Shown: in pieces, positions 1 through 64,000 of the stretch
How positions within the stretch are numbered: the stretch's first letter is position 1
How the letters are laid out: the number at the start of each line of letters is the position of its first letter
Source of the DNA: an uncultured Chloroflexia bacterium
GTDB taxonomy: Bacteria; Chloroflexota; Limnocylindria; Limnocylindrales; CSP1-4
Direction: 5' to 3'
Length of the DNA stretch: 64,000 bases
Assembly: GCA_963705425.1 (NCBI GenBank)
Contig: CAVPJO010000006.1
Coordinates: 60,599-124,598 of the forward strand
The notes under the pieces: generated by a model
Seen by the model: only the letters and a program-made list of their open reading frames with translations
Told to the model about the DNA's origin: nothing
Databases searched by the model: none
Position numbers and translations under genes: made by a program

Positions 1-279
1 GATGCTCTGTATGTGCACGGTCTGGCCCGTCTTCTCGGCGATCAGCTTCTTGAGGACGTACGGCCGCACGGCGTTGCGCAAGGTCGAGGCGCCGACGATG
101 AGCACGTCGGGCTTCCCCCGCCGCAGCATGTTGGCGAGGCTCACGTCGGTGAGGAGGTTCGACGAGGGAGCCTCCGGGAGGCGACCGCGGTCGATGAGCA
201 CGCGCGTCCCCAGCTCGACGACCAGGAGCGGTCCGAACAGCAGGATGCCGACGAGGATGACCGTACTGGGGCGGATCAT
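1..279 (-). CDS. SGNH/GDSL-fold hydrolase-like protein, paralog B (N-terminal part only; gene continues beyond window start)
   Basis: Minus-strand translation from ATG at 279-277 gives MIRPSTVILVGILLFGPLLVVELGTRVLIDRGRLPEAPSSNLLTDVSLANMLRRGKPDVLIVGAS..., clearly paralogous to the N-terminus of the upstream gene (MIRPTVVLIAAVLLLGPLLVLELGARSLIETGRLPTAPSTS...). Its start overlaps the upstream stop (ATGA). Confidence 0.6.
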   Translation of the reverse strand, partial: MIRPSTVILVGILLFGPLLVVELGTRVLIDRGRLPEAPSSNLLTDVSLANMLRRGKPDVLIVGASTLRNAVRPYVLKKLIAEKTGQTVHIQSI

Positions 280-1319
280 CGATCGACCGCAGTCAGTCCT
301 TCGAGCAGCGCCTCACGAAACTCCGGCGTCTCCCACAGTCGCGAGGTGACGATGCGTGCGCCCTTGCGCGAGAGGTGGCGGTGGTCACGCTGCCAGTCGG
401 GCGCCCAGTCGTCCCCGGCATCGGGCACCGCGATGATGGCCACGTCGGCGGCCTCGGCGAGGTCAGCGTAGCCCGCGGCGAGCTGTGTCTCCCAGTCAGG
501 GTTGCGCTCGACCAGGGCTTCCTGCAGCGGCGGCGAGTAGGGCACGGTCACGACCAGCACCGTCACACCCTGGGCGCGCAGGTCGTCCACCAGGGCCGCG
601 AACTGCGAGACGACCACGGGCGACCCCGTGACCTCGTCGCTCAACCGCTCGACCGTGGGAGAGAGCAGGCGCTCCAGCCGCTTGCGCGTGGCCGGGCGGG
701 CACTGACCCAGCCATTCTCGAAGACCTCTCGATCGCTCCCGCTGATGGTCGTGGGCAGGGGCTCGGTCATGGCTGCGGTCAACCGCTCGGGGTATCCGCG
801 CCAGCGCCACAGGGCGGATCGCTGACCGAGCCGGCAGCTCCACTGCTCGTATCCTTCGAGGTCAGCGCAGCCACTCCACGCCCGCCCCAACTCCGAAGCC
901 GCCAACCAGCCCTCTCGGTCCCAGCGTCCCGTCATGCTCGTGGGCGTCAGGCCGATGATCACCGTATCGGGCAGGAGGTCACGCTCGGCCAGGCCCTTCA
1001 CCAGCACGCGCTGGTCATCGTGGACGAGGCCGCCCAGGGCCAGGTTGTGGACGCGGATGCGCTGGCCGGTCTCGGTCTCGACGAGCTTCTCGAGGACGTC
1101 GGGAGAGAGGGCGTTGTGCATCGACGAGTTGCCCAGGACCAGCACGTCAGGTCGACCCATGCGCTCGAGGTTCGCGATGGAGATGTCCGCCTCGAGGCTC
1201 GTGCTCGGAGCCGTCGGCAGACGACCGGTCTCGATGAGCGAGCGCGCACCCAGCTCGAGGACGAGCAGGGGGCCGAGCAACAGGACGGCGGCGATGAGGA
1301 CGACGGTCGGACGGATCAC
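276..1319 (-). CDS. SGNH/GDSL-fold hydrolase-like protein, paralog A (DltD/AlgX/AlgJ-type partner of MBOAT)
   Basis: 348-aa ORF starting at GTG 1319, 8 nt after the MBOAT stop. N-terminal signal/anchor, LVLGNSSM block near the N-terminus and DHRHLS block near the C-terminus, consistent with SGNH blocks I and V. Gene order matches MBOAT O-acylation cassettes. Confidence 0.6.
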   Translation of the reverse strand: MIRPTVVLIAAVLLLGPLLVLELGARSLIETGRLPTAPSTSLEADISIANLERMGRPDVLVLGNSSMHNALSPDVLEKLVETETGQRIRVHNLALGGLVHDDQRVLVKGLAERDLLPDTVIIGLTPTSMTGRWDREGWLAASELGRAWSGCADLEGYEQWSCRLGQRSALWRWRGYPERLTAAMTEPLPTTISGSDREVFENGWVSARPATRKRLERLLSPTVERLSDEVTGSPVVVSQFAALVDDLRAQGVTVLVVTVPYSPPLQEALVERNPDWETQLAAGYADLAEAADVAIIAVPDAGDDWAPDWQRDHRHLSRKGARIVTSRLWETPEFREALLEGLTAVDR

Positions 1320-1327
1320 GGCTGGAC

Positions 1328-2615
1328 TCAGAACTGCTGGTAGATGAAGGCGGGCGCGGCCGGTGGCAGGAGCATGACCGCGATGGCGAGGGCTACACCA
1401 TAGGCTAGCCAGCGGCGCGCCGACCGGCGCGGCGCCAGCCGGCGCGCCAGTGGCACCCAGCCCGTCCACTGAGCCACGATGAACAGCGTCAGCGTGGCCA
1501 CCAGGGCCAGGCTGGGCATCGTCCCGCCATGGGGCACCAGCATGCGTGCGTAGAAGTGGGCCGCGGACTCCAGATTCGGGGCCACGAAGGGTACGCGCGC
1601 CAGGACCACGAAGGCGAAGGTGACGACCCATGACAGCGCCACCGGCAACACCGGGTGCGAGGGCAGGCGGCGCCACCAGCGGTTGACGGAGAGCCCGATG
1701 CCCTGCAGCAGACCCCACACGGCGAAGCCGCCGCCGGCCCCGTGCCAGACACCCGCCAGGGTCATCGTGACGATGAGGTTGAAGTAGGTGCGCAACCCAC
1801 CCCGGCGTGAGCCGCCCAGCGGGAAGTAGAGGTAGTCGCGTAGCCAGGCCCCCAGCGTGATGTGCCAGCGGCGCCAGAACTCGGCCATCGAGAGCGAGCG
1901 GTAGGGCCAGTCGAAGTTGCGGGGCAGACCGAGGCCAAGCAGCCGGGCTGAGCCACGAGCCATATCGGTGTAGCCGGCGAAGTCGAGGTACAGCTGGAAG
2001 CTCCAGGCCGTGGCGATGGCCAGCAGGGCCACCGACGAGTAGCTGCCGATATCGGCGAAACCGTCGCGCACGACCGGGTGCAGCTGATCGGCCAGCACCT
2101 TCTTGAACAGACCGCTCACGAGGAAGGGCACGGCCATGTCCAGGAGCGCGAGGTCGAAGCGGCGATGGAAGCGCAGCTGCGGCAGGAACTGCTGACCACG
2201 CATGATGGGCCCGGCCAGCACGCGCGGGAAGAAGGCGATGAAGACGGCGAAGTGCAGCGCATCTCGCTCGGGAGCGGCACCGCGATAGACGTCGACGACA
2301 TAGGCGATGAGCGTGAAGGTCACGAAGCTGATGGCCAGCGGCAGGACCAGCCCGACGCCGCCCCACTCGACCGGCTCGCCGCTGACCAGGCTGAGCAGGG
2401 AGGCGCTGCTGCCGAGCGCCACGTCGAGGTACTTGAAGATGCCCAGCACGGCCACGTCGAGCACCACGGCAGTCGATCGTCGCGGCCTTGCCATGAGGGC
2501 CTGCCGCGGCCAGCCCGAGCAGGTAGTTGGCGCCGATGAGCAGCAGGAATCCGGGCACATAGCCGACGTTCCAGCTCGCGTAGAAGAGCATGCTGGCGCC
2601 GAACAGCCACCACAC
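1328..2615 (-). CDS. MBOAT family membrane O-acyltransferase (AlgI/DltB-like), interrupted by one frameshift near 2495
   Basis: N-terminus MWWLFGASMLFYASWNVGYVPGFLLLIGANYLLGLAAAGP lies in one frame. The remainder (VLDVAVLGIFKYL ... FWRRWHITLGAWLRDYLYFPLGG with the conserved MBOAT His) lies in a second frame ending at 1328. Confidence 0.8.
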
Positions 2616-2780
2616 CCGGACACGGCGTGGCAGCAGCCAGTAGCCGAGAACGACGGCGGCGAGGAAGACGACGAAGGCGACGGTGGTGAAGCTGATCGGT
2701 GGATGCTAGCAACCGATGGCCCACGTTCGTGGCACTCTGGCGCGCGAGGTCGGGACGGAAGGTGGAGCCGGGAGGTGCAG

Positions 2781-3828
2781 GTGTCACAGACGTGGCTACG
2801 GGTCGGGGGCGGCCTGGCTGTCTTCGTGCTCATCGCCGTAGCCGGCATGGCGGCACTGGCTGATCTCGAGTTCGAGGCTGCGCTCGACACGTTCACGCTG
2901 GCGATGGTGGTGGCCATCCCGGCTGGCGTCGCCACCTACGCCCTCATCGAGTACCTGCAGACGCGACGTCTCGACTCCATCACGCGCCAGTTCGACACGC
3001 GCACGCTGGTGCTCATGCCGGTAGCCATGGCCCTCAACATCGTGCTCGGCACGGCCGTGGCCAGCGCGCTCAAGATCCCCATCTACCTCGACTCCATCGG
3101 CACCATCCTGGTGGCCGTGCTGGCCGGCCCGCTGGCCGGCGCTGCCACCGGCTTCCTCTCCAACGTCATCTGGACCTACCTCGCGCCGCCGCCGTTCCAG
3201 AGTCCCTTCGCGGTGCCCTTCGCCGTGGTCGCAGTGGTCGTCGGCCTGCTCGCGGGGACGTTCGCGCGCTGGGGCTGGCTGCGACCACGACGCAGCGCCT
3301 CTGGCCGGCGGCTGGTGGTCGGTGGGGTCGATCTCCATGGGCCTCATCGCGGTCATGGCAGGCCTGGCACTGCAGGCCTGGAAGATCGCCGCGGAAGGCC
3401 GCGAGCTGGCACCACAGAGCGACCAGACGGCCTTCGTCATCCTGGGCTGGGTGGCCATGCTCCTGGTCGTGGGTACGGCCGTCGGCCTCATCGTGCTGCT
3501 CTTCCGGCGACGCGACGTGGCGGTGGCCTACATCCTCGCCGCCGGCGTCATCACGGGCATCGTCGCTGCCTTCGTCGCGGCGCCCATCGCGGCCGGCCTG
3601 TTCGGTGGCGTGACCGGCTCGGGGGCGGACTTCGTCATCGCCGCCTTCCGTCAGGCCGGGGCCGACCTCGAGCAAGCAGTGCTGGGCCAGAGCCTCATCT
3701 CCGACCCCATCGACAAGGTCATCACCTACTTCGTGGTCTACCTCATCCTGGGAGCCATGGCGCAGCGTGCCATCGCTCGCTTTCCACAGGGTGAGTACTT
3801 GCTTCCGCTCGCCGACGACGCGGATTGA
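2781..3828 (+). CDS. ECF-transporter S-component-like polytopic membrane protein (apparent frameshift near 3285; could be two fused or adjacent S-like units)
   Basis: GGAGG sits 5 nt before GTG 2781. First half has IPIYLDSIGTILVAVLAGPLAGAATGFLSNVIW; second half (frame of 3322-3828) has LISDPIDKVITYFVVYLILGAMAQ. Immediately upstream of the EcfT/EcfA genes. Confidence 0.45.
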
Positions 3829-3840
3829 GGCGAGCCACCC

Positions 3841-4660
3841 GTGACCCCACCGTCGCACCGACCCCCCGGCCTCGATGCCGAGGCACACTCGGGCGCTGCC
3901 GCGCCCACGGCCTGGCAGCGCCTCGACCCGCTGACCCGGCTGGTCATCTCGGTGGGCACGGTGCTCGGCGGCGATCCTGCTCAGCGGTGTGCTCTGCCCA
4001 CTGCTGCTGGTATCGATGGCCGTGATCCTCCCGGCAGTGAACGCTCGCGTGCTGCGCCAGGTCCTCGTCGGCGGATCTGGTGCTGGCGCTGCCGCTGGCC
4101 GTCAGCGTGGTCGTGGTCAACGTCTTCTTCTCGGTCGGCGGCAGCGTGGTTGCCGAAGTGGGACCGCTGCGCATCACCGAACAAGGCATCGCACTCGCGG
4201 TGGAGGTCCTGGTACGAGTGCTCACCATGGCCGGTGCGGTGGTGCTTGTTCTACCCCACGACCCGACCGTCCGAGCTGGTGGCCAGCCTGCAGCTACCAT
4301 GGCGTCTCGGCACGGCTGACCTTCGTCATCTACAACGGCGTGGCCATGATCCCGCGCCTGGCCGAACGGGCGCGCGAGGTGACGGCGGCGCAGCGGGCGC
4401 GCGGCCTCGACACCGAGGGCAGCTGGTTGCGACGCGGACGCGGCCTGGTCGCGGTGGCGGCACCGACCGTGCTCGGCGCCATCCGGGAGATGGAGACGCG
4501 GACGCTGGCGCTCGAGACGCGGGCCTTCACCCGACCGGGACGGCCGACCGTCCTGCGCGTGGCGCCTGACAGCAGCGTCGCAGCGGGCGGCTCGCTGGGC
4601 GATCCTGGTCGGACTGGCGGCTCTGGTCCTGGCGCGGGCCACGGGCGTACTGCCGTGCTG
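3841..4660 (+). pseudogene. ECF transporter transmembrane component EcfT/CbiQ family, at least 5 frameshifts
   Basis: CbiQ-like segments are scattered over three frames: RLDPLTRLVISVGTVLG; LALPLAVSVVVVNVFFSVGG...LRITEQGIALAVEVLVRVLTMAGAVVL; YPTTRPSELVASLQLPWRL; RLTFVIYNGVAMIPRLAERAREVTAAQRARGLDTEGSWLRR...ETRAF. The final TM segment AILVGLAALVLARATGVLPC ends with a TGA that overlaps the EcfA1 GTG start. Confidence 0.6.
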
Positions 4661-5459
4661 AAGCTCGAGGGCGTCTCCTACCGCTACCCCGGGGCCAGCG
4701 GCAACGCCTTGCACGCTGCCAGCCTGGAGCTGGCCGAAGGCACCGTCACCGGCCTCGCCGGGGCCGCCGAGGCCGGCAAGACGACGCTCTGCCTGGTGGC
4801 TGGTGGGCTGGCCCCCCGTGTCGTCGGTGGCGAGGTCAGGGGCGAGCTCACGCTCGACGGCGCCGACCTCACGGGCTGGCCCATGCATCGGCTCGCCGAG
4901 CACGTCGTGACCGGGCTGCAGGACCCGGCCGGACAGCTTTCGCTCATCGCCGAGACCGTCTTCGAGGAGGTGGCCTTCGGGCCGGCCAACCTGGGACTGC
5001 CGCGCGACGAGGTCATCGAGCGTACTCGCGGGGCGCTCCGCCTGGTCGGCATCGACGGGCTCGCGCGATCGCGACCCGGGGCGGCTATCGGGCGGCCAGC
5101 AGCAGCTCGTGGTCGTGGCCGGCCTGCTGGCCATGCGGCCGCGCCACCTCATCCTCGACGAGCCGGTGGCCCACCTCGACGCACGGAGCGCCCGACTGGT
5201 ACTCGACGCGATGGCCTCCATCGCCGCCTCGGGCACAGCCGTGCTCATCGCCGAGCAGCGCACCGAGGCTCTGGCGGCGGTCTGCGACTCGCTGGCCGTC
5301 GTGGCCAACGGCAACCTCGTGGCCCAGGGTCCGGTGCAGGAGGTCCTGGCCGACCCGGCCACCTTGGCCTTCGGCATCGAGGGACTTCCCCGTGACCGGC
5401 TGCGACGCAAGCTGGCGGAGGCCGGCCTCGACCCCGCCCTGGCGGAGGAGGCGTCGTGA
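4655..5459 (+). CDS. ECF transporter ATPase EcfA1-like (ABC NBD), one frameshift near 5075
   Basis: VLKLEGVSYRYPG...GKTTL (degenerate Walker A) in one frame. LSGGQQQLVVVAGLLAMRPRHLILDEPVAHLD (signature motif plus Walker B) in the +1 frame. Confidence 0.7.
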
Positions 5460-6302
5460 CCGAGCTGCGCCTCGAGGGCGTCGTCTACGAGTACTCCGCT
5501 GGCGTACGAGCCCTCGACGGCGTCGATCTGGCCATCCCGTCCGGTTCAGTCACTGGCGCTGATCGGGGCCAACGGCAGCGGCAAGACCACGCTGGCTCGT
5601 CACCTCGACGGATTGCTGCGCCCGAGCCAAGGACGCGTGCTCGTCGGTGGCGAGGATGCCGCCACCCGCGACGTAGCCCAGCTATCCGCCATCGTGGGTC
5701 TCTGCTTCCAGCAGCCAGACCGCCAGATCTTCAGTCGCAACGTGCGCGACGAGGTGGAGTTCGGCGCCCGCCACCTCGGAGCTTCGGATGAGGAGGCCTT
5801 CGCCCGAGCGAAAGAGGCGCTAGCCGCGGTGGGCATGGCCGACGACTTGTGGCGGCACCCCGACGACCTCGGCGAGACGCGACGCAAGCTGCTGACCATC
5901 GCCTCGGTGCTGGCCATGCACACCCCCGTGGTCGTGCTCGACGAGCCGACCACCGGCCTCGACGTTCGCGGAGTCGAGCGCATCAAGGGCATCGTCGGGG
6001 CGCTTCACGAAGAGGGCCGCACCATCGTCGGCATCAGCCACGATATGCGCTTCGTGGCCGAGTCGTTCGAGCGCATCGTGGTCCTCGACCGTGGCCGCAT
6101 CGTCCTCGACGGCAGCCCCGTCGAGGTCTTCGCCGAGAGCGCCTGGCCCGTCTTGCGCGCCGCCGGCCTGGAGCCACCAGCGGCTGCCCTGGCCGGGGCT
6201 CGCCTGGGCCTGGGCTCGACCCCGACCGAGGTCTCGCTGGCCGAAGCACTGGCACGAAACCAGGCCGGCGCGCTCGACACCAACGGCCTCGTCGGCACCT
6301 GA
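5456..6302 (+). CDS. ECF transporter ATPase EcfA2-like (ABC NBD), one frameshift near 5545
   Basis: MTELRLEGVVYEYSAGVRALDGVDLAIPSGSVT, then after a shift LALIGANGSGKTTLARHLDGLLRPSQGRVLVGG (Walker A), then LLTIASVLAMHTPVVVLDEPTTGLD and ISHDMRF. GTGA overlap with the upstream gene. Confidence 0.7.
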
Positions 6303-6662
6303 GGTCGGGAGGTAGCGGTGGTCGGGAGGTAGCGCCGCCAACCGCTCGGTCGGCAGGGCAGCAGCGGGCGGTCACGTGCTCGGCAGCGCACCGTTCGACG
6401 CGCCGCGCGGAATCGATCGCGCTCCGCCACCAGCATCGAGATCGGAGCCTGAGGACGTCGCCGCGGTCGGTGCACTGCACGCCCGCACGGGGCGCGGGCC
6501 CCGGACATCCGATCCGGAACATGCCCACATGCGTGCCCGTTGCGCAACCGTCCGGTCACTTGAACCCTGTTGCGTCAGCCCGTGTACGATTCGCCGAGCC
6601 AGAGAGGCCGGGACGCTGCCCGCCCGGGTGCGCCTGTCGCCGACACCAGGGAGGTCCTATCG

Positions 6663-7682
6663 ATGATCAGGCGTCGCCCCGTGCTTGCAGCCACCGCGCT
6701 GCTGGCACTCACCGTGACCGCGAGCGGGACCGCGGCCGTCGCGCAAGATGAGCCACTGTCCGTCTTCGGCGCATATGCCACACAGATCGAAGAGCCGTGG
6801 GACGGTGTCATCCACACCGCGCTACAGGCGGCAGAGGACGCCGGCAGCATCGTCTACGACTATCGCCGACGACATCGGCTACTCCGGTGACATGGAGTTC
6901 GTGCTCCGCCAGGTCGCCGAGCATCGATGAGCCCGACATCATCTTCGGCGATGCCTTCGGCAACGAGGAAGCTGTTCGCGCGGTCGCGGCTGACTATCCG
7001 GACATCGCCTTCGTCTTCGGCTCCGGCGGCGGCCCGGCCGACCCCAACTTCAGCGTCTTCGACAACTGGATCCACGAGCCGGCCTACCTCGCCGGCATGC
7101 TCGCCGGTGGCCTGACCGAGAGCGGCATCATCGGCGTCGTCGGCGGCTACCCGTGCCCGAGGTCAACCGCATCACGCAACGCCTTCATCGCGGGCGCGCA
7201 GTCGGTGAACCCCGACGTCGAGGCCAAGGTCAGCTTCATCAACAGCTGGTTCGATCCGGCCGCGGCCAAGGAAGCCGCCCTGGCCCAGATCGATGCCGGC
7301 GCCGATGTGCTCTACGCCGAGCGTGCGGGCGTCATCGAGGCGGCCGTGCAGGAAGGGCGTCATCGCCGTCGGCAACATGAGCGACCAGTCGGCCGATGGG
7401 CCCGACAACGTGGTCACCAGCGTGACCTGGAACATGACTCCGACGGTCGAGTACATCATCGACCAGGTCGCGGGCGGCACCTACACCGCCCAGGACCTCA
7501 AGGACTTCAGCATGGTCGCCAAGGGCGGCGCCGCGCTGGCGCCCGTCAACGAGGCGCTCGTCCCGGCGGAGCTGCTCGAGGAGGTCAAGGCCGAGGAGGC
7601 CAGAGATCGACGTCGGGCCTGTCTTCCGCGTCGACATCAACGAGGCCACGCCCGCCAGGCTCGGTGACCCGCGACCCGAGTA
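6663..7682 (+). pseudogene. BMP-family ABC transporter substrate-binding lipoprotein (PnrA/Bmp-like, nucleoside type), at least 6 frameshifts
   Basis: MIRRRPVLAATALLALTVTASG signal peptide. BMP-like blocks spread over three frames: SIVYDY / ADDIGYSGDMEFVLRQVAE / IDEPDIIFGDAFGNEEAV...YPDIAFVFGSGG...GVVGGYP / VPEVNRIT / NAFIAGAQSVNPDVEAKVSFINSWFD... / VIAVGNMSDQ... / EIDVGPVFRVDINEATPARLG. Confidence 0.7.
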
Positions 7683-7705
7683 GACGTCCCGACAGCCCGA
7701 CCACG

Positions 7706-9282
<1,577 letters not shown>

Positions 9283-9286
<4 letters not shown>

Positions 9287-10431
9287 CGTTCGAGGCGCGG
9301 CGCATGGCGGAGAGCCGCATCGGTCGGTCGGGCATCATCGCCATCGGCGCCATCGTCACCATCCTCGCGGTCACGGGCGGCGCCTTCATCATCGCCGGGG
9401 CCGATCCACTCGATGCCTACTACGCCTACTTCATCGAGCCGCTGACCCGCGAGTTCACGCTGCTGGAGGTGCTCAACAAGGCCACGCCCATCCTCTTCAC
9501 GGGCACGGCCGTGGCCATCGCCTTCCGGGCCGGCTACTGGAACATCGGTGTCGAGGGTCAGCTGCTCATGGGCGCGGTCGCGGCCGCCGGCATCGGCCAG
9601 CTGGTGCAGGGCTGGCCGCCGATCCTGGTCTTGCCGCTGATGGTCGCGGGTGGCGCGCTGGCGGGTGCCGCCTGGGCGCTGGTGCCGGCCCTGCTGCGTG
9701 TGCGCATGGGCATCGACGAGGTGGTGACCACGCTGCTGCTCAACCCGGTGGCGCTGCTCGTCGTGCAGGCGCTGCTGCATGGTCCCTGGAAGGACCCCGA
9801 GACCGGCTTCCCGGAATCGCCGCGCATCGCGGAGGCGGCGGAGTTCCCGCAGCTGTCCGAGTTCATCCCGCTCATCGGCAAGTCGCGTCTGCACCTCGGC
9901 TTCGTCATCGCCATCGTCATCATCGTCATCGCCTGGTGGGTGCTGAGCCGCACCTCCACGGGCCTGCGCGTCCGTGCCGTCGGCCTCTCGCCACACGGTG
10001 CCCGCTTCGCCGGCATCAAGGTCGAGCGCACGCTGCTGCGCGTAGCGCTCATCAGCGGCGCCATCGCCGGCATCGCCGGCGTCAGCGAGGTGGCCGGCAT
10101 CCAGTTCCGCCTGACCGAGGGCGTCTCCCCGGGGTTTGGCTACACCGGCGTGGTGGTGGCCATGCTCGGCGGGCTGGCCCTGCCCGGTGTGCTCATCGCC
10201 GGCCTGCTGCTGGGCGACCTGAGCGTGGGTGCCTCGTCGGCCGTGCGCAGCCTGCAGATCCCCAGCCAGCTGGGCGATGTCGTCCAGGGCACGATGCTGC
10301 TCGTGGTCGTGGGCGCCGTGGCCGTCTATCGCTGGCGCACCACCCGCGAGGATGACCGGCCGGCCGATGAGGGCGAGCCCCCACCCGATGAACCGGAGGG
10401 CCAGCCGCCCACGGAGACGTCGCCGACATGA
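9283..10431 (+). CDS. ABC transporter permease (BMP/nucleoside-type, first of two)
   Basis: Intact 382-aa polytopic ORF with an ATGA overlap to the ATPase gene. Multiple hydrophobic helices. Position fits the SBP-ATPase-permease-permease order. Confidence 0.8.
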
Positions 10432-11351
10432 TCTTCCTCGCCGACATCATCGCGGCCACCTTCCGCAACGCCACACCGCTCGTCTACGGCACCGTGGGCG
10501 AGACCTACACCGAACGCGCGGGCATCCTCAACCTCGGTGTCGAGGGCACCATGTACGCGGGCGCCTTCTTCGGCTTCGCTACCGCCTACTACACCGGCAA
10601 CGTCTGGCTCGGCCTGCTCGGCGCCATCATGGTGGGCCTCATGGCCGGTGCCTTGATGGCGCTGATGACGGTCACGCTGGGAGCCAACCAGCACGTCAGC
10701 GGCCTGGGCCTGACCATCGTGCTCATCGGCGTCAGCGAGTTCGCCAACCGGCTCCTGTTCACCGGCGCCACCCTGGCTCGCATCGAGCCCATGCCGCTGT
10801 GGGACCCCCTGGCCGGCCTCGGCGAGGAGAACCCATTGGCCACCATCGCCAGCCAGTATGGGCTCACCTACATCGCCTTCCTGGCCGTCGTGCCCGTCGC
10901 CTGGTGGGTGCTCATGAAGACACCCCTGGGCCTGGCCATTCGCGCCGTGGGCGAGAACCCGGAGGCCGCCGACGTGGCCGGCATCAACGTCTTCCGGGTG
11001 CGCTACATCGCGCTCATGATCGGTGGTGCGCTGATGGCCGTCGGTGGTGCCTTCATCACCCTGGCCGTACTGGGCACCTTCACCCTGGACATCATCGCCG
11101 GCCGCGGATGGGTGGTCATCGCCCTGGTCATCTTCGGGCGCTGGCGCATCTTCCGCGGCGTCCTCGGAGCGCTCATCTTCGCGGGCGTCTACTCGCTGGG
11201 CCTGCGCTTGCATATCACGGCCGGTTTCGAGGCCATCCCCAACGAGATCATGCTGGCGCTGCCCTATGTCATCGTCATCGTGGCCCTGGCCATCTCGGGT
11301 CGCAACGTGCCCTACCCGGGCGCCTACCTGAAACCCTATCGCCGTTCCTGA
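10428..11351 (+). CDS. ABC transporter permease (second of two)
   Basis: Intact 307-aa polytopic ORF overlapping the previous permease by 4 nt. Confidence 0.8.
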   Translation: MIFLADIIAATFRNATPLVYGTVGETYTERAGILNLGVEGTMYAGAFFGFATAYYTGNVWLGLLGAIMVGLMAGALMALMTVTLGANQHVSGLGLTIVLIGVSEFANRLLFTGATLARIEPMPLWDPLAGLGEENPLATIASQYGLTYIAFLAVVPVAWWVLMKTPLGLAIRAVGENPEAADVAGINVFRVRYIALMIGGALMAVGGAFITLAVLGTFTLDIIAGRGWVVIALVIFGRWRIFRGVLGALIFAGVYSLGLRLHITAGFEAIPNEIMLALPYVIVIVALAISGRNVPYPGAYLKPYRRS

Positions 11352-11379
11352 GCATTCGACCGACATACGAGGAGGAGAC

Positions 11380-11826
11380 ATGGACGACCAGGCATTCATG
11401 AAGATCGCTATCGACGAGGGCGCGCAGGGGCTGGCCGAGGGCGGCGTGCCCGTCGGTGCCGCGCTGGTGGCCGACGGCAAGGTGCTCGGCTCCGGTCACA
11501 ACCGCCGCGTCCAGCAGAACAGCGTCATCCGCCACGGCGAGACCGACTGCCTCGAGAACATCGGCCGCCTGCACGCCTCGACCTACAAGCGAGCCACGAT
11601 GTACACCACGCTGTCACCCTGTGACATGTGCACGGGCGCCATCCTGCTCTACGGCATCCCGCGCGTGGTCATCGGTGAGAACGAGACCTTCATGGGTGGC
11701 GAGGAGTACCTGCGCTCCCGCGGCGTGGAGGTCGTCAACCTCGACTCGCCCGAATGCAAGGCGCTCATGGCCGAGTTCATCGAGCGCCACCCCGACATCT
11801 GGAACGAGGACATCGGCGAAGAGTAG
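11380..11826 (+). CDS. Cytosine deaminase, FCY1-type (CMP/dCMP deaminase zinc-binding fold)
   Basis: MDDQAFMKIAIDEGAQGLAEGGVPVGAALV...GSGHNRRVQ...HGETDCLEN...TLSPCDMCTGAILLYGIPRVVIGEN...DIWNEDIGE is colinear with yeast Fcy1, including the HxE and PCxxC zinc motifs. Confidence 0.85.
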   Translation: MDDQAFMKIAIDEGAQGLAEGGVPVGAALVADGKVLGSGHNRRVQQNSVIRHGETDCLENIGRLHASTYKRATMYTTLSPCDMCTGAILLYGIPRVVIGENETFMGGEEYLRSRGVEVVNLDSPECKALMAEFIERHPDIWNEDIGEE

Positions 11827-11903
11827 GCGGATGCCCCGACCCGCCCACACATCGCCGCGGTCGATGCGGCGAGGAGGGTTACGGGGTGCTGCGGAGGAAC
11901 ATA

Positions 11904-12393
11904 TGCGACGGAGCACGGCCCCCATCGAGCCGCTATGGAAGGAACGCCGCCTGGCGCTGAGCCCCGACGAGGCCTTCGCGCCTGTTCACGACCGAGATGG
12001 GCAGGTGGTGGCCGATGGCCACCCACAGCATCGGCGGTGACGACGCCACCGACGTGCGTTTCGAGTCTCAGGTCGGTGGACGCGTGGTCGAGATCGACGG
12101 CTGCTGAGCGGGAATACTCCTGGGCCGACGTGATGACCTGGGACCCCCCGCATCGAGTGGTGTTGTCCTGGCATCCGACCGTCGAACCGGTGGCTGCCTC
12201 GACCATCGATGTGCGCTTCGAGGCACTGCCGGAAGGCACGCTGCTGCGCCTCGAGCACAGAGACTGGGAGGAGTACGGAGCCCGGCTGGGAGCGGAGCTG
12301 CGGTCCGGCTACGAGCCCGGCTGGGATGAGGTGCTGGGAGCCTTCGAGGCCCGTGCCGGGGAAGCCAGGCGGGGAGTCCATGGTGGTCCGTGA
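11904..12393 (+). CDS. SRPBCC/AHSA1-like domain protein, 2 frameshifts
   Basis: GGAGG sits 6 nt before ATG 11904. C-terminal EYSWADVMTWDPPHRVVLSWHP...RFEALPEGTLLRLEHRDWEEYG is typical of the family. Shifts near 11990 and 12105. Confidence 0.45.
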
Positions 12394-12408
12394 GACACTG
12401 CCGCGACC

Positions 12409-14796
12409 GTGATGAAGCCAGTCGCCCGCCGCGCAGGTCGTGCCCATGCCCCGATGCTGGGCCTGGTGCTGATGGTCGCGTTGTCGGCCCTGGCCACCGG
12501 GTCCGCTGCCAGCCCGGTCGCCGCACAGGAGGCGACCGACTGCGATCGCGGCTGGTTCGACGTCGAGTTGCGCGAAGACATCGCCCCCGAGGAGGTGGTG
12601 GCCCTCGCGGAGGACGAGATCTGGGTCGCCGGTGGGGCCATGCTGGGTGGCGGCCGGCGACAGGCGGTCACCCTGCACGGTGACGCCGACAGCTGGGACC
12701 TGCAGGTCCCGCCCGGACCCGACGAGCGCGACACGGGCTTCATGGGCATCGCCGCAGCGGGTCCCGGCCAGGACGTCTGGGCAGTCGGCTATGCGCGCGA
12801 GGTCGACTACGTCTCGGCCATGACCGCCGTTCGCCGCGAGGGTGGCTGGCATCTGACCGACGTCATGCGGCCCGGTGGCGAGGGCGCCACGCTGGTCGAC
12901 GTCGATGCTGCCCCGGGGGCGGGAGTGTGGGCGGCCGGCTTCATCCAGGGACCACCCGGCGACCAGCGAGCCTGGATGCTCGAGCGCGTCAACGACGGCT
13001 GGGAGGCGTCGCAACCACCCCTGGGCGACGGTGAGCGGGCCACGCTGGCCGGCCTGTCCGTCTCTGACGAAGGCGGGGTCTGGGGCGCCGGTACCGTCCT
13101 CAAGGGTCCCGGCATGCGGCCCTACCTCGTGCAGCGCATCGACGACGGTTGGCTGCGCCACGATGTGCCCGGGCTCGAGGGGGCAGCCCTGGCCGACATC
13201 GACGTCCCAGCCGTGGACGATGGCTGGGCCGTGGGGCACCGCCTCAGCGGCGAGACCATCGCACCGCTCATCCTGCACTGGGACGGAAACGCCTGGCTGG
13301 AAGCCGGGGGCCCGGACGTCGGCTCCGAAGCGACGTTGCTCACGAGCGTCGCGCGCGCCGAGGGCGTGCTCACGGTGGGCGGCACCACCTGGCACCCGGG
13401 CAAGGGCCGCTATGTCGGCTGGGTCGCCCGCGATGACGGTTCCGGCTGGACCGTGACGGTGTCGCGACCAGGCTGGGGCATGGGCACCGTCACCGACATC
13501 GACGGCGATCCGGGCACGAGCGGCTGGGTGGTCGGCCGCATGGACGAGGGTCTCATCGGGCGCGTCTGCGCCTCACCGTCTGCCCCGCTCGCAACGGAGG
13601 AGATCAAGCCCGCGACTCCGACCGGGGTCACGCCCCCCAGGGAGGCCACATCACCCAGCGCCATCGCGGGCGCGGTCGTCGCACTCGACGTGACCAAGGC
13701 GGCAGGCCTGCCCACCGAGAGCCAGAGCTGGGGCTCGGTCGCGGCCGACTTCGACGGTGACGGCCTCGATGACATCTTCCTCGGCCGCCATGGTGCCCGG
13801 GCAGCCCTGTACCTCAACGCCGGTGGCCGCTTCGAGGACAGCGAGCGCAAGTTCGGGGGCGGTGACCGTCACGGCTGCGTGGCCGGCGATGTCGACGGCA
13901 GCGGCCTGCCCGACCTGTACTGCTCGTTCGGCGCCTCTCGCGGCACCGGCACCAAGGCCAACCAGCTGTGGCTCGACCCGGGAGGCGCCACGCCCCAGGA
14001 GCACCCGCGAGCGGGAGGTGCCACCGAGCCACTGGGCCGCGGTCGTCAGGCGCGCCTCCTCGACATCGACGAGGACGGCCACGCCGATCTCCTCCTGGGC
14101 CAGGAGACCAAGCGCATGGACGGTCAGCCATCCACCAACCGGGCCTTCCTCAGAACCGGTCCAGCGCGCTTCGAAGCGGCCGAGATACCCGGCTTCGATA
14201 CGGGTCTGGCGACCGAGTCACTCGACATCGCCGACTACGACGGAGACGGGCGCGTAGATGTCCTGCTCGTGTACTACGACAAGCGCGCCGGGGAGCCCAA
14301 GGCCGGCATCCGTCTTTATCGCAACGAAGAGGGCCCCGCCTTCACCGATGTCACGGCGGAGGCCGGCATCGCGACCATCGACGAGCGCGACGCCGAGTTG
14401 AGGGACATGGACGGTGACGGACGGCCGGACCTGGTCCAGCTCTCCGAAGAGCGCGTCCTGGTGTCTGCCCTGCGCGACGGACGCTTCGAACCGATCTTCG
14501 AGCGGCACGTGGATTCAGCTGCGGCGCTGGCCACGGGTGACGCCGACGGGGACGGGGACCGTGACATCTACGTGCTGCAAGGCAAGTCGGACGAGGGCGC
14601 CCACGACCTCATCCTGCTCAACGACGGTGACGGTGCGTCATTCGTGGAACTGGCCGTGCCCGAGGTCAAGGGCGGCAGCGAGGACGACGTCGTGGCCCTC
14701 GACTACGACGGCGATGGGCGGACGGATTTCCTCGCCACCAACGGCCGCAACAGCGCACGCGGGCCCGTGCAGCTCATCACGCTGGGGCCCGCGTAG
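12409..14796 (+). CDS. Secreted FG-GAP/VCBS-repeat protein with N-terminal propeller-like repeats (795 aa)
   Basis: N-terminal signal peptide. The C-terminal half has at least 7 FG-GAP-type motifs (ADFDGDGLDDIFLG, GDVDGSGLPDLY, DIDEDGHADLLLG, DYDGDGRVDVLLV, DMDGDGRPDLVQ, GDADGDGDRDIYV, DYDGDGRTDFLA). No frameshifts. Confidence 0.8.
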   Translation: MMKPVARRAGRAHAPMLGLVLMVALSALATGSAASPVAAQEATDCDRGWFDVELREDIAPEEVVALAEDEIWVAGGAMLGGGRRQAVTLHGDADSWDLQVPPGPDERDTGFMGIAAAGPGQDVWAVGYAREVDYVSAMTAVRREGGWHLTDVMRPGGEGATLVDVDAAPGAGVWAAGFIQGPPGDQRAWMLERVNDGWEASQPPLGDGERATLAGLSVSDEGGVWGAGTVLKGPGMRPYLVQRIDDGWLRHDVPGLEGAALADIDVPAVDDGWAVGHRLSGETIAPLILHWDGNAWLEAGGPDVGSEATLLTSVARAEGVLTVGGTTWHPGKGRYVGWVARDDGSGWTVTVSRPGWGMGTVTDIDGDPGTSGWVVGRMDEGLIGRVCASPSAPLATEEIKPATPTGVTPPREATSPSAIAGAVVALDVTKAAGLPTESQSWGSVAADFDGDGLDDIFLGRHGARAALYLNAGGRFEDSERKFGGGDRHGCVAGDVDGSGLPDLYCSFGASRGTGTKANQLWLDPGGATPQEHPRAGGATEPLGRGRQARLLDIDEDGHADLLLGQETKRMDGQPSTNRAFLRTGPARFEAAEIPGFDTGLATESLDIADYDGDGRVDVLLVYYDKRAGEPKAGIRLYRNEEGPAFTDVTAEAGIATIDERDAELRDMDGDGRPDLVQLSEERVLVSALRDGRFEPIFERHVDSAAALATGDADGDGDRDIYVLQGKSDEGAHDLILLNDGDGASFVELAVPEVKGGSEDDVVALDYDGDGRTDFLATNGRNSARGPVQLITLGPA

Positions 14797-14855
14797 GTGC
14801 TTGGTTCGGGGCACCGCCCGGGCGCCCCCACAGGGGAGGCTACGAGACCGGGAGG

Positions 14856-15350
14856 CTAGGAGTCGTCACCCTGATGATCGAGGGCGTCCTGCAGGTGGGC
14901 CTCGGTCTCCGCGTCCAGGGTGGTCTGGTAGACCTTGCCCTTGTAGGGCTCGAGCGCGCCGACCACGGCCGACGCAGAGCCGCTGCCCACCACGAACAGG
15001 GCAGAGGTGTTCTCGGTCAGGTCGTTGGTCACATCGTTGATGAGATTCTTGTCGATGTTGTGGTGCAGCGAACGGCCGATCGCGCCGCCGACCAAGCCGC
15101 CGATGATCAAGCCGCCGACCGGAAAGAAGACGAGCCCGATGAGCAGGCCCAGGACCCCGCCGGTGATGGCGCCACCAGCGGTAGCGGTGTCCACGCCGTG
15201 ATGCACGTGGACCTTGCCGTCCGCGTCCTTCTCCACGACCGCCATGTCCGAGATGCTTGCCGCGTGGGCCTTCTGGATATCCTTCAGTCGCTGCCCGGCC
15301 TGTCCGGCCGTCTCACGCTCACCGAAGGTGATGACCAAGAGCTGGCTCAT
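14856..15350 (-). CDS. DUF1269-like glycine-zipper membrane protein
   Basis: GGGAG sits 7 nt upstream of ATG 15350. MSQLLVITFGERETAGQA...AITGGVLGLLIGLVFFPVGGLIIGGLVGGAIG glycine zipper. Confidence 0.55.
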   Translation of the reverse strand: MSQLLVITFGERETAGQAGQRLKDIQKAHAASISDMAVVEKDADGKVHVHHGVDTATAGGAITGGVLGLLIGLVFFPVGGLIIGGLVGGAIGRSLHHNIDKNLINDVTNDLTENTSALFVVGSGSASAVVGALEPYKGKVYQTTLDAETEAHLQDALDHQGDDS

Positions 15351-15435
15351 ATGTGATCTCCCTATCGTTTGGTAAGGGAGTGTACGTCGCGGCGGACGCC
15401 GTGACCAGTCGCACAGGCACCGCTGCGGCCGCCCC

Positions 15436-16044
15436 TCAGGTGCGCTCGAGCACGACCTCGTTGACGGCACCGCGGACGATGGTCCAGGCGCGCAGCTCGG
15501 GCGGCTCCACCGCGAACGAGGCCAGCAGGTAGATGGCCTCCGGGAAGGCCGCCAGGCCGATGTCCGTGGGCGACGGACTCGGCGGTGAGGCCACGTGTGA
15601 GTGGACGATGGCCCACACCACCTCGTCGTTCTCGTCGATCTGCTCCAGCAGCTCGAGCTGCTCCATGGGGTCCATCAGGTAGCGGTACGGCGACTCAGCC
15701 ACGTTGCGCATGCCCACGAAGCGCGAGGGCACGCCGCCATCTTCGGCGACCCGGTCGGCAACCAGCACGCCGCAGCCCTCGTTGGGCAGCGCAGCACGGA
15801 GCCAGGACACGACCTGCGCGCGGACGGCTGCCGGGATGCGAGCAGAGGCCGGCACCCACGGTGGTCCGCCGTCCGGCGCTGGTCCACCGCCGGCCATGCG
15901 CCGGCCCTCCGCCAGGCCACGATCGGCGGCCCGCTGCCAGGCCTCGACCTCAGGCACGACCTGACCGCCACCGCTGACCGCGGGCTCATCTGCCGATGAG
16001 AGCACCTCGGGTGCGCGGTCGGGGCGCCGCGGGTCGCTCACCAC
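15436..16044 (-). CDS. mec: JAMM/MPN+ metalloprotease Mec+-like (CysO-cysteine peptidase). The start is uncertain and may be at 15897
   Basis: JAMM motif AIVHSHVASPPSPSPTD and upstream EGCGVL. Sits immediately downstream of cysM and cysO. Confidence 0.7.
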   Translation of the reverse strand: MVSDPRRPDRAPEVLSSADEPAVSGGGQVVPEVEAWQRAADRGLAEGRRMAGGGPAPDGGPPWVPASARIPAAVRAQVVSWLRAALPNEGCGVLVADRVAEDGGVPSRFVGMRNVAESPYRYLMDPMEQLELLEQIDENDEVVWAIVHSHVASPPSPSPTDIGLAAFPEAIYLLASFAVEPPELRAWTIVRGAVNEVVLERT

Positions 16045-17057
16045 AGGTTGAGGCTGTCGATGTCATCGCCCTCGGCGTCGAGATCGCGGGTCCAGACGTC
16101 TTCGCTGAGGTACTTCCAGCCACCGTCGGCAAGCAGGGCCACGATGGTGCCGCGCTCCATCTCGCGGGCCAGCTGCTTGGCCGCCACCATCACCGCCCCG
16201 CAGGAGACACCGGCGAAGATGCCCTCCTTCTCGGTCAGCTCACGCAGGGACTCGATGGCCTCGGTGTTGGAGACCAGGAACTTGCCGTCGATGACGGTCG
16301 GGTCGAAGATCTCGGGAATGAAGCCCTCGTCGAGCGAGCGCAAGCCCTGCACCGTCTCCCCGGGCAATGGCTCGGCGGCGTAGATGCGCACCTCGGGATT
16401 GTGCCGGCGCAAGCGTCGGCCTACACCCATCAAGGTGCCGCCCGTGCCCAGACCGGCCACGAAGGCATCGACCTCGGGGCAATCGGCGATGATCTCCTCG
16501 GCCGTGGTCTCCTCGTGCGCACGGGGATTGGCCGGGTTGCCGTACTGGTACGGCATCACGAAGCGCGAGTCCTTGGCCACGAGGTGCTTGGCCAGGGCCA
16601 CGGCACCGTTGGAGCCGAGATGGCCGGGCGAGTCGATGACCTCAGCGCCGAACAGGGCCAGCAGCTGCCGGCGCTCCATGGTCACGTTGTCGGGCACGAC
16701 CACGGCCACTCGATAGCCCTTGCGCCGCGCGATCATGGCCAGGCCGATGCCCGTGTTGCCGCTGGTCGGCTCGATGATGATCGAGTCCGGCCGCAACCGG
16801 TCGGAGGCTGCGAGGTCCTCCATGAGGTACTTGGCCACGCGGTCCTTGACCGAGCCTGTCGGGTTCATGAACTCGAGCTTGGCGTAGAGGCGCACGTTGG
16901 GATTGGGGCAGACGTTGGGCACCTCGACGAGCGGGGTGAAGCCGATGGCATCGACGATGCTCGGGAAGCGTCCGCCGTGCCGCGCGTTACCGCCGTGGGC
17001 GTGCGGCCGGAGCGCGTCGACCTCGGCGCCTGACTGTCGTTCCGTCGTCGAAGTCAC
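16038..17057 (-). CDS. cysM: Cysteine synthase CysM-type (PLP-dependent O-phospho-serine sulfhydrylase family)
   Basis: GSVKDRVAKYLMEDL (PLP lysine), GNTGIGLAM and GLGTGGTLMGVG motifs. Intact 339-aa ORF. Confidence 0.85.
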   Translation of the reverse strand: MTSTTERQSGAEVDALRPHAHGGNARHGGRFPSIVDAIGFTPLVEVPNVCPNPNVRLYAKLEFMNPTGSVKDRVAKYLMEDLAASDRLRPDSIIIEPTSGNTGIGLAMIARRKGYRVAVVVPDNVTMERRQLLALFGAEVIDSPGHLGSNGAVALAKHLVAKDSRFVMPYQYGNPANPRAHEETTAEEIIADCPEVDAFVAGLGTGGTLMGVGRRLRRHNPEVRIYAAEPLPGETVQGLRSLDEGFIPEIFDPTVIDGKFLVSNTEAIESLRELTEKEGIFAGVSCGAVMVAAKQLAREMERGTIVALLADGGWKYLSEDVWTRDLDAEGDDIDSLNLW

Positions 17058-17072
17058 GACGAGCAGACCTCG

Positions 17073-17348
17073 CTAGCGACCCCCGGCCATGGCCGGCAGC
17101 AGGATGATCTCGTCGCTGTCACCGACCGGCGTGGCCAGCTCCTGCTCGTAGCGCACATCACGTCCGTTGACGTAGACGTTGACGAAGCGGTTGAGTGAAC
17201 CGTCCTCGCTGAAGATCTGTTCTCGCAGACCGGGGAACTGCTCGAGCAACAAATCGAGGGACTCGCCGACGGTGGAGCCGGTGACCTCGACCTTCTTCTG
17301 GTTGCCGGCCTGCGCGCGCAGCACCGGCGGGATCCGGACCGCAGTCAT
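17073..17348 (-). CDS. cysO: ThiS/MoaD-fold sulfur carrier protein CysO-like, ending GG-R
   Basis: 91-aa ORF ending ...DEIILLPAMAGGR*. ATGA overlap with the upstream E1-like gene. Next to cysM and the JAMM gene. Confidence 0.75.
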   Translation of the reverse strand: MTAVRIPPVLRAQAGNQKKVEVTGSTVGESLDLLLEQFPGLREQIFSEDGSLNRFVNVYVNGRDVRYEQELATPVGDSDEIILLPAMAGGR

Positions 17349-18529
17349 GCGTTCACCCCCATCGTGACGGCTGGAGTGGTGGGCAGTGCGAAGACGCCGT
17401 CACCAGCCGGCTCGGCGCTCTCGCCGTCGCCGCAGGCCGGGCACTTCGGGTCGCGCTGTAGCCGGAGCTCGCTGAAGGCCCCGTCGAGCGCATCGTAGAT
17501 GAGCAGTCGCCCGCTGAGCAAATCGCCGATGTCGAGCAGGACCTTGAGGCCCTCTGTGGCCTGCAGCAGGCCCATCACGCCGGGCACCACGCCGAGCACA
17601 CCGGCCACCGAGCAGCCGGGCGCCAGCTCGGGCGGCGGAGGTGTGGGGTACAGGCAGCGATAGCAGGGGCCCCGGTTGGGCTTGAACACCGTGAGCTGGC
17701 CCTCGAAGCGGAAGACCGAGGCATGGACCACGGTGATGCCCGCCTTGACCGCGGCGTCGTTGAGCACGTAGCGGGTCTCGAAGGTGTCGGTGCCGTCGAA
17801 GATGAGGTCGTAGCCGGCAATCAGCTCCTCGACGTTGTCGGGCCCCAGCATGACCTCGCGGGCCACGACCTTGACGTCGGGATTCAGGTCGGCGATGGTC
17901 ATCTTGGCCAATTCCACCTTGCGCATGCCGACGCGGTCGGTGCGATGGATGATCTGGCGCTGCAGGTTGGAGGCATCGACGACGTCGAAGTCGACGATGC
18001 CGATGGTGCCCACACCGGCCGCGGCCATGTACAACATGGCCGGCGAACCGAGCCCACCGGCGCCGATGAAGAGGACCTTCGAGTCGAGCAGCCGGGCCTG
18101 ACCTTCGACCCCGACTTCGGGGATGAGCAGGTGCCGCGAGTAGCGCGCCTTCTGCTCGCTGCTCAGCACGGTGGGCTGCTCCCAGGCGCGACCCTCGGAC
18201 TTCCATGCCTGGAAGCCGCCGCTCATGGAGGCGACGCTGGTGTAGCCCATCTCCAGCAGCGTCTGGCCGGCGAAGAGCGAGCGGATGCCGCCGGCGCAAT
18301 AGACGACGATGGGTGCCGCGCGGTCGGGTGCGAGCGCTTCGATGTCCTGCTCGATGTAGGACTTGGAGAGGTGCCGCGCACCGCCGGCGTGGCCCTGCTC
18401 CCACTCGCTTTGCTCGCGCACATCGAGAAGGATGGCGCCACGCTGAGCGGCCTGTTCAGCTTGCGCCGTGGTCACCTCACGGACCTGCGCTCGTGCCTCG
18501 GCGAGGAGGTCTCGGTATGACTTGGTCAT
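17345..18529 (-). CDS. Rhodanese-E1 (ThiF/MoeB) fusion adenylyltransferase/sulfurtransferase, MoeZ-like but with the rhodanese domain at the N-terminus
   Basis: N-terminal rhodanese domain with the active-site loop VVYCAGGIRS. E1 Rossmann motif LFIGAGGLGSPA. Two CxxC pairs (CYRC, CPAC). Confidence 0.85.
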   Translation of the reverse strand: MTKSYRDLLAEARAQVREVTTAQAEQAAQRGAILLDVREQSEWEQGHAGGARHLSKSYIEQDIEALAPDRAAPIVVYCAGGIRSLFAGQTLLEMGYTSVASMSGGFQAWKSEGRAWEQPTVLSSEQKARYSRHLLIPEVGVEGQARLLDSKVLFIGAGGLGSPAMLYMAAAGVGTIGIVDFDVVDASNLQRQIIHRTDRVGMRKVELAKMTIADLNPDVKVVAREVMLGPDNVEELIAGYDLIFDGTDTFETRYVLNDAAVKAGITVVHASVFRFEGQLTVFKPNRGPCYRCLYPTPPPPELAPGCSVAGVLGVVPGVMGLLQATEGLKVLLDIGDLLSGRLLIYDALDGAFSELRLQRDPKCPACGDGESAEPAGDGVFALPTTPAVTMGVNA

Positions 18530-18661
18530 CGGGGGTGGGACTCCGTAGTGGCTCGACTCGGGCTGTCGATGCGGGGAAGTGGCACGGTCTTCGGCGGCCG
18601 GCCTATGAAGCCGGCCCGCGACACGCGCATGACCCCCTGACCATGGCCTCGTGCATGGCGG

Positions 18662-19072
18662 TCATATCCTGGCCTCCGATGCACCGGACGCGGCCTGCTC
18701 GCCATCGCGCTCCTTGAGCGCGCGCTGCAGTGTCTCCAGTGAAAGCAGCGCGCACTTCAGGCGCGCCGGGCTGATCTCGATGCCCAGCAGATCGAGGATG
18801 TCCTGGTTCTTCATGGCCTCCACCTCGGCCACCGAGCTTCCCTTGATCTCGTCGGTGAGCAGCGACGCGGAGGCCTGGCTGATGGCACAGCCGCGCCCGC
18901 TGAATGCCACGTCGGCCACGTTGCCGGCGTCGTCGACGATGAGCATCATGGTGATGCGGTCACCGCACAGCGGGTTGTGGCCTTCGTGGACGGCAGTGGG
19001 CGCGTCCAGCGTGCCGAAGTTGTGGGGCGCTCGGTAGTGCTCGAGGATCTCGTCGCGGTAGAGGTCGTCCAT
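18662..19072 (-). CDS. sufU: SufU-type Fe-S cluster assembly sulfur-transfer scaffold
   Basis: PLCGDRITMM, GRGCAISQASASL and KCALL ligand motifs. Confidence 0.85.
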   Translation of the reverse strand: MDDLYRDEILEHYRAPHNFGTLDAPTAVHEGHNPLCGDRITMMLIVDDAGNVADVAFSGRGCAISQASASLLTDEIKGSSVAEVEAMKNQDILDLLGIEISPARLKCALLSLETLQRALKERDGEQAASGASEARI

Positions 19073-19108
19073 GGGCCTGTGCAGGGTACTCGATGCGGTG
19101 GCTGGCTT

Positions 19109-20395
<1,287 letters not shown>

Positions 20396-20424
20396 CGCTC
20401 AGCCAGCTGGCTGCTCGGGTCGAG

Positions 20425-21342
20425 CTACTCCTCCCCGCCTTCGAGGCGTTCGATCTCGGGGTCCTCCTCGAGCGCCTCGATGTCGAAGCCGGCCTCGCTG
20501 AGGATGGGCGCATAGCCCTCGTCCTCGAGTCGCAGGGCGAGGTCCTTGCCACCCGAGGCGATGATCTGGCCGTGCGCGAGCACGTGCACCCGGTCGGGCT
20601 GGATGTAGTTGAGCAGGCGCTGGTAGTGGGTGATGAGCAGCACGCCGAGGTCGGGGCTGAGCTGGGCGTTGACGCCCTCGGCCACGATGCGCAGGGCGTC
20701 GATGTCCAGACCCGAATCGGTCTCGTCGAGGATCGCGAACTCCGGCTCGAGGATGGCCATCTGCAGCATCTCGAGGCGCTTCTTCTCGCCGCCTGAGAAA
20801 CCCTCGTTGACATAGCGTCCAGCGAATAAATCGTCGAGATGGAGCAGCTCCATCTTGTCGCGCATGAGCTTGCGGAACTCGCCCATCTTGATGCCGCCCC
20901 TGGTCATGTCCGAAGGGTCGATCTCACCGTCGCCGGCGTCGAGGCCGCGACGGCGTGCGTTCAGTGCAGTGCGCAGGAAGGAGGCCACCGACAGGCCGGG
21001 CACGGCGGTGGGGTACTGGAAGGCCAGGAAGAGGCCCAGGCGAGCGCGCTTGTCCGGGGAAAGCGCCAGGATGTCGATGCCCTTCCAGGTGACTTCGCCA
21101 CTGGTGACCACGTAGGCGGGGTGACCCATGAGCGCATAGGCGAGCGTGGTCTTGCCTGAGCCGTTACGGCCCATGATGGCGTGGACTTCGCCCTTGCTGA
21201 TCTCGAGGTCGATGCCGCGCAGGATCTCGATGTCCGGGTTGGCGGTGGGCACCACGTGCAGATCGCGGATGACCAGCACGCGGTCGTCGGCCACGACGTC
21301 GGTGGCGGTGGTGCCCTGCAGGGTGGCGGTGTCGTTGGTCAT
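20425..21342 (-). CDS. sufC: Fe-S cluster assembly ATPase SufC
   Basis: EVHAIMGRNGSGKTTL, FSGGEKKRLEMLQM and AILDETDSGLD. ATGA overlap with the upstream Rrf2 gene. Confidence 0.9.
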   Translation of the reverse strand: MTNDTATLQGTTATDVVADDRVLVIRDLHVVPTANPDIEILRGIDLEISKGEVHAIMGRNGSGKTTLAYALMGHPAYVVTSGEVTWKGIDILALSPDKRARLGLFLAFQYPTAVPGLSVASFLRTALNARRRGLDAGDGEIDPSDMTRGGIKMGEFRKLMRDKMELLHLDDLFAGRYVNEGFSGGEKKRLEMLQMAILEPEFAILDETDSGLDIDALRIVAEGVNAQLSPDLGVLLITHYQRLLNYIQPDRVHVLAHGQIIASGGKDLALRLEDEGYAPILSEAGFDIEALEEDPEIERLEGGEE

Positions 21343-21872
21343 GGCTGGGCGACGGGCTCCTTGATGGGTCGCTCGGTGAGCGGCTGGACGGCCACGAGGG
21401 CCGGGTCGGGATGGGCGGGATGGCCGGAGCGGGGCTCGGCAAGCTCCTCGAGGGTCATGGAGTCGAGCGCAGCGACGATGGCCTCACGGACGCGCTGCCA
21501 GAGGCGTTCGACGTTGCAGAAACCGGCACGCTGGCAGATCTCGGCGTGGAGGGGGTCGTCGCTGGCGCAGATCATCGGGGCGATGGGCCCCTCGAGTGCG
21601 GTGATGACCTCGCTCATGTGGACGTCAGCCGGGGGCCGGGACAGCTCGTAGCCGCCGTGAGCACCGCGGGTGCTGGTCACCAGACCGACCTCACGAAGGC
21701 TCACCACCAGCTGCTCAAGATAGGGGCGCGGCAGTGCCTCGTGGTCGGCCATCTCGGAGAGGCTCACAGGCCCGCTGCCGTAGTGGCGGGCGAGCTCGAC
21801 CATGAGCCGCACTCCGTATTCCCCACGCGTGGAGAAATGGAGGGCTCCCGAGGTCGGGACGGTGGTACGCAC
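21339..21872 (-). CDS. Rrf2-family transcriptional regulator (IscR/SufR-like); start is approximate
   Basis: HFSTRGEYGVRLMVELARHYG winged-helix N-terminus. Cys residues (C...C.....C) for a possible Fe-S ligand set. Confidence 0.7.
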   Translation of the reverse strand: MRTTVPTSGALHFSTRGEYGVRLMVELARHYGSGPVSLSEMADHEALPRPYLEQLVVSLREVGLVTSTRGAHGGYELSRPPADVHMSEVITALEGPIAPMICASDDPLHAEICQRAGFCNVERLWQRVREAIVAALDSMTLEELAEPRSGHPAHPDPALVAVQPLTERPIKEPVAQP

Positions 21873-21965
21873 GGTGCTCAGACTGGTCTCCTGCTCGCCG
21901 GGCCGACTGGGGTGCCACTGGGCGTGCGCACCCGGCAATTCCGACTGAATTCGTCAGGATTGAGT

Positions 21966-22292
21966 CTAGACCTGCGGCGTCCGTGCGTCAACGCTGCCAG
22001 GAGCCGAGCTCGCATGTCTCGTCGCCGAGACCCTCGACGAGCCCGACGACATCGCCGGCCCTTGGGTCGACCGCGGCCAGCCGCCAGGCACCAGCCCGAC
22101 CGCGTCCAGGAACCCGCACGAGCCGACGAACGAGCGGTCCGTGGCGACGTCGAAGGCGACGAGACCGGCATCGTCACGGTTGACGTCGGCGTCGGCGATC
22201 AGTGCAGCGAAATCACTGTCGGCAAGTGTGGCATCGAGGGCTTCCATCGAGTGTGAGGATGTCCAGGACGGCGAGGGCGCGGGGCCGGCCAC
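21966..22292 (-). CDS. Hypothetical protein
   Basis: ORF with coding-like amino acid composition between the Rrf2 and GNAT genes. No recognisable motif. Confidence 0.2.
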   Translation of the reverse strand: MAGPAPSPSWTSSHSMEALDATLADSDFAALIADADVNRDDAGLVAFDVATDRSFVGSCGFLDAVGLVPGGWPRSTQGPAMSSGSSRVSATRHASSAPGSVDARTPQV

Positions 22293-22384
22293 TCATCGGT
22301 CGCCTCTGGCGTCATGGAGTGCTGGGTCTAGCAGCCCGATGTTTGACATGGCCTGATGCAGATCGGAGCCATGACCGTGCTGGC

Positions 22385-23053
22385 CTACCGTCCCTTGGTA
22401 TCGCCGCGCGGGACGTCTGGCCTGGGTTCCACGGCCAGTCGCATCGTCGTTGAGGCTGAGAACCCCATGAGGCGGCTCAGGTACGGGGTACGCTCGGTCT
22501 TGACCGGCTCGAAGCCGACTCGTTCATAGAGGGCATGCGCACCCGGGTTGGTGTCGACGACGTCGAGACTGATGGACGTGCACCCAAGCGCGTCAGCCAG
22601 CGTCACGAGTTCGGCAAGTAGCCGCGTACCCACGCCCTGGCCCCGCCAGCTCTCCTCGACCACGATGCCATCCATGAGGAGTTCTCGGTCGTGCGGTTGA
22701 CGCTCCAGCAGGGCAAGTACTGCCAGCTTCGGCAGCCCTCGGATCCAGCCATACGCTCGCAGGACATCGGCGGCGGACACATCCGTGAGTGCTCGGCCGT
22801 CGTGATGGTATCCGGCGAGACCGATCAGCCGGCCGTCGGCCACAGCGACGACGGCGCGATCGCGGTTCAGGTGCTGCGCGATGAACCGCGTTCCCTTGTC
22901 TGGTGGACCCAATGGGTATCCGAGCTTGCGTCCGAAGGCTTGCCAGTACAGCTCGGCGGCTGCCGGCTCTTGCCCTTCGCGTAGTCCGCGCCGGATGACG
23001 ATGGCGCTCGAGCAATTCTCCTGCTCCACGACATCGACTCCCCTGTCTTCCAT
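22385..23053 (-). CDS. GNAT family N-acetyltransferase
   Basis: VVEESWRGQGVGTRLLAEL acetyl-CoA binding motif (Q/RxxGxG/A). Confidence 0.7.
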   Translation of the reverse strand: MEDRGVDVVEQENCSSAIVIRRGLREGQEPAAAELYWQAFGRKLGYPLGPPDKGTRFIAQHLNRDRAVVAVADGRLIGLAGYHHDGRALTDVSAADVLRAYGWIRGLPKLAVLALLERQPHDRELLMDGIVVEESWRGQGVGTRLLAELVTLADALGCTSISLDVVDTNPGAHALYERVGFEPVKTERTPYLSRLMGFSASTTMRLAVEPRPDVPRGDTKGR

Positions 23054-23424
23054 CTGGCCTCAGCGCAGCCCCTGTCACGAGCATAGACCGCTCCTACTCC
23101 AGCAGCGCATCCAGCAGCACCGCTGTGTCGTCCTCCCCGCTCATCGCCTTCCTGGCGGGCTAGACAGCCAGCGACCGCGATCGACCATGTCGGGCAGGTC
23201 GAGCAGGACAGATGTCGGCTGGGGGTCCGCTCGCCGGAAGGCCTCGGGCCCTGCAGGCATCAACGCGCATGGCCATGCATCCGTAGCGCATATATCCGGA
23301 CCCGGCCCACTCCACTGCATGGTCATGCACGAGCCGTCGGCCTCAGTGGGCTCAGATGGTGGCTAGCGGCGCCACGGGTGACATTTGTCATGGGGCCGCG
23401 CCAGGCTCTGGTCCGAGCGTCGGA

Positions 23425-23967
23425 CTACGACGGCTGGATCGGTGACTGCTGCTGCGGTCGCTGGATGACCTTGATCGCGTGACGGCGACCTGGATGGCCG
23501 TCGATGGCCGCGCGCAGGGTGACCTGGCCCTCACCGGGAATAGCGATGGGGATGTTGAAGGCCAGGGGCACGAGCATGTCCATGCCGGACATGCCGGGCG
23601 GCCGACCCGTGGCCAGCTTGGCCTCGAAACCGATCATGCGGGTGTCGTCATGCAGCAGCTCGATGGCCACCGTGTGGTTGTCGTCGGTATACGCGAAGGG
23701 GATGCGCACGCCGAGGGCGATACCCAGCATCATGCGATGCGGGAACTGCTGTGGCTGGATGCGGTCCCAGCTGCCGCCCATCAGATAGAGCTTGCCGTTG
23801 ACGACCTCGGCCCGGTCGGCTGCCAGCAGGTAGTCGACCTCGGGCACGCGGGTCAGCGTGGCCTCAGCGGCGGCCAGGGCACCCTCGAGCTGGTCCGTCG
23901 AGGCGACCCCGTCGGGAGCGTCGTCGCTCTCAGGCGTATCGGTATCGTCGTTGGCGGGGTCGGTCAC
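23425..23967 (-). CDS. Hypothetical protein (acidic N-terminus), translationally coupled to the upstream DUF4389 gene
   Basis: 180-aa ORF with an ATGA overlap at 23964-23967. No recognised motif. Confidence 0.4.
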   Translation of the reverse strand: MTDPANDDTDTPESDDAPDGVASTDQLEGALAAAEATLTRVPEVDYLLAADRAEVVNGKLYLMGGSWDRIQPQQFPHRMMLGIALGVRIPFAYTDDNHTVAIELLHDDTRMIGFEAKLATGRPPGMSGMDMLVPLAFNIPIAIPGEGQVTLRAAIDGHPGRRHAIKVIQRPQQQSPIQPS

Positions 23968-25031
23968 AGTCGCGGGTCATCCTCTCCGAGTGAGAAGGGC
24001 GGGTAGCGGTCGACCATCAGCATCAGATAGGCCATCACGCGGAAGCCCCATCGTATGAACCCGCCGACGAGGGTGTACATCAGGTCGGCCTGGCGGCCCA
24101 GGAACAGCACCGGTGCCCACATGAACAGGTACAGGATGCCGACCAGGATGCTCAGGAACATCAGCACGATGAAGTGCGGGATGAGCAGGATGCCGCGCAC
24201 CAGGATGCCCAGCACGGGGATGCCCCAGAGCCGGTTGATGCGCACGCCTTCGTCGAAGCGCACGCTCACCGGATGGTCTTCGCCCGAGAGCGAGAAGGGC
24301 GGGTAGGTCGGGGTGAGCAGCTCGTAGTAGGCCTGCACGCGCGTGCTCCAGCCCATCAGACCGCCGATCCAGCGGTAGCCCCAGCCCGGGAAGCGACCCA
24401 GCATCAATACCGGGATCCAGGTCACGAGGAGCATCAACACGGAGACGATGGCCAGCAGGAACAGGACGAGGAAGTGCGGGAGGAGCAAGACCCAACGCAC
24501 CATCTGGCCGATGATGGGGATACCCCAGAGGCGGTTGATCCTGGCCTCGCGGTCATACGAGACGTTGACCGGATAGGCGTCGGGCGCCAGCGGATAGGCG
24601 GGCGGCGGCTGCCACATCGGCTCCGGCTGCTGAGGCGGGTAGCCGGGCTGCTGAGGCGGGTAGCCGGGTGGCGGCGGGTAGCCGGGCTGCTGAGGCGGGT
24701 AGCCGGGTGGCGGCGGGTAGCCGGGCTGCTGAGGCGGGTAGCCGGGCGGCGGCGGGTAGCCGGGCTGCTGAGGCGGGTAGCCGGGCGGCGGCGCGTAGTC
24801 GGGCGGCGGCGCGTAGTCGGGCGCGGCTGCCCCGTCGGGCGGAGGCTGGTAGGCCGGTGGAAACGCCTGCTCCTGAGGCGGCTGATAGGCAGGCACCGCA
24901 TCAGCCGGCGGCGGCGCAGGGTCGAACGGCGGCTGATAGCCGGGCGGAGGCGCCTGCCCCTGCGGCGGCTGTTGGGCATCGGTCGCGCGCTGATCCTGCG
25001 GCGACGCTGGATCCTGGGAATCCCACGTCAT
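23964..25031 (-). CDS. Pro/Gln/Tyr-rich repeat protein with two C-terminal DUF4389-like membrane domains
   Basis: N-terminal PPPGYPPQQPGY repeats. Duplicated motif (V/I)RINRLWGIP(I/V)(I/L)G...LL(L/I)PHF(L/I)VL, each followed by hydrophobic helices. Confidence 0.6.
   Translation of the reverse strand: MTWDSQDPASPQDQRATDAQQPPQGQAPPPGYQPPFDPAPPPADAVPAYQPPQEQAFPPAYQPPPDGAAAPDYAPPPDYAPPPGYPPQQPGYPPPPGYPPQQPGYPPPPGYPPQQPGYPPPPGYPPQQPGYPPQQPEPMWQPPPAYPLAPDAYPVNVSYDREARINRLWGIPIIGQMVRWVLLLPHFLVLFLLAIVSVLMLLVTWIPVLMLGRFPGWGYRWIGGLMGWSTRVQAYYELLTPTYPPFSLSGEDHPVSVRFDEGVRINRLWGIPVLGILVRGILLIPHFIVLMFLSILVGILYLFMWAPVLFLGRQADLMYTLVGGFIRWGFRVMAYLMLMVDRYPPFSLGEDDPRL
24627..24820. repeat. Near-perfect tandem repeat of a 39-bp unit (21-mer + 18-mer) inside the coding sequence
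   Basis: gctgctgaggcgggtagccgg / gtggcggcgggtagccgg repeated about 5 times. Encodes PGYPPPPGYPPQQ units on the minus strand. Confidence 0.85.
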
Positions 25032-25165
25032 GTCATAACCTCATCGATGGATGACAGGCAGGCCACAGCCTACACGGTCCCCTGCCTTCGCAGCAGCCGC
25101 GCCGACAGACAGCGTCGAGCCCGACCCTCACAAGCAGCCGAACTCCAGGCCGAACCACGGTCTGA

Positions 25166-26435
25166 CTATAGGCCGAAGCGCTCGATGGCCTCGACCGCGA
25201 GGACACGGCCGATGGCCAGCGCCGAGGTGGCCGCCGGCGAGGGCGCATTGAAGACATGCAGGACACGGTCCGAGCCTCCCAGCAGGAAGTCGTCGACCAG
25301 CGAGCCGTCCCGCTGCAGGGCCTGGGCACGAACGCCCGAGGGACCGAAGACGAGATGCTCCGAGCTCAGGGCAGGCACGTACCGGCGCAGGTCGGCAAGG
25401 AACGCGCGCTTGGACCAGTCGCGCCACATCTCCCCCGCGCCGGCCCGCCAGAACCGGCGTGCCAGCCTGAGGAAGCCCAGGGTATGCGACCGTCTCAACG
25501 AGGTCGTGCACGGAGACGTCGCGCCGCCGGTAGCCCTCGCGTGCGGTGGCCAGCACGGCGTTGGGACCGGCCAGCACGCTGCCGTCGAGACGCTTGGTGA
25601 GGTGCGCGCCGAGAAACGGGAGCCGCGGGTCCGGCACCGGGTAGATGAGGCCGCGGACGAGGTGCGCCGCCTCGGGCCGGAGCGTGTAGTAGTCACCCCG
25701 AAAGGGCACGATACGCGGTCCATCGAGGTCTTCGGGGTCGGTCATGGCCGCGACGCGATCGGCTTGCAGACCGGCACAGGCGATGACCCGCCGGGCCAGC
25801 AGCGCACCACGCGAGGTACCGATGACCATCTCGTCACCGCGCCGACTGATGGACTCGACCTCGCGACGCGTCTCGATGACCCCGCCGCGAGCCACCACGT
25901 CGTGGGCGAAGGCACGAGCCACGGCGGCGAAGTCGACGATGCCGGTGCCGGGGCTCCACAGTGCCTTGATACCTACCGCGTGCGGCTCCAGCTCACGGAT
26001 GCGCTCGGGGCCGACCTCCTCAAGGCCGGGCACCTCGTTGGCCAGGGCTCGCCGCTTGAGAGCCTCGAAACGGCCCGTCTCGGAGTCGTCGAGGGCCAAC
26101 ACCAACTTGCCGGTCCGCTCGACGGTCAGACCGTGAGCCTCGCAGTAGACCTCCAGGTCGGCCTTGCCCTCGCGGCAGAGCTGCGCCTTGAGGGAGCCCG
26201 GCTGGTAGTACAGCCCGGCGTGGAGCACACCGCTGTTGTGGCCGGTCTGCCCGGATGCGACGGTGGCTTCCTTCTCGAGCAGGAAGACGCGCAGGTCGGG
26301 CTTGCGCTCGAGCAGGCGCAGCGCCGTGGCCAGGCCGATGATGCCCGCACCGATGATGGCCACATCGCTGCGGTCGGACACGGTGGACCGTGGTGCGGCC
26401 GCCCCGGGCTCCCGCTCCCCGCTCATGGCCTGCAC
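25166..26435 (-). CDS. FAD-dependent L-2-hydroxyglutarate oxidase/dehydrogenase (LhgO-like), one frameshift near 25500
   Basis: DVAIIGAGIIGLATA dinucleotide-binding motif. The C-terminal third continues in another frame (...GFLRLARRFWRAGAGEMWRD...VFNAPSPAATSALAIG). Confidence 0.65.
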
Positions 26436-26511
26436 CTGGTCGTCGGCCGCGCCCCTGTCGAGGGCGAACCCTGCACCGTGAGTGTTCCCTGGTGGGCTGA
26501 TGCCCGATCCG

Positions 26512-27307
26512 TCAGCGGCTGCTGCCGAAGATGCGCAGCATGAACAGGAACAGGTTGATGAAGTCGAGGTACAGCATCAACGCACCCATGCACCGTGGCC
26601 GAATCCTTGTTGATGTTGGGCATGGCGCCGTTCTTGAGGCGCTGCACGTCCCAGGCGGTGAGACCGGTGAAGATGGCCACGCCAGCGATGCCGATGAGCA
26701 GGTTCATCATGCTGTTGCCGGGGAAGAAGAAGAGCTGCACGACCATGACCACGATGAGCCCGATGAGCCCCATGAAGAGGATGCCGCGAAGGCTGGTCAG
26801 GTCGCGCTTGGTGACCGCGCCGTAGAGCGCCGCACCGCCGAAGATGGCCGCCGCGCCGGCAAAGGCCGAGACGACTCCGGCCATGCCGCTCTGCGAGATG
26901 TTGCCCGGGGCCGTGGCATCGTACGTGAACGAGTAGACGATGACGCCGAGCACCAGGCCCATCGTCAGTGCGTAGACGAAGAAGAGGCCAAGGGCTACCG
27001 CAGGGGGGATGCGCGCGATGAGGAACATGATGCCGAAGACGAGGCCGAGCTGGCCGATGAGCAGGAGCATCCAGTAGTCGGAGACGGTCTGCAGCAGGGT
27101 CGGACTGGACATCACGAAGGCGGCTGAGATGGCCGAGAGCAGGACGCCCACGAACATCCACACGAAGCTGCCGGTCAGGAAGCCTTCGCGCGGCGCGCTG
27201 GAGACGATGGGCCCGGCGAGCGTCTTGGAGGTCCCGCTCTGGCTGGAGACCCCACCGCTGGCGGGGGCCTGCGCGCGATCAAGGGGGTCGCTATCGCGTG
27301 ATTGCAC
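26512..27307 (-). CDS. Bax inhibitor-1/YccA family membrane protein, C-terminal frameshift near 26595
   Basis: Seven hydrophobic segments. The C-terminus GAMPNINKDSA then shifts to MGALMLYLDFINLFLFMLRIFGSSR*. Confidence 0.6.
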
Positions 27308-27383
27308 GACGTTCGATTCCTTTCGAAGGTGCCCATCGCATGGGCGCTTGAGTTACCAAGTCTAGCGAGGAACTGTGCGTCGC

Positions 27384-28016
27384 CTATCCGCGCGAGCGGG
27401 GCGCGGTACGGCCGGCGGCCTGTTCGGCGAGGCGAGCCAGCACCCACAGCAGGTCGGCGAGGCGGTTGAGGTAGGGCATCAGCCAGGCGCCGGGCACGAG
27501 ACGCTCATGATCGAGGGCGATGACCCGGCGCTCGGCTCGACGCACCACGGTGCGGCTCTGCTCGAGCGCGGCTGAGAGACGGTCGGTACCGGGCACGACG
27601 AACTCGCGCGGCATCTCCACGCGTGCCTCGGCGTCCCTGAGCGTGGCCTCGAGGGTCGTGAGCATGGCCTCATCGACGCGTGTCTCACCGTCGCGCAGCC
27701 GATCCCAGGCGTCCGGGTTGGTGGCCAGCTCGGCACCGGCCACGAAGAGGTCACGCTGCAACCGCAGCAGCAGCTGGCCAAGGTCGGCCAGGCCGGAGGG
27801 CAGCGCGGCGGCGCGGGAAAGCGCCGAGACCTCGGCGCGAGCAAGGCCCAGGCAGGACACGGCTTCATCGATGGTCCCGTAGGCCTCAGCGCGAGCGTCG
27901 TCCTTGGCGATGCGGCCGCCGTAGAGCAGGCCGGTGGTGCCGTCATCGCCCTTGCCGGTGGCCACGGCGCTGTCGGCGATGGCCGGGCGTCGACCACCTT
28001 CGTGGGGGGCGTTCAT
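27384..28016 (-). CDS. PduO-type ATP:cob(I)alamin adenosyltransferase
   Basis: TGKGDDGTTGLLYGGRI and TIDEA motifs. Confidence 0.8.
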   Translation of the reverse strand: MNAPHEGGRRPAIADSAVATGKGDDGTTGLLYGGRIAKDDARAEAYGTIDEAVSCLGLARAEVSALSRAAALPSGLADLGQLLLRLQRDLFVAGAELATNPDAWDRLRDGETRVDEAMLTTLEATLRDAEARVEMPREFVVPGTDRLSAALEQSRTVVRRAERRVIALDHERLVPGAWLMPYLNRLADLLWVLARLAEQAAGRTAPRSRG

Positions 28017-28056
28017 GAGGGTCTGCGGCTGGTGCTTGCCGTGCGGCCGGGCGTCG

Positions 28057-28416
28057 CTACCAGGTCAGCCCCGCGTCACGCGGGTCCCAGCGCTCGGCCA
28101 GGAGGGTGACCTTGACCTCGTGGCCCACGGCCTCCTCGGCCGCTTCCTTGACCTGCTGGATCATGGAGCCGGCATAGGGGCAGAACGGGGTCGTCAGGAT
28201 CATCTTGATCTCGGTCTCGTCTTCGCCGAGGATGACCTGCTTGATGAGTGCCAGCTCGACCACGTTCATGCCGATCTCGGGATCGACCACTGAACGCAGC
28301 GCGTCGAGCACGGCCAGCTCGCGGGAGCGCCGCACGGGATCGATGACGGGCACATCGTCGTCGGAGGAAGCGATGGTGGGGCCGATGAAATCGTGGGTGA
28401 TGGTCGGTTCAGACAT
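28057..28416 (-). CDS. DUF59 (SufT/MIP18-like) metal-sulfur cluster assembly factor
   Basis: LRSVVDPEIGMNVVELALIK...TTPFCPYAG conserved core. Confidence 0.75.
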   Translation of the reverse strand: MSEPTITHDFIGPTIASSDDDVPVIDPVRRSRELAVLDALRSVVDPEIGMNVVELALIKQVILGEDETEIKMILTTPFCPYAGSMIQQVKEAAEEAVGHEVKVTLLAERWDPRDAGLTW

Positions 28417-28482
28417 GGTCCGGTCATCCTACACCGGGCTTCGCCCAAGACCGATGACAGAGACTGGGCCGAGGGATCGCGC

Positions 28483-29636
28483 TCAGGCTATGGTCTCACC
28501 GAGGGAGACGCCCATGTCCCGGGCGGTCTGGACCCAGGAGTGGTCGAGCGGCACGGTCTTGCGTTTGCCCACGACCCGGCCGAGCGGCACCGGCCTGGCC
28601 TCCTCGCCCTTGGCTGCGATCATCACGCCGAACTCCCCGTCGGCGATGGTGCGTGCACAGGCTGCACCAAGACGGGTGGCCAGCAGCCGGTCCGCGGCTG
28701 ACGGTGTCCCACCGCGCTGTACGTGCCCGAGGATGGTCACGCGTGACTCCAGGTTGGTCAGGCGTTCCAGCTCCTCTGAAAGGACCAGCGTGGTGTTGTG
28801 GAGATGGGACGAGATCTCAGCGATGCGAGCCCGCGACGCCTTCATCCTGCGGTCACGGTCGGGGCCCGATCGCTTGAGCTTCCTGGCCTCCGCGAGGGCA
28901 TCCTCGGCAGCGCGCAGTGCGGTCGCGCGGTCGCTCGGCAGCGCGCCTTCGGACACGGCCACGATGCTGAACGAGCTGCCGGTCCGGTGCGCTGCCGGAT
29001 CGCCTCGGCGACGGCTTCGATGTCGTAGGGGATCTCGGGGATGAGGATGACGTCCGCACCACCGGCCATGCCGGCCCCCAGCGCCAGCCAGCCCGCGTTG
29101 TGGCCCATCACCTCGACGACGATGATGCGGTGGTGGCTGTGGGCGGTGCTGTGCAGCCGGTCGATGGCCTCGGTGGCGATGCCCAGCGCGGTGTCGAATC
29201 CGAAGGTGATGTCGGTCATGGCCACGTCGTTGTCGATGGTCTTGGGCAGGGTGACGACGTTGAGGCCCTTCTTGAGCAGCCGATAGGCGTTCTTCTGGGT
29301 GCCGCCGCCACCCAGGCAGACGAGGGCGTCGAGCTGATGGTTGTGATAGTTCTCGACGATGACATCGGTCATGTCCAGCGTCTGCTGTCCCACCGTCATG
29401 CGGTGCGGCTTGTCGCGGCTGGTGCCCAGGATGGTGCCGCCGACGGTGAGGATGCCCGAGAGCTGCGACCGGTCCAGGGGAACGGTGCGGTTCTCCATCA
29501 GGCCACGGAAGCCATCCCGGAAGCCGATGACCTGCATGTCGTAGGCGCCGATGGCCGTCTTGCCCACGCCACGGATGGCGGCGTTGAGGCCGGGGCTGTC
29601 ACCACCCGCTGTCAGGATGCCGATCGTCTTGGTCAT
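28483..29636 (-). CDS. pfkA: ATP-dependent 6-phosphofructokinase, one frameshift near 28970
   Basis: [34 protein letters not shown] and [10 protein letters not shown]. The C-terminal part (SIVAVSEGA...GHVQRGG) lies in another frame. Confidence 0.8.
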
Positions 29637-29691
29637 GGAACTCCGCCTCGCTCGATGGTGGGCACGGGCGCAGCCGGCGCCGCTCGAGAGG

Positions 29692-30018
29692 TCAGGCCGT
29701 GGTGGCCCCGCTCACGACGACACCGCTGGCGCGCAGATGCTCGGGGAAGGCCTCGGCCTCGCTGGCCTCGAAGCCGGGCCCACGGATGGAACCGTCCGCC
29801 TCGAAGAAGGCCGCGTATCGATGACGGTGCTCGCTCGCGTATCGGAAGGCCTCGGCGACCCCCACGGGCTTCAGCTCGGGATGCTGGCTGAGCATCTCGG
29901 CCGGTGAGAGTCCGTTGCTGCGCATCTCGAGCAGGTTGCGCACGGTCAGGCGCGTGCCGTAGCAGAAGGGCTCGCCGTTCATCACCAACGGGTCCGTCTT
30001 GACCCACTTGATGGTCAT
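29692..30018 (-). CDS. DUF433 domain protein
   Basis: [40 protein letters not shown] matches the DUF433 core. Confidence 0.65.
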
Positions 30019-30518
30019 CAGACGACCGTGTCGTCGCCGAAGCCGGCGCCCTTCCAGACGAAGCGCACGGCTGCATTGCCCCGGTGATCGCCGGGCAGGC
30101 GACGGTGGTGGCGCATGCGCTCGACCCAGGCGTTGACGGGCTCGCGGACGAGGTCCGCCTGGGCCGAGGGTCCGATGGCCACGGCAGCCTCCCCGAGGCC
30201 ACGGATGAGCGTGACGACATCGTTCATGCGCACGTGACGGCGCCGGTAGATGGGCACCAGCGTCTCGCCGTAGACGACCACGTATCGATCCTCGCCGGTC
30301 TCGATGGCTCGCGCCAGCTGTTCGATATGGCGGTCGTAGTCGCGCAGGAAGCGGCGCTGCATGACCTCGTCGTAGCGCTCGCCCAGCGACGGGTCGATGC
30401 GCAAGGCGGACTCCAGCGACATGGCCGGGAGACGGCCGGCCGAGCGCAGTCGTGCGGCCGCGGCGGGATGGCCGGCGGTGGCGTCAGAGGGCGGAAGCCC
30501 TGTTGCGGGATGAGGCAT
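30018..30518 (-). CDS. Hypothetical protein coupled to the DUF433 gene (start may be at 30422)
   Basis: ORF whose stop overlaps the DUF433 start (ATGA at 30018). No recognised motif. Confidence 0.4.
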   Translation of the reverse strand: MPHPATGLPPSDATAGHPAAAARLRSAGRLPAMSLESALRIDPSLGERYDEVMQRRFLRDYDRHIEQLARAIETGEDRYVVVYGETLVPIYRRRHVRMNDVVTLIRGLGEAAVAIGPSAQADLVREPVNAWVERMRHHRRLPGDHRGNAAVRFVWKGAGFGDDTVV

Positions 30519-30669
30519 GAGCGTCCATCAGTCTAGCGACCTCGGCCGGCGTCGCACGGCTAGAGTTGACGCCATGGCCCAACCCGGCGAGCGACGACCT
30601 AGCAACGTGCCTGCGCCCCCTCCCCTCCGCAGCCGCGGCTGGGATCGGCTGCGACCGCGCTCCACGGCC

Positions 30670-31065
30670 ATGGCCGTCGCGGAAGCACTGCTGGTGGCCT
30701 CCCTGGCCGCGGTCATCTGGGCCCTGCTCAAGGGATTGCTCGAGTTCCCCGGCGTGCTGGCCGTGGCGGTCGTCGGTGGCTGGGCCATCGGTGTGCTGCT
30801 GTGGCAAGTCCGAGCCTCGCCGCTGCTGGCCGCACTCATCGCGGGGGCGGCCTGGCTGGTCGGCCTGATCCTGACCTGGCTGGTGGCCATGGCCATGCTG
30901 CCGAGCTCATCGCGCACCTTCCTCGAGCGGGTCGAGGGCACGCCCTTCCTCGACTGGCTGGCACCCCAGGCTGGCCTCCTTGAGATCGTGGGCCTGGGGC
31001 TCTACATACTGGCCGCCCTGTATGGTGCTCGCCCCAGATCGGGGACGGCAGCGCCCGGCCGCTAG
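30670..31065 (+). CDS. Hypothetical membrane protein
   Basis: Four hydrophobic helices (MAVAEALLVASLAAVIWALL...). Confidence 0.3.
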   Translation: MAVAEALLVASLAAVIWALLKGLLEFPGVLAVAVVGGWAIGVLLWQVRASPLLAALIAGAAWLVGLILTWLVAMAMLPSSSRTFLERVEGTPFLDWLAPQAGLLEIVGLGLYILAALYGARPRSGTAAPGR

Positions 31066-31410
31066 GCGTTCGACTCGCCCAGGAAGGGCATGCCGTCCTG
31101 CTCGACGGCCTTGAGGCTCATGCGCAGGGCCGCGGTCTTGGCGGTGGCGACATCGCGCACGTAGCCGGCTTCCTCGTCGGCGGTCATGGCTCGTCCGCGC
31201 ACGGCATCCGCCGGCCGGCCCACCATCAGCCACGAGAGGTGGTAGCGATCCATCGAGCCCCAGGCGTTGCGCAGCAGCTCGTCGGACCCCGCGATCCAGG
31301 TACGCAGCGCGGCCATCGAGGGGTGTGCGGCGAGACGCTCGCCCTCGCTGATGAGCGCGCGGGCGGTGGCCATGTACTCGTCTCGGGTCACGCGCCCTAT
31401 CATCGGTCCA
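31062..31410 (-). CDS. Hypothetical protein
   Basis: 114-aa ORF (MIGRVTRDEYMATARALISEGERL...). No recognised motif. Confidence 0.3.
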
Positions 31411-31411
31411 G

Positions 31412-32499
31412 ATGACACTCGCTGCCGGACCCGACGCCACCCACGTGCTCGACATCGACCTCGGTCCGGCCCGTGAGGTCGCGACCGCCTACGTTGCGGG
31501 CGGCACCGTCCCCTGCGCTGCGTTCGGGGTCGTCGATGCCGCCGGACGCTGCAGCTTGGGGCTTCGTCGACGGTGCCGGAGGGCCAGTCGGACCCAAGAC
31601 CGTCTTCTTCCTGGCCTCCATCACCAAGGGCATCGTGGCCACGGCGATGATGCGCTACGTCGACGAGGACCGGCTCGACCTGCACGCGCCGCTGCTGCGC
31701 TACCTGCCCGAGCTCGAGGGCAGCGCTGCCGCCGAGGTCAGCGCCTGGCACGTGCTCACACACACCTCCGGGCTGCCGGACATGCCCATCGATTCATTGC
31801 GCCATGACCGACCTACCTACCAGCGCACGCTTCGAGTTCATCCGGGAGGCTGCCCCGGTGGCCGCGCCTGGTGCCGAGTATGCCTACGCCTCAGCCTCGT
31901 TCATCCTGCTGGCCGAGACCATGGCGCGCCTCAGCGAGACCACCTTCGCCGAGGCGCTCTCGACGCGCCTGACCGGTCCCCTGGGCATGAGCGAGACGAC
32001 CTTCGACGCACGGCCGATGCGCGCACGGGTGATGCCCGTGCATGGCTTCGGCGTCGACAACCGGCTGGTCGCAGGAGGTCCTGCTGCGCTTCCTGGCCAC
32101 GGCGCAGCTGCCGGGCGGCGGTCTGTTCGGCACGCTCCCCGACCTGCTGGCCTGGGCCGCGCGCTACTGCCGTCCGACCCCCTTGCGCGCGGGACCACGT
32201 GTGCTCTCACAGGCGGCCATCGACGAGATGACACGCAACCACATCGCCGGCCTGACGGCAGGTGTCCGAGGACGGCGTCGAACGCGAGGCTCATCAGGCC
32301 TTGGGCTGGCGCAAGCCACAGCCTGGATGGCCGGGGTCCGAGCGCGTCGTTCACGCACGGCGGCATCACCGGCGGGCGGCTCTGGGTCGATCCCGATGCG
32401 GGCTTCGCCGTCGTCTTCTTGACCAACCTCTGGCATGCACCCATCGAGGTGTCGATCGCCGTCATCGACGCGGTCTACCGCGCACGAGACGGAGGCTGA
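31412..32499 (+). pseudogene. Serine hydrolase of the beta-lactamase/transpeptidase fold (class C/esterase-like), at least 4 frameshifts
   Basis: SITKGIVATAMM (SxxK) appears in one frame. Further family-like blocks (YAYASASFILLAETMARL, LTGPLGMSETTF, ...SFTHGGITGGRLWVDPDAGFAVVFLTN) appear in other frames. Confidence 0.55.
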
Positions 32500-32508
32500 T
32501 CGGCCGCC

Positions 32509-32928
32509 TCAGGCCGCGCCACCCTCCTCGATGGCGAACGCCGCCAGCCGTGCCTCACAGGCAGCCGCGCGTCGCTCAGCCTGGCGCACGACCCAGGGGT
32601 CGACGCGACTGCTGTCCTCGATGACCAGCTCGGGGCCGGCGGTGCCTTCGCGCAGCACGATGCCGTCGCTGTTGCGGTAGTCGGACAGCCAGTTGGCCTG
32701 GAGCTGCACGATGGTGGCGACGACGACCTTGCGCGAGAAGGACCAGTCGAGGTGGTCGGCGTTGAGCTGGTCGACGATGTCGCGTACCCGCAGCGACGAG
32801 CCGCGCGGCAGCCGCGCCAGCAGGTGCACCACGCGCAGCTCGGCGAAGGGGTCGCCGCTCTCGGCCACGGTCGGTGGCTGGACGATCGGGTCGGGCAGGC
32901 CGGGCGTGTCGCGCAGCTGCATGGTCAT
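32509..32928 (-). CDS. Hypothetical protein
   Basis: About 139-aa ORF (MTMQLRDTPG...), 20 nt downstream of the preceding small ORF. Confidence 0.3.
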   Translation of the reverse strand: MTMQLRDTPGLPDPIVQPPTVAESGDPFAELRVVHLLARLPRGSSLRVRDIVDQLNADHLDWSFSRKVVVATIVQLQANWLSDYRNSDGIVLREGTAGPELVIEDSSRVDPWVVRQAERRAAACEARLAAFAIEEGGAA

Positions 32929-32947
32929 CGGCTGGGCCAGGGCCGCT

Positions 32948-33256
32948 TCAGGTCTCGCCGGCTCCGATGCCGACCTCGAGGCGATCCTCTCCGGTCTTCG
33001 CCGGTCCACGACGCACGGCGAGGTAGCTGCCCTGGGGTGCCCCAGCGAGGAGCGGCAGGACCGTGGCCACGATGGCGTCAGCATCGGCACCGACTAGGCG
33101 CATGGCCATGAAGCCCTTCTCCAGCGAGTTGGTGTCGTGCTCGCCGGCACCGGTCTCGTCGAGCGCCCGCATCAGCTCGTTCTCGAGGGCAAAGACCTTC
33201 AGTTGCTCACGCGTGGTCTCGAAGTCGGGGTCGTAGAGCCGCATCCACAGCGTCAC
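32948..33256 (-). CDS. Hypothetical protein
   Basis: 102-aa ORF (MTLWMRLYDPDFETTREQLKVFALENEL...). Confidence 0.3.
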   Translation of the reverse strand: MTLWMRLYDPDFETTREQLKVFALENELMRALDETGAGEHDTNSLEKGFMAMRLVGADADAIVATVLPLLAGAPQGSYLAVRRGPAKTGEDRLEVGIGAGET

Positions 33257-33394
33257 CCGGTGCTTGTCGGCATGGGCCTCGAAGGTGGCTTCGGCCGACT
33301 GGCGCCACTCTGCGTCATCGCGGCCCGCCGGCCGGCCGGAGCCGCCGGCTCGCTCGGAGTCACCTCCCAGGAGCCGCCTCAGGAAACCCAGCGG

Positions 33395-34935
33395 CTAGAG
33401 CAGCTCTCCGTGTGCCGCGCCGGTGGGCTCGCCCTCAGCCGGCCGTGGTTCCTCGCCGGGCGCGTACGCACGGGCCTCGGGGGCTTCGGGGGCTTCTCCG
33501 GAGGCGAGACTGGCCTGCGCCGGAGCCGCCTCACCTTCGATGGCGCCGACGCCGTAGGGCACCCACTTCCCAGGTGCCTGCAGCCGGTGCGCCTCCGTGT
33601 TGCCGCGGGTGTGGATCTGGGCATGACCGGCCGGCTCGATCCACATGGCATCGCCCTGGAGCAAGCCGTGCACCCCGCTCTGGCCGGGCTCGGACCGCTC
33701 GTTGCGGCAATAGGCACAGGCCCGCCGATCGTGGGGCGTGTACTCGGTGGGCTCCTCGTAGGTGGTGATGTAGCCCTCGTAGTTGCGCAGCACGACCTTG
33801 TGGTCGGAGTAGCTGATGAGGTAGTTGGGCATGACCGGGATCTTGCCGCCACCGCCGGGTGCGTCGATCACGTAGGTCGGCACTGCGTAACCGCTGGTAT
33901 GGCCGCGCAGGCCCTCGATGATCTCGAGGCCCTTGCCCACCGGGGTACGGAAGTGACCGGCACCGGCCACCAGGTCGCACTGGTAGAGGTAGTACGGCCG
34001 GATGCGGTTCTCGACCAGCTTGTGCACGAGATCGCGCTGGATGTGAACGCAGTCGTTGACGCCGGCCAGGAGCACGGATTGGTTGCCGATGGGCACACCG
34101 GTGCGGCTCAGCTGGTCGACCGCGCGCGAGACCTCGGGCGTGATCTCGTTGGGATGATTGAAGTGAAGGTTCACCCACAGCGGGTGGTACTTCTGGAGCA
34201 TCTCACAGAGAGCCTCGTCGACCCGCTGGGGCATGAAGACCGGGACACGCGTGCCCAGACGGATCGATCTCGACGTGCGGGATCTCGCGCAGACCGCGCA
34301 GCACGCGTTCGAGAAGCTTGGGCGACATGGTCAGGGGGTCGCCACCCGAGAGCAGCACATCCCGAACCTGTGGCGTGCGGCGCAGGTACTCGAGCTGCGC
34401 CTCGAAGTCCGCCGTGTTGAAGTTCTGCGTGGCGTCGCCGACGATGCGCGAGCGCGTGCAGTAACGGCAGTACGAGGCGCACTGCGTGGTCACCAGCATC
34501 AGCACTCGATCGGGATAGCGGTGCACCAGCCCCGGGACCGGGGAGTGCTCGATCCTCGCGCAGGGAATCCTCCATCATCGCCGTGAAGGCCTGCTGCTCG
34601 TCGCCGAGCGGCATCACCTGCCGGCGGATGGGATCGTTCGGATCGGTGGCATCGATGAGGCTGATGAAGTAGGGCGTGATGTCCACGCGGAACTTGTCCG
34701 GCGCGCCGAGTCCCTCGCGTTCGTTATCGGTGAGCTCGAGGATCTGGCCGAAGGTCTCGAGGTCGTTGACGCGGTTCGAGAGCTGCCATTTCCAGTCGCC
34801 CCACTGCTCGTCGGACACGTCGTCGTAGTAGGGCGCGCGGCGGCTGCGAGCGGGTTGCCCGTCGGGGCCCAGCGCCAGGGCCGGGTCGCGCGGGTTGATC
34901 CAGTTGGCTTGTTCGTTGGTGGTGACCACGGTCCC
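33395..34935 (-). pseudogene. kamA: Lysine 2,3-aminomutase (radical SAM, KamA family) with a Pro/Glu/Ala-rich C-terminal tail, 2 frameshifts
   Basis: Radical-SAM CASYCRYCTRSR (CxxxCxxC). SGGDPL. A C-terminal KamA block containing GVPIGNQSVLLAGVND and YYLYQCDLV. Shifts near 34545 and 34260. Confidence 0.7.
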
Positions 34936-35379
34936 TCCTGCGTGGTCCGCGATGATACTCCGCGCGCCGCGCGACCTCCGCTGCGCGATCGCCCGCTGCG
35001 CGACCTCGGCCCCATGGCGGCCCGGATGGTGCCCGGACGCACCGCCCCACGTGGCTCGATAGGGCCATATACCGGCGGTCCGATCGGGCGTAGTTTCCAT
35101 GGGCTGAACCCGCGTGGCCATCGAGCCCAGGTTGCGGATCCGGCGCATTCATCCCCATCCCGGATCAGCTGAATACGACCAACGGGGCTTCATCGAGCCG
35201 AGCACCTGCCCCGTGCCCCAGCCGCGGCGACGTGCCCGGGCCACCGCTTCATCATCTATCCTGCGGGGCCCCACCGGCGCTACGGAGACCCTCACCGAGG
35301 TCCTCTGCCCGCTGCGGTGGCGCATTCGCGCCGGGCCTTGTCGTCGTCATCGGCTCCTCCGCCATCGGAGAACGACCTG

Positions 35380-35649
35380 ATGGACAAGATACGAGTCGCG
35401 GTGGCCAGTGCCACCGAAGGGGTCGCCGACCTGCGACCCGTGCTGATGTTACGCTCCCTCTTCTCGCGGGCCACGGGTGCCAGCGAGAGCCAGCGTGGCC
35501 AGGGCCTCGCGGAGTACGCGCTCATCCTGGCCGGTATCGCCGTGGTCGCGATCGCCTCGCTGGTCTTCCTCGGGGGAACCATCAGCGAACTGTTCTGGGC
35601 GCCCATCAACGTGGAGTTCGCCCAGATCCTTTCCAGGCTGGGCATCTAG
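35380..35649 (+). CDS. flp: Flp family type IVb prepilin (copy 1). An alternative start exists at 35446
   Basis: GQGLAEYALILAGIAVVAIASLVFLGG is the Flp motif (G/xxxxEY plus a hydrophobic helix). GGAG sits 9 nt upstream of ATG 35380. Confidence 0.75.
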   Translation: MDKIRVAVASATEGVADLRPVLMLRSLFSRATGASESQRGQGLAEYALILAGIAVVAIASLVFLGGTISELFWAPINVEFAQILSRLGI

Positions 35650-35912
35650 CCCTCCCTGGGCTGGGCATCCAGCCAGCACCGTCCGCCACTCGCGCTGAGC
35701 GGCCGCACACCGCTGCGGCCGTCTCGTGCTGCGCTCTTCGTTGTCCTCAATCAACGCTAAGTGACCAGATGGTCGATCCGCGCTTCCAATCCACTTTTTC
35801 CGAAGGTACTGTCTGACGACCGTCCCTGCGTGGTCGCGAGACCCGGGTTGTGGGGATTCGCAGGAACCTTGTTCTTGTGGCTTGCCGTTTTGCTAGGATT
35901 CCGGTCCTCATG

Positions 35913-36305
35913 ACTTGGGAGCGACTGCGAGTACTCGGCTACATCTGCGCCTTCCTGTTGTTGGGCGCGATCATCACCGCGCTGTATGGCGCATTCCGAA
36001 CAGAGTTGGAAGCGAGCCAGTTCATCGGTTTCTTCGGTGGTGTGTTGCTGGGCGCAGTGATGGTGGGCTTCCTGCTCATCATCTTGCTCGTACCGGAACG
36101 ACGGCGAACGGGATGGGTCGAGGCCATCACGACCGTCAACGCCAAGTACCTCTTCCTCGCGCTCATCATCGTGTGGGCACTGGCGATGGGGTTCCTGGCG
36201 AGCATGAACCTCGAGGTGAATACCGTGGGCGTCCCGGCCCTGATCGGGCTCTTCGCGGGCATCTTCATCTTCATGGGCTTCATCTGGTCGGTCATCGGAG
36301 AGTAG
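35913..36305 (+). CDS. Small polytopic membrane protein located between Flp pilin genes
   Basis: 4 predicted TM helices (LGYICAFLLLGAIITALYGAF..., FIGFFGGVLLGAVMVGFLLIILLV...). Confidence 0.45.
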   Translation, partial: TWERLRVLGYICAFLLLGAIITALYGAFRTELEASQFIGFFGGVLLGAVMVGFLLIILLVPERRRTGWVEAITTVNAKYLFLALIIVWALAMGFLASMNLEVNTVGVPALIGLFAGIFIFMGFIWSVIGE

Positions 36306-36533
36306 GAGGCAGCTAGCGCCTCATCGTCACCCGAGGGCGGCGACACGGTCGAGTCGAATCCGGCCTGGTCGACGCGCGTCTCCGGCCCGGGCACCAACGC
36401 GGTGATCCGCGGTTCGAGTCCCTCGCGCGACCTTCTCCCCGTGACCGCCGACGTCTGGAACACCGGATCGGGTTCCAGCGTCGAGGTCGGATGACCTGCA
36501 TCCCACAGAGATCCAACGGAGGGCAGCCCCGCT

Positions 36534-36722
36534 TTGACAGAACTCATCCGTCAGCTGGCCGCACTGCGGCTGGCCAATGACGAGGAAGGCCAGAGCCTGG
36601 CCGAGTACGCACTCATCCTGGCGCTCATCGCCGTCGTGGCGATCATCTCGCTCATCTTCCTCGGCGACACCATCGGCAGCTTGATGTCCTACATCGGCGC
36701 CACCATCGACCAGAACACCTAG
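36534..36722 (+). CDS. flp: Flp family type IVb prepilin (copy 2), TTG start
   Basis: GQSLAEYALILALIAVVAIISLIFLG. GGAGGG sits about 11 nt upstream of the start. Confidence 0.8.
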   Translation: MTELIRQLAALRLANDEEGQSLAEYALILALIAVVAIISLIFLGDTIGSLMSYIGATIDQNT

Positions 36723-37016
36723 TTCACACCAGAACGGGACAGATCACACATATCTCGCCAGGGACTGGTGCGCCAGCACCACCGAAGGTCCGGTTCCGGC
36801 ACCCCCAAGAGGTGCCATGGAAAGTCCTCAGGGCCAGCATCATCATTCTCGGCACTGAGGACGTGACCACTGGCCTGCCGGCCGTCCCTAGTGAACAGTC
36901 AGCGGCGGGGCTGTACCATCCGCCGAGCACGGAAGCCAAGTCGGCTGCCGAGCGTATTCATCCATCACCGGCGAACCGCTCAACGGAACGCCAATCACTC
37001 TAGGAGGACCATCACA

Positions 37017-37172
37017 ATGGTCGACTTCCTGCTTCGCCGCGACGAGGATGGCCAGGGCCTGGCCGAGTACGCGCTGATCCTGGCGCTTATCGCCATCATC
37101 GCGATCGCCGCCCTCATCTTCCTGGGTGGCGAGATCTCCGAGATCCTCTCGACGATCGGCGCCCAGATCTAA
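37017..37172 (+). CDS. flp: Flp family type IVb prepilin (copy 3)
   Basis: GQGLAEYALILALIAIIAIAALIFLGG. AGGAGG sits 9 nt upstream of ATG 37017. A terminator follows directly. Confidence 0.85.
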   Translation: MVDFLLRRDEDGQGLAEYALILALIAIIAIAALIFLGGEISEILSTIGAQI

Positions 37173-37200
37173 AGGCGCTGCTCTTCAAGAGCACACGAAC

Positions 37201-37234
37201 GGCCCGTCCCTTCCGGGGGGCGGGCCGTTTCTTC
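37201..37234 (+). terminator. Rho-independent terminator after flp copy 3
   Basis: GGCCCGTCCC-ttccgg-GGGGCGGGCC stem (10 bp, one G.U pair) followed by TTTCTTC. Confidence 0.5.
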
Positions 37235-37305
37235 ATGTCCGCGACCTCACCTGACACCGGTCCCTGAGCGCGACGGACCGCGCCAGCCACCTATCATCAG
37301 CGCGA

Positions 37306-38080
37306 ATGCCAGCCTCTACCCGCGATCCCCAGCCCCAGTCACGAGCCACCCCTGCGGGCTGGCGGGCGGGCGCCCCTGACTACGTCGGTGTCGGCACCGC
37401 ACGTTCGGGCACGAGCTGGTGGGACAGCCTCATCAACTCACACCCCTGCGTGAGCCGTCTGCCCGAGACGCCCAAGGAGGTCCACTTCTTCGATGCGCTC
37501 TGGGCGTCAGACCTGAGCACCGCGGAGATCGAGCGCTACCATGCCAACTTCGCCCGCCCCGAAGGCCACCTCTGCGGCGAGTGGACCCCCGGCTACATGC
37601 TTGACGTGTGGACGCCGGCCCTGCTCAGGCAAGCCGCGCCCGATACCCGTCTGCTGGTCCTGCTACGCGACCCCGTGGAACGCTTCCGCTCCGGGCGGAC
37701 ACTGGCCGAGAACCGCTTCACGGTCGGCTCCACGGCACGGGCCGCCGCCAATGCCGCCTTCAATCGGGGCATCTATGCCGACCAGCTGCTGCGCCTCTTC
37801 GCGGCGTTTCCGCGCGAGCACGTGCTGGTGCTCCAGTACGAACGGTGCGTGGCCGAGCCCCGCACCCAGCTCGAGCGTACCTACGCCTTCATCGGGCTCG
37901 AGCCGGAGATACCCACCTGGCATCGACCCCGGCGCACGTGTCAATGAGTCGCCTGGCCCCAAGGTCGTGCTCAGCGAGTGGCAGGAAGACCAGCTGGTGC
38001 GCCGCTACGCACCCGAGAACGAACGGCTGGCAGCGCTGCTGCCGGAGTTCGACATCTCCCTGTGGCAGGCACCGCGATGA
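37306..38080 (+). CDS. Sulfotransferase family protein (PAPS-dependent, Stf-like), one frameshift near 37905
   Basis: 5'-PSB motif GTARSGTSWW and 3'-PB motif LLRDPVERFRS. The C-terminal 55 aa lie in another frame ending at 38080. Confidence 0.7.
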
Positions 38081-38924
38081 CCCTCAAGGCGGGGCTGCGT
38101 CGCCTGGCGGTGCGGGGCTCGCGCGCCTGGTATCGCTGGCGCGGCCCGCGACAACCGGGTCCGCCGGAGCCACCGGCCATCCCCGACGGCTGGCAGCGCG
38201 GGTCCACCCCACTACGTCGGCGTCGGCGCCCAGAAGGCCGGTACCTCGTGGTGGAACCGCCTCATCGAGGCTCATCCCGACGTCGTCAACGCGGGCGGCC
38301 AGCCCAAGGAGCTGCACTTCTTCGATCGTGCCTGGGAGACGCCCTTCGGTGCTGATGACGCGCGGCGCTATCAGCGCTACTTCCCCGTGCCGGAGGGCAA
38401 GGTCGCGGGCGAGTGGACGCCCGGCTACCTCATCGACTTCTGGACGCCCGAGCTCATCGCCCGGGCGGCACCCGAGGCCCGCATCCTCGTGCTGCTGCGT
38501 GACCCGCTGGAGCGCTTCCGCTCGGGGCTGACCCACCAGCTGGCTACCTCGCGTCAGCCGCTCGGCCACCGCGACATCCAGGGCGCCTTCCAGCGCGGGC
38601 TCTATGCGCCGCAGCTGCGGCGCGTGCTCGCGGCCTTCCCGCCCGAGCGCGTCTGGGTCGGCCAGTACGAGGCCTGCCGGGCCGACCCCGCGACGCAGCT
38701 GGCGCGCACGTACAGCTTCCTCGGCCTGGCCCCGCTTCGAGCTCAAGGACGATGCCTTCCGTGGCGAGGTCAACCCCACCACGCAGCAGAAGTTCGAGCC
38801 CTCGCCGTCGCTGCGGGCGTCGCTGCTCGAGGGCTATGCCAGGGACATGGCCCAGCTCCCGGAGCTGGTGCCTGGGCTCGATCTGTCGCTGTGGCCGAGC
38901 GCCGGCGAGGTCGGCCTGGGCTGA
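38077..38924 (+). pseudogene. Sulfotransferase family protein, tandem paralog of the preceding gene, 2 frameshifts
   Basis: After a shift near 38213 the frame reads GAQKAGTSWWNRL ... LLRDPLERFRS, the same two motifs as the paralog. Second shift near 38735. Ends at 38924. Confidence 0.65.
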
Positions 38925-38931
38925 GTGAGGC

Positions 38932-39618
38932 CTAGTAGCCGAACGTGAGCAGGATCGACTCCCAGTTGATCCACAGGTCCCAGGTGCCGGCGCCGATGAG
39001 CAGCACGCCGGAGATGATCTCGATCTTGCGGTGGTGGCGAGCCAGGAAGCGCACGACCGAGTCCTGTCGCGTCCGGGCCAGCACCGAGAGCAGCACCAGC
39101 GGCAGCCCGAATCCGAGGGCGAAGACGACGAAGGTGGCTACGGTCCCGACGGTCTCGGCAGCGCCCACCGAGATGGCCAGCGTGGCGATGAGGAAGGGTC
39201 CCGCACAGGGCAGCGCGATGGGGCCCAGGAAGACGCCGTACAGGTAGGCCTGGGAGAGAGGCCCGCTGGCGCCCGGGACCTTGACCGTCGGCGCTTTGAG
39301 GAACGGATTGATGCCGGCCAGCAGCAGCACGCCCAGCGTCACCAGCAGCAGGTCGATGATGGGGATGGCAAAGCCCAGCAGCGCGCCGATGGGAGCTGAG
39401 AGGGCGACCACGATGAGGCCGATGACGACCATCGAGGTGATGAGCCCGGCCAGCACCGCGAGGCCCAGGAAGCCGGAGATGCGGCGAGCCTTGCTGGTGC
39501 CCGCCTCGGCGCCGGTGGCGCCGGTCAGGTAGGCCAGGAATGCCGGGTACAGCGGCAGCAGGCAAGGACTCGCGGCCGAGGCGAGGCCGAGCGTGAACGT
39601 CGCGAGCAGTGCTTCCAT
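38932..39618 (-). CDS. ccdA: Cytochrome c-type biogenesis/thiol-disulfide transporter CcdA (DsbD_2 family)
   Basis: LASAASPCLLPLYPAFLAYLTG with a conserved Cys near helix 1 and a second Cys (ALPCAGPFL). 6 TM helices. Confidence 0.75.
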   Translation of the reverse strand: MEALLATFTLGLASAASPCLLPLYPAFLAYLTGATGAEAGTSKARRISGFLGLAVLAGLITSMVVIGLIVVALSAPIGALLGFAIPIIDLLLVTLGVLLLAGINPFLKAPTVKVPGASGPLSQAYLYGVFLGPIALPCAGPFLIATLAISVGAAETVGTVATFVVFALGFGLPLVLLSVLARTRQDSVVRFLARHHRKIEIISGVLLIGAGTWDLWINWESILLTFGY

Positions 39619-39699
39619 GGGCGGGCAGCCTAGGCATCGCACGGTGACGTGTTCGTGACGCGCATCACACGCGCATCGCGTTCGGTGACGTTCCTGTGA

Positions 39700-40972
39700 C
39701 TACCAGTCGAGCCAGTCGGCTGAGGCCTTCTTCATGGACAGCAGCAGGCGTCGGCCCTCACCCTTCGAGGGGTCGAGGAGGTTGGGCTGGCTGGTGCCGT
39801 GGATGATGTAGGGCCGCAGCCGAAGCTCCATGAGCCGGCCGCCGTGGAAGGTCGCCTCCAGCAGGGCCGACTCCATCGTGTTGGTAGACCAGTGCTGGTC
39901 GAAGATGAGGTTGCCCAGCGAGTACAGCACCGGCGTGCCGTCGATGTCCTCGATGGCGCCGGCCACGTGGCTGTGCCCACCGAGGACGAGGTCGGCCCCG
40001 GCCTTGACCCAGCGCTGCGGCATGGGCTGCGCATCCGGCAGCGGCTGGCGGGTGTACTCGACGCCCCAGTGCGGGAAGACGATGACGACGTCGGCCCGTT
40101 GCGCGTGGCCTTCCTGATGTCGGGCACGAGGTAGCGATCGAGGCAGGGCGTGGCACCTGCCGCCGGTCTCGGCAGCCCAGTAGGCCTTCACGAAGCCGAG
40201 GCAGGGGATGATGGCCAGGCGTGTCTCCCCGGCCTCGAGGTAGCTGACCTTGCGGGCCTGCTCGAGGTCCTTGCCGGCGCCGCCGAAGGCGATGCCGTTC
40301 TGGCGCAGGATGCGGCGCGTGTCCGTGATGCCGTCGGCTGCCGTAGTCGCCGATGTGGTTGTTGGCCAGCGAGAGCCAGTCGATGCCGGCGCGCGTGAAG
40401 ATCCTGGTCAGCTCCGGCTTGCCCGCGAAGCGCGTCCCGCTGCGGTGGAACGACGGCCGACTCGGTGACCGGCTGCTCGTGGTTGGCGATGGCCAGCTCG
40501 GCATCCTTGAAGAGCTTGCGCACCGCGCCCTTGTTCCCGGTGAGCACGTAGCGCGGCACGAGGTTGTCGTTGAAGACCGGGTCGCAGCAACCGTGGCCGG
40601 TGACCCGCGCGGTGCCGCCGTCGAAGGGGTAGTCCACGCCCTTGCCCTTGCGCACGACGGTGTCGTAGACGCCGCGGTCGGTGAAGGAGTCACCGCCCGC
40701 CACGAGCACCCACGTCCGGCGCCTGCTCCCAGACCTCGTTCTCGGGCAGCTGCCAGCGTCGACACGCTAAGGGCCAGTCCGCGATGTCCTTGACACGATC
40801 GTTGCCGATCAGCGAGACGCCGTCGACCTGGAGGCATGCGCATCGAGGGCGCACGTCGGTGGCGGCGACCAGGCCCAGTGCGCCCTTGCTCACGGCCTTC
40901 GGCCAGCCTGCCGAGGTCGCCGCGCCGCACGTCGGCATGGATCTCGATGTCCGAGCGCGTCGGCCAGCGCAT
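39700..40972 (-). pseudogene. CapA/PGA_cap family metallophosphatase-fold protein (poly-gamma-glutamate synthesis type). Multiple frameshifts. Related fragments and an N-terminal TM segment extend upstream to about 41480
   Basis: VLVAGGDSFTDRG ... AIANHE / WLSLANNHIGDYG / GGHSHVAGAIE...VLYSLGNLIFDQ blocks are distributed over three frames. Confidence 0.5.
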
Positions 40973-41548
40973 CGGCGATGCCCTCCTCGACGACGATCCG
41001 CCGGAAGCCCTGCCGCTCCGCCCGTCTCGAGCGCGCGCGCATGATCGCGCCTGGCTCGAGGCCCTCCTGCTTGGACCAGAAGCCGGCCACGGGCACGACC
41101 GGCATCGGCCGACTCCGACCCGCGCGTATGCCCGCTGCTCGGAGAGGCCCGCCTCAGCATCGGGGGATGGCGCGACAGGACGCGAAGACGGTGCCTCGCT
41201 CGCTGCGGGGCTGTAGCCAGGACTCGGAGCACGGATCCGTCTCGGCCAGCGCCAGCAGGATGCGTGGCGCGTCGGCCGCGGCCGGTGCGCCGGTCCCTGG
41301 TGATGTCATCGGGGCTGCCGGCAGCGACGGAGGGGGTGGCTGCGTCGGCGCCTCCTGGCCCTGCGCGTCGAGACGGCCACGGCGAAGCCGAACATCGCGA
41401 AGAGGAAGACCGCACCAGGGCGATGACCAGGATCTTCGACCGCAGTTCGGCGCGGCGCGGGTCGGTCGGAGCGTCGCTCATTCGGGCTCGTCGTCTCCGC
41501 TGTCGGCGGGCACGGCAACATCGCTGACGGATCGGCGAAGCCGGGACT

Positions 41549-41625
41549 TGGCGGACCCGACCGGATTCGAACCGGCGATCTCCAGCGTGACAGGCTGGCA
41601 TGTTAGGCCGCTACACCACGGGTCC
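41549..41625 (-). tRNA. tRNA-Asp: tRNA-Asp (anticodon GTC), CCA encoded
   Basis: GGACCCGTGGTGTAGCGGCCTAACATGCCAGCCTGTCACGCTGGAGATCGCCGGTTCGAATCCGGTCGGGTCCGCCA. 7-bp acceptor stem, anticodon loop CTGTCAC, T-loop GGTTCGAATCC. Confidence 0.9.
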
Positions 41626-41698
41626 TGCGGAATCGGGACTGTAGCAGAGAGTGGCCGAACACGCCGCGCCAGCGGCGCGTCGCTATGCTCGCTGCACC

Positions 41699-42760
41699 AT
41701 GCCCGACCTCATCGACCTGCGCTCCGACACCGTCACCAAGCCCACCCCGGCGATGCGCCGGGCCATGGCGGAGGCCGAGGTCGGCGACGATGTCTTCGGC
41801 GACGACCCCACCGTCATCGCGCTCCAGGAGCGTGCCGCCGAGCTGACCGGCAAGGAGGCCGGCCTGTTCGTCGCCAGCGGCACGATGGGCAACCTCGTGT
41901 CGCACATGGCCCACGTTGCCCGCGGCGGCGAGATCGTGGCCCGCAGGGGCGCACATCATCGTCGAGACGAGGCCGGGTGGACACGCGGTCATCAGCGGCG
42001 CCACCGTCCGGCCGGTGCCGGCCGGCCCCGACGGCACCATGGACCTCGCGGCCATCCGCGCGGCGATGCGCGACCCCGACGACCTCCACCAGCCACCGAC
42101 GGCGCTGGTCGATGCTCGAGAACACGCACGCGCCTTCGATGGGCCAGCCGCTGACGGCCGCGTACACCGCGTCGGTCGCCGCGGTCGCCCACGAGCATCG
42201 GCGTGCCACTCCACGTCGACGGGGCACGCCTGTTGAACGCGGTGGTGGCTCTCGGGCACTCCGGCCCACGAGCTGCTGGCCGACGCCGACAGCGCCACCT
42301 TCTGCCTCTCCAAGGGACTGGCCTGCCCGGTCGGCTCGGTCGTCGTCGGCAGCAGCCGACTTCATCGAGCGCGCGCGCCGGGCCCGCAAGCTGGTCGGCG
42401 GCGGCATGCGCCAGGTCGGCGTGCTGGCGGCGCCCGGCCTGGTGGCCTTGAGGATGGGCCCGGAGGGCATGATCGAGCGCCTCGCCGAGGATCATGCCAA
42501 CGCGCGCCGGCTCGGCCGATGGGCCTGGCGGAGCTGGACGGCATCACCGAGCTCGACCCGGCTCGGGTCACCACCAACTACGTCGTCTTCGGGGTGCGCC
42601 CGCGACCGGGCCAGGACGCGCTCGAGGCACGAGCCGACGTTCATGACCGAGACGCGCCAGCGCGGCGTGGCCTACATCGAGTACAGCCGACGGCCACGTC
42701 CGCGCCCTGACGCACTACGGCATCGAAGCGGCCGACATCGAGCGAGACGCTGCTGGCCAC
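41699..42760 (+). pseudogene. ltaE: Low-specificity L-threonine aldolase (LtaE family, PLP-dependent), at least 6 frameshifts
   Basis: [39 protein letters not shown]...[11 protein letters not shown] in the first frame. Later family blocks ([55 protein letters not shown]) lie in other frames. Confidence 0.65.
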
Positions 42761-42838
42761 AAGGCGAGGCGCTGCGGGCAGCCGGGCTCTCGGCCGTCAG
42801 CGGCCTGAGCGATCCGACGGAGGGGGACGAGCAGGACC

Positions 42839-44490
42839 ATGGAGACTGCACGCACAGCCGACGACATCGCGGCTCGAGGCACTCATCCAGTCGCGCTTCG
42901 ATGCCTGCGTCGAGACCTGGCCGAGCCACGCCACCCGCCTCGGCATCCACGCCCACGACGGTCGGCTGGCCGACCTGACCCGCGCGACCAAGGAGGCCGA
43001 CATCGCCGCCGAGCGCACGCTTCGTCGGCGGAGCTCGAGGCCATCGACCTGGCCGTGCTCAGCGAGCCCGTAGCGCTTCGAGCGGGAGCTGGCCCTCCAC
43101 GGCGCCCGACTGCGGCACTTCGAGGCGGAGGTCATCCGCGGCTGGGAGCGTCGCGCCTCGGCGGTCGACGAGATCGGCGACGCACTGTTCCTGCTGCCGG
43201 CGCGCGACTTCGCACCGCTCGACGAGCGTCTGCTCTCGCTGACGCGCGCATCGAGGCCATCCCCGCCGCGCTGCAGCAGGTCCGCGACCGTCTCGGCGAC
43301 GAGCCGGTGCGCCTCTGGAAGGAGCTGGAGGCGGTAGCCGCGGGCGAGCTGCCGCTGCTCGTCCAGGAGATCGTCGACCGCGCCACAACGGCACTGGCCG
43401 GCCGGGCAGCCCCGAGCTGCACCGCCTGCGACACGGCGGCGCAGGCCGCCGAAGCCGCGCTCTTCGACTACGCCGCCTGGATCGAGGGTCAGCTCGACCG
43501 CTGTGGCGAGCGCGTTCGCCCTCGGGCGCGACGAGCTCGACGCAGCTCATCGGCCTGCGCGCGCTTCGACGGCCTCGACAGGACGACATCCTGGCCATCG
43601 GCTAGGAGCAGCTCGAGGCCATGCATCGAGGCCCGCCGCGAGGCCGGGCGGGCCATCGACCCCGGCCTCAGCGAGAGCGACGTGGTCGACCGCGTCAAGG
43701 CCGATGGGCCGGCCGACTTCGAGGCCGCCCTGGCCGGCTACCGCGACGCGATGCTGCGCGCCCGCGGCTTCATCGCGGAGCACGACCTGGCGACCCTGCC
43801 CGCGACGACATCATCGAGGTGCTGCCCACGCCCGTGCACATGCGCAGCCTGCTCCCGTTGGCGGCCTACTTCGAGCCGGCCGCGTTCGACCGGCCCATCC
43901 GGGGCGTCTACATCGTCACGCCCTCGGTCGACGGCGACCCGCGCGCGATGCTGCGAGCACAACTGGTCATCCATCGTGAACACCAGCGTCCACGAGGCCT
44001 ACCCCGGCCACCACCTGCAGTTCTCGGCCGCGCTGGCCACGCCGACACCGGCTCGCCTGCTCACGGAGGCGCCGGAGTTCCACGAGGGCTGGGCGCATGT
44101 ACTGCGAGCAGATGATGCTCGAGCAGGGCTTCGAGGACACGCCCGCGCGGCGCGTCATCGTGGCCACCGACGCCATCTGGCGAGCCGCCCGCATCGTCCT
44201 CGACATCCGCCTCCATCGCGGCGAGATCGGCGTCGACGAGGCCGTCGACTTCCTGGTCGAGCACACCCGCTTCGAGCGCGCCGGTGGCCAAGGCAGAGGT
44301 GCACCGCTACACGCAGACGCCCGGCTACAACCTCTCCTACCTGCTGGGCAAGGTGCTCCTGCTGCGCTTGCGCGACGATGAGCGGGCCCGCCTTGGCGCG
44401 GCCTTCTCGCTGCAAGGGCTTCCACGATGCCCTGCTCTATTCGGGCAGCCTGCCCGTCTCGTTCCACCGCCGACTGCTGGCCGGCGAGGG
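42839..44490 (+). pseudogene. DUF885-family protein (zincin-like), many frameshifts
   Basis: Blocks NTSVHEAYPGHHLQFS, GWAHYCEQMMLEQG, RIVLDIRLHRGEIGVDEAVDFLVEHTRFER, YTQTPGYNLSYLLGKVLLLRLRD and GFHDALLYSGSLPVSFHRRLL are found across three frames. Confidence 0.45.
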
Positions 44491-44529
44491 CGGCGGGCCG
44501 ACGCCAGCCCGGAGTCCGGCAGCGGCCGC

Positions 44530-45245
44530 TGATGCAGGTCATCCCCAGCCTCGACCTCCAGAACGGTCGCTCCCGCCTGGTGTGGTGGCCGGGTGCATCG
44601 ACCGGGATCGGGCACGCCCACCGACCGGCCCGCGGCCATCGCCGAGGCTCTCGTGGCCCAGGGCGCACCGGCCATCCACCTGGTCGACCTCGATGGCGCG
44701 GCCGCAGGGCCGCCCCGCCAACCTCGAGGCCATCGGCGTCGGTCGCGCGCGCGGTCGCCAAGCCGCTGCAGCTGGCTGGCGGGGTCGATGGGCCGGAGCA
44801 GATCGAGATCGCCTTCGCCGCCGGCGCCACGCGCGTGGTCATGCCCCTGTGGGCGGTGGTCGAGGACCACGCCCTGCTGGCCGACTGCCTGCGCATCGGC
44901 GGCGACTGGCTGGCCGTGGGCATCGACGCCCGGCCCGAGAGCCTGCACGGCTACCCGTGGCGACATCGCCGCGAGCCGCGCCTCGCGGAGCTCGTCATCG
45001 AGCTGCACGCGGCGGGCGTGCGCCGCTTCGTCTTCTCGCACGTGCCGGCACGAAGGCGCCCGGCTGGTCGGCCAGTTCGCCGACGGCCTCGACGCCGAGG
45101 TCTCGTGGCCGGAGGCGTGACCACGCTCGACGGGCTACGGCGGCTGCGTGACGCCGGCGTGCGCCGGCGTCATCCTGGGAGAGGTGCTCTTCACCGGCGC
45201 CATCGACCTGGGCGAGGCCAATTCGCGCTCCTCGCCTGAGCGCGT
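44530..45245 (+). pseudogene. HisA/PriA-like (beta/alpha)8-barrel isomerase-family protein, about 3 frameshifts
   Basis: MQVIPSLDLQNGRSRLVWWPG; then AIHLVDLDGAAAGPPRQP; then LAGGVDGPEQIEIAFAAGATRVVM; then a C-terminal GVILGEVLFTGAIDLGEA block. These are the HisA-type VIPSIDL and DLDGA signatures. Confidence 0.45.
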
Positions 45246-45587
45246 ACTCTCGCGCGCTGCGAACGTTCAGCGGTTGCACGCGAAATGTTATGGAAATCTT
45301 CATCTATGCAACGTGCATATACCGCTTGAGTTATGCTGCCCGTCTGCCGCTACTATCCTGGCGCGTGCTGCTCGACAGCACTACTGACCTAGACGCAAGG
45401 TCATGGGTAGGTTGGGTTAGGGTAGCCGGTGAAGCCGGCGTCATAGATGCCCTTGCGACGTGGCAGAAGATCGGGAGCTTGCTCCGGATCAAGCCGGGAC
45501 AGTTAAAGCGACCCCGTTTCGACGGGGTCGCCTCGATTCTGGGGACCTTCGCTGCGAGCCGGCCCCGCATGGACCGCGGTCGCCTAG

Positions 45588-46998
<1,411 letters not shown>

Positions 46999-47007
46999 GT
47001 CGCGAAT

Positions 47008-47775
47008 CTACTGCAGGTTGACCAGCAGCCCCCCGTCGACGATGACCTCAGCGCCATTGATGTAGCGGGCCTCGTCACGAACCAGCAGCCTGACCACGTC
47101 CCCGATGTCGACCGGATCGCCGATACGCCCGACCGGGATGCGTCCCTGGAAGTACTCCGTCTTGCCCGGCTGGGCGAAGTCATCGCGGTTGATGTCGGTG
47201 GTGATGGGGCCGGGCAGGACCGCATTGCAGGTGATGCCGTGCGGGCCGAGCACGATGGCCATGGACCGCATCAGCGCAGCCAGGCCGGCCTTGGTCGAGC
47301 AGTAGTGGGCCTGTTCCGCGCCACCGACCAGCGCCGAGATCGAGGAGATGACGATGATGCGCCCACCGGCTCCCCGCTCGACCATGGCCCTGGCCGCGGC
47401 CTGCGCCGTGAGGAACGCGCCCTTGAGGTTGACCGCGTGAGTCCGGTCCCAGGTCTCCTCGGTCAGTTCGAAGAACGGGGTGAACGGACAGATCCCGGCG
47501 TTGAGCACGACGACATCGAGGTGGCCCAGCTGCTCCAGCGCCCGGGCCACCATGGTCTTGACCGCAGGGCCGTCGGCCATGTCGGCTTGGAGCAGGACCG
47601 CCTCGCCGCCGACAGCCTCCACTTCGGCGGCAGCCTCGCGGGCAGCCGCTTGGTTGCTGTCGTAGTTGATGCCCACTGCATAGCCGTCGGTCGCGAGAGA
47701 GACCGCGATGCCGCGGCCGATGCCCCGCGAGGCGCCGGTCACCAGCGCAGTGCGGCGCTCCTGTGTGGCATTCAC
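47008..47775 (-). CDS. SDR family oxidoreductase (FabG-like)
   Basis: TALVTGASRGIGRGIA, NAG and YCSTKAG motifs. Intact. Confidence 0.85.
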   Translation of the reverse strand: MNATQERRTALVTGASRGIGRGIAVSLATDGYAVGINYDSNQAAAREAAAEVEAVGGEAVLLQADMADGPAVKTMVARALEQLGHLDVVVLNAGICPFTPFFELTEETWDRTHAVNLKGAFLTAQAAARAMVERGAGGRIIVISSISALVGGAEQAHYCSTKAGLAALMRSMAIVLGPHGITCNAVLPGPITTDINRDDFAQPGKTEYFQGRIPVGRIGDPVDIGDVVRLLVRDEARYINGAEVIVDGGLLVNLQ

Positions 47776-48263
47776 CTTCGGTCGGTCGCCTCCACTCGGT
47801 AGACCCGCAAGCAGTGCCCTACGCCGAACAGGCTGAAAAGCCGTCGGTCGGATGCTGGGAAGAGATCGATGACCTCAGCCATGGCTACGACCTGGGGCCG
47901 GTCGACCTCGTAGCTGACGCCGTCCTTGACGATGGTGGCGCTGCCACTCGCGAGCACGTTGCGGGTCCACTGCGTACGGTCACCGTAGACCATGGCCATC
48001 ACGAAACCGTCGTCGCTGGGCTCGATGCCGAGCGGGGTCGCATAGGCCTTGCCCGAGGTGCGGCCAGTGTGGTGGAGCACACCGGCGAAGGCACCGGGCT
48101 GGCCGGCCGACTCCATCTGGCCCGGATTGAAGAAGCGGATGTTGAGCCGACGCACGGTGTCGAGCAGGGGTGGCCACTTGGCGCGCATGCCACCGATGAA
48201 CACGGCTCCGAGCGCGATGAACCCGACGAGGATGGCTCCCAGCACTGAGGCGATCGCGGTCAT
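47772..48263 (-). CDS. Deazaflavin (F420H2)-dependent nitroreductase-family protein (Ddn-like, DUF385)
   Basis: NIRFFNP ... LHHTGRTSGKAYATPL ... core resembles the Ddn family. ATGA overlap with the SDR gene. Confidence 0.7.
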   Translation of the reverse strand: MTAIASVLGAILVGFIALGAVFIGGMRAKWPPLLDTVRRLNIRFFNPGQMESAGQPGAFAGVLHHTGRTSGKAYATPLGIEPSDDGFVMAMVYGDRTQWTRNVLASGSATIVKDGVSYEVDRPQVVAMAEVIDLFPASDRRLFSLFGVGHCLRVYRVEATDRR

Positions 48264-48684
48264 GGCCCGACGATACGCCTCTGGTCGCTGCCGATGGAGG
48301 GCCCTTGGCCCGACGGCTGGTCCGGGTGCTGCAGCCTGACCTCATGTGTCCAGGCGACGATGTCGCGGGCTCGCCCGGCGGTCGTGGCCGGGCGCGAGGC
48401 GACCTGGGTCACGAGAGCACCGCCCGGTTCCGAGCCTGGCACGATGTCGCGCCCGACCCCTGGCTGCTGCAGGCCGTCGCATCGGTCGAGTTCGCTCGTG
48501 GGCTGCACAGGCCGGGTCCGTGGCCGGGCCGGTCACGGCGCCGAGAGGCCGTCGCGCGAGGCCAGCGTCGGCCCAACAGACGGCGAAGTGGCGAGGCGGC
48601 GAGAGGCGCCGTCTCAAGGAGGCAGGAGACTACCGCCACGACGCACGCTCGAACCGCATCCGCGTACACTGCCGTTGTCTTGTG

Positions 48685-48759
48685 CGCCCGTAGCTCAGTG
48701 GATAGAGCGTCTGCCTCCGGAGCAGAAGGTCGTGGGTTCGAGTCCCGCCGGGCGCGCCA
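48685..48759 (+). tRNA. tRNA-Arg: tRNA-Arg (anticodon CCG), CCA encoded
   Basis: GCGCCCGTAGCTCAGTGGATAGAGCGTCTGCCTCCGGAGCAGAAGGTCGTGGGTTCGAGTCCCGCCGGGCGCGCCA. Anticodon stem TCTGC/GCAGA, loop CTCCGGA. Confidence 0.9.
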
Positions 48760-49090
48760 AACCCCCGGTTTCACGCTTACAACGGGCGGATGACCCTGTC
48801 CCTGCGTCGTCGTCGCTCCGCGGCGTCCATGTTGTTGCGCAGAGCATCTGCCGCTTGGCAGAGCTTGCCCTCGAAGCTGGGCTCGGCCTTGGAGTTGTTC
48901 CTGCCGCCCTTGGTGTCTGCCACTCAGCCCTTCCTCTTGCGCCTCCCATCGACGATGGGCGACAGTACACATCAAGATGCTCAGCCAATGAGGTCGTAGG
49001 GCGGCAGAACCGAGAACACCGCAGTCGGTGTGGTACGGGGTGAATGGCGACTGCGAGTGGCGCTGTCCACCTCCCTGCAGAAGAAACATC

Positions 49091-50302
49091 TCAAGAGCTG
49101 TCCTCGTCCCCGACCGCGTCCATCACGTCGGGAGCGACGTACATATCCTGATGTCCACGCGTGCCTACCTGGCTGAGTATCCCGAGCTCCTTGAGCCTCT
49201 GAACCTGCCGACGGGCATTGTGGTAGGGAACATCCAAGAGCTCTTGCGCCAGCGCGATCGTGATGAATGGCCGCTCAATCAGACGGCCCGCAAGCATGAC
49301 CGCACCTCCGGGTGCACGGGCGGATGCAGCGCGATCTTGCAGGCTGTCGCGAAGTTCGAACAGGCGCTTCGCACGCGTTGTTGCGTCCTTTGCCTGGATA
49401 GCCACGCCCTGTAGGAAGAACGAGAACCAGGCTGACCACTCCCCTCGTTCGGTGACGCCCTGGAGTCTCTCGTAGTACTCGACGCGGTTCCTTTCCAGAT
49501 ACGCGGAGAGATAGAGAAGCGGCAAAGGCAGAAGGCCCCAGTGAACGAAGAGCAGAGAGACGAGCAGACGGCCTACCCGCCCGTTCCCGTCATTGAACGG
49601 GTGGATGGCCTCGAACTGGTAGTGGATGGCGGCGAGGCGGACAAGTCGATGGAGCAATGGGTCGTCGGAACGTGCGTACTCCTCAAACTGCTGTAGGGCG
49701 TCGCGCATCTGAACTGGCGGAGGCGGAATGTAGGTCGCAGTGGTGAGCGTTGCCCCAGGTGGGCCGATCAGGTTCTGTCCGTCACGAAACTCGCCGGGAG
49801 TCAGCTCTCGGCCCCGTACGCCCCGCATCAGATGGGAGTGAAGTTCTCGTAGCAGCGCCAAAGACACCGGATAGTGCTGGATGGCGTCGATACCTCTATT
49901 GAGAGCTGTCACATAGTTGAGGACCTCGCGAACATCCCGTGGCTGCCCGCGACGGGTCCGAGTGTTCTCGTCCTCATCGTCGGCCACTCCAGGTAGTCGG
50001 AGTTGTGCTTCGAATGCGTACAAGTCCGCGATCGTCGCCTGGGTTCCCTCGATTCGCGACGATAGGACGGCTTCCTTCCTGAGAAACGGACTCAGCAGGA
50101 TATTTGCGTTCGCCAGATTGCTGCCTGCGCCAGCGAGTTCGCCAAGGGCTCCCGCCGCATCGCCGAGCACGGTGGCGAGTGGAGCGTCGAACTCGAACTG
50201 GGGCGGGAGGGCGCCGGGCACCCAAGCCCAGTAGTCAAGGCCGTGGTGCTCCGCCCGCACCGAGTGGCCGGGTCCGCCCCAGGATCGTGGGTCTGTGACC
50301 AT
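49091..50302 (-). CDS. Fic/DOC family protein with N-terminal Fic_N-like domain
   Basis: HPFNDGNGRVGRLL (Fic motif HPFx[D/E]GNGRxxR) and upstream SSRIEGT. 403 aa, intact. Confidence 0.8.
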   Translation of the reverse strand: MVTDPRSWGGPGHSVRAEHHGLDYWAWVPGALPPQFEFDAPLATVLGDAAGALGELAGAGSNLANANILLSPFLRKEAVLSSRIEGTQATIADLYAFEAQLRLPGVADDEDENTRTRRGQPRDVREVLNYVTALNRGIDAIQHYPVSLALLRELHSHLMRGVRGRELTPGEFRDGQNLIGPPGATLTTATYIPPPPVQMRDALQQFEEYARSDDPLLHRLVRLAAIHYQFEAIHPFNDGNGRVGRLLVSLLFVHWGLLPLPLLYLSAYLERNRVEYYERLQGVTERGEWSAWFSFFLQGVAIQAKDATTRAKRLFELRDSLQDRAASARAPGGAVMLAGRLIERPFITIALAQELLDVPYHNARRQVQRLKELGILSQVGTRGHQDMYVAPDVMDAVGDEDSS

Positions 50303-50523
50303 GCGTCTACTCTAGCGTAGAGTTACATCTGATGTCAGCCCATGTAACTCTAGCGACAGCGACTTACAGGAATGTCAATAGAGATCGGTGAAAGTCCATC
50401 TGGCCCCCCAGGATGTCACTGGCGTCAACGCACACAGGAAAGGACCCGCATTTGACAGCACGATACCTCGACGCATTCAACCCCCCACCGCACGCTCATG
50501 CCACAACGCTTCGGGTCGGATAT

Positions 50524-50585
50524 CTCCGGAGCAGAAGGCCGTGGTTCGAATCCCGCCGGGCGCGCCACTCCCTTGGCTTCACGCT
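50524..50585 (+). repeat. Partial direct repeat of the 3' half of tRNA-Arg plus about 20 nt of its 3' flank (att-like scar)
   Basis: CTCCGGAGCAGAAGGcCGTGG-TTCGAaTCCCGCCGGGCGCGCCActCCCttGGcTTCACGCT compared with 48713-48780 CTCCGGAGCAGAAGGtCGTGGgTTCGAgTCCCGCCGGGCGCGCCAaaCCCccGGtTTCACGCT. Confidence 0.65.
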
Positions 50586-50873
50586 AGTGAGGAGTGACGT
50601 CCCGAGTCGGCCGTCAACGGCAACCTGCGGTTCCACATCGAGTCAGCGAACACACCGCGATGATCACGCTTGCCCCAACAGCCAGGACAGGTACGCGGAC
50701 TCGGGCCCAGCAGGGTCGCAGCTTCCCGCCGCCGCCCATGTGTTGCGATCAGGTGTAGTCCAATCGGGCCATGGGCCCGTACCAGCGATCCGGTGCCCGA
50801 TGTGGTCGAGAGCGGTAGCGTCCCCACTAGGCCTACGGCCCATGCGCGAAAGTCATGCATTTGGGGGTACTTG

Positions 50874-51953
50874 GTGTTCTACAGCAGACGAATCCGACTC
50901 ACACTGATGGCGACGATGGCGGCAGTGCTCGCGGTGGGCACCATGGGCGCAGCCGGCGCTGAGCCTGAGGAAGGCTCCGAGCTCCACTTCCTGAACTGGG
51001 AGGAGTACGTCGACCCGCAAGTCGTCGAGGACTTCGAAGCGGAGTTCGGCATCGACGTCATCATCGACTTCTTCTCAGACGAGAACGAGCTTGTGTCGGT
51101 CATCCAGGCTGACACGTCGCGATACGATCTCTTCACTACCTCTGACGCGACGCTCCACGAGATGATCGTGCAGCGGCTCGTCGCTGAGCTGGACCTCGAC
51201 AACATCCCGAACCTGGTCAACGTGGATCCGCGCTACCTCGATCTGCCCAACGATCCCGGCAGCAAGCACAGTGTGCCCTACGACTGGGGCACGACAGGGC
51301 TCGTCTACAACACCGACTGCATCCAGCCCGAAGAGGAATCCTGGAGCCTGCTGATGGACCCGCGTGTTCGCGGACGAATCGGCATGGACACGGACTTTCA
51401 GGTGGTCCTGGGAAGCGCCTTGAAGAGCCTGGGCTACCCGCTCAACTCGGGTGATCCGGCGCAGATCGAGGAGGCGGTGGATCGCTTGATGGAGTTGAAG
51501 TTGGATCAGGGCATGGAGTTCATCGTCTGGAACGACATGCTCGATCGGGTCACTGCGGGCGATCTGTGTGTGGGGCTCGCGTTCAACGGTGACGCGGCCG
51601 TCTACATGGATGAGTACGACAACCTTGGATACTTCGTGCCCACTGAGGGGTCGGATTTCTACCTCGACGTCCTGGCCATCCCTCGCGATGCTCCGAACAA
51701 GGCCGCTGCAGAGTCGTTCATCGACTATCTGCTCAGGCCGGAGGTGCATGCCGCGAACAACGAGTACACGGGCTACGCCGTCCCCAATCGGGCGTCCATC
51801 GAGGAGGGGTACGTCAGCGCAGAGATACTGGCTGACCCCGTCATCTATCCGGACACTGCCGGTCTCGAAGCGTGGATGCCCTTTGCCGCGGACTCTGACC
51901 GTCTGGGTCTCTGGAACGAGGCCTGGTCCAGATTCGTCCTGGCGACCAGCTAG
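50874..51953 (+). CDS. Periplasmic polyamine-binding protein, PotD/PotF/NspS-like (orphan SBP; alternative start 50907)
   Basis: Signal peptide RRIRLTLMATMAAVLAVGTMGAAGA. PotD-like blocks (LHFLNWEEYVDPQVVEDFEAEFGI, VPYDWGTTGLVYN, DFYLDVLAIPRDAPNKAAAESFIDYLLRPEV). Confidence 0.75.
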   Translation: MFYSRRIRLTLMATMAAVLAVGTMGAAGAEPEEGSELHFLNWEEYVDPQVVEDFEAEFGIDVIIDFFSDENELVSVIQADTSRYDLFTTSDATLHEMIVQRLVAELDLDNIPNLVNVDPRYLDLPNDPGSKHSVPYDWGTTGLVYNTDCIQPEEESWSLLMDPRVRGRIGMDTDFQVVLGSALKSLGYPLNSGDPAQIEEAVDRLMELKLDQGMEFIVWNDMLDRVTAGDLCVGLAFNGDAAVYMDEYDNLGYFVPTEGSDFYLDVLAIPRDAPNKAAAESFIDYLLRPEVHAANNEYTGYAVPNRASIEEGYVSAEILADPVIYPDTAGLEAWMPFAADSDRLGLWNEAWSRFVLATS

Positions 51954-51973
51954 TCCAGGGCCGTAACGGACGC

Positions 51974-54445
51974 GTGTCGCCGTTTCGATCGTCGCTTCGC
52001 CGCATCGTCCTTGGAGGCAGCTTCCGAGGACGATTCGGCCGCGCCTCAGTGCTCACCGCACTGGCACCCCTGCTGGCGCTGGCCCTGGTCTTCGTGACGT
52101 CGGCGCGAACCGATCTCGAAGGCGTGGCCAGAGAAAACCTGGCGAACCAGGCGCGCCTCCAGGCGACTGCGGTGGACAGCGTCCTCAAGAACGCAAGCGA
52201 GGCCGTGGGGGTGCTGGCGGCCAATCCCATCCTCCGCGATGAGGATGCGGAACCGGAACAGATCCGTCAGCAGCTCGACGCCTATAGCCAGTTCGACGAG
52301 ATCGTGCTCTTGCACCCGGCCGGAGTGGTCATCGAGGCTACGTCGTATCGCTTCTCCGGCCGTTGGGATGCGAACGCCGCCTTCCGTGGCGCGATGGCGG
52401 GGCGACAGGTCATGACACCGCCGCTCTTCTATTCCGATCCAGATCGACTCGTCGTTGAGCACGCCGCTCCGGTCATCAGAGACGGTGACGTCGTGGCCGT
52501 GGTCGTGGGTACCATGAACATGGATCGCGTTTGGCAGGCCCTCGACGACGTCACCATCGGGCGGTCCGGCTACTTCGCTGCATTCGACCAGCATGGCAAT
52601 GTCATCGCACACCCGGACAAGTCGCTGGTCCTCCGGAAGTTGGAGGGCTTCCCGTCCTCGAGCGATGGCTCGAGCGAGACTCCCGTTCGATACGTTCAGC
52701 CCGATGGAACGGCCCAGGTCGGCTACAGCGTGACCGTCCCATCCTCCGGGTGGCGCGTGGCTGCGCTCGAGCCGGAGGACGAGGCCTACGCTATCGCAGA
52801 TACGGCGGTGTCCAGGGTCTGGCTCGTGGCCATCGTGGCCCTGTTGATCGCGCTCGGCACGGTGCTCGTCGTGTCCCGCGCGGTCTCCAAGCCGATGGAG
52901 ACGGTGAACATGGCCATGCGCAGCATCGCCGACGGCCACCTGGAGCAGCGGGTCCGACCGGCAGGACTCGAAGAGATCGACCGGCTGGCGGGCTCGTTCA
53001 ACGCGATGGCCGCCGAGCTGGAGGAGCGCAGCGCTCTGCTGGATGCGGAGATGGCCGAGCGCGACCGCGCCGAGCAGCGCATCAAGTACCAGGCCTATCA
53101 CGACCCCTTGACCGGTCTGCCCAACCGGATGCTACTCAAGGATCGCCTGGACCTGGCCCAGGCGGATGCGCGTCGAAGCGGCGAAGCGTTGGCCCTGATG
53201 TTCCTCGACCTGGATCGCTTCAAGCTGGTCAACGATTCGATGGGTCACACGTTCGGCGACGAGCTGCTCTTGAGTGTCGCCGATCGGATCACCAGCGAGC
53301 TGCGGGAGGGTGATTCGGTGGCCCGTGTGGGTGGCGACGAATACGTCCTGTTGCTGCCGCGCGTGTCGGGCCCGGAAGAGGCCCTCGCGGCTGCTCACCG
53401 GGTCGTCGAGAGTCTGCGCGTGCCCTGGGAGGTGGACGGCAGGGAGTTCCACCTCACGGCCAGTATCGGGATCGCGTTGTACCCCGGTGACGGGGTCGAT
53501 GCCGAGTCGCTGATGCGGAACGCCGACACCGCCATGTATCAGGCCAAGGAAGAGGGGCGGGACCGCATCCGGGTCTTCCGAGCCGAGATGGACGAGAGCG
53601 TCCAGCAACGGGTGAGGCTCGAGCAGGACCTGCGCCTCGCGCTGCAGCTGGAGCAGTTCGTGCTCCACTACCAGCCCCTGGTCCATTCCGATACGGGTCG
53701 CGTCACCGGCATGGAAGCGCTGCTGCGCTGGGACTGTCCCAAGCGTGGACTCGTGCCCCCGGACAGGTTCATCTCCCTCGCCGAAGAGACCGGTCTCATC
53801 TGGGAACTCGGCCGCTGGGTGCTCAGGACGGCCTGCGCCCAGGTCCAGGCCTGGACCGCATCCGGGCAGATCGATAGCTTGTCGGTGTCTGTGAATGTCT
53901 CGGCTCGGCAGTTCCATGACATGGGCATCGTCGACGAGGTCCAAAGCGCCCTGGCCGAGACGGGCCTGCCTCCAGGCCAACTCGAGCTCGAGATCACCGA
54001 GAGCACCGCGATGCGCGACGTCGAGCACAGCATACGAACGCTCACCCGGCTCAGGGAGATGGGTGTGCGCGTGTCGATCGACGACTTCGGTACCGGCTAC
54101 TCCTCGCTCTCATACCTCAAACGGTTCCCGGTCGACATCGTCAAGATCGACCGCTCATTCGTGATGGACATCTCCCACGACCCCGATGATGCCGCCATCG
54201 TGGCCGCCATCATCGCCCTGGCCAGGAGCCTCAAGATGGAAACCGTGGCCGAAGGGGTCGAAACGGACGAACAACTCGCATTCCTGCAGGCGCACGGTTG
54301 CCCGTCATTCCAGGGGTTCCTCTTCAGCAAGGCACTGCCCCCAGCGGAACTGGTTCGACTGCTGGCCGACGGCGCATTCCGGGAATCCGAGCCGCGCGAC
54401 ACGACGATGCCAGCGCTCCGGCGGCAGCTCGCGCTCAGCCAGTAG
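51974..54445 (+). CDS. Membrane-bound sensory GGDEF-EAL protein (periplasmic Cache-like domain, HAMP, diguanylate cyclase and phosphodiesterase domains), MbaA-like
   Basis: TM helix, an about 250-aa periplasmic domain and a second TM helix. HAMP. RVGGDEYVLLL (GGDEY variant). EAL domain with GMEALLRW, DDFGTGYSSL and KIDRSFV. 823 aa, intact. Confidence 0.9.
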   Translation: MSPFRSSLRRIVLGGSFRGRFGRASVLTALAPLLALALVFVTSARTDLEGVARENLANQARLQATAVDSVLKNASEAVGVLAANPILRDEDAEPEQIRQQLDAYSQFDEIVLLHPAGVVIEATSYRFSGRWDANAAFRGAMAGRQVMTPPLFYSDPDRLVVEHAAPVIRDGDVVAVVVGTMNMDRVWQALDDVTIGRSGYFAAFDQHGNVIAHPDKSLVLRKLEGFPSSSDGSSETPVRYVQPDGTAQVGYSVTVPSSGWRVAALEPEDEAYAIADTAVSRVWLVAIVALLIALGTVLVVSRAVSKPMETVNMAMRSIADGHLEQRVRPAGLEEIDRLAGSFNAMAAELEERSALLDAEMAERDRAEQRIKYQAYHDPLTGLPNRMLLKDRLDLAQADARRSGEALALMFLDLDRFKLVNDSMGHTFGDELLLSVADRITSELREGDSVARVGGDEYVLLLPRVSGPEEALAAAHRVVESLRVPWEVDGREFHLTASIGIALYPGDGVDAESLMRNADTAMYQAKEEGRDRIRVFRAEMDESVQQRVRLEQDLRLALQLEQFVLHYQPLVHSDTGRVTGMEALLRWDCPKRGLVPPDRFISLAEETGLIWELGRWVLRTACAQVQAWTASGQIDSLSVSVNVSARQFHDMGIVDEVQSALAETGLPPGQLELEITESTAMRDVEHSIRTLTRLREMGVRVSIDDFGTGYSSLSYLKRFPVDIVKIDRSFVMDISHDPDDAAIVAAIIALARSLKMETVAEGVETDEQLAFLQAHGCPSFQGFLFSKALPPAELVRLLADGAFRESEPRDTTMPALRRQLALSQ

Positions 54446-54449
54446 GGGC

Positions 54450-54830
54450 ACGGTACGCCGCCGCTAGCGGCGCGGGTCGAGCGCGGCCGGGATCTCCGCT
54501 GCGCCTGTCTCGCGACCCGTGGGTCGACCGCATCCGAAGAGGTCACCAAGGCCACATTCCTGCGTGCCCATCGGTCACTCGTCGGCCTTGATGGAGCCGC
54601 GACAGTCCGCCCGTGGCTCATGGACGTCACCGCGACGGTCGCGAAGACGCAACTCCGGCAGCCCCATGCCGACACATGCGGAGCGTGAGGCGTTGGCGGC
54701 AGCGTTTGACGGCCTGACCGACCGGGACCAGCGCATCATCGAGTCCCGCTACGGCTTCGACCTGACTCGCGACGAAGCTGCGGTTCGCATGGCCTCAAGA
54801 CCTGAGGGGCGTGGCTCCGGTCAGGGCTCG
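54450..54830 (+). pseudogene. Remnant of an ECF-type sigma-70 family factor (regions 2 and 4 in different frames)
   Basis: EEVTKATFLRAHRSLVGLDGAATVRPWLMDVTATVAKTQLR (region-2-like) in one frame. EREALAAAFDGLTDRDQRIIESRYGFDLTRDEAAVRMA (region-4 HTH) in another. Confidence 0.35.
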
Positions 54831-55216
54831 AGGGTGACCACCGTCCAGCCGGCCAGGCCGTCAGTCGGGCAGGAGCCCGATGTGGTGACGAGGATCCGCT
54901 CTCCAGCCTCAGCGGCCTCGCGGTAGGCGTCGATCTCGCTGAAGTCACATGGTGCGTAGACCGAGCTGTCGCGGAAACGCAGCCGATCCTGCCAGGAGTG
55001 GATGAGGTCCTTCTCGGTGGCCAGTGCGAACTCCGAGTAGCTCTGGTCGTCGATCCGGTCGAGCTCGCCGGGCACCTGCCGCCAGACCTCCCTCATGGGA
55101 AAGGAGCTGTCGACCACCACGAACACCCGCTCGGTGTCCCGTGACAGCGAGATGAGCACGGCGAGCGCCCCGAAGACGAGCAGCAGCCCGGCCAGGAAGA
55201 TAGCCAAGGGCTTCAA
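54821..55216 (-). CDS. Small N-terminally anchored membrane/secreted protein, last gene of the TelA/vWA operon
   Basis: MKPLAIFLAGLLLVFGALAVLISL anchor. Lies 5 nt downstream of the vWA gene. Confidence 0.5.
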   Translation of the reverse strand: MKPLAIFLAGLLLVFGALAVLISLSRDTERVFVVVDSSFPMREVWRQVPGELDRIDDQSYSEFALATEKDLIHSWQDRLRFRDSSVYAPCDFSEIDAYREAAEAGERILVTTSGSCPTDGLAGWTVVTLEP

Positions 55217-55221
55217 GCTGC

Positions 55222-56922
55222 CTAGACCCCGGCGTTGAAGAGCGACACGAGCTTGAACTCGACATCGCCCTCACTGGCATTGATGCTGGCCGCCTCCACC
55301 AGGGAAGCCAGCCGGCCAAGCTCGTCAAGGTCAGCCTCGAAGCCGACCGTGAACACCGGGATGCGCGCACCCGCGATGACCTCGTCGACATCCCCGAACT
55401 CGAGGCCCTCGTTGGTCTCGCCGTCGGTCAACACCACGAGCATGTACTTGCCGCTCGGGTCAGCCGCACGCTGCTCGATGAGCATGTCCAGGCCAAGCAC
55501 GATACCGTCGTACATGGCCGTTCCGCCGACCGGATCCATGTCCTCGACGGCAGCCGCGAAACGAGCCTGCTGGTTGAGGTCGAAGGTCGCGATATCGAGC
55601 ACCTTGCGCACGCTGTCGCTGAACTCGACCATGCCCACCGATGCTGCGGGGTTGATGAACTCGCGAGCCGAGCTCAGCGCGCCCTGCACGGCCACGATCC
55701 GGGAGCCGGCCATGGACCCGCTGGTGTCGGTCACGAAGACCGCGTAGACGGGCCGCCCCGCGTCCTTCTTGTCCTTCCACAGGCTCTGCGCTTCGATGAG
55801 CGTCTGCCCGGACGGGACAGACACATCCGAGACGAAGTCGGGCGGAGCGAAGCCGTACTCAGACGCCTTGTCCCGGAGCTCCTGGCCCTCGATGTGGGCA
55901 GCGAACGACTCCAGGGTCTCCCGCTCCCCCGGCGTCGCGCTGTCGAAGGCATACAGTGGGTTGTCGTGGCGGACCCCGAAGGGGATGAACTCGAAACCAG
56001 ATCGCAGTGAGTCGGTGTTGGCGAAGGTCTGCCATTCCATGACGAAGGCGTCGAGCGTGCCGTTGTCCTTCTCCACCGAGTCCCGCATCTGGATGGTGGT
56101 GAAGGCCACGAACGGCACCTGCTCCTGGAACGCCTGGAAGACGCTGGCCACGTCGGGCGCGACCAGGCGCGCTTCGTCACCCGCGGCGAAATCGTCGAGC
56201 ACGGTGAGCAGGAAGTTGAGCCCGGTCGAGGAAGCGAACGGGTCCGTGTAGCCCATCACCAGCTCGCCGGCGATGACTGCTTCGATGAGCGTCTTGGTGT
56301 CGAGCTCGCCGTACTTCTCGCGAAGCTGCTCCGCGGTCTCGTCCTTCATGACGATGCCGGCCACGTTGGGCACGGTCTGATCGGTCACGACGGACATGGG
56401 CCTGTGCACCTTGGCCATCTCGACCCAGAGGTGGTTGGAAGGGCTGAAGCCGGCGGGCACGTTGTCGCCCGCGGCGATGAACTGGTAGCCCGTGCCCGAA
56501 GCGATCTTGCGGATGGCGACCTTGGCGTCGCGCCCATCGGCCAGCTTCTGGTTCGAGGCGTTGAAGGATTCGGCAGCCTCGACCATCCAGCCATCGATGC
56601 CGGAACCGGACTTCTCGGTGGAGGCGAAGATCTCAGCCACGACCTGGTCGGAGCGCGGCTGCGGATCGACCACGAGCGCGAACTGGCTGATGTCGGGGAG
56701 CGTATCGGCGAGCACCTTCTGCGGCGGCGCCACGCTGGCCTTGCGGGTGACCGGCGCATCGAACCAGCCGATGTCAGCAGCCAGCTCGCTGATGCTCTGC
56801 TCCGCCGAGGCTTGGTCGAGCGGCTCGGTGTCGCCATCGAGATCACCGCTGCAGGCTGTGACCGCCAAAGCGAGCGCCACCAGGGCCGCGATGAGGAGCT
56901 TCGGTCGCGTGTTGTCTGTCAT
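55222..56922 (-). CDS. Lipoprotein with C-terminal von Willebrand factor A (vWA) domain
   Basis: Lipobox LALAVTAC|SG. C-terminal vWA with VYAVFVTDTSGSMAGSR (DxSxS MIDAS), LVVLTDGETNEG and IPVFTVGF. 566 aa. Confidence 0.8.
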   Translation of the reverse strand: MTDNTRPKLLIAALVALALAVTACSGDLDGDTEPLDQASAEQSISELAADIGWFDAPVTRKASVAPPQKVLADTLPDISQFALVVDPQPRSDQVVAEIFASTEKSGSGIDGWMVEAAESFNASNQKLADGRDAKVAIRKIASGTGYQFIAAGDNVPAGFSPSNHLWVEMAKVHRPMSVVTDQTVPNVAGIVMKDETAEQLREKYGELDTKTLIEAVIAGELVMGYTDPFASSTGLNFLLTVLDDFAAGDEARLVAPDVASVFQAFQEQVPFVAFTTIQMRDSVEKDNGTLDAFVMEWQTFANTDSLRSGFEFIPFGVRHDNPLYAFDSATPGERETLESFAAHIEGQELRDKASEYGFAPPDFVSDVSVPSGQTLIEAQSLWKDKKDAGRPVYAVFVTDTSGSMAGSRIVAVQGALSSAREFINPAASVGMVEFSDSVRKVLDIATFDLNQQARFAAAVEDMDPVGGTAMYDGIVLGLDMLIEQRAADPSGKYMLVVLTDGETNEGLEFGDVDEVIAGARIPVFTVGFEADLDELGRLASLVEAASINASEGDVEFKLVSLFNAGV

Positions 56923-56951
56923 GACGCGTTCCCCATTGGTGCGGGTCTGAT

Positions 56952-58154
56952 TCAGGCGTCCCTCTCGACATCGAGCGAGCCGACCGCTGCCGTGCCGCGC
57001 TCGTGCGTCTCGATGGCCTTCTCGGCCTCGGTCGTGAGCTGGTCCAGTTCGACGATGCTGTGCGCCATCTGGGGCAGGGCCTCGCGGCGGTAGCGTGAGA
57101 TCTCATCGAGGGCGATGTTGATGTCACCGAAGGCTGACTTGAGAGCTTCCATGTCCAGCATCGTGCTCGCGGCCTGTTGGTGGATCTGGGTGCCCTGCGT
57201 CTTGAGGCGCTCGGCCGTGCCGGCGATGAGGTCGGATGTGGTGCGGTTGAGCGCCTCGACCTTGTCGAGGACGACCTTCTGATGGGCCACGGCCATGGCC
57301 ACCGCGACGGCGATCTGGAGGGCGCTGATGGTCACGTCCACGGCGCGGTCCACGCCGCGCACGAGCTCGCGGTTGTTGCGGATGATCAGCGCGGTCGCAA
57401 GCACGCCTTGCTGGTTCACGGCCAGCTGCTGCTGCAGGTCCATGGTGCGCTGGCGCAGGATGAAGACGAGCTCCTCCTCGATGAAGGCACGTCGCGGATC
57501 ACCCGGCTCGATCTCCTCGTCGAGCTTGGCGTTGATGGCCGCATCGAGGGCCTGCGCGAGGGCCACCTGCTCAGACAGCGTCAGCGTCAGCTCACGCATG
57601 TTCTTCTGGTCCTCGTTGAGGGTCACGTTGTCGCGCTTGAGTTGATCACGCCCGCTCTCGAGCGAACGGATGATGGCGTCGATGACGCCTTGCGACGTCT
57701 CGAACTGCATGAAGTAGCGCTGCAGTGGCGTGCCCAGGCCCGGGATCATGCGCAGCGTGCGGTTGAACCAGCCCGGCTCGAGATCGAGCGAGGTGGGGTC
57801 CAGCTTCTCGACCTCGATGCGCAGATCAGCCAGGGACTTGGCGACCGGGCCTCCCTCTTCGGTCTCGCGCGAAAGGTCTCGCAAGGGCGCCTGCAGCATG
57901 CGGCTACGACTGGCCGCGCGCCGCTGCAGGTCGCGACCCATGCCCTCGACCGCGTCGATGCTGGTGACCCTGGCGTCCTGGTCAGCGGGGTCCACGGCGA
58001 CGAGCTGGGCGGCATACTCAGCCGCCCGCTGCTGCAGCTTCTGGTCGATGGTCGGCTCGACCACGACCACCTCGGCCTTGGTCTCCTCGACGTTCAGATC
58101 GAGCTTCAGTACGGGGCTCTCGTCCCGGCCCGCGGATCCGGTTTGGCTCGTCAT
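56952..58154 (-). CDS. TelA/YaaN-like toxic-anion-resistance family protein (all-helical, about 400 aa)
   Basis: Size, helical repeat composition, a C-terminal YRREALPQM-type block and linkage to a 2TM XpaC-like gene resemble the TelA/KlaA family. Assigned from family resemblance, not a motif search. Confidence 0.6.
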   Translation of the reverse strand: MTSQTGSAGRDESPVLKLDLNVEETKAEVVVVEPTIDQKLQQRAAEYAAQLVAVDPADQDARVTSIDAVEGMGRDLQRRAASRSRMLQAPLRDLSRETEEGGPVAKSLADLRIEVEKLDPTSLDLEPGWFNRTLRMIPGLGTPLQRYFMQFETSQGVIDAIIRSLESGRDQLKRDNVTLNEDQKNMRELTLTLSEQVALAQALDAAINAKLDEEIEPGDPRRAFIEEELVFILRQRTMDLQQQLAVNQQGVLATALIIRNNRELVRGVDRAVDVTISALQIAVAVAMAVAHQKVVLDKVEALNRTTSDLIAGTAERLKTQGTQIHQQAASTMLDMEALKSAFGDINIALDEISRYRREALPQMAHSIVELDQLTTEAEKAIETHERGTAAVGSLDVERDA

Positions 58155-58207
58155 CTATGCACTCCCTTTGGCTCGCTGACTGGCAACAGCAGCGACGTCT
58201 CCTGATA

Positions 58208-58962
58208 TCAGGTGGTGGCGTATCGGCTGGCCCGATCGGCCAGCTCTTCGAGTGCTTCCATGGCCGCCTCGGCATCTCGCGGGGTCAAGCCGATGGGTGC
58301 GTCCGCGAGGGCGGTCGAGGTGCGGTCGAGCAAGGTCATGGCCGATTCGTTCTGGGCCAGCAGGTAGGTGACCTTAGCCTGTTGTGTGGCCGCCAATGCG
58401 CGGCGATCCTGCAGCGACTCGATCTCTGCCTGCGTGGAGTCACCGGCCTCGCCCTTGAGCTCGGCCAACCTGGCGTCGATGTAGTCGGGGTCGATGGTGC
58501 TGACGCTGCCCATGGCCACCGCGACCTCCCGCAGGTTGCTGATGACCGCAAGGTAGACCTGCTGGGCGGTCGACTGGTAGCGCGCATAGGTCAACTCGCC
58601 GGTCTTGAGGCGCCGGTCGAGCATGGCCGACAGGTTTTCACGCTTCACCGTGATGGCCTGTAGCTGGTGGGCCGGACGCGGGTCGTCGAGTCGCTCCAAC
58701 TCGTCACGGAGCAGGCGCAAGTCCGTGTCGCTCACCTCGGGCAGGGTCGGTGCCTTGAACTGCAGTCGCCTGAGCGTTCCGGTCGCAGCAAGCAAGAGCG
58801 GCCAGGCGACGACGGCGATGATGCCGACCACGACGACCACGACGGCCAGCACCGTCGGCGGCTGCATGAGCATCAGGATCGCAGCCACGAGCACCACCAC
58901 GGCACCGATCGCGATCCAGGAGGGCGGGTAGCTCATGACCGCCTGCCACCAACTCTTCATGC
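58208..58962 (-). CDS. XpaC-like 2-TM protein with cytoplasmic coiled-coil domain, first gene of the operon
   Basis: MKSWWQAV..., two TM helices (IAIGAVVVLVAAILMLM and VLAVVVVVVGIIAVVAWPLLLAA), then a helical domain. Lies 53 nt upstream of the TelA-like gene. Confidence 0.5.
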
Positions 58963-59191
58963 CATCGAACCTCCAGCCTTGATGTGGCCCGCGGAGTATC
59001 CATGATGACTGTCGGCGGCAACGACCGGTAGTCGCAAGAGCCATCCGGCCCACGGGCCGAGAGCGGGGCGAGGAGTCGGGCCAGGGGCCGGGCGCAGACC
59101 ATGTGCTGGCCGTGCGCCCCGGGCTGAACGGCCCCCGACGAGGGTCTGATCGAACGTTCCGAGCGCGCCCGACCAGCTCTAGGCTGGCGGT

Positions 59192-60295
59192 ATGAAACGC
59201 GTAGTGCTGCACTTGACATTGCTTGCGATCATCGTCGCGGCCATGGTCATCGGCATCGCGGCCGGCCTGGCACGCCTGGGCATCGAGGTGCCCACGGCGG
59301 CCATGGAGCGCGCCCTGGACCACGGCCCCATCCTCGTGGCCGGCGTCTTCGGCACGCTCATCTCACTGGAACGCGCAGTGGCCATGCGTACTGTCATGAC
59401 GCGCGGCTGGACGTGGGCTGACGCAGCCCCGGTGCTCGGTGGCGCCGGCACCATCGTGCTGCTGATCGATGGCGCCACCGTGCCCGCGATGGCCTTGCTG
59501 ACCGCCGGCGCAGCCGTCCTGGTCGGGGTCAACCTCGAGATGCTGCGACGCCATCCCACGCTGGATGTGCTGACCATGGCCATCGGCGCAGGCTTCCTGC
59601 TGCTGGCCGACGCGGCCTGGCTGGCCGCGCGCCCGGTGCCCTTCCTGACGCCGTGGTGGATGGCCTTCCTGGTGCTGACCATCACTGGCGAGCGACTGGA
59701 ACTGGCCCGGTTGCGCGTGCAGGGCCGCTTCGCCCGGGCCTCGTTCGCGGTCGCAGCCGCGGTCTACATCGGTGCGCTGCTGTCCATGACCGCCGATGTC
59801 GCGCTGGGCGTCCGCCTGTCCGGCATCGGCATGGTCGCGCTCACGGCCTGGTTGCTGCGCTTCGACATCGCCTGGCTGACCATCCGGCGCCCGGGACTGC
59901 CACGCTTCGTGGCTGCTTGCCTGCTGGCCGGCTACGCCTGGCTGGGAGTGGCCGGGCTCATCGCGGTCATGAACGAGCAGATCTGGGCCGGCTTCAGCTA
60001 CGACGCCTACCTGCACGCCGTGCTGCTCGGCTTCGTGTTCTCGATGGTCTTCGGCCACGCACCCATCATCTTTCCGGCCATCCTGGAGCGGCCCATCAGC
60101 TTCCACCCCATCGCCTGGCTGCCACTGGTTCTGCTCCACGTCGCGGTCGCGGCACGCATCCTTGGCGACGTGGCCATGAACCAGGCGCTGCGACAGGGCG
60201 CGGGCCTGCTGACCGGAGTCGCTATCGCCGCCTACGGCGTGGTCATCGTCGTCGGCCTCAGCGGGGGTCGTGGATCGCGCAGCGGCGGCGGATAG
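59192..60295 (+). CDS. Polytopic integral membrane protein of unknown function (10-12 TM, conserved His residues)
   Basis: 367-aa intact ORF. Hydrophobic helices throughout. FSMVFGHAPIIFPAIL block. Confidence 0.55.
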   Translation: MKRVVLHLTLLAIIVAAMVIGIAAGLARLGIEVPTAAMERALDHGPILVAGVFGTLISLERAVAMRTVMTRGWTWADAAPVLGGAGTIVLLIDGATVPAMALLTAGAAVLVGVNLEMLRRHPTLDVLTMAIGAGFLLLADAAWLAARPVPFLTPWWMAFLVLTITGERLELARLRVQGRFARASFAVAAAVYIGALLSMTADVALGVRLSGIGMVALTAWLLRFDIAWLTIRRPGLPRFVAACLLAGYAWLGVAGLIAVMNEQIWAGFSYDAYLHAVLLGFVFSMVFGHAPIIFPAILERPISFHPIAWLPLVLLHVAVAARILGDVAMNQALRQGAGLLTGVAIAAYGVVIVVGLSGGRGSRSGGG

Positions 60296-60406
60296 GCCGG
60301 TCGGCCGCCAAGGAGAGTGCCCAGGGGCGCCCGGTCAGGACGAACGGCCCTTCCCTTGCCGCCTGTCCTGGGTACCATATTGCTTGTATGAACCGAACTT
60401 ACAGTA

Positions 60407-60883
60407 ATGACTGACACTACGCGAGCCCGGGGCCTTGAGATCACGGAGCTCATGGGCGTGTGGTTCTCGTCGCTCGGCGTGCCACGGTCGACCGGGCAGA
60501 TCTTCGGCTACCTCATGGGCTGCGATCCGGCCGAGCAGTCGGCGGGCGAGATCGCCGCGGGCACCGGTATGAGCCGTGCCTCGGTCAGCGCGGGGGCACG
60601 CATGCTCGTGCAGTTGAAGGCCATCGAAGAGCGACACCGCGTCGGTGACCGCAAGACCTACTACCGACTGCGGTCCGGCTGGTGGGTCCAGGCGACCATG
60701 ACCAAGTTATCGGGTTTCGATCGGCTGGCCGACGAGGCCAGACGTATCAAGGCCGCCGGCAGCGTGACCCGCACCGACGGCCTTGACGAGCTCATCGCGT
60801 TCGCCGAGTTCTGGCATGAGGAGTTGCCCGGGCTGGCTGAGCGCTGGGAACGGCGACGGAAGGCACTGAGTGAGGAAGCATGA
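60407..60883 (+). CDS. MarR/GbsR-type winged-helix transcriptional regulator
   Basis: GQIFGYLMGCDPAEQSAGEIAAGTGMSRASVSAGARMLVQLKAIEE HTH block. Stop overlaps the start of the ABC ATPase gene. Confidence 0.65.
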   Translation: MTDTTRARGLEITELMGVWFSSLGVPRSTGQIFGYLMGCDPAEQSAGEIAAGTGMSRASVSAGARMLVQLKAIEERHRVGDRKTYYRLRSGWWVQATMTKLSGFDRLADEARRIKAAGSVTRTDGLDELIAFAEFWHEELPGLAERWERRRKALSEEA

Positions 60884-61797
60884 CCACGAACGACGGAGCA
60901 GCCCCCATCAAGACGGAAGGGCTGACCAAGCACTACAAGGACGTCAAGGCGCTCGTCGACCTGGACCTTGAGGTCCAGCGTGGCGAGGTCTTCGGGTTCC
61001 TGGGACCCAACGGTGCCGGCAAGACGACGACCATCCGCAGCCTGCTGCACTTCATCTTCCCGACCGCGGGCTCAGCCACGGTGCTGGGACTGGACGTCGC
61101 CACCAATGCCGTCGAGATCCGCAGCCGCGTGGCCTACATGCCCTCGGAGTACTCGCTGTACCCGAAGCTCACGGGGGCCGAGAACATCACCTACCTGGCC
61201 AACCTGCGCGGCGGCGTGGACCTCGATGTCGTGAGCTCGCTGGCCGAACGCTTGGACGTCGACCTGACCCGCAAGGTCAGTGACCTCTCCACGGGCAACA
61301 AGCAGAAGGTCGGGCTCATCCAGGCCTTCATGAATCAGTCGGAGCTGATCATCCTCGACGAGCCCAGCACCGGCCTCGACCCGCTGATGCAGCAGGAGCT
61401 GCAGACCATGATCCGCGAGGTCCGCAAGGATGGACGCACGGTCTTCCTGTCCAGCCATAGCCTGGCTGAGGTCGAGCGTGTCGCCGACCGAGTCGGCATC
61501 CTGCGCCACGGTCGCCTCGTGGTGGTCGAGCGCGTCGACGCCCTGAAGCGCAAGGCCATCCGGCGCATCGATCTCGAGTTCGACGAACCCGTCGACGCTG
61601 CCGTCTTCGAGTCGGTAGACGGCGTGCGCTCGGCCGCGGCGCGCGGCAACACGGTCGTGGTCTCGTTCGAGGGCTCGGTCAACGCGCTGCTGCGGACCGC
61701 TCTCGACCAGGACGTCGTCAACGTCAACAGCCGCGAGGCGGATCTCGAACAGATCTTCCTGGCCTACTACCACGGGAATGGCGACGATGTTGCGTAA
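60880..61797 (+). CDS. ABC transporter ATP-binding protein (ABC-2 exporter type)
   Basis: GFLGPNGAGKTTTIR (Walker A), LSTGNKQKVGLIQA (signature), LIILDEPSTGLD (Walker B) and SSHSL (H-loop). Confidence 0.9.
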   Translation: MTTNDGAAPIKTEGLTKHYKDVKALVDLDLEVQRGEVFGFLGPNGAGKTTTIRSLLHFIFPTAGSATVLGLDVATNAVEIRSRVAYMPSEYSLYPKLTGAENITYLANLRGGVDLDVVSSLAERLDVDLTRKVSDLSTGNKQKVGLIQAFMNQSELIILDEPSTGLDPLMQQELQTMIREVRKDGRTVFLSSHSLAEVERVADRVGILRHGRLVVVERVDALKRKAIRRIDLEFDEPVDAAVFESVDGVRSAAARGNTVVVSFEGSVNALLRTALDQDVVNVNSREADLEQIFLAYYHGNGDDVA

Positions 61798-62587
61798 CCA
61801 CCTGCTCGGGAGCGTCTTCTCCAAGACCATCCGCGACTGGCTGTTGTGGACGGTCATCGCGGTCATCGCGATGTGGGCGATCTCCGCGCTGTATATCGGC
61901 ATCATGGCTTCATCGGGCGACGCTTACGTGACCATGATGGACGACTTCCCCGAGGCCCTCGCCAGCGTCTACGGCATGAACGATGGCACGGCCGAAGGGC
62001 TGGCCATGAGCGGCATCTTCTTCCTCATCGGCCCACTCGTGCTGCTGACCTACGCAATCGGGCTGGGCTCCAGCGCCGCGGTCGGCGAGGAGGAGGCACG
62101 CAGCTTGCCCATCCTGCTCTCGAGCCCACTGCGCCGGCGCTCCATCCTCTTGGCCAAGACCGCTGTCGCGGCCATCGGTGTACTGGTCATCACGGCCCTG
62201 ACCTGGGTCGGGATCGTGGTCTTCGCGGCACTGGTGGGCATGGACCTCTCGGAGCAGAACGTCACGGGCGCGAGCATCCAGCTGCTGGGCATGGTCTTCC
62301 TGTTCGGCGCGCTGGCGCTGGGCCTCAGCGCCTGGCGCGGCTCATCCGCCCTGGGCATCGGCGTGGCCGCCGGTCTGGCCGTGCTCTCGTACTTCGTGAC
62401 CACGCTGCTGCCGGTCGTCGAGGAGCTGGCCGACATCGCCAGGCTGACACCCTGGTACCTGTTCAGCGGGGCTGACTCGCTGAGCCACGGCGTCGACCCG
62501 GTCCTGCTCGGCATCGCTGCCCTGATCGCCGCCGCGTTGTTCGGCCTGGGCGTCTACACGCTCGACCGCCGAGACCTGAAGGGATAG
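61778..62587 (+). CDS. ABC-2 family transporter permease
   Basis: 269-aa 6-TM ORF overlapping the ATPase gene by 20 nt. Confidence 0.75.
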   Translation: MATMLRNHLLGSVFSKTIRDWLLWTVIAVIAMWAISALYIGIMASSGDAYVTMMDDFPEALASVYGMNDGTAEGLAMSGIFFLIGPLVLLTYAIGLGSSAAVGEEEARSLPILLSSPLRRRSILLAKTAVAAIGVLVITALTWVGIVVFAALVGMDLSEQNVTGASIQLLGMVFLFGALALGLSAWRGSSALGIGVAAGLAVLSYFVTTLLPVVEELADIARLTPWYLFSGADSLSHGVDPVLLGIAALIAAALFGLGVYTLDRRDLKG

Positions 62588-62591
62588 CACC

Positions 62592-63425
62592 ATGACCACC
62601 ACCTCCCTCCCGGGTGTGCGCAGCTACCAGCGGTTCGCCATCACCAACAGCTTCACCAAGGCGGTCATGGACCGCATGCTGCTGGCCCTCATCGTGGGGC
62701 TCGGCGTGGGCGCCATGGGCTTGTCCATGGGCCCCATGTGGCTCGCCCTCAAAGACGTCATCGGGGAGATGCTGGACCAGTTCCCCGAGTCCATCATGGC
62801 CATCGCCGGTGGTGCCGACATGGCCGTCGCATCCGGCTGGTACACCGGGGAGATGTACTCCATCGTAGTGCCGTTCGCGGTGATGTTCGTGGCCGTCGCC
62901 TCAGCCGCCCGAGCCTTCGGCGGCGAGATGGAGAACGAGACCATCGGATTGGTGATGTCCACGCCCACGCGCCGCACCCGGCTGGCCGTCGACAAGGTCG
63001 TGGCCATGCTCGTCCACGTAGCCATCGCCTCCGGGCTCATCGGCCTGCTGGTCTGGATCGGCATCGTGGTCAGCGGCATCGACATCGGCATCGGCCATGT
63101 CTTTGCCATCAGCTTCATGGTGGCGCTGCTGTCGGTGTTCGTCGGCGGCATCGCCATGGTCGTCTCCATCGTCTCGGGTCGCGGCGTGCCGGCCATGCTC
63201 GTGGCCATGCTCGTGGCCATCGTCATGTACGCCTGGTCCAGCTTCGTGCCCATGGCCGATGCCATCGCCGACCTGGCCTGGATGTCGCCGTGGCACCACT
63301 TCATCGCCACCGACCCCATGGGCAGCGGCATCGATCTGGTCTCAGCGGCCATCCTGGCCATCCTGGCCATCCTGCCCCTGGTCGTGAGCGTGTACCTCTT
63401 CAAGCGGCGCGACATCGCCGCCTAG
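62592..63425 (+). CDS. ABC-2 family transporter permease (second)
   Basis: 277-aa 6-TM ORF, 4 nt after the previous permease. Confidence 0.75.
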   Translation: MTTTSLPGVRSYQRFAITNSFTKAVMDRMLLALIVGLGVGAMGLSMGPMWLALKDVIGEMLDQFPESIMAIAGGADMAVASGWYTGEMYSIVVPFAVMFVAVASAARAFGGEMENETIGLVMSTPTRRTRLAVDKVVAMLVHVAIASGLIGLLVWIGIVVSGIDIGIGHVFAISFMVALLSVFVGGIAMVVSIVSGRGVPAMLVAMLVAIVMYAWSSFVPMADAIADLAWMSPWHHFIATDPMGSGIDLVSAAILAILAILPLVVSVYLFKRRDIAA

Positions 63426-63491
63426 CATCGACCAGCGGGGACGACCGCACGGCGGCTGGACCAGCAGGCCAGCCGCCGGCCGGGACGACAC

Positions 63492-63965
63492 CTACGGCTC
63501 CTGCCGTCGGGCCTGCCACCAGCTGGCCGCGAACGCGACCGAGACCGCGCACGCGGCACCGACCGTGACCCCGGCGAGCGTGTCGCTGAACCAGTGGGCG
63601 CGAAGGTAGACGCGGCTGGCAGCCATCAGCAGGGCGTAGCCGACGGCCACGGTGAGCCAGGTCCGGCGGCGAGGTCCGGCCGGCACGGAGATCAGTACCA
63701 GCGAGATGGCCAGGGCCGCCGCGGTCAGAGAATGACCAGAGACGAACGAGTAGGTCTGCTCCTCTACCAGGCCCTGCGGCGGTCGGGCCCGCTCGTAGAC
63801 GTTCTTGATGACCACATTGAGGCCGGTAGCCAGGGCCATGGTCCCCAGCCAGACCGCCAGCCCAGGCCAGCGGCGCGCCCAGGTGAGCACCAGGCCCACG
63901 ATGATCACGATGGCCACGCTGGCGGTGGTGCCGCCGAAGACGTCGCAGAAGTGCGCCGCGGCCAC
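63492..63965 (-). CDS. PAP2-family phosphatase (phosphatidic acid phosphatase type 2 / undecaprenyl-PP phosphatase-like). The N-terminus may extend beyond the window
   Basis: KNVYERARPP, SFVSGHSLTAAALAI and ASRVYLRAHWFSDTLAG, the three PAP2 signature blocks (KxxxxxxRP, PSGH, SRxxxxxHxxxD). Confidence 0.7.
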   Translation of the reverse strand: MAAAHFCDVFGGTTASVAIVIIVGLVLTWARRWPGLAVWLGTMALATGLNVVIKNVYERARPPQGLVEEQTYSFVSGHSLTAAALAISLVLISVPAGPRRRTWLTVAVGYALLMAASRVYLRAHWFSDTLAGVTVGAACAVSVAFAASWWQARRQEP

Positions 63966-64000
63966 GAGCAGGTCCTGCTCGGCGGCGATGACCCGGTCGT

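Follow-up and report, generated by a model that had tools for sequence, protein, structure and literature searches.

Predicted CysO/CysM/Mec-type cysteine-synthesis operon with a Gly-Gly-Arg carrier and an N-terminal-rhodanese E1 in a Limnocylindria-type Chloroflexota genome

How does a sulfur carrier that is encoded with an arginine after its Gly-Gly end take part in cysteine synthesis, and do this tail and the domain order of the neighbouring activating enzyme make the locus something new? The window, the whole 64,000-nucleotide stretch of DNA that was analysed, carries four adjacent genes that raise the question. Judged by its sequence, the locus is a cysteine-synthesis operon of the ordinary protein-thiocarboxylate (CysO/CysM/Mec) type in a Chloroflexota (Limnocylindria-type) genome. 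Our whole reading, to which we give a probability of about 0.72, is of an M. tuberculosis CysO/CysM/Mec-type operon that would have its own in-operon E1 and a pro-form carrier trimmed by the JAMM peptidase. The features of the operon are:

15436..16044, minus strand: mec-like JAMM/MPN+ metallopeptidase, 202 aa (Prok-JAB; solved-structure matches 2kks and PfJAMM1)
15562..15603, minus strand: JAMM zinc-site motif HSHVASPPSPSPTD, residues 148-161 (sequence motif)
16038..17057, minus strand: cysM, predicted CysM-type (O-phosphoserine) PLP sulfhydrylase (PALP, GTG start)
17073..17348, minus strand: cysO, 91-aa ThiS/MoaD-fold sulfur carrier (Pfam ThiS; 3dwg_C match)
17076..17078, minus strand: CGC codon of the extra C-terminal Arg91, after Gly89-Gly90 (TAG at 17073-17075)
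17345..18529, minus strand: E1, 394 aa, rhodanese plus ThiF/MoeB adenylation domain (Pfam Rhodanese, ThiF; NF006444)
17435..18142, minus strand: ThiF/MoeB adenylation domain, E1 residues 130-365 (Pfam ThiF, 1.4e-81)
18197..18466, minus strand: rhodanese domain, E1 residues 22-111 (Pfam Rhodanese, 3.6e-19)

The initial annotation gave the gene order as rhodanese-E1, cysO, cysM, JAMM, and all four genes lie in that order on the minus strand. Chance does not explain the cluster, since 73 of 80 related genome loci have the four genes in this order; most of the loci that depart from it are contigs ending early. The claimed ATGA coupling holds at the E1/cysO junction, where the cysO start codon overlaps the E1 stop (17345-17348), and this 4-nt overlap is retained in almost all of the 80 loci. 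The other two junctions differ: a 15-nt gap containing GAGG separates cysO from cysM, and cysM overlaps the JAMM gene through GTGGTGA, by 4 nt or 7 nt according to the GTG that is taken as the start.

This four-gene operon type was already catalogued in 2006. Operon type 4c of Iyer, Burroughs & Aravind (ThiS/MoaD, E1-rhodanese, JAB and cysteine synthase; PMC1779556) has the same gene content, and the genomes listed for it include Chloroflexus aurantiacus. In its text, the 2006 paper gives E1-like enzymes of these operons a carboxyl-terminal rhodanese, unlike the E1 here, and leaves domain order and tail extensions undiscussed for subtype 4c.

The assignment to a CysO-type cysteine pathway is borne out by the carrier and the PLP enzyme. 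The carrier matches PF02597 (ThiS) at 1.6e-13 (51.4 bits, cut-off 22.5), and M. tuberculosis CysO heads its solved-structure matches (3dwg_C, 1.4e-18), with the ThiS/MoaD-family protein 4n6e_B in second place. CysM is a fold-type II PLP enzyme (PF00291, PALP; 2.3e-69, 234.4 bits) with its Schiff-base lysine in S69-V-K-D-R, and is closest among solved structures to M. tuberculosis CysM (3dwg_A, 4.5e-90), a cysteine synthase coming next (1.1e-73). Its Arg240 stands at the position of the O-phosphoserine-binding Arg220 of the M. tuberculosis enzyme, GLRS aligning with ALRN. It scores under the cut-off of TIGR01136 cysKM (330 bits against 344.15) and of all the cysK and cysM equivalogs, models that are centred on O-acetylserine enzymes.

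M. tuberculosis CysO-CysM-Mec with MoeZ(R) (Rv1334-1336 plus Rv3206c; PDB 3DWG; chemistry summarised in PMC3227635) thus provides the closest solved carrier and PLP enzyme, and shares with the present operon the Arg220 equivalent and an adjacent JAMM gene. The two systems differ in several respects. The present operon encodes its own E1, which has an N-terminal rhodanese and, like MoeB, both CxxC pairs; its carrier ends in GG-R, whereas that of M. tuberculosis ends in GG; and the operon follows Rrf2-sufC-sufS-sufU and lacks the actinobacterial ClpS and helical-protein genes.

The JAMM protein matches PF14464 (Prok-JAB) at 6e-16 (58.8 bits, cut-off 25) and its site is intact, with E89 in NEGCG and H148-S-H150-x7-S158-x2-D161. 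The JAB core covers approximately residues 70-190 and is preceded by an N-terminal extension of about 68 residues, conserved in 47 homologues. One JGI source names the protein '[CysO sulfur-carrier protein]-S-L-cysteine hydrolase'.

Several family models suggest a different use of the same genes. The carrier passes the archaeal SAMP1 equivalog NF041918 (70.8 bits, cut-off 60), the E1 hits the SAMP-activating UbaA model at 325.6 bits, short of the cut-off of 450, and the best NCBIfam match of the JAMM protein is desampylase (67.8 bits, below the cut-off of 130), with PfJAMM1 among its structure matches; relatives in the E1 family also serve other MoaD/ThiS carriers beside YcaO/TfuA RiPP genes. 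The carrier might then be mainly a SAMP/TtuB-like modifier or a multi-purpose sulfur carrier, activated by the E1 for conjugation or other thiolations, with cysteine only one output and the JAMM protein a processing and deconjugating peptidase. We consider this unlikely. The UbaA and desampylase scores are both under cut-off, the solved structure closest to the carrier is that of CysO bound to CysM, and an E2-like gene or target gene is absent. The carrier gene is locked between E1 and cysM in 73 of 80 genomes, and its linkage to cysM and the JAMM gene is seen in the window and in 73 of the 80 related genomes.

The E1 appears fully equipped. The rhodanese active-site loop C78-A-G-G-I-R-S (CxGGxRS) and the ATP-binding glycine motif GAGGLG at residue 156 are intact, both CxxC pairs (C289YRC and C363PAC) and Cys305 are present, and the protein aligns colinearly with E. 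coli ThiF and MoeB, the equivalent of ThiF-Cys184 being intact. It ends in a 26-aa clade-specific tail. The rhodanese domain does precede the ThiF domain, as had been claimed (residues 22-111 and 130-365, by Pfam), but such an E1 is not a novel twist, being covered already by the curated NCBIfam family NF006444 (PRK08762, 'molybdopterin-synthase adenylyltransferase MoeB'). The match is full-length and colinear (539.8 bits, cut-off 449; residues 5-371 on model positions 3-372 of 387), and in proteobacterial members (44-53% identity) the rhodanese likewise comes before ThiF. We rejected an assignment as MoeZ/MoeZR/MoeBR: the rhodanese precedes ThiF rather than being C-terminal, and the MoeZ equivalog NF005902 is matched below cut-off (353.1 bits against 647) in two separate stretches. 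The name of NF006444 implies molybdopterin synthesis, whereas the partner at the present locus is CysO; the partner carriers of Rhizobium and Mycetohabitans lie within YcaO/TfuA/LanM clusters.

The carrier's end reads ATG GCC GGG GGT CGC TAG (LLPAMAGG-R), in agreement with the AMAGGR end first described. As encoded it therefore lacks a free Gly-Gly C-terminus: GG is invariant, yet Arg91 follows it, and the free terminus would be exposed only by trimming. The 120 closest homologues in the database (84-100% identity) all have a length of 91 aa and an invariant GG, and residue 91 is R in 110, C in 5, S in 2 and V, H and E in one each. GG-R is also found in 15 independent genome assemblies, with the arginine codon CGC or CGG followed by TAG. 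It had been allowed that a sequencing error might hide an earlier stop, an idea that arginine in 110 of 120 homologues and 15 assemblies contradicts. Use of GG-R untrimmed, or an artefact of assembly or annotation, is extremely improbable, and nothing we found supports it. The same tail, with CGC or CGG and then TAG, recurs across the 110 database sequences and the 15 assemblies; sister genomes with the same operon encode a carrier that ends in plain GG; and E1 adenylation in ThiF/MoeB systems takes place, by an established mechanism, on the terminal glycine carboxylate (PMC3227635).

The comparison with related genomes bears directly on the fate of the extra residue. Across 79 related genomes that share the operon, the carrier ends in GG in 42, GG-R in 15, GG-A in 8 and GG-C and GG-T in one each; the remaining tails are longer and unrelated (AG, AGDAG, ANAR, APR, ATH, ARGER and EGRER, for example). 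This pattern fits a dispensable pro-peptide. Since the tail within one and the same operon can be absent, R, A, C, T or a longer unrelated peptide, the comparative data favour removal of the extra residue. Extensions after GG are also common among the 50%-identity cluster representatives of the carrier; arginine is the commonest one-residue extension, found in 12 of the 22 representatives that have one. CysO-CysM and CysO-E1 fusions, which also need cleavage after GG, occur among these representatives.

From its context and from precedents, we infer that the adjacent JAMM protein is the obvious trimmer. The contrast that had been drawn with mycobacterial Mec, as acting only after cysteine transfer, is smaller than implied, because Mec hydrolyses the same peptide bond, the one between GG and a single following residue, when it frees Cys from CysO-Cys. 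The adduct of CysO and cysteine is split in this way by Mec (PMC3227635), and 5 of the 120 close homologues, with Cys at residue 91, encode CysO-Cys, the literal Mec substrate.

Removal of the arginine might instead fall to a general carboxypeptidase or aminoacyl hydrolase of the cell, with the JAMM protein serving as Mec only, after cysteine transfer. The JAMM gene stands equally beside carriers that end in GG (42 of 79), so the Mec role is enough to account for its presence; as it is there with or without an extension, co-occurrence cannot separate a maturase from a Mec role. We nevertheless regard this alternative as quite improbable. The accepted JAMM reaction at Gly-Gly|Cys is chemically the same as that at Gly-Gly|Arg, while the longer tails and the CysO-CysM and CysO-E1 fusions need an endopeptidase that cuts after GG, which a carboxypeptidase would not do. 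JAMM proteins do such trimming for QbsE (reported) and CxnE (proposed), and DRJAMM cleaves a MoaD-MoaE fusion (PMC8832034).

Trimming of GG-extended carriers by JAMM proteins is not new, with QbsE/QbsD reported and other carriers proposed or shown. In the thioquinolobactin (QbsE/QbsD/QbsC) and chuangxinmycin (CxnE/CxnF) systems, the residues after GG are CF or a decapeptide, a JAMM gene lies in the cluster, and GG is exposed for the E1 by QbsD (reported) or CxnF (proposed) (PMC5925218). These are secondary-metabolite pathways, with a C-terminal rhodanese on the E1 and a JAMM protein that has no product-release role, and so differ from the present operon. What the locus shares with such pro-carrier and JAMM maturase pairs is a clade-conserved Arg91 after GG and a JAMM gene in the same operon. 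The precedent that comes closest to a one-residue cap is HcyS-Ala of Wolinella succinogenes. HcyS is reportedly made with one extra alanine after GG, which the JAMM-type metalloprotease of its operon is said to remove before adenylation. That pathway reportedly yields homocysteine through an O-acetylhomoserine sulfhydrylase, in a sulfate-assimilation context and with an E1 that lacks rhodanese. The HcyS-Ala/HcyD/HcyF/MetY homocysteine pathway is that of Krishnamoorthy & Begley (JACS 2011, cited in PMC5764234).

A further relative is Thermomicrobium sp. 4228-Ro (RefSeq; GCA_026241205.1; carrier WP_265940685.1), which has cysM, a GG-R cysO, a JAMM gene and a Rhodanese-ThiF E1 of 58.5% identity. 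Its cysO overlaps the JAMM start codon (CGGTGA). The order differs from that here, being cysM-cysO-JAMM with a divergent E1; suf genes are not alongside and the JAMM protein lacks the N-terminal extension.

Our observations concern gene content, intact motifs, orthology-level CysO and CysM similarity, operon conservation, and the conservation and variability of the tail; from these we infer the chemical steps of the following cycle, the identity of the trimming enzyme, the CysM substrate and the sulfur donor. CysO would be translated as a pro-form ending in Gly-Gly-Arg, mimicking the normal Mec substrate, and the JAMM protein (Mec) would hydrolyse the Gly90-Arg91 bond to expose the Gly-Gly carboxylate. 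The ThiF domain of the E1 would adenylate the exposed terminal glycine, and a persulfide on Cys78 of the fused rhodanese would convert the CysO adenylate to CysO-COSH. CysM would form a PLP-aminoacrylate, probably from O-phosphoserine, which CysO-COSH would attack; an S-to-N acyl shift would then give CysO-Gly-Gly-Cys. The same JAMM protein would hydrolyse Gly-Gly|Cys, releasing L-cysteine and regenerating CysO. With JAMM in both steps, maturation and product release would be one activity, the removal of a single residue from GG.

Arginine is kept in 92% of the close homologues with synonymous CGC and CGG codons, and so could have a function beyond being discarded. A speculative and improbable extension is that the cap is selectively maintained, rather than a neutral leftover, as a gate on entry of CysO into the cycle. 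New CysO would undergo no adenylation, thiocarboxylation or conjugation until the Mec hydrolase was present and active, tying entry to the enzyme that closes the cycle, possibly via the clade-specific N-terminal extension of the JAMM protein. Arginine in 92% of the clade, its place as the commonest single-residue extension and its occurrence in Thermomicrobium are compatible with such a gate.

The GG-R tail and the N-terminal rhodanese are both real and conserved. As novel twists, which is how they had been presented, they do not hold up, as public databases already contain both and biochemically close cases are known for each. The locus is of practical use chiefly to annotation. The CysO/CysM/Mec route, best known from M. 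tuberculosis, is standard and tightly conserved in Limnocylindria-type soil and freshwater Chloroflexota, where the operon is linked to Rrf2-sufC-sufS-sufU. Genes for CysO-type carriers very often encode a further residue or peptide after GG, and a non-GG terminus should therefore not be read as a sign of a pseudogene or non-carrier. NF006444 (PGAP name MoeB) pairs with CysO here and stands beside MoaD/ThiS carriers on Rhizobium and Mycetohabitans plasmids; with CysO and YcaO/TfuA/LanM-cluster carriers as partners, the family name looks too narrow. Trimming, if true, would give the Mec hydrolase two functions, one in maturation and one in product release, a tidy but expected result.

The genes around the operon are:

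14856..15356, minus strand: DUF1269 glycine-zipper membrane protein (Pfam DUF1269), directly downstream of the JAMM gene
18662..19072, minus strand: sufU (TIGR01994 SufU, 113.9 bits, cut-off 92.5)
19109..20395, minus strand: sufS cysteine desulfurase (TIGR01979, 553.3 bits, cut-off 475.1)
20425..21342, minus strand: sufC ATPase (TIGR01978, 312.9 bits, cut-off 212.8)
21339..21938, minus strand: Rrf2-family regulator heading the gene string (closest to CymR and IscR)

It is uncertain whether the DUF1269 protein belongs to the system. Its gene lies downstream of the operon in the closest relatives only (loci L002-L016). On the other side, sufU lies 132 nt upstream of the E1 gene in the window and immediately upstream of E1 in 78 of the 80 loci. 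A promoter-like site is present at 21963-21991, by the gene for the Rrf2-family regulator.

The operon consists of four co-directional genes on the minus strand:

17345-18529, minus strand: E1 activating enzyme, 394 aa, with Pfam Rhodanese at residues 22-111 and ThiF at residues 130-365
17073-17348, minus strand: ThiS/MoaD-family sulfur carrier (cysO), 91 aa
16038-17057, minus strand: PLP enzyme (cysM), 339 aa
15436-16044, minus strand: Prok-JAB protein (JAMM), 202 aa

Gene content, coordinates, domains and the carrier end, as described in the initial annotation, all proved correct, and its observation of a CysO-type cluster is confirmed. It had also proposed ATGA coupling along the gene string. 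This holds for the E1/cysO junction, where ATGA at 17345-17348 overlaps the E1 stop with the cysO start, but not for the other two: a 15-nt gap that includes GAGG lies between cysO and cysM, and cysM overlaps the JAMM gene through GTGGTGA.

The gene set would, judged by its homologies, carry out M. tuberculosis-type CysO/CysM/Mec chemistry. The best solved-structure match of the carrier was M. tuberculosis CysO in the CysO-CysM complex (3dwg_C, 1.4e-18), followed by the ThiS/MoaD-family protein 4n6e_B; an exact-sequence look-up of the carrier returned no record. The PLP enzyme matched M. tuberculosis CysM at 4.5e-90, ahead of another cysteine synthase in second place at 1.1e-73, and retains the lysine motif SVKDR and an arginine aligned with CysM Arg220, in structural work on that enzyme reportedly the phosphate-binding residue. 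The JAMM protein has its zinc-site residues in place (E89 and H148-S-H-x7-S-x2-D161), matched the solved structures 2kks and PfJAMM1, and has a homologue named "[CysO sulfur-carrier protein]-S-L-cysteine hydrolase" by one JGI source. The M. tuberculosis chemistry is summarised in PMC3227635; in contrast to that system, the activating enzyme is here encoded within the operon.

Relatives of the E1 were sought in a single genome of each species; over 500 turned up, and the best 80 were compared. These share 68-91% identity and all come from Chloroflexota metagenome-assembled genomes, labelled Limnocylindrales, Limnocylindria, Chloroflexia or Anaerolineae. Mapping the window's proteins onto the 80 loci placed cysO directly after the E1 gene in 79, with the 4-nt overlap retained in nearly all, and sufU immediately upstream of it in 78. 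cysM was present in 77 and the JAMM gene adjacent in 73, the exceptions being mostly contigs that end early. This conserved order shows that the operon is stable and excludes a chance juxtaposition. The G+C content of the window is 65-73%; an actinobacterial origin, hinted at by a value of 69%, is ruled out by the close loci, which are all Chloroflexota of the Limnocylindria type.

The carrier gene ends ATG GCC GGG GGT CGC TAG, giving M-A-G-G-R-stop. The closest 120 database homologues (84-100% identity) all have a length of exactly 91 aa and an invariant Gly89-Gly90; at position 91, 110 have R, five C, two S and one each V, H and E. GG-R was also encoded in 15 independent genomes, as CGC, or CGG in a deeper branch, followed by TAG. 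The initial annotation had considered that the true stop might lie before the Arg through a sequencing error; the homologues and the 15 genomes contradict this, and an error of sequencing or assembly at the stop is ruled out.

In the broader operon family, the carrier tail proves labile. GG ends the carrier at 42 loci, GG-R at 15, GG-A at eight and GG-C and GG-T at one each, and longer, unrelated tails (AG, AGDAG, AGEAG, ANAR, APR, ATH, ARGER and EGRER) occur once each. Among 140 representatives of 50%-identity clusters with an alignable GG, 24 stop at GG, 22 carry a single further residue (R in 12), 29 have 2-5, 16 have 6-20 and 49 have longer extensions. The last group includes genuine CysO-CysM and CysO-E1 fusions, while some of its members are probably gene-call artefacts. 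In the natural fusions, GG is followed directly by CysM (representatives P0215 and P0241) or by E1 (P0261), an arrangement in which release would need an endoproteolytic cut after GG.

A constant GG whose appendage varies and is often missing is characteristic of a removed segment. ThiF/MoeB enzymes adenylate a terminal glycine carboxylate, and by this established mechanism the residue or residues after GG would have to be removed first. The JAMM protein is the natural candidate for trimming CysO-GGR. The accepted Mec substrate is CysO-Gly-Gly-Cys, after an S-to-N acyl shift, and its hydrolysis removes one residue after GG. Since the CysO-Gly-Gly-Arg bond is the same bond, the JAMM protein would hydrolyse Gly-Gly|Arg as Mec does Gly-Gly|Cys; the five close homologues with GG-C encode literally the Mec substrate. 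Longer tails and fusions would need an endopeptidase cutting after GG, a job reported for JAMM enzymes of related systems. In the work of Krishnamoorthy and Begley in 2011, the one extra Ala of Wolinella HcyS is reportedly cleaved off by HcyD. QbsD has been reported to trim CF from QbsE and CxnF proposed to remove a decapeptide from CxnE (PMC5925218), and a MoaD-MoaE fusion is cleaved by DRJAMM (PMC8832034). As far as sequence analysis reaches, the interpretation in the initial annotation, that the Arg is removed before adenylation with the JAMM peptidase a plausible maturase, is supported.

The JAMM gene is nearly always present in the compared loci, also beside GG-ended carriers, so its co-occurrence with tail extensions cannot separate a maturase role from a Mec role in releasing the product from CysO-Cys. 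Public databases already contain both the GG-R tail and the N-terminal rhodanese, and direct mechanistic precedents exist for both. Some novelty would attach only to a reading in which the Arg cap is under functional selection to gate CysO activation, which we regard as improbable.

The JAMM protein has an N-terminal extension of about 68 aa (residues 1-68, 15841-16044, minus strand), in which V14, E20-P21-A22, P31, V33, W36-Q37, A39-A40, P62-W63 and P65-A66-S67 show no variation across 47 homologues. Its segment EPAVSGGG loosely resembles the CysO tail LPAMAGG. The idea that the extension is a docked pseudo-substrate found no support: in the AlphaFold2 model residues 1-61 have pLDDT below 50, except for a low-confidence helix at 33-50, and do not dock on the core. 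The extension occurs in the GG-R clade and at three loci with GG or GG-T tails; as two of its loci (L018 and L025) have GG-ended carriers, it is not specific to GG-R.

In the genome of a cultured organism, Thermomicrobium sp. 4228-Ro (GCA_026241205.1), cysM, cysO with GG-R and the JAMM gene follow one another in that order (locus L084, 4026-7036). The last two are translationally coupled through CGGTGA, where the GTG that starts the JAMM gene shares bases with the Arg and stop codons of cysO. The Thermomicrobium E1 has the same Rhodanese-ThiF architecture at 58.5% identity, but the gene is divergent there.

The E1 aligns colinearly with E. coli ThiF and MoeB and retains GAGGLG, both CxxC zinc pairs and a cysteine aligned with ThiF Cys184; the rhodanese catalytic loop is C78-A-G-G-I-R-S. 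With the rhodanese first, its domain order is the reverse of MoeZ/MoeBR, as originally noted, and the MoeZ model NF005902 scored 353 against a cut-off of 647, matching in two separate stretches. NCBIfam NF006444 (PRK08762) matched over the whole protein length with 539.8 bits (cut-off 449). Colinear homologues (44-53% identity), annotated MoeB, lie on plasmids of Piscinibacter, Mycetohabitans, Rhizobium, Sinorhizobium and Paraburkholderia. The NF006444 match and the proteobacterial and Thermomicrobium homologues rule out a new architecture. A search of searchable papers found no biochemical study of this order, which is catalogued in databases yet apparently uncharacterised. The operon type, which combines ThiS/MoaD, E1-rhodanese, JAB and cysteine synthase, appears as row 4c of a 2006 listing that has Chloroflexus aurantiacus as one of its examples (PMC1779556).

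Two E1 relatives with the PGAP name MoeB (48-50% identity; L082 3843-6146, Rhizobium plasmid, and L083 4706-6137, Mycetohabitans plasmid) adjoin a MoaD/ThiS gene within YcaO/TfuA/LanM RiPP-type clusters. The equivalog name "MoeB" of NF006444 looks too narrow for the family. The 26-aa C-terminal tail of the E1, GESAEPAGDGVFALPTTPAVTMGVNA (residues 369-394, 17345-17425, minus strand), has counterparts only in the closest clade (L001-L016); the alignment of remoter relatives reaches only to about residue 366-391.

On its own strand the E1 gene is preceded by the string Rrf2-sufC-sufS-sufU (18662-21938, minus strand), whose Rrf2 regulator most resembles CymR and IscR, at scores below cut-off; sufB and sufD were found neither in this string nor among the other scanned ORFs of the window. 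A promoter and terminator scan, with counts near shuffle expectation, gave one promoter-like site before the Rrf2 gene and no convincing site within the operon. In Rfam, the 132-nt sufU-E1 spacer and the rest of 14500-22500 yielded no more than two chance matches, both below threshold. The sufU-E1 adjacency suggests either that cysteine supply is co-regulated with Fe-S assembly or that SufS/SufU serve as sulfur donor to the rhodanese. As SufS consumes cysteine, the linkage may, speculatively, couple an oxidation-tolerant supply of cysteine to Fe-S cluster assembly; an equally speculative alternative has SufS and SufU feeding the rhodanese persulfide.

Directly downstream of the JAMM gene is a DUF1269 glycine-zipper membrane protein (14856-15356, minus strand), its position retained in loci L002-L016 but not in remoter operons. 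A 795-aa FG-GAP/VCBS-repeat protein (12409-14796, plus strand) converges on the downstream end of the operon, and an 823-aa dCache-HAMP-GGDEF-EAL signalling protein (51974-54445, plus strand) lies in a lower-G+C part of the window (0.62-0.66).

Follow-up and report, generated by a model that had tools for sequence, protein, structure and literature searches.

A probable satellite cluster of three Flp prepilin genes, with a conserved structured leader before flp3, in a soil Limnocylindrales genome

A 64 kb stretch of DNA (the window) from a soil member of Candidatus Limnocylindrales (Chloroflexota), taken from an assembly rich in errors, contains three genes for Flp-type prepilins, a gene for a 4-TM membrane protein and two paralogous genes for PAPS-type sulfotransferases. 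The Flp-type genes have no assembly genes in their vicinity, and the three paralogs probably form a satellite (orphan) cluster of the Flp (type IVb / Tad) kind, whose products would be processed and assembled in trans by a distant tad locus. The locus is carried by 57 Limnocylindrales / Chloroflexota MAGs, and the three-flp array is kept in more than 25 related species. A satellite arrangement as such is already known; the novel part is the conserved structured leader of flp3. The features are as follows.

33395..35040, minus strand: KamA/AblA, lysine 2,3-aminomutase; context, divergently transcribed, frames -2, -3, -1 (two frameshifts in the window)
35380..35649, plus strand: flp1, Flp-type prepilin, 89 aa, ...SQRG/QGLAEYALILAGIAVV...
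35671..35735, plus strand: G+C-rich stable stem-loops after flp1, with a putative terminator-like site at 35714-35733 (terminator scan)
35910..36305, plus strand: 4-TM membrane protein, 131 aa, uncharacterised; conserved anchor of the locus
36534..36722, plus strand: flp2, Flp-type prepilin, 62 aa, TTG start, ...DEEG/QSLAEYALILALIAVV...
36777..37016, plus strand: structured RNA leader of flp3, ~240 nt, conserved; best-supported core 36894-37016
37017..37172, plus strand: flp3, Flp-type prepilin, 51 aa, ...DEDG/QGLAEYALILALIAII...
37197..37238, plus strand: hairpin of 15 bp, G+C, with U-rich tail UUUCUU after flp3; intrinsic-terminator-like
37306..38080, plus strand: sulfotransferase 1, PAPS-type, HS3ST-like; a 1-nt insertion near 37911 breaks the frame (1 to 2)
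38077..38924, plus strand: sulfotransferase 2, paralog; broken near 38196 and 38730 (frames 1 to 2 to 3)
38932..39642, minus strand: DsbD/CcdA-type membrane protein; context, Pfam DsbD_TM in the ortholog, 66% identity (tblastn)

The DsbD/CcdA-type gene, on the opposite strand, marks the end of the unit.

The prepilin genes and the flp3 leader

In all three small plus-strand ORFs the Flp signature G/XXXXEY precedes a hydrophobic stretch, and the earlier note was right to read them as three Flp pilin genes with a small 4-TM protein interleaved. Matches to the Pfam model Flp_Fap had E-values of 3e-4 (flp1), 1e-5 (flp2) and 2e-5 (flp3), with scores of 20.9-25.6 bits that all lie under the gathering score of 32.2; an NCBIfam search gave no match for the Flps. 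Homologs of flp3 are named 'pilus assembly protein Flp/PilA' with PF04964 present, and a protein identical to Flp3 turns up in 52 indexed blocks of the contig collection, from which 22 contigs were read. The leader peptides are ~40 aa in flp1, ~19 aa in flp2 and 12 aa in flp3. Flp1 has a longer C-terminal tail (...ISELFWAPINVEFAQILSRLGI) and Flp2 ends in ...IGSLMSYIGATIDQNT; the mature C-termini are Ser/Thr-rich, and a Tyr outside the EY motif is found only in Flp2. Flp1 orthologs called in relatives are 88-91 aa long, and the TTG start recurs in flp2 orthologs. In some distant relatives (L070 among them) flp2 is without the canonical motif. Mature Flp3 is 70% identical to Flp1 and 68% to Flp2.

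Each of the three copies has an unbroken ORF in 15-23 relatives. Estimates of dN/dS from 18-21 orthologs are 0.22 for flp3, 0.35 for flp2 and 0.59 for flp1, which evolves fastest (0.46 in its mature part). The most conserved copy is flp3 (dN 0.03, dS 0.15), with a protein ~95% identical among relatives. The array is not decaying, since it is conserved in these related species under purifying selection.

An AT-richer spacer for each copy, as had been claimed, is only partly borne out: spacer GC is 0.68, 0.62, 0.69, 0.62 and 0.68, against 0.60-0.66 in the flp and 4-TM genes. The flp3 spacer is conserved at the level of coding DNA, whereas the other spacers are not. The RNA leader that it encodes contains hairpins P3, P4 and P5 as well as competing helices formed from GUCC and GGAC repeats; its Shine-Dalgarno sequence, GGAGGA, does not vary, and the start codon lies within a GACCAU/AUGGUC hairpin. 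Across the leader, 94-96% of cells are paired, compared to 30-45% in slid controls, and double changes at 6-8 pairs give covariation support. In 32 relatives the leader occurs once per locus, and it precedes every flp3-type gene with a readable upstream region. Among metagenome contigs we found 31 strong copies, with an flp3-type ORF downstream in all 30 that had readable downstream sequence. It is confined to one subclade, and a search of Rfam 15, c-di-GMP classes included, returned no match at E <= 10. The leader may have a regulatory role; the competing helices are only suggestive of a switch.

The near-consensus ribosome-binding site and strong terminator that the earlier note had described at flp3 are both in place: TAGGAGGACC lies 7 nt upstream of the ATG, and the 15-bp hairpin with UUUCUU follows the gene. 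The consensus terminator scanner missed this hairpin, and the assignment is based on its fold (-38.2 kcal/mol, z = -3.9). From its sequence, flp3 looks like a unit expressed separately and strongly. The region after flp1 (35645-35760) also folds stably, at -51 kcal/mol (z = -4.4).

Tad machinery and the 4-TM gene

The absence of tad machinery near the array, claimed earlier, extends across the whole window. The 64 kb contain no T2SSE Walker A / Asp-box motif; tblastn searches of the window with Limnocylindrales RcpC, CpaE, CpaF, TadB and TadC found nothing at E <= 0.01, and Pfam found nothing relevant in the window's unidentified ORFs. In the fetched relatives tad genes are likewise absent within 10 kb of the locus. 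Elsewhere in the same order, tad loci run HisKA_3, response regulator, HisKA_3, 4-6 flp genes, RcpC, CpaE, CpaF, TadB, TadC, and the CpaF encoded there shares 95-96% identity with proteins annotated as 'CpaF family protein [Candidatus Limnocylindrales bacterium]'. The Flps of these loci read ...RRDEDGQGLAEYALILALIAIIAIVALIFLGG... and are 72-82% identical to mature Flp3, with a common cleavage site; Flp3 is thus nearer to them than to Flp1 or Flp2. Tad locus and satellite array were seen only on separate contigs and could not be placed together in one genome. No prepilin peptidase (Peptidase_A24) was seen, including within 10 kb of the tad loci, and no secretin was seen near them. Genes for PMT_2 and GT87 glycosyltransferases flank the tad loci, and no sulfotransferase lies within 10 kb.

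We interpret the three genes as satellite pilin genes because the array is conserved and same-order tad loci carry their own flp genes with near-identical products; a same-order tad machine most likely serves the array in trans. A TadV/CpaA-type prepilin peptidase encoded elsewhere would cleave on the C-terminal side of the conserved Gly in G/QGLAEY, and the Tad machine of a distant tad locus, with its own tandem flp array, would polymerise the cut prepilins. The three copies share the cleavage site and a predicted hydrophobic assembly helix and differ in leader and C-terminal surface, so they would supply alternative or minor filament subunits. With its conserved structured 5' leader, perfect Shine-Dalgarno sequence and terminator, flp3 would be a separately controlled unit. 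The 4-TM gene is probably the older resident, beside which flp genes were inserted and then amplified.

The 4-TM protein was found in 57 species-level Limnocylindrales genomes (38-92% identity) and has 1121 database relatives; among the 120 of these that were listed none has a Pfam domain, and an NCBIfam search with the protein gave no match. It is not a recognisable pilus component. The gene has a dN/dS of 0.21 and adjoins KamA, its most constant neighbour in synteny, in loci with and without flp. An intact KamA ortholog scores 554.6 bits against NCBIfam TIGR03820 (cutoff 525.4). In sister and mid-distance lineages a single flp begins 4 nt past the 4-TM stop; as a counterpoint to the satellite reading, this spacing could mean a functional pair.

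The Flp-like peptides might accordingly be small membrane partners of the 4-TM protein, in a two-component membrane complex independent of any Tad machine. In favour of this, the lone flp of the mid-distance lineages is seemingly co-translated with the 4-TM gene, tad genes are absent near all 57 loci, and the 4-TM family is uncharacterised. However, the most distant lineages have KamA-4TM-OsmC without flp, which is therefore dispensable for the 4-TM protein. In the window's clade the flp genes are set apart by spacers of their own, and flp3 also by a leader and a terminator; Flp3 shares its cleavage site and most of its mature sequence with canonical tad-locus Flps, and the low-confidence model of the 4-TM protein (pLDDT 67, pTM 0.36) gives no structural support. 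We consider a partnership of this kind unlikely.

Sulfotransferases and the remaining alternatives

Both sulfotransferases score above the Pfam thresholds for Sulfotransfer_1 and Sulfotransfer_3 (43 and 53 bits, respectively, for sulfotransferase 1); NCBIfam has no name for them. Their PDB matches are 3RNL and HS3ST3A1 / HS3ST (E about 5e-12 to 1e-12), and 5'-PSB-like (ARSGTSWW) and 3'-PB-like (LLRDPVERFRSG) motifs are present. The start of sulfotransferase 2 overlaps the stop of sulfotransferase 1 (ATGA). The frameshifts previously noted in both genes do exist in the given sequence, but they are sequencing or assembly errors, since fumarase (4 frameshifts), PFK (1), KamA (2), beta-lactamase (at least 4) and CapA (at least 3) are likewise broken in the window and the sulfotransferase orthologs of other genomes are whole. 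Intact orthologs occur in short-read contigs and many relatives, at 258 aa for sulfotransferase 1 (L004) and 281 and 277 aa for sulfotransferase 2, and the two paralogs are 51% identical.

The suggestion that these enzymes sulfate the pilins or a pilin-attached glycan, array and enzymes forming one functional module, is not supported. The order flp3-sulfotransferase-sulfotransferase is kept in all relatives with the three-flp array; these share one ancestor, however, and the synteny may be simply inherited. In a sister lineage (L044) the orthologous sulfotransferase lies ~9 kb from 4TM-flp, beyond MMPL/AttH and CoA-transferase genes. The Ser/Thr-rich C-termini speak for modification, and PMT_2 and GT87 beside the tad loci make pilin glycosylation conceivable, but the tad loci have no sulfotransferase nearby, the closest solved relatives are carbohydrate 3-O-sulfotransferases rather than tyrosylprotein sulfotransferases, and only Flp2 has a further Tyr. 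The strong hairpin terminator after flp3 and a conserved TATCAT directly upstream of the sulfotransferase-1 ATG also separate the two sets of genes. The link is positional, within one subclade; nothing supports pilin sulfation, which we regard as quite improbable. The sulfotransferases, in reality intact enzymes, would form their own small two-gene unit, independent of the pilins and most likely acting on an unrelated carbohydrate or lipid acceptor.

The earlier note held that a complete tad cluster elsewhere with its own major flp gene, together with a lack of expression of the three copies, would argue that these are spare or decaying. Such a cluster, with its own flp array, does exist in the same order, but the copies are kept, at dN/dS values well below 1, and that conclusion fails. 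A reading of the flp genes and sulfotransferases as decaying remnants of a lost or moved tad locus would draw on the missing machinery, the frameshifts in the window, the fast evolution of flp1 and the loss of the flp2 motif in distant relatives. Against it stand the intact ORFs, the conservation of Flp3 and of its leader, Shine-Dalgarno sequence and terminator, and the assembly noise that struck fumarase, PFK and KamA too; the sulfotransferases are intact in short-read assemblies and most long-read relatives. Decay is already largely refuted, and we think it very improbable.

That the small ORFs are RiPP-like modified-peptide precursors, with the radical-SAM enzyme and the sulfotransferases tailoring them and the 4-TM protein as their exporter, is scarcely credible: short leader-plus-core peptides do lie beside a radical-SAM gene and tailoring-type enzymes, but that enzyme is an equivalog-level lysine 2,3-aminomutase (AblA) that accompanies the 4-TM gene where flp and sulfotransferases are absent, and the cores consist of the hydrophobic helix of canonical Flps and are near-identical to tad-locus pilins.

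Comparison with known systems

Canonical tad/flp loci include flp-1/flp-2-tadV-rcpCAB-tadZABCDEFG of Aggregatibacter and pilA-cpaA-F of Caulobacter. The satellite array resembles them in its short prepilins, G/XXXXEY sites, hydrophobic N-terminal helix and tandem paralogous flp genes, and same-order relatives have RcpC, CpaE/TadZ, CpaF/TadA and TadB/C beside flp arrays; in contrast, the window itself is without the machinery, and the Limnocylindrales tad loci are without a visible secretin or A24 peptidase nearby. In Clostridioides difficile, a c-di-GMP-II riboswitch upstream of pilA1 provides a riboswitch-controlled pilin gene. There too a long structured 5' leader directly precedes a type IV-family major pilin gene, whereas the flp3 leader matches no Rfam family at the cutoff used and belongs to one subclade only. 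The sulfotransferases share domains and both motif types with HS3ST-type PAPS sulfotransferases and bacterial 3RNL, although they are only distantly related to these (E about 1e-12).

Of 3,780 Chloroflexota genomes, roughly a third encode a Tad pilus but no secretin to go with it (PMC12488501), which fits the presence of a Tad machine in this class; the text and supplements of that survey do not mention Limnocylindria or satellite flp arrays. The precedent for Flp pilin genes at chromosomal sites apart from the tad operon comes from Bdellovibrio bacteriovorus HD100 (flp3, flp4) and other BALOs, which have such genes besides tad-linked copies (PMC5430801). These non-TAD-associated flp genes are regulated unlike the tad operon, and flp4 is expressed, required for predation and not interchangeable (PMC5430801). 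The function of flp4 has been shown, whereas the window's flp genes are known from sequence. In contrast to Bdellovibrio, the lineage is a monoderm-type member of Chloroflexota, and its three copies form a cluster around a 4-TM gene unrelated to them; the tad locus has 4-6 flp genes, and a long leader, conserved and structured, precedes one of the satellite copies.

Gene content, reading frames and selection

The window, of about 69% G+C, carries three Flp-type prepilin genes, a gene for an uncharacterised membrane protein with four transmembrane segments (4-TM), and two paralogous sulfotransferase genes, as the earlier note described them.

35380-35649, +: flp1, 89 aa
35910-36305, +: 4-TM ORF, 131 aa
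36534-36722, +: flp2, 62 aa, TTG start
36777-37016: putative leader RNA, core 36894-37016, directly upstream of flp3
37017-37172, +: flp3, 51 aa
37306-38080, +: sulfotransferase 1
38077-38924, +: sulfotransferase 2

Membership of the Flp/Fap family (type IVb, PF04964) was taken to mean a prepilin of about 50-90 amino acids whose G/XXXXEY processing motif puts Glu at +5 and Tyr at +6 and leads into a hydrophobic stretch of at least 20 residues. All three ORFs show this pattern, reading G/QGLAEY or G/QSLAEY and then ALILA(L/G)IA(V/I)(V/I)AI. Their Flp_Fap Pfam scores (20.9, 25.6, and 25.0 bits for flp1 to flp3; E = 3e-4, 1e-5, and 2e-5) are under the gathering score of 32.2; close homologs of the array Flps have a precomputed PF04964 match and the JGI name Flp/PilA, and a search for homologs of Flp3 recovered orthologs for the most part, annotated as 'pilus assembly protein Flp/PilA'. 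No NCBIfam family matched any of the Flps, the 4-TM protein, or either sulfotransferase. The small ORFs were also considered as RiPP precursors; this was rejected, as the radical-SAM neighbor is AblA and the supposed core peptides are canonical Flp helices.

The sequence GGAGGA lies 7 nt upstream of the flp3 ATG, and a 15-bp G+C hairpin with a U-rich tail is found 3' of the gene. The spacers had been called AT-richer; their G+C is 0.62-0.69 versus 0.60-0.66 for the flp and 4-TM genes, so this is not uniformly the case. In more distant relatives with three flp genes (L070, 9536-9730; L026 and L027, near 10550), the flp2 motif has drifted to G/DHLLEY or lacks G...EY, so that beyond the immediate clade of the window flp2 may be under the weakest constraint of the three. 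A second flp match in the related locus L028, 8 kb upstream between BI-1 and cobalamin adenosyltransferase, resembles a weak or frameshifted fragment.

Neither sulfotransferase has an intact reading frame in the window. A tblastn comparison of intact short-read orthologs against the window placed one frame change in sulfotransferase 1 (near 37911), two in sulfotransferase 2 (near 38196 and 38730), and two in the upstream gene for the lysine 2,3-aminomutase KamA. At all three sulfotransferase sites, nucleotide alignments suggested that the window carries one inserted base. Proteins from the related locus L066 revealed further frame changes: one in PFK, at least four in a beta-lactamase-fold gene, at least three in CapA, and four in fumarase C. 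Single-base frameshifts of this kind are pervasive and interrupt housekeeping genes whose relatives elsewhere are intact; examples of the regions affected are as follows.

28495-29636: PFK
31448-32487: frameshifted region
33395-35040: KamA
39779-41285: frameshifted region
45591-46998: fumarase

Short-read contigs have both sulfotransferases intact (258 and 281 aa), as do most related genomes, and where long-read relatives are broken, the break sites differ from those of the window. Because the orthologs are intact and frameshifts occur throughout the window, the breaks, which are present in the sequence as had been reported, are attributed to sequence quality rather than biology. The assembly is flagged as error-rich, and apparent pseudogenes in the window are unreliable.

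dN/dS of the array genes and the DsbD gene, each measured against 13-23 orthologs
flp1: 0.59 (mature part, 0.46)
4-TM: 0.21
flp2: 0.35
flp3: 0.22 (about 95% amino-acid identity)
DsbD: 0.27

Spare or decaying paralogs had been named as the alternative for the flp genes. They are under purifying selection (dN/dS 0.22-0.59), and by this measure the flp genes are evidently not decaying copies. The dS of flp3 is unusually low, at 0.15 versus 0.45-0.63 for its neighbors (3-4 times lower), which suggests that the mRNA is under selection, for its structure or codon usage, or that species have recombined.

Three other regions of the window were read by eye. In its translations, a set at 15439-18439 (-) comprises CysO/ThiS-like, Mov34/JAMM, CysM, and MoeZ-like genes and adjoins SufU, SufS, SufC, and an Rrf2 regulator; such a set would make cysteine by way of a sulfur carrier, like the cluster known from Mycobacterium. 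The gene at 23994-24875 (-) encodes a protein in which a long proline-rich PPPGYPPQQPGY repeat precedes a pair of hydrophobic repeat modules, and a similar gene is present in L028. The region 52067-54442 encodes a large sensor with GGDEF-type (GGDEY) and EAL-type motifs, pointing to c-di-GMP signaling in this genome.

Tad machinery and history of the locus

Neither the window nor the 10 kb around each fetched locus contains a T2SSE-type ATPase motif. A Pfam search of the unassigned ORFs of the window returned nothing relevant, and tblastn with lineage-specific Tad proteins gave no match to the window or to the satellite loci, i.e., flp arrays situated away from tad. The array is therefore not associated with tadA/cpaF, tadB/C, tadZ/cpaE, or rcpC/cpaB at this locus, and the earlier statement that tad machinery is missing holds locally; the idea of pilins without a machine fails, however, since a tad locus exists elsewhere in the order. 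P0232, a 60-aa Flp relative 81% identical to Flp3, is located inside a textbook tad locus with the order HisKA_3, response regulator, HisKA_3, four flp genes, RcpC/CpaB, CpaE/TadZ, CpaF/TadA (T2SSE), and two T2SSF genes. Proteins 95-96% identical to its CpaF carry the label 'CpaF family protein [Candidatus Limnocylindrales bacterium]'. Contigs of 1.8 Mb have this arrangement too, with 4-6 flp genes; they belong to the metagenome series (ERZ250395xx) from which several satellite-array contigs also come. The Flps of the tad loci read ...RRDEDGQGLAEYALILALIAIIAIVALIFLGGQVSKILSTVGNSV; mature Flp3 is 72-82% identical to them versus 70% to Flp1 and 68% to Flp2, so that the tad-locus Flps are the closer relatives.

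The search for a tad locus thus produced a complete one with flp genes in the same taxonomic order; its location in the same genome as a satellite array was not obtained, as the two were always found on different contigs. The ERZ accessions rise with the MFD numbers and were taken as sample labels, not genome labels; none was common to a tad contig and an array contig when the records of four proteins were compared. No gene for an A24 prepilin peptidase was found in any fetched DNA, including 10 kb around the tad loci. On this order-level evidence, a distant tad locus would explain the local lack of machinery, and we predict that the array Flps are cut by a TadV/CpaA (A24) peptidase and built into filaments.

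Four tad loci (L067, L068, L071, and L072) have 4-6 near-identical tandem flp genes plus one divergent flp of the GQGLVEYGLI type. In these loci, a trio of HisKA_3, GerE-type response regulator, and HisKA_3 precedes the flp genes, and the PMT_2 and GT87 membrane glycosyltransferases flank the locus.

The 4-TM protein was used as the anchor for finding related loci. The 57 species-representative genomes that encode it are all Chloroflexota, mostly labeled Candidatus Limnocylindrales or 'uncultured Chloroflexia' (MFD isolates). The family, which is without a Pfam or NCBIfam match, has 1121 database relatives; the 120 matches listed all lack a Pfam domain, and where they bear a source name, which is seldom, it is either 'hypothetical protein' or plainly untrustworthy. 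An AlphaFold2 model from 36 sequences (pLDDT 66.8, pTM 0.36) was too poor for a fold search.

Close relatives (4-TM identity of at least 72%) have the order KamA (-), then flp1, 4-TM, flp2, flp3, and two sulfotransferases (+), with a DsbD gene (- strand) downstream in many of them. Lineages at middle distance have KamA, 4-TM, a single flp3-like flp after 4 nt, OsmC, and MMPL, without a sulfotransferase; the most distant have KamA, 4-TM, and OsmC, without flp. From this distribution, 4-TM is an old resident behind which flp would have been inserted and later amplified to three copies. The 4-TM gene (35910-36305) almost always divergently adjoins the AblA-type KamA (33395-35040), often with OsmC and MMPL following (L029-L062, Limnocylindrales); a role for 4-TM in beta-lysine or osmolyte handling is conceivable.

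A candidate leader RNA upstream of flp3

In the 294 nt that separate flp2 from flp3, conservation resembles that of coding DNA; the other spacers of the array show no such conservation. In nhmmer searches, the leader occurs once per locus and in three-flp lineages only, and its covariance model found nothing upstream of the tad-locus flp genes or single-flp genes. A pattern scan of metagenome contigs yielded 34 loci, 31 of which match the model strongly; a flp3-type ORF lies directly downstream in all 30 strong metagenome copies with readable downstream sequence. Two 24-bit matches without a downstream flp (L078 and L103) were taken as chance. Altogether, about 60 copies were available from relatives and metagenomes. 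Rfam 15 gave no match to the leader (36777-37016) at E <= 10, which places it outside every curated family, and Rfam gave no match to the flp region as a whole.

When covariation was scanned for all positions against all others without constraint, phylogenetic noise prevailed, and tests of named helices were used instead. In these tests, 94-96% of cells are paired versus 30-45% with slid partners, 6-8 pairs are changed on both sides versus 0-5 in controls, and the covariation score is 0.085-0.103 versus at most 0.05 in controls; the helices were drawn partly from the test sequences, and these are closely related, so the support is moderate. With the same moderate support, conserved structure, compensatory changes, and fixed position class the leader as a generic structured cis-regulatory RNA.

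Support is best for three hairpins, P3 (CGGCGG/CCGCCG, with an invariant GGGCUGUA loop), P4 (GC-CGG-GCCC/GGGC-CCG-GC), and P5 (GGC...CCGC/GCGG...GCC), and for a helix of CUGAGGAC with GUCC-CAG. The last is 96% paired; for its competitor, GUCCUCAG:CUGAGGAC, the figure is 72%. A 5' long-range helix (GUCC, alignment columns 22-25, with GGAC, columns 142-146) was considered by eye and dropped, as column 143 varies without compensation. The leader also has the invariant loops CAUCAUCAU, GGGCUGUAAYRU, and GCGYAUUCAUCC. One of the competing GUCC/GGAC helices mimics the Shine-Dalgarno sequence; GAGGAC recurs around the Shine-Dalgarno sequence itself, and the start codon of flp3 lies within a GACCAU/AUGGUC hairpin. 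The invariant loops, the competing helices, and the start-codon hairpin would fit an RNA switch. That the leader represents a new switch class, setting the production of one Flp of Limnocylindrales by sensing a ligand, a protein, or temperature, nevertheless seems to us unlikely, and the mechanism by which its helices would switch is one that we infer.

The sulfotransferases and comparison with known systems

The two sulfotransferases are 51% identical, and their stop and start codons overlap. Both score above the Sulfotransfer_3 and Sulfotransfer_1 cutoffs of 27 and 22 bits (53.4 and 43.0 bits for copy 1, 35.3 and 32.7 for copy 2). Profile and motifs mark them as PAPS-dependent: GTARSGTSWW and LLRDPVERFRSG are visible, which we take to be the 5'-PSB and 3'-PB loops. 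Among solved structures, the closest are PDB 3RNL and those of heparan-sulfate 3-O-sulfotransferases (E about 5e-12). Within 37283-37308, only 4-5 nt separate the end of CCTATCATCAG, with a -10-like TATCAT box, from the ATG of sulfotransferase 1, and the sequence is kept in three relatives (L004, L005, and L012); it may be a promoter of the sulfotransferases' own, possibly giving a leaderless transcript.

The earlier proposal of pilin sulfation or other modification was dropped: what ties these enzymes to the pilins is their position and nothing else. In L044, the orthologous sulfotransferase is about 9 kb downstream of 4-TM-flp, beyond MMPL/AttH and a CoA-transferase, and the adjacency to flp3 in the window's clade therefore looks like the outcome of a rearrangement. 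The sulfotransferases could decorate a pilin-linked glycan, a reading that we rank as weaker than that of the leader as an RNA switch. A tyrosylprotein sulfotransferase acting on the pilins was rejected, as the closest solved enzymes are of the heparan-sulfate 3-O type and 3RNL, not TPST or RaxST, and Flp1 and Flp3 have no Tyr other than that of the EY motif.

Tad pili are encoded in roughly a third of Chloroflexota genomes (PMC12488501). We found no literature on Limnocylindria and pili, and pilus biology is almost unstudied in this phylum. The array provides a clean example of pilin genes under selection away from the tad locus, in an abundant uncultured class of soil Chloroflexota. Its modest interest comes chiefly from the candidate leader, a well-delimited regulatory RNA tied to one pilin gene that, if real, could show control over the composition of a Tad filament. 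Only the leader lacks a described counterpart; the array itself belongs to a known type. Compensation among pilin paralogs has been discussed for Bradyrhizobium (PMC12918737). In Bdellovibrio, flp genes are found outside the tad locus, and one of them, flp4, is expressed, has regulation of its own, and is required for predation (PMC5430801). The array shares with Bdellovibrio the placement of flp genes off the tad locus, here extended to an uncultured lineage of a monoderm-type phylum.

Follow-up and report, generated by a model that had tools for sequence, protein, structure and literature searches.

An integrase-less islet carrying a SoFic-type fic gene at the 3' end of a tRNA-Arg(CCG) gene in an uncultured Chloroflexota bacterium

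Results

The tRNA-Arg(CCG) gene, its direct repeat and the islet

The window, i.e. the whole 64,000-nt stretch of DNA analysed in this study, comes from a host related to Limnocylindrales/'Chloroflexia' metagenome-assembled genomes (MAGs). It contains an intact tRNA-Arg(CCG) gene whose 3' portion recurs downstream, and the two repeat copies enclose an islet of 1746 bp (48778-50523). The sole long open reading frame (ORF) of the islet, at 49091-50302 on the minus strand, encodes a 403-aa protein with Pfam Fic_N and Fic domains, and the GC content of the islet is 61%, compared with 70% on its left side. The following features were identified.

48684-48759, plus strand: tRNA-Arg(CCG), intact (ARAGORN; Rfam tRNA, 71 bits; three-way alignment including the empty site)
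48715-48777, plus strand: attL repeat copy, from the anticodon loop to CCA, then 18 nt of 3' flank
48816-48923, minus strand: hsdM stump, codons 1-36 from the start codon (tblastn, PADLOC, Smith-Waterman)
49091-50302, minus strand: fic, SoFic-type class II Fic, 403 aa, intact (Pfam Fic_N and Fic; PADLOC SoFic; PDB SoFic)
50309-50378, minus strand: predicted fic promoter/operator region (upstream comparison of three homologues)
50524-50585, plus strand: attR, the displaced earlier tRNA 3' half with its flank (alignments with attL and the empty site)

The partial tRNA-Arg direct repeat noticed in a preliminary description of this DNA was confirmed by local alignment, in which 48715-48777 and 50524-50585 were identical at 55 of 63 bases with one 1-nt gap; the repeat comprises 45 nt of the tRNA 3' portion and 18 nt of flank. 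Its local score of 46 is far above chance, as 1924 random 398-nt segments taken from the window reached 20 at most, and a 25-nt T-arm/acceptor pattern, with 0 occurrences expected, was found in the 64 kb at two sites only, namely the two repeat copies. No further tRNA-Arg fragment was present elsewhere in the window, and 21 related loci gave none that was convincing, the sole vestige being 15 nt of an acceptor end in L022. Independent support for the islet arrangement is provided by a 1848-bp short-read contig from a separate assembly (Logan ERR12037370), which encodes the same Fic protein and, by arithmetic from the gene position, covers about 48731-50578 and ends within both repeats.

An hsdM stump beside fic

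The islet had been described as carrying only a Fic gene. The fic ORF is indeed its only long one and is intact over 403 aa, but the islet also contains the beginning of an hsdM gene, located within a 48-aa ORF (48777-48923, minus strand) whose stop at 48777 lies at the edge of attL. A tblastn search against plasmids gave 15 matches, 14 of which have an annotated feature, in every case an hsdM or class I SAM DNA methyltransferase gene, and one of which has no annotated feature beneath it; the single plasmid match inspected corresponds to hsdM codons 1-33 within an M-S-R operon. The 48-aa ORF also matched positions 2-29 of the PADLOC MTase_I profile, and the Smith-Waterman score of the stump was 81, versus 26 +/- 3.8 with a maximum of 53 in 5000 shuffles. 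Pfam gave no match to the 48-aa ORF even at E<=10. A complete type I restriction-modification system is absent, as hsdM codons 1-36 are present without hsdS and hsdR, and the truncation of hsdM is a deletion of cargo.

An AS1-type antitoxin was also considered for the 48-aa ORF and rejected, as it has no similarity to the 47-aa ORF directly 3' of the E. coli Sofic gene, which we take to be AS1. The islet holds no integrase, as noticed before, and with fic and the 36-codon hsdM stump its 1746 bp leave no room for one. A phmmer search with one recombinase query, a test of low sensitivity, detected no tyrosine integrase among the six-frame ORFs of the window and the related loci.

Empty sites in related genomes

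Relatives were reached via protein clusters and the exact tRNA pattern, and the tRNA and synteny matches came from Chloroflexota MAGs only, so that an actinobacterial host, at first suggested by the GC content, was rejected; a scan of genome contigs with the substrate-binding protein (SBP) encoded downstream of the islet gave no relative, the host species being absent from the GTDB representative set. Related genomes with an empty tRNA-Arg site, the comparison proposed in the preliminary description, were found at L006, L014, L031, L022 and L024. In L006, the tRNA (9586-9661) is joined directly to the DNA that lies 3' of the displaced fragment of the window, and positions 9617-13591 are 94.8% identical to window positions 50524-54498. 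In L014, a NUDIX gene comes after the tRNA and before an orthologue of the window gene starting at 59192, and L014, L031, L022 and L024 share the order up163, tRNA, 0.6 to 1.8 kb of DNA, and the orthologue of this gene.

Three-way alignment with the empty site showed that the 5' part of tRNA-Arg(CCG) up to the anticodon loop is resident, and that the 3' part, beginning at 48730, derives from the element. The functional tRNA has the element's variants, with two element-derived differences located in the variable loop and the T-loop, and the displaced fragment has two SNPs in common with the empty-site tRNA, of which attR bears the C and A variants; one T-stem G is missing from attR. The 15-nt att core CTCCGGAGCAGAAGG (48715-48729), spanning the anticodon loop and the 3' anticodon stem, is the same in attL, attR and the empty site, and the crossover therefore lay inside it. 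Integration thus took place by site-specific recombination into tRNA-Arg(CCG), and the early suggestion of an element that integrated in a tRNA 3' end and then decayed is supported by the empty sites, the pre-integration variants in the displaced fragment and the hsdM stump.

The Fic protein

The domain order of the Fic protein is an N-terminal hairpin with a dimer helix, an inhibitory helix, the Fic core and a C-terminal winged helix. The canonical Fic motif reported earlier was located at residues 234-245 as HPFNDGNGRVGR, which fits HxFx(D/E)GNGRxxR and in which H, F, D, G, N, G, R, G and R are invariant across 36 homologues. An inhibitory (S/T)xxxE(G/N) motif, for which inspection had been advised, is present as SSRIEG at aa 81-86, where it ends a predicted helix (66-84). 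This motif aligned with SSEIEN of SoFic, whose Glu at that place is E73, the residue mutated in PDB 3zec, and it is invariant in 36 of 36 homologues. The preliminary description had suggested a constitutively active enzyme provided that no inhibitory helix was present, a proviso that fails with the intramolecular SSRIEG; because this motif is intramolecular and invariant, the idea of an uninhibited toxin is unsupported, and the label of effector or orphan toxin is replaced by that of a SoFic-type class II Fic with an N-terminal inhibitory motif.

The PADLOC SoFic model was matched over positions 5-358 of 361 (E=6e-106), phmmer against PDB SoFic aligned aa 45-394 (E about 1e-29), and the AF2 model of the protein (pLDDT 84.6) gave Foldseek TM-scores of 0.75-0.83 to SoFic (3zcn, 3eqx) and to 7cb8. 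The NCBIfam equivalog NF046030 scored 157 bits versus a cutoff of 550. By its sequence features the protein is a member of the SoFic family though not an equivalog, and since the equivalog score is far under the cutoff and the identity to characterised SoFic only about 27%, its target and defence role are extrapolated. It is best described as a candidate self-inhibited class II AMP-transferase, putatively an anti-phage or translation-control enzyme. The GC3 of fic is 0.70, compared with 0.82-0.89 in neighbouring genes.

Upstream of fic, a perfect inverted repeat, TAGAGTTACAT-N13-ATGTAACTCTA, occupies 50318-50352, a promoter-like CTGACA-N18-TAGAGT ends 6 nt ahead of the fic ATG, and TTGACAT is found upstream at 50372-50378. 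The GTAAC/GTTAC half-sites and TTGACAT are invariant 5' of three fic homologues (65-69% protein identity). As SoFic binds its own promoter, we infer by analogy that the palindrome may be the self-operator of Fic. A terminator scan found nothing.

A search of 5.8 billion protein clusters gave a nearest Fic homologue with 68% identity and no second copy of the Fic unit. An arrangement of hsdM, integrase and tRNA-Arg was absent around the three close Fic homologues examined, so these three contexts are uninformative on the parental element. One close homologue (L001) lies in an ordinary metabolic neighbourhood, a fic homologue in L003 is linked to HEPN_AbiV and helicase genes, and the Fic relative in L062 is part of an hsdM-hsdS-fic array. 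Fic relatives are also common on viral contigs (at least 526 matching stretches), and some of these stretches adjoin tRNAs at contig ends.

Neighbouring layers of the variable region

At tRNA-Arg(CCG), successive insertions have built up a 10.4-kb variable region, of which the islet is the newest layer. Beyond attR, this region comprises the following features.

50586-54493, plus strand: block A, an older layer, 94.8% identical to L006
50907-51953: polyamine-type SBP gene, in block A
51974-54445: Cache-HAMP-GGDEF-EAL gene, in block A
54494-54498, plus strand: CTCCG, the first 5 nt of the att core, at the exact end of the L006 similarity
54499-59191: segment C, with genes for a VWA protein and a TelA-like protein and ORFs of unknown function (comparison with relatives)
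55222-56922: VWA protein gene, in segment C
56952-58154: TelA-like gene, in segment C

In L006, the tRNA flanks block A on one side and a second tRNA-Arg 3' fragment on the other, and in L033 the block A unit adjoins a tRNA-Arg 3' end. After CTCCG, the core in L006 runs on into the tRNA 3' fragment, whereas the window has unrelated DNA. Segment C stands where relatives have the NUDIX gene, and synteny returns at the start codon at 59192. Synteny outside block A is 70-87% identical to relatives, and the GC3 of block A is 0.82. PADLOC gave no defence matches for the other genes of the variable region.

Discussion

We consider it probable (about 0.8) that a mobile element with defence cargo integrated at tRNA-Arg and later suffered a deletion, leaving the SoFic-type fic as the newest layer of the stack. 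The cargo comprised a SoFic-type fic under a promoter/operator of its own and, behind it, a type I restriction-modification operon led by hsdM. Strand exchange within the 15-nt core gave the tRNA a new 3' half and moved the previous 3' half 1.8 kb downstream, and an internal deletion from about 35 nt inside attL to hsdM codon 36 may then have removed the integrase and the remaining cargo, the outcome being a 1.75-kb att-flanked, CIME-like islet without integrase. It is from the hsdM stump that the element is taken to have been a defence island whose integrase was lost through internal deletion; as the searches gave no relative in which the element is intact, the former integrase, the original size and the exact extent of the loss are only inferred. 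The remaining fic is intact and, by analogy with characterised SoFic, probably functional. As a dimeric class II Fic, the enzyme would be restrained from AMP transfer by Glu85 of the N-terminal inhibitory helix, its C-terminal winged helix would probably repress the fic promoter via the GTAAC/GTTAC palindrome, and once activated, e.g. by phage infection, it would probably AMPylate a translation GTPase such as EF-Tu, leading to a growth stop.

Because block A is 95% identical to its counterpart in L006 and other synteny is 70-87% identical, the islet may have arrived inside a larger imported segment. In this case, which we regard as possible though on balance unlikely, integration would have occurred in a donor, and a longer donor stretch including the tRNA 3' half, the islet, the displaced fragment and block A would have been imported from a related lineage and fixed by homologous recombination through the tRNA on the left. 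The 94.8% identity of 50524-54498 to L006 compared with the syntenic DNA on either side, the start of the high-identity block in the tRNA and its stop at the att core, and the resemblance of the 18-nt post-tRNA part of attL to the left end of block A as found in L033 are all consistent with such an import. However, the right end of the high-identity block meets the non-homologous segment C, so that no simple homologous exchange at both sides is evident, L006 is without the Fic islet, and the GC3 of fic (0.70) differs from that of block A (0.82), which therefore have different histories. Moreover, import would alter the place of integration and not the nature of the structure.

As to the function of the retained gene, SoFic is a single-gene defence system and toxin (PMC12249575), for which EF-Tu AMPylation, dimer dependence and binding to its own promoter as well as constitutive de-AMPylation of EF-Tu have been reported (bioRxiv 10.64898/2026.07.09.737422). 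The last two of these activities, together with the C-terminal winged helix, the conserved palindromic putative operator upstream of fic and the ordinary metabolic neighbourhoods of close homologues such as L001, might suggest that the Fic protein acts mainly as a CccR-type transcriptional (auto)regulator or as a reversible AMPylase with a housekeeping role, rather than as an abortive-infection toxin directed against phages. This seems unlikely, however, given that both the catalytic and the inhibitory motif are invariant in 36 homologues, that the PADLOC SoFic defence model is strongly matched, that fic is linked in the window to a restriction-modification stump and its L003 homologue to HEPN_AbiV and helicase genes, and that relatives are frequent on viral contigs.

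The same locus could be viewed as a still-mobile integrase-less cassette of the CIME-like kind, moved at tRNA-Arg by an integrase encoded elsewhere. In favour of this view, the two att cores are intact, with the same 15 nt in each, and block A, a further unit lacking an integrase, has the tRNA at one end and a tRNA fragment at the other in L006, adjoins a tRNA-Arg 3' end in L033 and shows unusual conservation between lineages. On the other hand, the hsdM stump marks the Fic unit as a deletion product and not a designed cassette, no second copy occurs in 5.8 billion protein clusters, no integrase was identified (by single-query phmmer, a weak search), and an excised form was not observed, so we consider continued mobility quite unlikely. 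Very doubtful, too, is the broader idea that tRNA-Arg(CCG) serves as a docking site for tiny integrase-less cargo (Fic; SBP-GGDEF/EAL) moved in trans by an integrase elsewhere; if true, it would make the islets a case of cassette-like exchange and not a graveyard of independently decayed islands. Finally, a local duplication or chance tRNA-like fragment next to a native fic, or a constitutively active class I toxin with its antitoxin lost, would be favoured only by the lack of an integrase and of an antitoxin gene beside fic, and this reading has been refuted by the comparison with empty sites and by the motifs, given the empty sites in several relatives, a repeat score far above chance, the foreign composition of fic, the alignment of SSRIEG with the inhibitory Glu of SoFic and the identity of the downstream 48-aa ORF as an hsdM stump.

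Integration followed by deletion thus remains the preferred reading, and the islet, for which relatives now provide an empty site, is a genomic island remnant of an ordinary kind and changes no general concept. For a soil phylum that has been little studied, it represents a clean, fully bracketed case of how islands integrate, decay and accrete at a tRNA gene, in which the empty site, the hybrid tRNA, the displaced fragment and the cargo stump form one set of evidence. It also places a SoFic-type fic with an apparently portable self-operator in an island setting and sets right the tempting view of the Fic protein as an orphan toxin without restraint. The att core and the hotspot can be used for mapping variable regions in Limnocylindrales-like MAGs, and the divergent SoFic homologue with its predicted operator is a candidate for tests of EF-Tu AMPylation and phage defence.

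Comparison with known systems

The Fic protein of the window is similar to SoFic (Shewanella oneidensis SO_4266; E. coli Sofic) in full-length architecture, both motifs and fold, but it is about 27% identical, scores under the NCBIfam cutoff and has no AS1-like small gene after it. Unlike the class I Fic toxin-antitoxin systems FicT/FicA and VbhT/VbhA, it has the inhibitory motif inside the protein itself, with no separate small antitoxin gene.

For the islet, we followed the island-endpoint logic for tRNA islands of Islander (PMC4383910). As in islands of this type, the tRNA gene has been regenerated intact, a displaced 3' fragment repeats it from the anticodon loop, the composition is foreign and the site is empty in relatives; however, there is no tyrosine integrase, only 1.75 kb is left, and the islet is one layer of a tandem stack. 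A model of decay to CIMEs and accretion has been described for the Streptococcus ICESt1/ICESt3 family and Streptomyces pathogenicity islands (PMC5704250). Like CIMEs, the islet keeps attL and attR without integration and transfer genes, and shares its target gene with a second att-bracketed unit arranged in tandem, but it has no known parental ICE/IME or mobilising partner, and its host is a Chloroflexota MAG.

The best-described site-specific island hotspot in Chloroflexota is that of the ssrA-specific islands of Dehalococcoides (PMC3146451). Besides belonging to the same phylum, the two systems share serial insertion at the 3' end of a small RNA gene, the direct repeats left behind and a cargo that differs between strains. 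The target in the window is tRNA-Arg(CCG) and not tmRNA, the integration module is not preserved, and the cargo consists of defence or signalling genes, whereas that of the Dehalococcoides islands consists of dehalogenases.

Integration at the anticodon loop of tRNA-Arg(CCG)

The tRNA gene and the islet beside it (48778-50523) comprise the following features:

48684-48759, + strand, tRNA-Arg(CCG) (ARAGORN; Rfam tRNA model, 71 bits)
48777-48923, - strand, the same as fic, 48-aa ORF downstream of fic, residues 1-36 of which correspond to the N-terminus of HsdM, the type I restriction-modification methylase
49091-50302, - strand, fic, encoding a 403-aa Fic_N+Fic protein

The partial tRNA-Arg repeat described in the preliminary description is confirmed by alignment. 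Its two copies, attL (48715-48777) and attR (50524-50585), are identical at 55 of 63 aligned positions with a single 1-nt gap, run from the first anticodon-loop base (CTCCGG...) to the CCA end and 18 nt beyond, and are separated by 1746 bp in which fic is the only long ORF. Alignment of the tRNA and its flank to the region downstream of fic gave a score of 46, while the maximum among 1924 random window segments was 20, so that the similarity is significant, and a 25-nt T-arm/acceptor pattern allowing up to three mismatches occurs at two window sites only, namely the two copies. In addition, an 1848-bp Logan contig, from the short-read assembly of another run (ERR12037370), encodes an identical Fic protein and spans about 48731-50578 as calculated from the gene position; both of its ends lie inside the repeats, as expected at a repeat, thus providing independent support for the structure.

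An empty tRNA-Arg site, which had been proposed as a check, was found in L006, a 142.8-kb ENA contig reached by using the downstream solute-binding protein as query in a search of protein clusters. The tRNA of this locus (9586-9661) runs directly into DNA that in the window lies after the displaced fragment, and L006 9617-13591 shares 94.8% identity with window 50524-54498. Three-way alignment showed that the empty site matches the window tRNA left of the anticodon loop and the window's downstream fragment from the anticodon loop onward. Two single-base variants (C and A) are common to the empty site and the fragment, while the functional tRNA has T and G at these positions, both located in loops; the functional tRNA is thus a hybrid whose 3' half was brought by the element, and the earlier tRNA 3' half survives as the fragment at 50524-50585, which has since lost one T-stem G. 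Since the 15-nt CTCCGGAGCAGAAGG is identical across attL, attR and the empty site, the crossover is placed within those 15 nt. Islander sets island ends from a pattern of this kind (PMC4383910).

When each species was represented by a single genome, a scan for the exact tRNA pattern hit 21 contigs, and every one belonged to a Chloroflexota MAG (mostly "MFD" Chloroflexia bins and one Candidatus Limnocylindrales bin). The host is therefore a Chloroflexota and not an actinobacterium, which its GC content had suggested. In several of the contigs, synteny with the window extends to either side. In one of these relatives, L014, the tRNA is preceded by fumC and a 163-aa gene, and followed by a NUDIX gene and then the orthologue of window 59192-60295; relative to this arrangement, all of window 48760-59191 (10.4 kb) is inserted. 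The GC content of the islet is 61% versus 70% to its left, and the GC3 of fic is 0.70 versus 0.82-0.89 in all neighbouring genes. The element inserted site-specifically at the anticodon-loop core and regenerated the tRNA.

On the left side of the tRNA, the class II fumarase gene (45588-46998, - strand) is broken into five or more reading-frame segments by at least four frameshifts. In relatives the ORF is intact, at about 465 aa, and the neighbouring long genes of the window are intact as well; the split gene is either a pseudogene or the product of local assembly indel errors. None of the seven syntenic relatives compared has the short-chain dehydrogenase gene (47008-47775, - strand) that in the window separates fumC from the 163-aa gene; it is a second small insertion, unrelated to the Fic islet.

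Decay of the element

The islet had been described as carrying only a Fic gene, which holds for long ORFs, but a stump of hsdM is also present. A tblastn search of plasmids with the 48-aa ORF gave 15 matches, 14 of them with an annotated feature beneath, and all 14 lie on genes for HsdM or a class I SAM-dependent DNA methyltransferase; one match that was inspected covers codons 1-33 of hsdM within an M-S-R operon. The ORF also matches positions 2-29 of the PADLOC type I methyltransferase profile, and its Smith-Waterman score against the inspected HsdM was 81, versus 26 +/- 3.8 (maximum 53) for 5000 shuffles. Similarity ends after codon 36, and the frame reaches a stop codon at the attL edge. 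This truncation indicates that in the element fic was formerly followed by a type I restriction-modification operon, and that a deletion took everything from about 35 nt inside attL to hsdM codon 36.

As noted earlier, the islet contains no integrase, and a single-query phmmer search, a weak test, found none elsewhere in the window. Integrase genes usually adjoin the tRNA-proximal att site, and from this position we infer that the integrase was among the deleted part. The original reading of integration into a tRNA 3' end followed by decay therefore stands, with the empty site, the hybrid tRNA, the displaced fragment and the later loss of part of the cargo all in agreement.

A class II, SoFic-type Fic protein

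The fic gene is intact, as first described, and encodes all family motifs, including the canonical catalytic motif HPFNDGNGRVGR (residues 234-245). The protein matches the PADLOC SoFic model (E=6e-106, positions 5-358 of 361) and solved SoFic structures (E about 1e-29, residues 45-394, a span that takes in the C-terminal winged helix). An AlphaFold model built from 36 homologues (pLDDT 84.6, pTM 0.85) superposes on Mycobacterium marinum Fic (7cb8) and SoFic (3zcn, 3eqx) with TM scores of 0.75-0.83. Identity to SoFic is only about 27%, and the score against the NCBIfam SoFic equivalog is 157 bits versus a cutoff of 550; the protein is thus a divergent member of the SoFic family and not an NCBIfam "equivalog".

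Inspection for the inhibitory (S/T)xxxE(G/N) motif identified SSRIEG (residues 81-86) at the end of a predicted helix (66-84), aligned with SoFic SSEIEN, the Glu of which corresponds to E73, mutated in PDB 3zec. The catalytic and inhibitory motifs are each invariant across the 36 homologues. The protein belongs to class II, the Fic proteins with intramolecular inhibition, and a class I toxin without its antitoxin is rejected because the inhibitory motif lies within the protein itself. Thus, while the integration reading of the preliminary description was upheld, its suggestion of a constitutively active Fic was not borne out.

SoFic-type proteins are single-gene anti-phage systems, toxic on expression (PMC12249575). 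By analogy with their published behaviour, the window protein is expected to be a dimeric, self-repressing and self-inhibited AMP-transferase that would stop translation once triggered. A 47-aa antitoxin, AS1, encoded downstream of the gene, has been described in the E. coli paper. In the E. coli DA33133 chromosome, an unannotated 47-aa ORF directly after Sofic (L011:9077-9220), antisense to an annotated 209-aa hypothetical gene (9128-9757), is probably AS1; no similarity was found between this ORF and the 48-aa ORF of the window.

The DNA in front of fic contains TAGAGTTACAT-N13-ATGTAACTCTA (50318-50352), an inverted repeat with perfect 11-nt arms that overlaps a promoter-like site; the -10 element of this site stops 6 nt short of the ATG. 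Non-coding DNA in front of the genes for three homologues (65-69% protein identity) in unrelated contexts (L001:3843-3943, L003:589-689 and L004:155-255) aligns with window 50309-50378. These regions have in common TTGACAT, GTAAsTC and a GTTACAT...ATGTAAC palindrome, with TTGACAT and the GTAAC/GTTAC half-sites invariant. Sequence conservation suggests that this DNA is a portable operator/promoter for the winged-helix domain, and a regulatory region moving with fic agrees with the reported binding of SoFic to the 100 bp immediately preceding its start codon (bioRxiv 10.64898/2026.07.09.737422).

Layered insertions at the tRNA site

To the right of its tRNA, L006 has genes for a polyamine-type binding protein and a Cache-HAMP-GGDEF-EAL protein, followed by a second tRNA-Arg 3' fragment (13587-13631; 38 of 45 nt equal the window tRNA 3' half) and then the flank that in L014 directly follows the tRNA. 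Bracketed in this way by tRNA-Arg and fragment (L006 9586-13631), the gene pair, block A, is an integrase-less, att-repeat-bracketed insertion. In L033, a third lineage (binding protein 79% identical), block A also lies directly after a tRNA-Arg 3' end. The window resembles L006 as far as CTCCG (54494-54498), the first five core bases, and the similarity breaks off exactly there. The 4.7-kb segment that follows, to 59191, is unrelated DNA with a small sigma70_r4-like ORF, VWA and TelA-like genes and ORFs of unknown function, and stands in place of the tRNA fragment and NUDIX gene of relatives. The tRNA is thus an accretion hotspot, and the Fic islet the youngest layer of a stack. In the window, block A (50524-54498) shares 94.8% identity with its L006 counterpart, versus 70-87% for other syntenic DNA. 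The Fic islet and block A may have reached this genome together, on imported DNA. Small att-flanked units such as the Fic islet and block A may also be moved in trans.

The 3' side of this tRNA-Arg is variable across the clade. In L016, L024 and L027 the tRNA and the NUDIX gene are separated by a different module, roughly 1 kb long, which all three share; L031 and L026 have yet another gene at this position. In L022 (CAVQUM010000022.1), a 15-nt acceptor 3'-end vestige, CTGTCGGGCGCACCA, lies within the first 20 nt directly after the CCA of an intact tRNA-Arg, which suggests an earlier integration whose cargo was wholly deleted.

Comparison with known systems

Relatives of the window Fic are common on viral contigs, with at least 526 matching stretches in IMG/VR, some of them less than 2 kb from tRNAs at contig ends. 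One viral contig (IMGVR_UViG_2831900202_000013, L062:5120-9014) carries hsdM, hsdS and a SoFic-type fic in a row, a further case in which fic is linked to type I restriction-modification genes, reduced to a stump in the window. A prophage-like or satellite-like parent element is plausible, while none was found.

The islet is real, well explained and of a known kind. Its structure is that of a genomic island in all respects except the integrase, and corresponds descriptively to a cis-mobilizable element (CIME), while the gene has the defining sequence and fold features of a SoFic-type class II Fic. As the youngest layer of a stack, the Fic islet resembles the CIME decay-and-accretion model (PMC5704250) and is reminiscent of the ssrA islands found in Dehalococcoides, another member of the phylum (PMC3146451).

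Follow-up and report, generated by a model that had tools for sequence, protein, structure and literature searches.

The analysis implicates two adjacent genes as a single extracytoplasmic sensing module: a PotD-family solute-binding protein together with a dCache c-di-GMP transducer. Our reading, to which we give a probability of roughly 0.7, is that the module is a functional analogue of NspS-MbaA, independently recruited from transport-type PotD. The binding protein is tied to the GGDEF-EAL sensor beside it because their adjacency is conserved in 13 non-redundant lineages despite unrelated flanking genes, one inversion of gene order and exchanges of the output domain, and ABC genes were seen in none of these; given that tie the pair would, by analogy, work like NspS-MbaA.

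Features of the locus, as they lie in the window (the whole stretch of DNA that was analysed, 64 kb in length), are as follows.

50524..50585, +: 3′-half remnant copy of a tRNA-Arg, a repeat with 48715-48777, 290 nt upstream of the binding-protein gene
50874..51953, +: gene for the PotD/PotF-family extracytoplasmic solute-binding protein (GTG start, TAG stop, 359 aa), the proposed ligand-binding co-sensor
50874..50960, +: N-terminal signal sequence, aa 1-29 VFYSRRIRLTLMATMAAVLAVGTMGAAGA, then EPEEG (translation and hydropathy; predicted cleavage site)
51954..51973, +: intergenic spacer of 20 nt (sequence; promoter/terminator scan)
51974..54445, +: gene for the membrane transducer, TM1-dCache_1-TM2-HAMP-GGDEF-EAL (GTG start, 823 aa; Pfam)
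52046..52108, +: TM1, about aa 25-45, within a segment spanning aa 21-45 (Kyte-Doolittle window)
52115..52765, +: extracytoplasmic dCache_1 sensor domain, aa 48-264 (Pfam 1e-21), where the binding protein is proposed to dock
52820..52882, +: TM2, about aa 283-303, within a segment spanning aa 272-306 (hydropathy)
52871..53026, +: HAMP linker domain, aa 300-351 (Pfam 4e-11)
53093..53566, +: putative GGDEF diguanylate-cyclase domain, aa 374-531 (Pfam 1e-49)
53303-53314, +: RxxD I-site REGD, aa 444-447, five residues upstream of GGDEY (motif position)
53330-53344, +: GGDEY motif, aa 453-457, with the non-canonical change of F to Y (motif position)
53624..54331, +: putative EAL phosphodiesterase domain, aa 551-786 (Pfam 1e-81)

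The two reading frames (50874-51953 and 51974-54445) share a strand and are 20 nt apart, as an earlier note on this DNA had described. No terminator-like site was found on the + strand of the spacer in a promoter/terminator scan, and the genes are probably co-transcribed; in relatives the corresponding spacers measure 6-28 nt, or the genes overlap. The GTG start of the transducer is backed by an N-terminus conserved in the orthologue from locus L003. The earlier note had also remarked that the binding protein has no cognate permease or ATPase genes nearby, and this extends to the whole window: nowhere in its 64 kb is there a PotB/PotC-type permease, the only ABC genes being unrelated ATPases, an ABC-2 exporter (60.9-63.4 kb) and a Bmp/BPD_transp_2 system (6.8-11.4 kb). 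Synteny of the gene pair extends to a related contig (L001), where the binding-protein gene is directly preceded by tRNA-Arg. The tRNA-Arg remnant in the window marks the original junction between tRNA-Arg and the binding-protein gene; the pair itself is without bounding repeats.

Assignment of the binding protein to the PotD family rests on a type II periplasmic binding fold and a PotD-like sequence, both of which were found, and here the description in the earlier note (PotD/PotF-like) agrees with Pfam, with solved structures and with the predicted fold. Pfam matches are to SBP_bac_8 (9e-25), SBP_bac_1 and SBP_bac_6. The best matches among solved structures are polyamine binders: S. pneumoniae PotD (4eqb; 3e-55, PDB phmmer), then Listeria Lmo0810 and E. 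coli PotD and PotF. An AlphaFold model (pLDDT 90.7) superimposes on 4eqb with TM-scores of 0.83/0.92, and the top 30 Foldseek neighbours of the model are all polyamine binders. PotD and PotF are likewise the best NCBIfam matches; however, the PotD score of 164 bits falls far below the equivalog cut-off of 582. In the signal sequence a charged n-region that includes RR is combined with a hydrophobic core (segment aa 9-29), and the model is of low pLDDT at aa 1-31. A lipobox cysteine is absent from this signal sequence; other members of the clade defined below have either a similar signal or the lipobox AAC|G.

The transducer was also much as first described, that is, a membrane GGDEF(GGDEY)-EAL enzyme with a periplasmic Cache-like domain. 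The Cache-like domain matches dCache_1 (PF02743; 78 bits against a cut-off of 45) and lies between two TM helices. The GGDEF domain contains DPLTGLPNR, LDLDRFKLVND, the RxxD I-site and GGDEY, with Mg and substrate motifs present; GGDEY and RxxD are kept in the orthologues of L001, L003 and L010. The motifs of the EAL domain are all there (EALLR, ELEITE, DDFGTGYSSL, KIDRSF, EGVET and FQGF), and because these catalytic motifs are intact the domain is presumably active. NCBIfam matches are to bifunctional DGC/PDE models, all under their cut-offs.

The weight of the argument is carried by the relatives of the binding protein. It belongs to a clade of about 45 sequences (34-95% identity), and a dCache_1 membrane transducer adjoins the binding-protein gene in each of the 13 non-redundant members with readable context (this window included), with ABC genes in none. 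Outside the clade the situation is reversed: 62 of 74 relatives lie in potABCD-type operons (ATPase plus two permeases), a Halomonas protein (P0069) being of this transport type, and none has a dCache neighbour. The difference (13/13 against 0/62) gives a Fisher p of about 8e-15, for loci that are not fully independent. The partners in the other clade loci are:

L001, L003, L009, L010: dCache-HAMP-GGDEF-EAL
L005, L072: dCache-HAMP-GGDEF-HD-GYP
L007: dCache-HAMP-GGDEF-HD-GYP, gene order reversed
L008, L012: dCache-PAS-histidine kinase
L080: dCache-HAMP only
L073, L079: dCache partner cut by contig ends

The pair has unrelated neighbours from one locus to the next; thus in L003 it is flanked by rpoC and rpsL. 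In an NJ tree the 14 dCache-linked entries are all placed within the single 45-member clade, where no member is ABC-linked; bootstrap support for the whole clade is only 48-60% with this simple method. Distances among binding proteins track those among the partner sensor domains (Mantel r = 0.92, 0/5000 permutations), although co-divergence of adjacent genes is also expected from simple vertical co-inheritance. Only 12 of 1.84 billion representative clusters match the sensor domain at E<=1e-30, and for ten of these the best match (34-100% identity) is in the sensor region of a partner that was observed beside a binding protein. The remaining two (P0247 and P0249) best match partners over the cytoplasmic part only. 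Co-inheritance of binding protein and dCache is strict and ancient, and the outputs are interchangeable.

An arrangement of a related kind was seen in a more distant group (P0061), where two tandem PotD-like proteins accompany a dCache-HAMP-kinase; if PotD-family proteins do serve as co-receptors of membrane sensors, it suggests that the principle is broader still.

The resemblance to NspS-MbaA (VC0704/VC0703 in V. cholerae, SMc00991/SMc00992 in S. meliloti) is first of all one of arrangement. In both systems a transporter-less PotD-family (SBP_bac_8) gene lies directly upstream of, and co-oriented with, a gene for a transducer of the form TM-periplasmic domain-TM-HAMP-GGDEF-EAL (for MbaA, PMC9993111 and a 2025 bioRxiv preprint), and by analogy the ligand state of the binding protein would be expected to set the balance of cyclase and phosphodiesterase. 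From this likeness, from the 33% identity between the cytoplasmic parts of the transducer and Ensifer MbaA, and from the description of the MbaA sensor as 'dCache-like' (Matilla 2021 review), it might be argued that the two genes reached this genome by horizontal transfer of a proteobacterial system and are genuine orthologues of NspS/MbaA. This we regard as very unlikely. The binding protein shares 25-26% identity with NspS of the Sinorhizobium-type branch (Ensifer LC163, S. meliloti), the branch to which the comparison applies, as against 39-41% with the transport-type PotDs L076 and L114; these are its nearest relatives outside the clade, and both are encoded in operons with an ATPase and two permeases. 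Profile cross-scores in both directions set NspS and the clade further apart than either is from transport PotDs: a clade profile gives NspS 130-142 bits, below every transport PotD class (transport PotD median 276), and an NspS profile gives the clade a median of 88 bits against 112 for transport PotDs. NspS itself pairs with the transport-type L099 (bootstrap 91, NJ tree).

The transducers differ as well. Ensifer MbaA has no Pfam dCache_1 or HAMP match, whereas dCache_1 here is canonical; BLASTP aligns nothing between the two periplasmic domains, the alignment with Ensifer MbaA starting only at TM2/HAMP. MbaA has a degenerate SGDEF without an RxxD I-site (PMC9993111), and EVL in V. cholerae, in place of the GGDEY, RxxD and EAL found here. 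The NspS-MbaA genes overlap rather than being separated by 20 nt, and the input of binding protein and dCache occurs here on HD-GYP and histidine-kinase outputs also. Synteny of the pair in a related contig and the lack of bounding repeats speak against horizontal transfer. The host, too, is different: a Chloroflexota MAG is probable, rather than the actinobacterium that the earlier note's 'high-GC Gram-positive-type genome' implies, whereas the published survey of NspS/MbaA distribution covers Proteobacteria only (222/16,076 genomes). Of the proposal that the pair mirrors NspS-MbaA, then, the arrangement and the tie between binding protein and sensor (adjacency in 13/13) stand, while membership of the NspS/MbaA families, as represented by the Sinorhizobium-type branch, is contradicted by identity, profiles and the dCache domain; of the two origins offered, acquired or convergently assembled, the second fits better. 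Independent recruitment from transport-type PotD, in what is probably a Chloroflexota lineage, seems to account for the module. It had been held that clustering with transport PotD rather than NspS would weaken the case for signalling. The binding protein does cluster with transport PotD, which taken formally counts against signalling, but because of the clade context this does not weaken the signalling reading.

Could the binding protein nonetheless be an ordinary transport protein, serving a PotABC-type importer elsewhere, with no meaning attached to its position beside a GGDEF-EAL gene? In both sequence and fold its homology to PotD/PotF is clear, its relatives are annotated 'spermidine/putrescine transport system substrate-binding protein', and the view is limited to 64 kb of genome. 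Yet invariant dCache pairing without ABC genes, through varied neighbourhoods, an inversion and three output types, makes this explanation extremely improbable, as do the sub-threshold NCBIfam PotD score and three clade-specific substitutions (N to E70, G to D80, E/D to V177) at positions nearly fixed in transport PotDs. A PotABC elsewhere in the genome could use the binding protein as well. Such a dual role, feeding a distant importer while signalling through the dCache enzyme, has been proposed for CBP-ChiS and GltB-GtrS, and several known sensor-stimulating binding proteins also serve transporters (Matilla 2021 review). We think it unlikely here: in the known cases the binding-protein gene is usually beside transporter genes, a placement found for no clade member, and the clade departs from transport PotDs at positions that the latter conserve.

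As to the ligand, the polyamine pocket of E. coli PotD reportedly consists of W34, E36, Y37, Y85, D168, E171, W229, W255, D257 and Y293 (1996 work of Sugiyama/Kashiwagi), with E171 being the residue most critical for spermidine binding; the residue identities were confirmed in the E. coli PotD sequence. Of 14 mapped pocket positions seven are kept in the binding protein (W34, E36, Y37, S83, D168, D257 and Y293 in E. coli numbering), and among those that differ, E171, Y85, W229 and W255 have become V, A, F and Y respectively. Across the clade the position of E171 is Val in 38 of 45 members, Y85 is replaced by A/S/T, T35 by E/D (an extra acidic residue) and Q327 by F; residues that mark the clade are D69, E70, D80, R101, D261, R271, W334, W347 and N348. 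A small organic polycation, either a polyamine or a close relative, is the most likely ligand. Because of the changes at E171 and Y85 (to Ala/Ser), the ligand may not be a classical polyamine. The module might thus signal in response to some other amine, to a diamine that differs in length, to agmatine or to a cation of an unrelated kind, or the dCache domain might bind a second ligand with the binding protein acting only as a modulator. This we hold to be possible, if doubtful. The pocket changes, W255 to Y and Q327 to F among them, favour the former, but the other acidic and aromatic residues are kept, an acid is gained at the T35 position, and the neighbours of the predicted structure are polyamine binders throughout. 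Direct ligand binding is common among dCache domains, which favours the latter. The solved sequences nearest to this domain are those of PctC (2e-09), PctA (1e-06) and PctB; PctA and PctC, like PctD, are direct sensors. However, the dCache_1AA/dCache_1AM motif for direct binding of amino acids or amines is absent from it: the equivalents of PctA R126, W128 and D173 are N134, A136 and T180. At D173, where substitutions in PctA abolish ligand binding, none of the 11 partner proteins has Asp (T/S/Q/R instead), and R126 is replaced by N/K; loss of the canonical Asp bears on amines and amino acids only.

On our preferred reading of a two-gene sensing module, the PotD-family protein would be exported, by a Sec/Tat-type signal here and as a lipoprotein in many relatives, and would bind a small organic polycation. 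It would then dock on the dCache domain, and a signal passing via TM2 and HAMP would shift the balance of GGDEF (synthesis) and EAL (hydrolysis) in one direction or the other. External amine levels might thereby set intracellular c-di-GMP and, through it, a downstream phenotype.

Systems with a comparable logic are known. LuxP-LuxQ, HptA-HptS, CBP-ChiS, ScrB-ScrC and BasB-BasT each consist of a dedicated binding protein encoded beside a dCache-type membrane receptor, and ScrB-ScrC shares the GGDEF-EAL output (Matilla 2021 review). Their binding proteins belong to different families, among them Peripla_BP_4, SBP_bac_3 and SBP_bac_5, and recognise different ligands; the pairing of a PotD-family protein with a canonical dCache_1 occurs in none of them. 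With the PotD, PotF, SpuD and SpuE proteins of ABC importers, on the other hand, the binding protein shares fold, family and the seven conserved pocket residues, and differs in its altered pocket, clade signature and want of a permease or ATPase partner. More tentatively, and with odds that we place a little under even, PotD-family proteins may have been recruited more than once as co-receptors of membrane sensors, the Chloroflexota-centred combination with dCache_1 being a portable input cassette mounted on GGDEF-EAL, GGDEF-HD-GYP and histidine-kinase outputs. Its ligand would differ from that of classical PotD, because of the change of E171 to Val and the new acidic residues.

Studies of c-di-GMP control by polyamine-family binding proteins have until now dealt with V. 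cholerae and S. meliloti, and its distribution has been mapped only within Proteobacteria. The same logic is now seen in uncultured, probably Chloroflexota, bacteria of soil and sediment, apparently by independent recruitment. With one input (binding protein plus dCache) and three outputs, these loci form a natural series useful for understanding how binding proteins communicate with dCache domains and for building chimeric sensors. There is also a consequence for annotation: clade members are named as components of a spermidine/putrescine transport system, yet none is encoded with a transporter, and the clade signature (D69, E70, D80, V177, D261, R271, W347 and N348) could flag sensor-type PotD homologues.

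The two open reading frames on which the earlier note was built lie where it placed them, in the same orientation and separated by a 20-nt spacer.

Binding protein and transducer genes in the window
50874 (GTG) to 51953 (stop), same strand as the transducer gene: ORF, binding protein of the PotD/PotF family, 359 aa
51974 (GTG) to 54445, same strand as the binding-protein gene: ORF, transducer, 823 aa

The binding protein matches Pfam families SBP_bac_8, SBP_bac_1 and SBP_bac_6, and among solved structures it comes closest to polyamine binders: PotD of S. pneumoniae (4eqb, 3e-55), Lmo0810 of Listeria, and PotD and PotF of E. coli; no NspS structure appeared among its PDB matches. An AlphaFold model built on the alignment of its clade (the ∼45 related binding proteins discussed below) has a pLDDT of 90.7, and polyamine-binding proteins make up all of its top 30 fold matches in the PDB. 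The signal sequence of the window's subclade looks cleavable (SRRIRL...AGA, with the cut before EPE) and lacks a lipobox; most clade members outside this subclade are lipoproteins.

In the transducer, hydrophobic segments at aa 21–45 and 272–306 lie on either side of a dCache_1 domain (aa 48–264, 1e-21), and Pfam places HAMP, GGDEF and EAL domains after it, in that order. This agrees with the earlier description of a GGDEF-EAL enzyme with a periplasmic Cache-like domain, down to the GGDEY form of the cyclase motif. An RxxD I-site (REGD) is found five residues upstream of GGDEY, and the EAL domain carries the motifs EALLR, ELEITE, DDFGTGYSSL, KID, EGVE and QG. GGDEY (window 53330–53344) is kept in the closest orthologues, at loci L001, L003 and L010; relatives with HD-GYP output have GGDEF. 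Cognate transporter genes are missing, as had been claimed: there is no PotB/PotC-type permease throughout the 64-kb window, and the ABC systems present are of other types (an ABC-2 exporter at 60.9–63.4 kb and a Bmp/BPD_transp_2 system at 6.8–11.4 kb). An Rfam scan of 48–55.5 kb returned tRNA only, and a promoter and terminator scan gave no signal above shuffled expectation.

A search of 5.8 billion proteins for relatives of the binding protein returned a compact group of ∼41 sequences at 43–95% identity, all from metagenomes or MAGs, after which identity falls to 30–37%. Genomic context was examined for nine of these and for five further loci from a metagenome scan, with a domain scan of each fetched locus. 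In every clade locus with readable flanks, 13 in all once redundancy is removed and the window is included, a dCache_1 membrane transducer directly adjoins the binding protein, with no ABC permease; the two genes are separated by 6–28 nt or overlap. More distant relatives occur mostly in operons with an ATPase and two permeases (62 of 74), and a dCache neighbor is found in none of the 74. The genes that flank the pair differ completely from locus to locus, and at L007 the order of the two genes is inverted. At L003 (8001–11567) the pair interrupts the otherwise highly conserved rpoBC-rpsL-rpsG-fusA-tuf cluster, with rpoC on one side and rpsL on the other. L007, from a Dehalococcoidia MAG, also carries a heliorhodopsin gene (10835–11611) ∼1.7 kb from its pair. 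The elements constant across the clade are the binding protein and the dCache domain; the output varies.

Output of the dCache partner at clade loci
GGDEF-EAL: window, L001, L003, L009, L010
GGDEF-HD-GYP: L005, L007, L072
PAS-histidine kinase: L008, L012
HAMP only: L080

In L080 (7022–8311), a relative of low GC (32.5%), the partner is a 430-aa TM-dCache-TM-HAMP-coiled-coil protein with no enzymatic output domain.

Pairwise distances among binding proteins closely track those among the sensor regions of their partners (Mantel r = 0.92, 0 of 5000 permutations). An exhaustive search of 1.84 billion representatives with the sensor domain gave no more than 12 relatives (E≤1e-30). For ten, the best match is the sensor region of a partner already found beside a binding protein; for the other two the best alignment is limited to the cytoplasmic part. 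Co-divergence by itself could be mere co-inheritance, but, taken with the swapping of outputs and the changing gene neighborhoods, it is an argument for binding protein and dCache domain as a single sensory unit. Outside the clade, a locus whose PotD-like protein has 31% identity (L156, 6001–10188) shows two tandem PotD-like genes followed by a dCache_1-HAMP-histidine kinase, in a cluster that also encodes a GGDEF-HD-GYP protein and hybrid kinases. This arrangement suggests that PotD-family proteins and dCache sensors were paired separately on further occasions.

The earlier note likened the pair to NspS-MbaA of Vibrio cholerae, a polyamine-responsive c-di-GMP system. It is known from Sinorhizobium meliloti as well. 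Sinorhizobium-type nspS-mbaA loci (L018, L025, L031, L045 and L053) were fetched via an S. meliloti primer (PMC9993111, Table S1); the MbaA periplasmic domain is 75.6% identical between Ensifer and S. meliloti, and the loci are thus genuine orthologues of the studied system. This primer, the 20-mer pNspS-R, was published for amplifying the nspS promoter of S. meliloti, but its match is in the upstream MFS (fsr-like) gene and not in nspS (L031 1926–4097; L157 661–1857). The 20-mer is conserved across 57 contigs, each representing a species and most of them from Rhizobiaceae. Two plasmid tblastn matches considered as NspS-like pairs were rejected: H2 from Shinella adjoins an amidase gene, and that from Leisingera sits in an ABC operon.

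The comparison covers the Sinorhizobium-type branch of NspS; between the V. cholerae and S. meliloti proteins the reported identity is only 32%. Identity between the window binding protein and Sinorhizobium-type NspS is only 25–26%. A neighbor-joining tree built from 178 members of the family places all 14 dCache-linked entries in a single 45-member clade that includes no transport-linked member; support is modest for the clade as a whole (48–60%) and higher within it. The nearest sequences outside are the transport-type L076 and L114 (39–41% identity), and NspS groups with a transport-type protein (bootstrap 91%). With a profile of NspS, the median score is 112 for transport PotD and lower, at 88, for the clade. 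Proximity to transport-type PotD had been expected to weaken the signaling interpretation; the clade profile does score transport PotD (median 276 bits) well above NspS (130–142 bits), yet the clade loci are dCache-linked. On the transducer side, alignment with MbaA begins only at TM2/HAMP, and neither dCache_1 nor HAMP was found by Pfam in MbaA. The cyclase motifs also differ: MbaA has SGDEF and no I-site (PMC9993111), in contrast to the GGDEY and RxxD of the window transducer. What stands of the proposed likeness is the functional analogy, with the pairing conserved in 13 loci; orthology to the Sinorhizobium-type system does not, given the low identity and sensor domains that do not align. 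The window pair probably works like NspS-MbaA, yet it fails the orthology tests against Sinorhizobium-type NspS, and independent recruitment from transport PotD appears the better reading.

The sensor domains closest to the transducer dCache are those of PctC and PctA, which bind their ligands directly. The position of PctA D173 is Thr in the window dCache and Asp in none of 11 partners, and that of R126 is Asn or Lys. The window dCache thus differs from direct amino-acid or amine sensors such as PctA in missing their defining residues, which fits a ligand sensed through the binding protein rather than by the dCache itself. We envisage that ligand would be bound by the exported binding protein, which would then dock on, or be released from, the dCache domain; the change would be relayed through TM2 and HAMP and shift the balance of cyclase and phosphodiesterase activities.

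As to the ligand, the window protein was mapped onto the spermidine contacts of E. coli PotD described in structural and mutational work of 1996, with residue identities verified in the E. coli sequence.

PotD spermidine contacts and their state in the clade
W34, E36, Y37, S83, D168, D257, Y293: kept
E171: Val in 38 of 45 members
Y85: Ala, Ser or Thr
T35: Glu or Asp
W229: Phe or Tyr
W255: Tyr

Clade-specific residues (D69, E70, D80, R101, D261, R271, W334, W347 and N348) occupy positions nearly fixed in transporters. Since the pocket remains a box of acidic and aromatic residues, a polyamine or related organic cation is our best guess for the ligand, with a specificity that probably differs from that of PotD.

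The host had been described as a high-GC Gram-positive-type organism. It is instead probably a member of the Chloroflexota, since the named relatives of the window SufS at 82–85% identity come from Chloroflexota MAGs, and the named clade members from Chloroflexota and Dehalococcoidia MAGs. Upstream of the pair (window 48684–50585), a 1.8-kb Fic/DOC-carrying insertion lies at the 3′ end of a tRNA gene; the tRNA 3′ end is duplicated and no integrase is left.

Features flanking the pair
48684–48759: tRNA-Arg(CCG)
49091–50302, minus: Fic_N+Fic gene
50524–50585: imperfect (∼88%) copy of the tRNA 3′ half and downstream bases, matching 48715–48777
55222–56922, minus: VWA-domain protein gene
56952–58154, minus: TelA gene
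58208–59323, minus: ORF without Pfam matches

We rejected the idea that a tRNA-Arg island carries the pair: in L001, a related contig with 95% identity over the pair, tRNA-Arg lies directly upstream of the binding-protein gene, so the insertion comprises the 1.8-kb Fic segment only and the pair is resident. A second indel flanks the pair on the other side, where ∼4.7 kb in the window (54499–59191) stands against ∼0.6 kb with a NUDIX gene in L001. Several window genes look frameshifted (45588–46994, 6797–8425). A class II fumarase is split between ORF 46386–46994 (Lyase_1 positions 19–85) and ORF 45588–46346 (positions 224–312 plus FumaraseC_C), ORF 6797–8425 fuses incomplete stretches of a Bmp binding protein and an ABC ATPase, and L001 has numerous very short gene calls. 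These cases reflect either indel errors in the assembly or pseudogenes; the genes for the binding protein and transducer are intact.

The literature searchable here contains no description of a system of this kind in Chloroflexota. The pair is a conserved module of two components that provides input to c-di-GMP control, with a predicted ligand and a predicted physical coupling. Its function appears analogous to that of NspS-MbaA, and as far as tested the two systems are separate by phylogeny; the pair bears on c-di-GMP signaling, polyamine sensing and the modularity of sensors.
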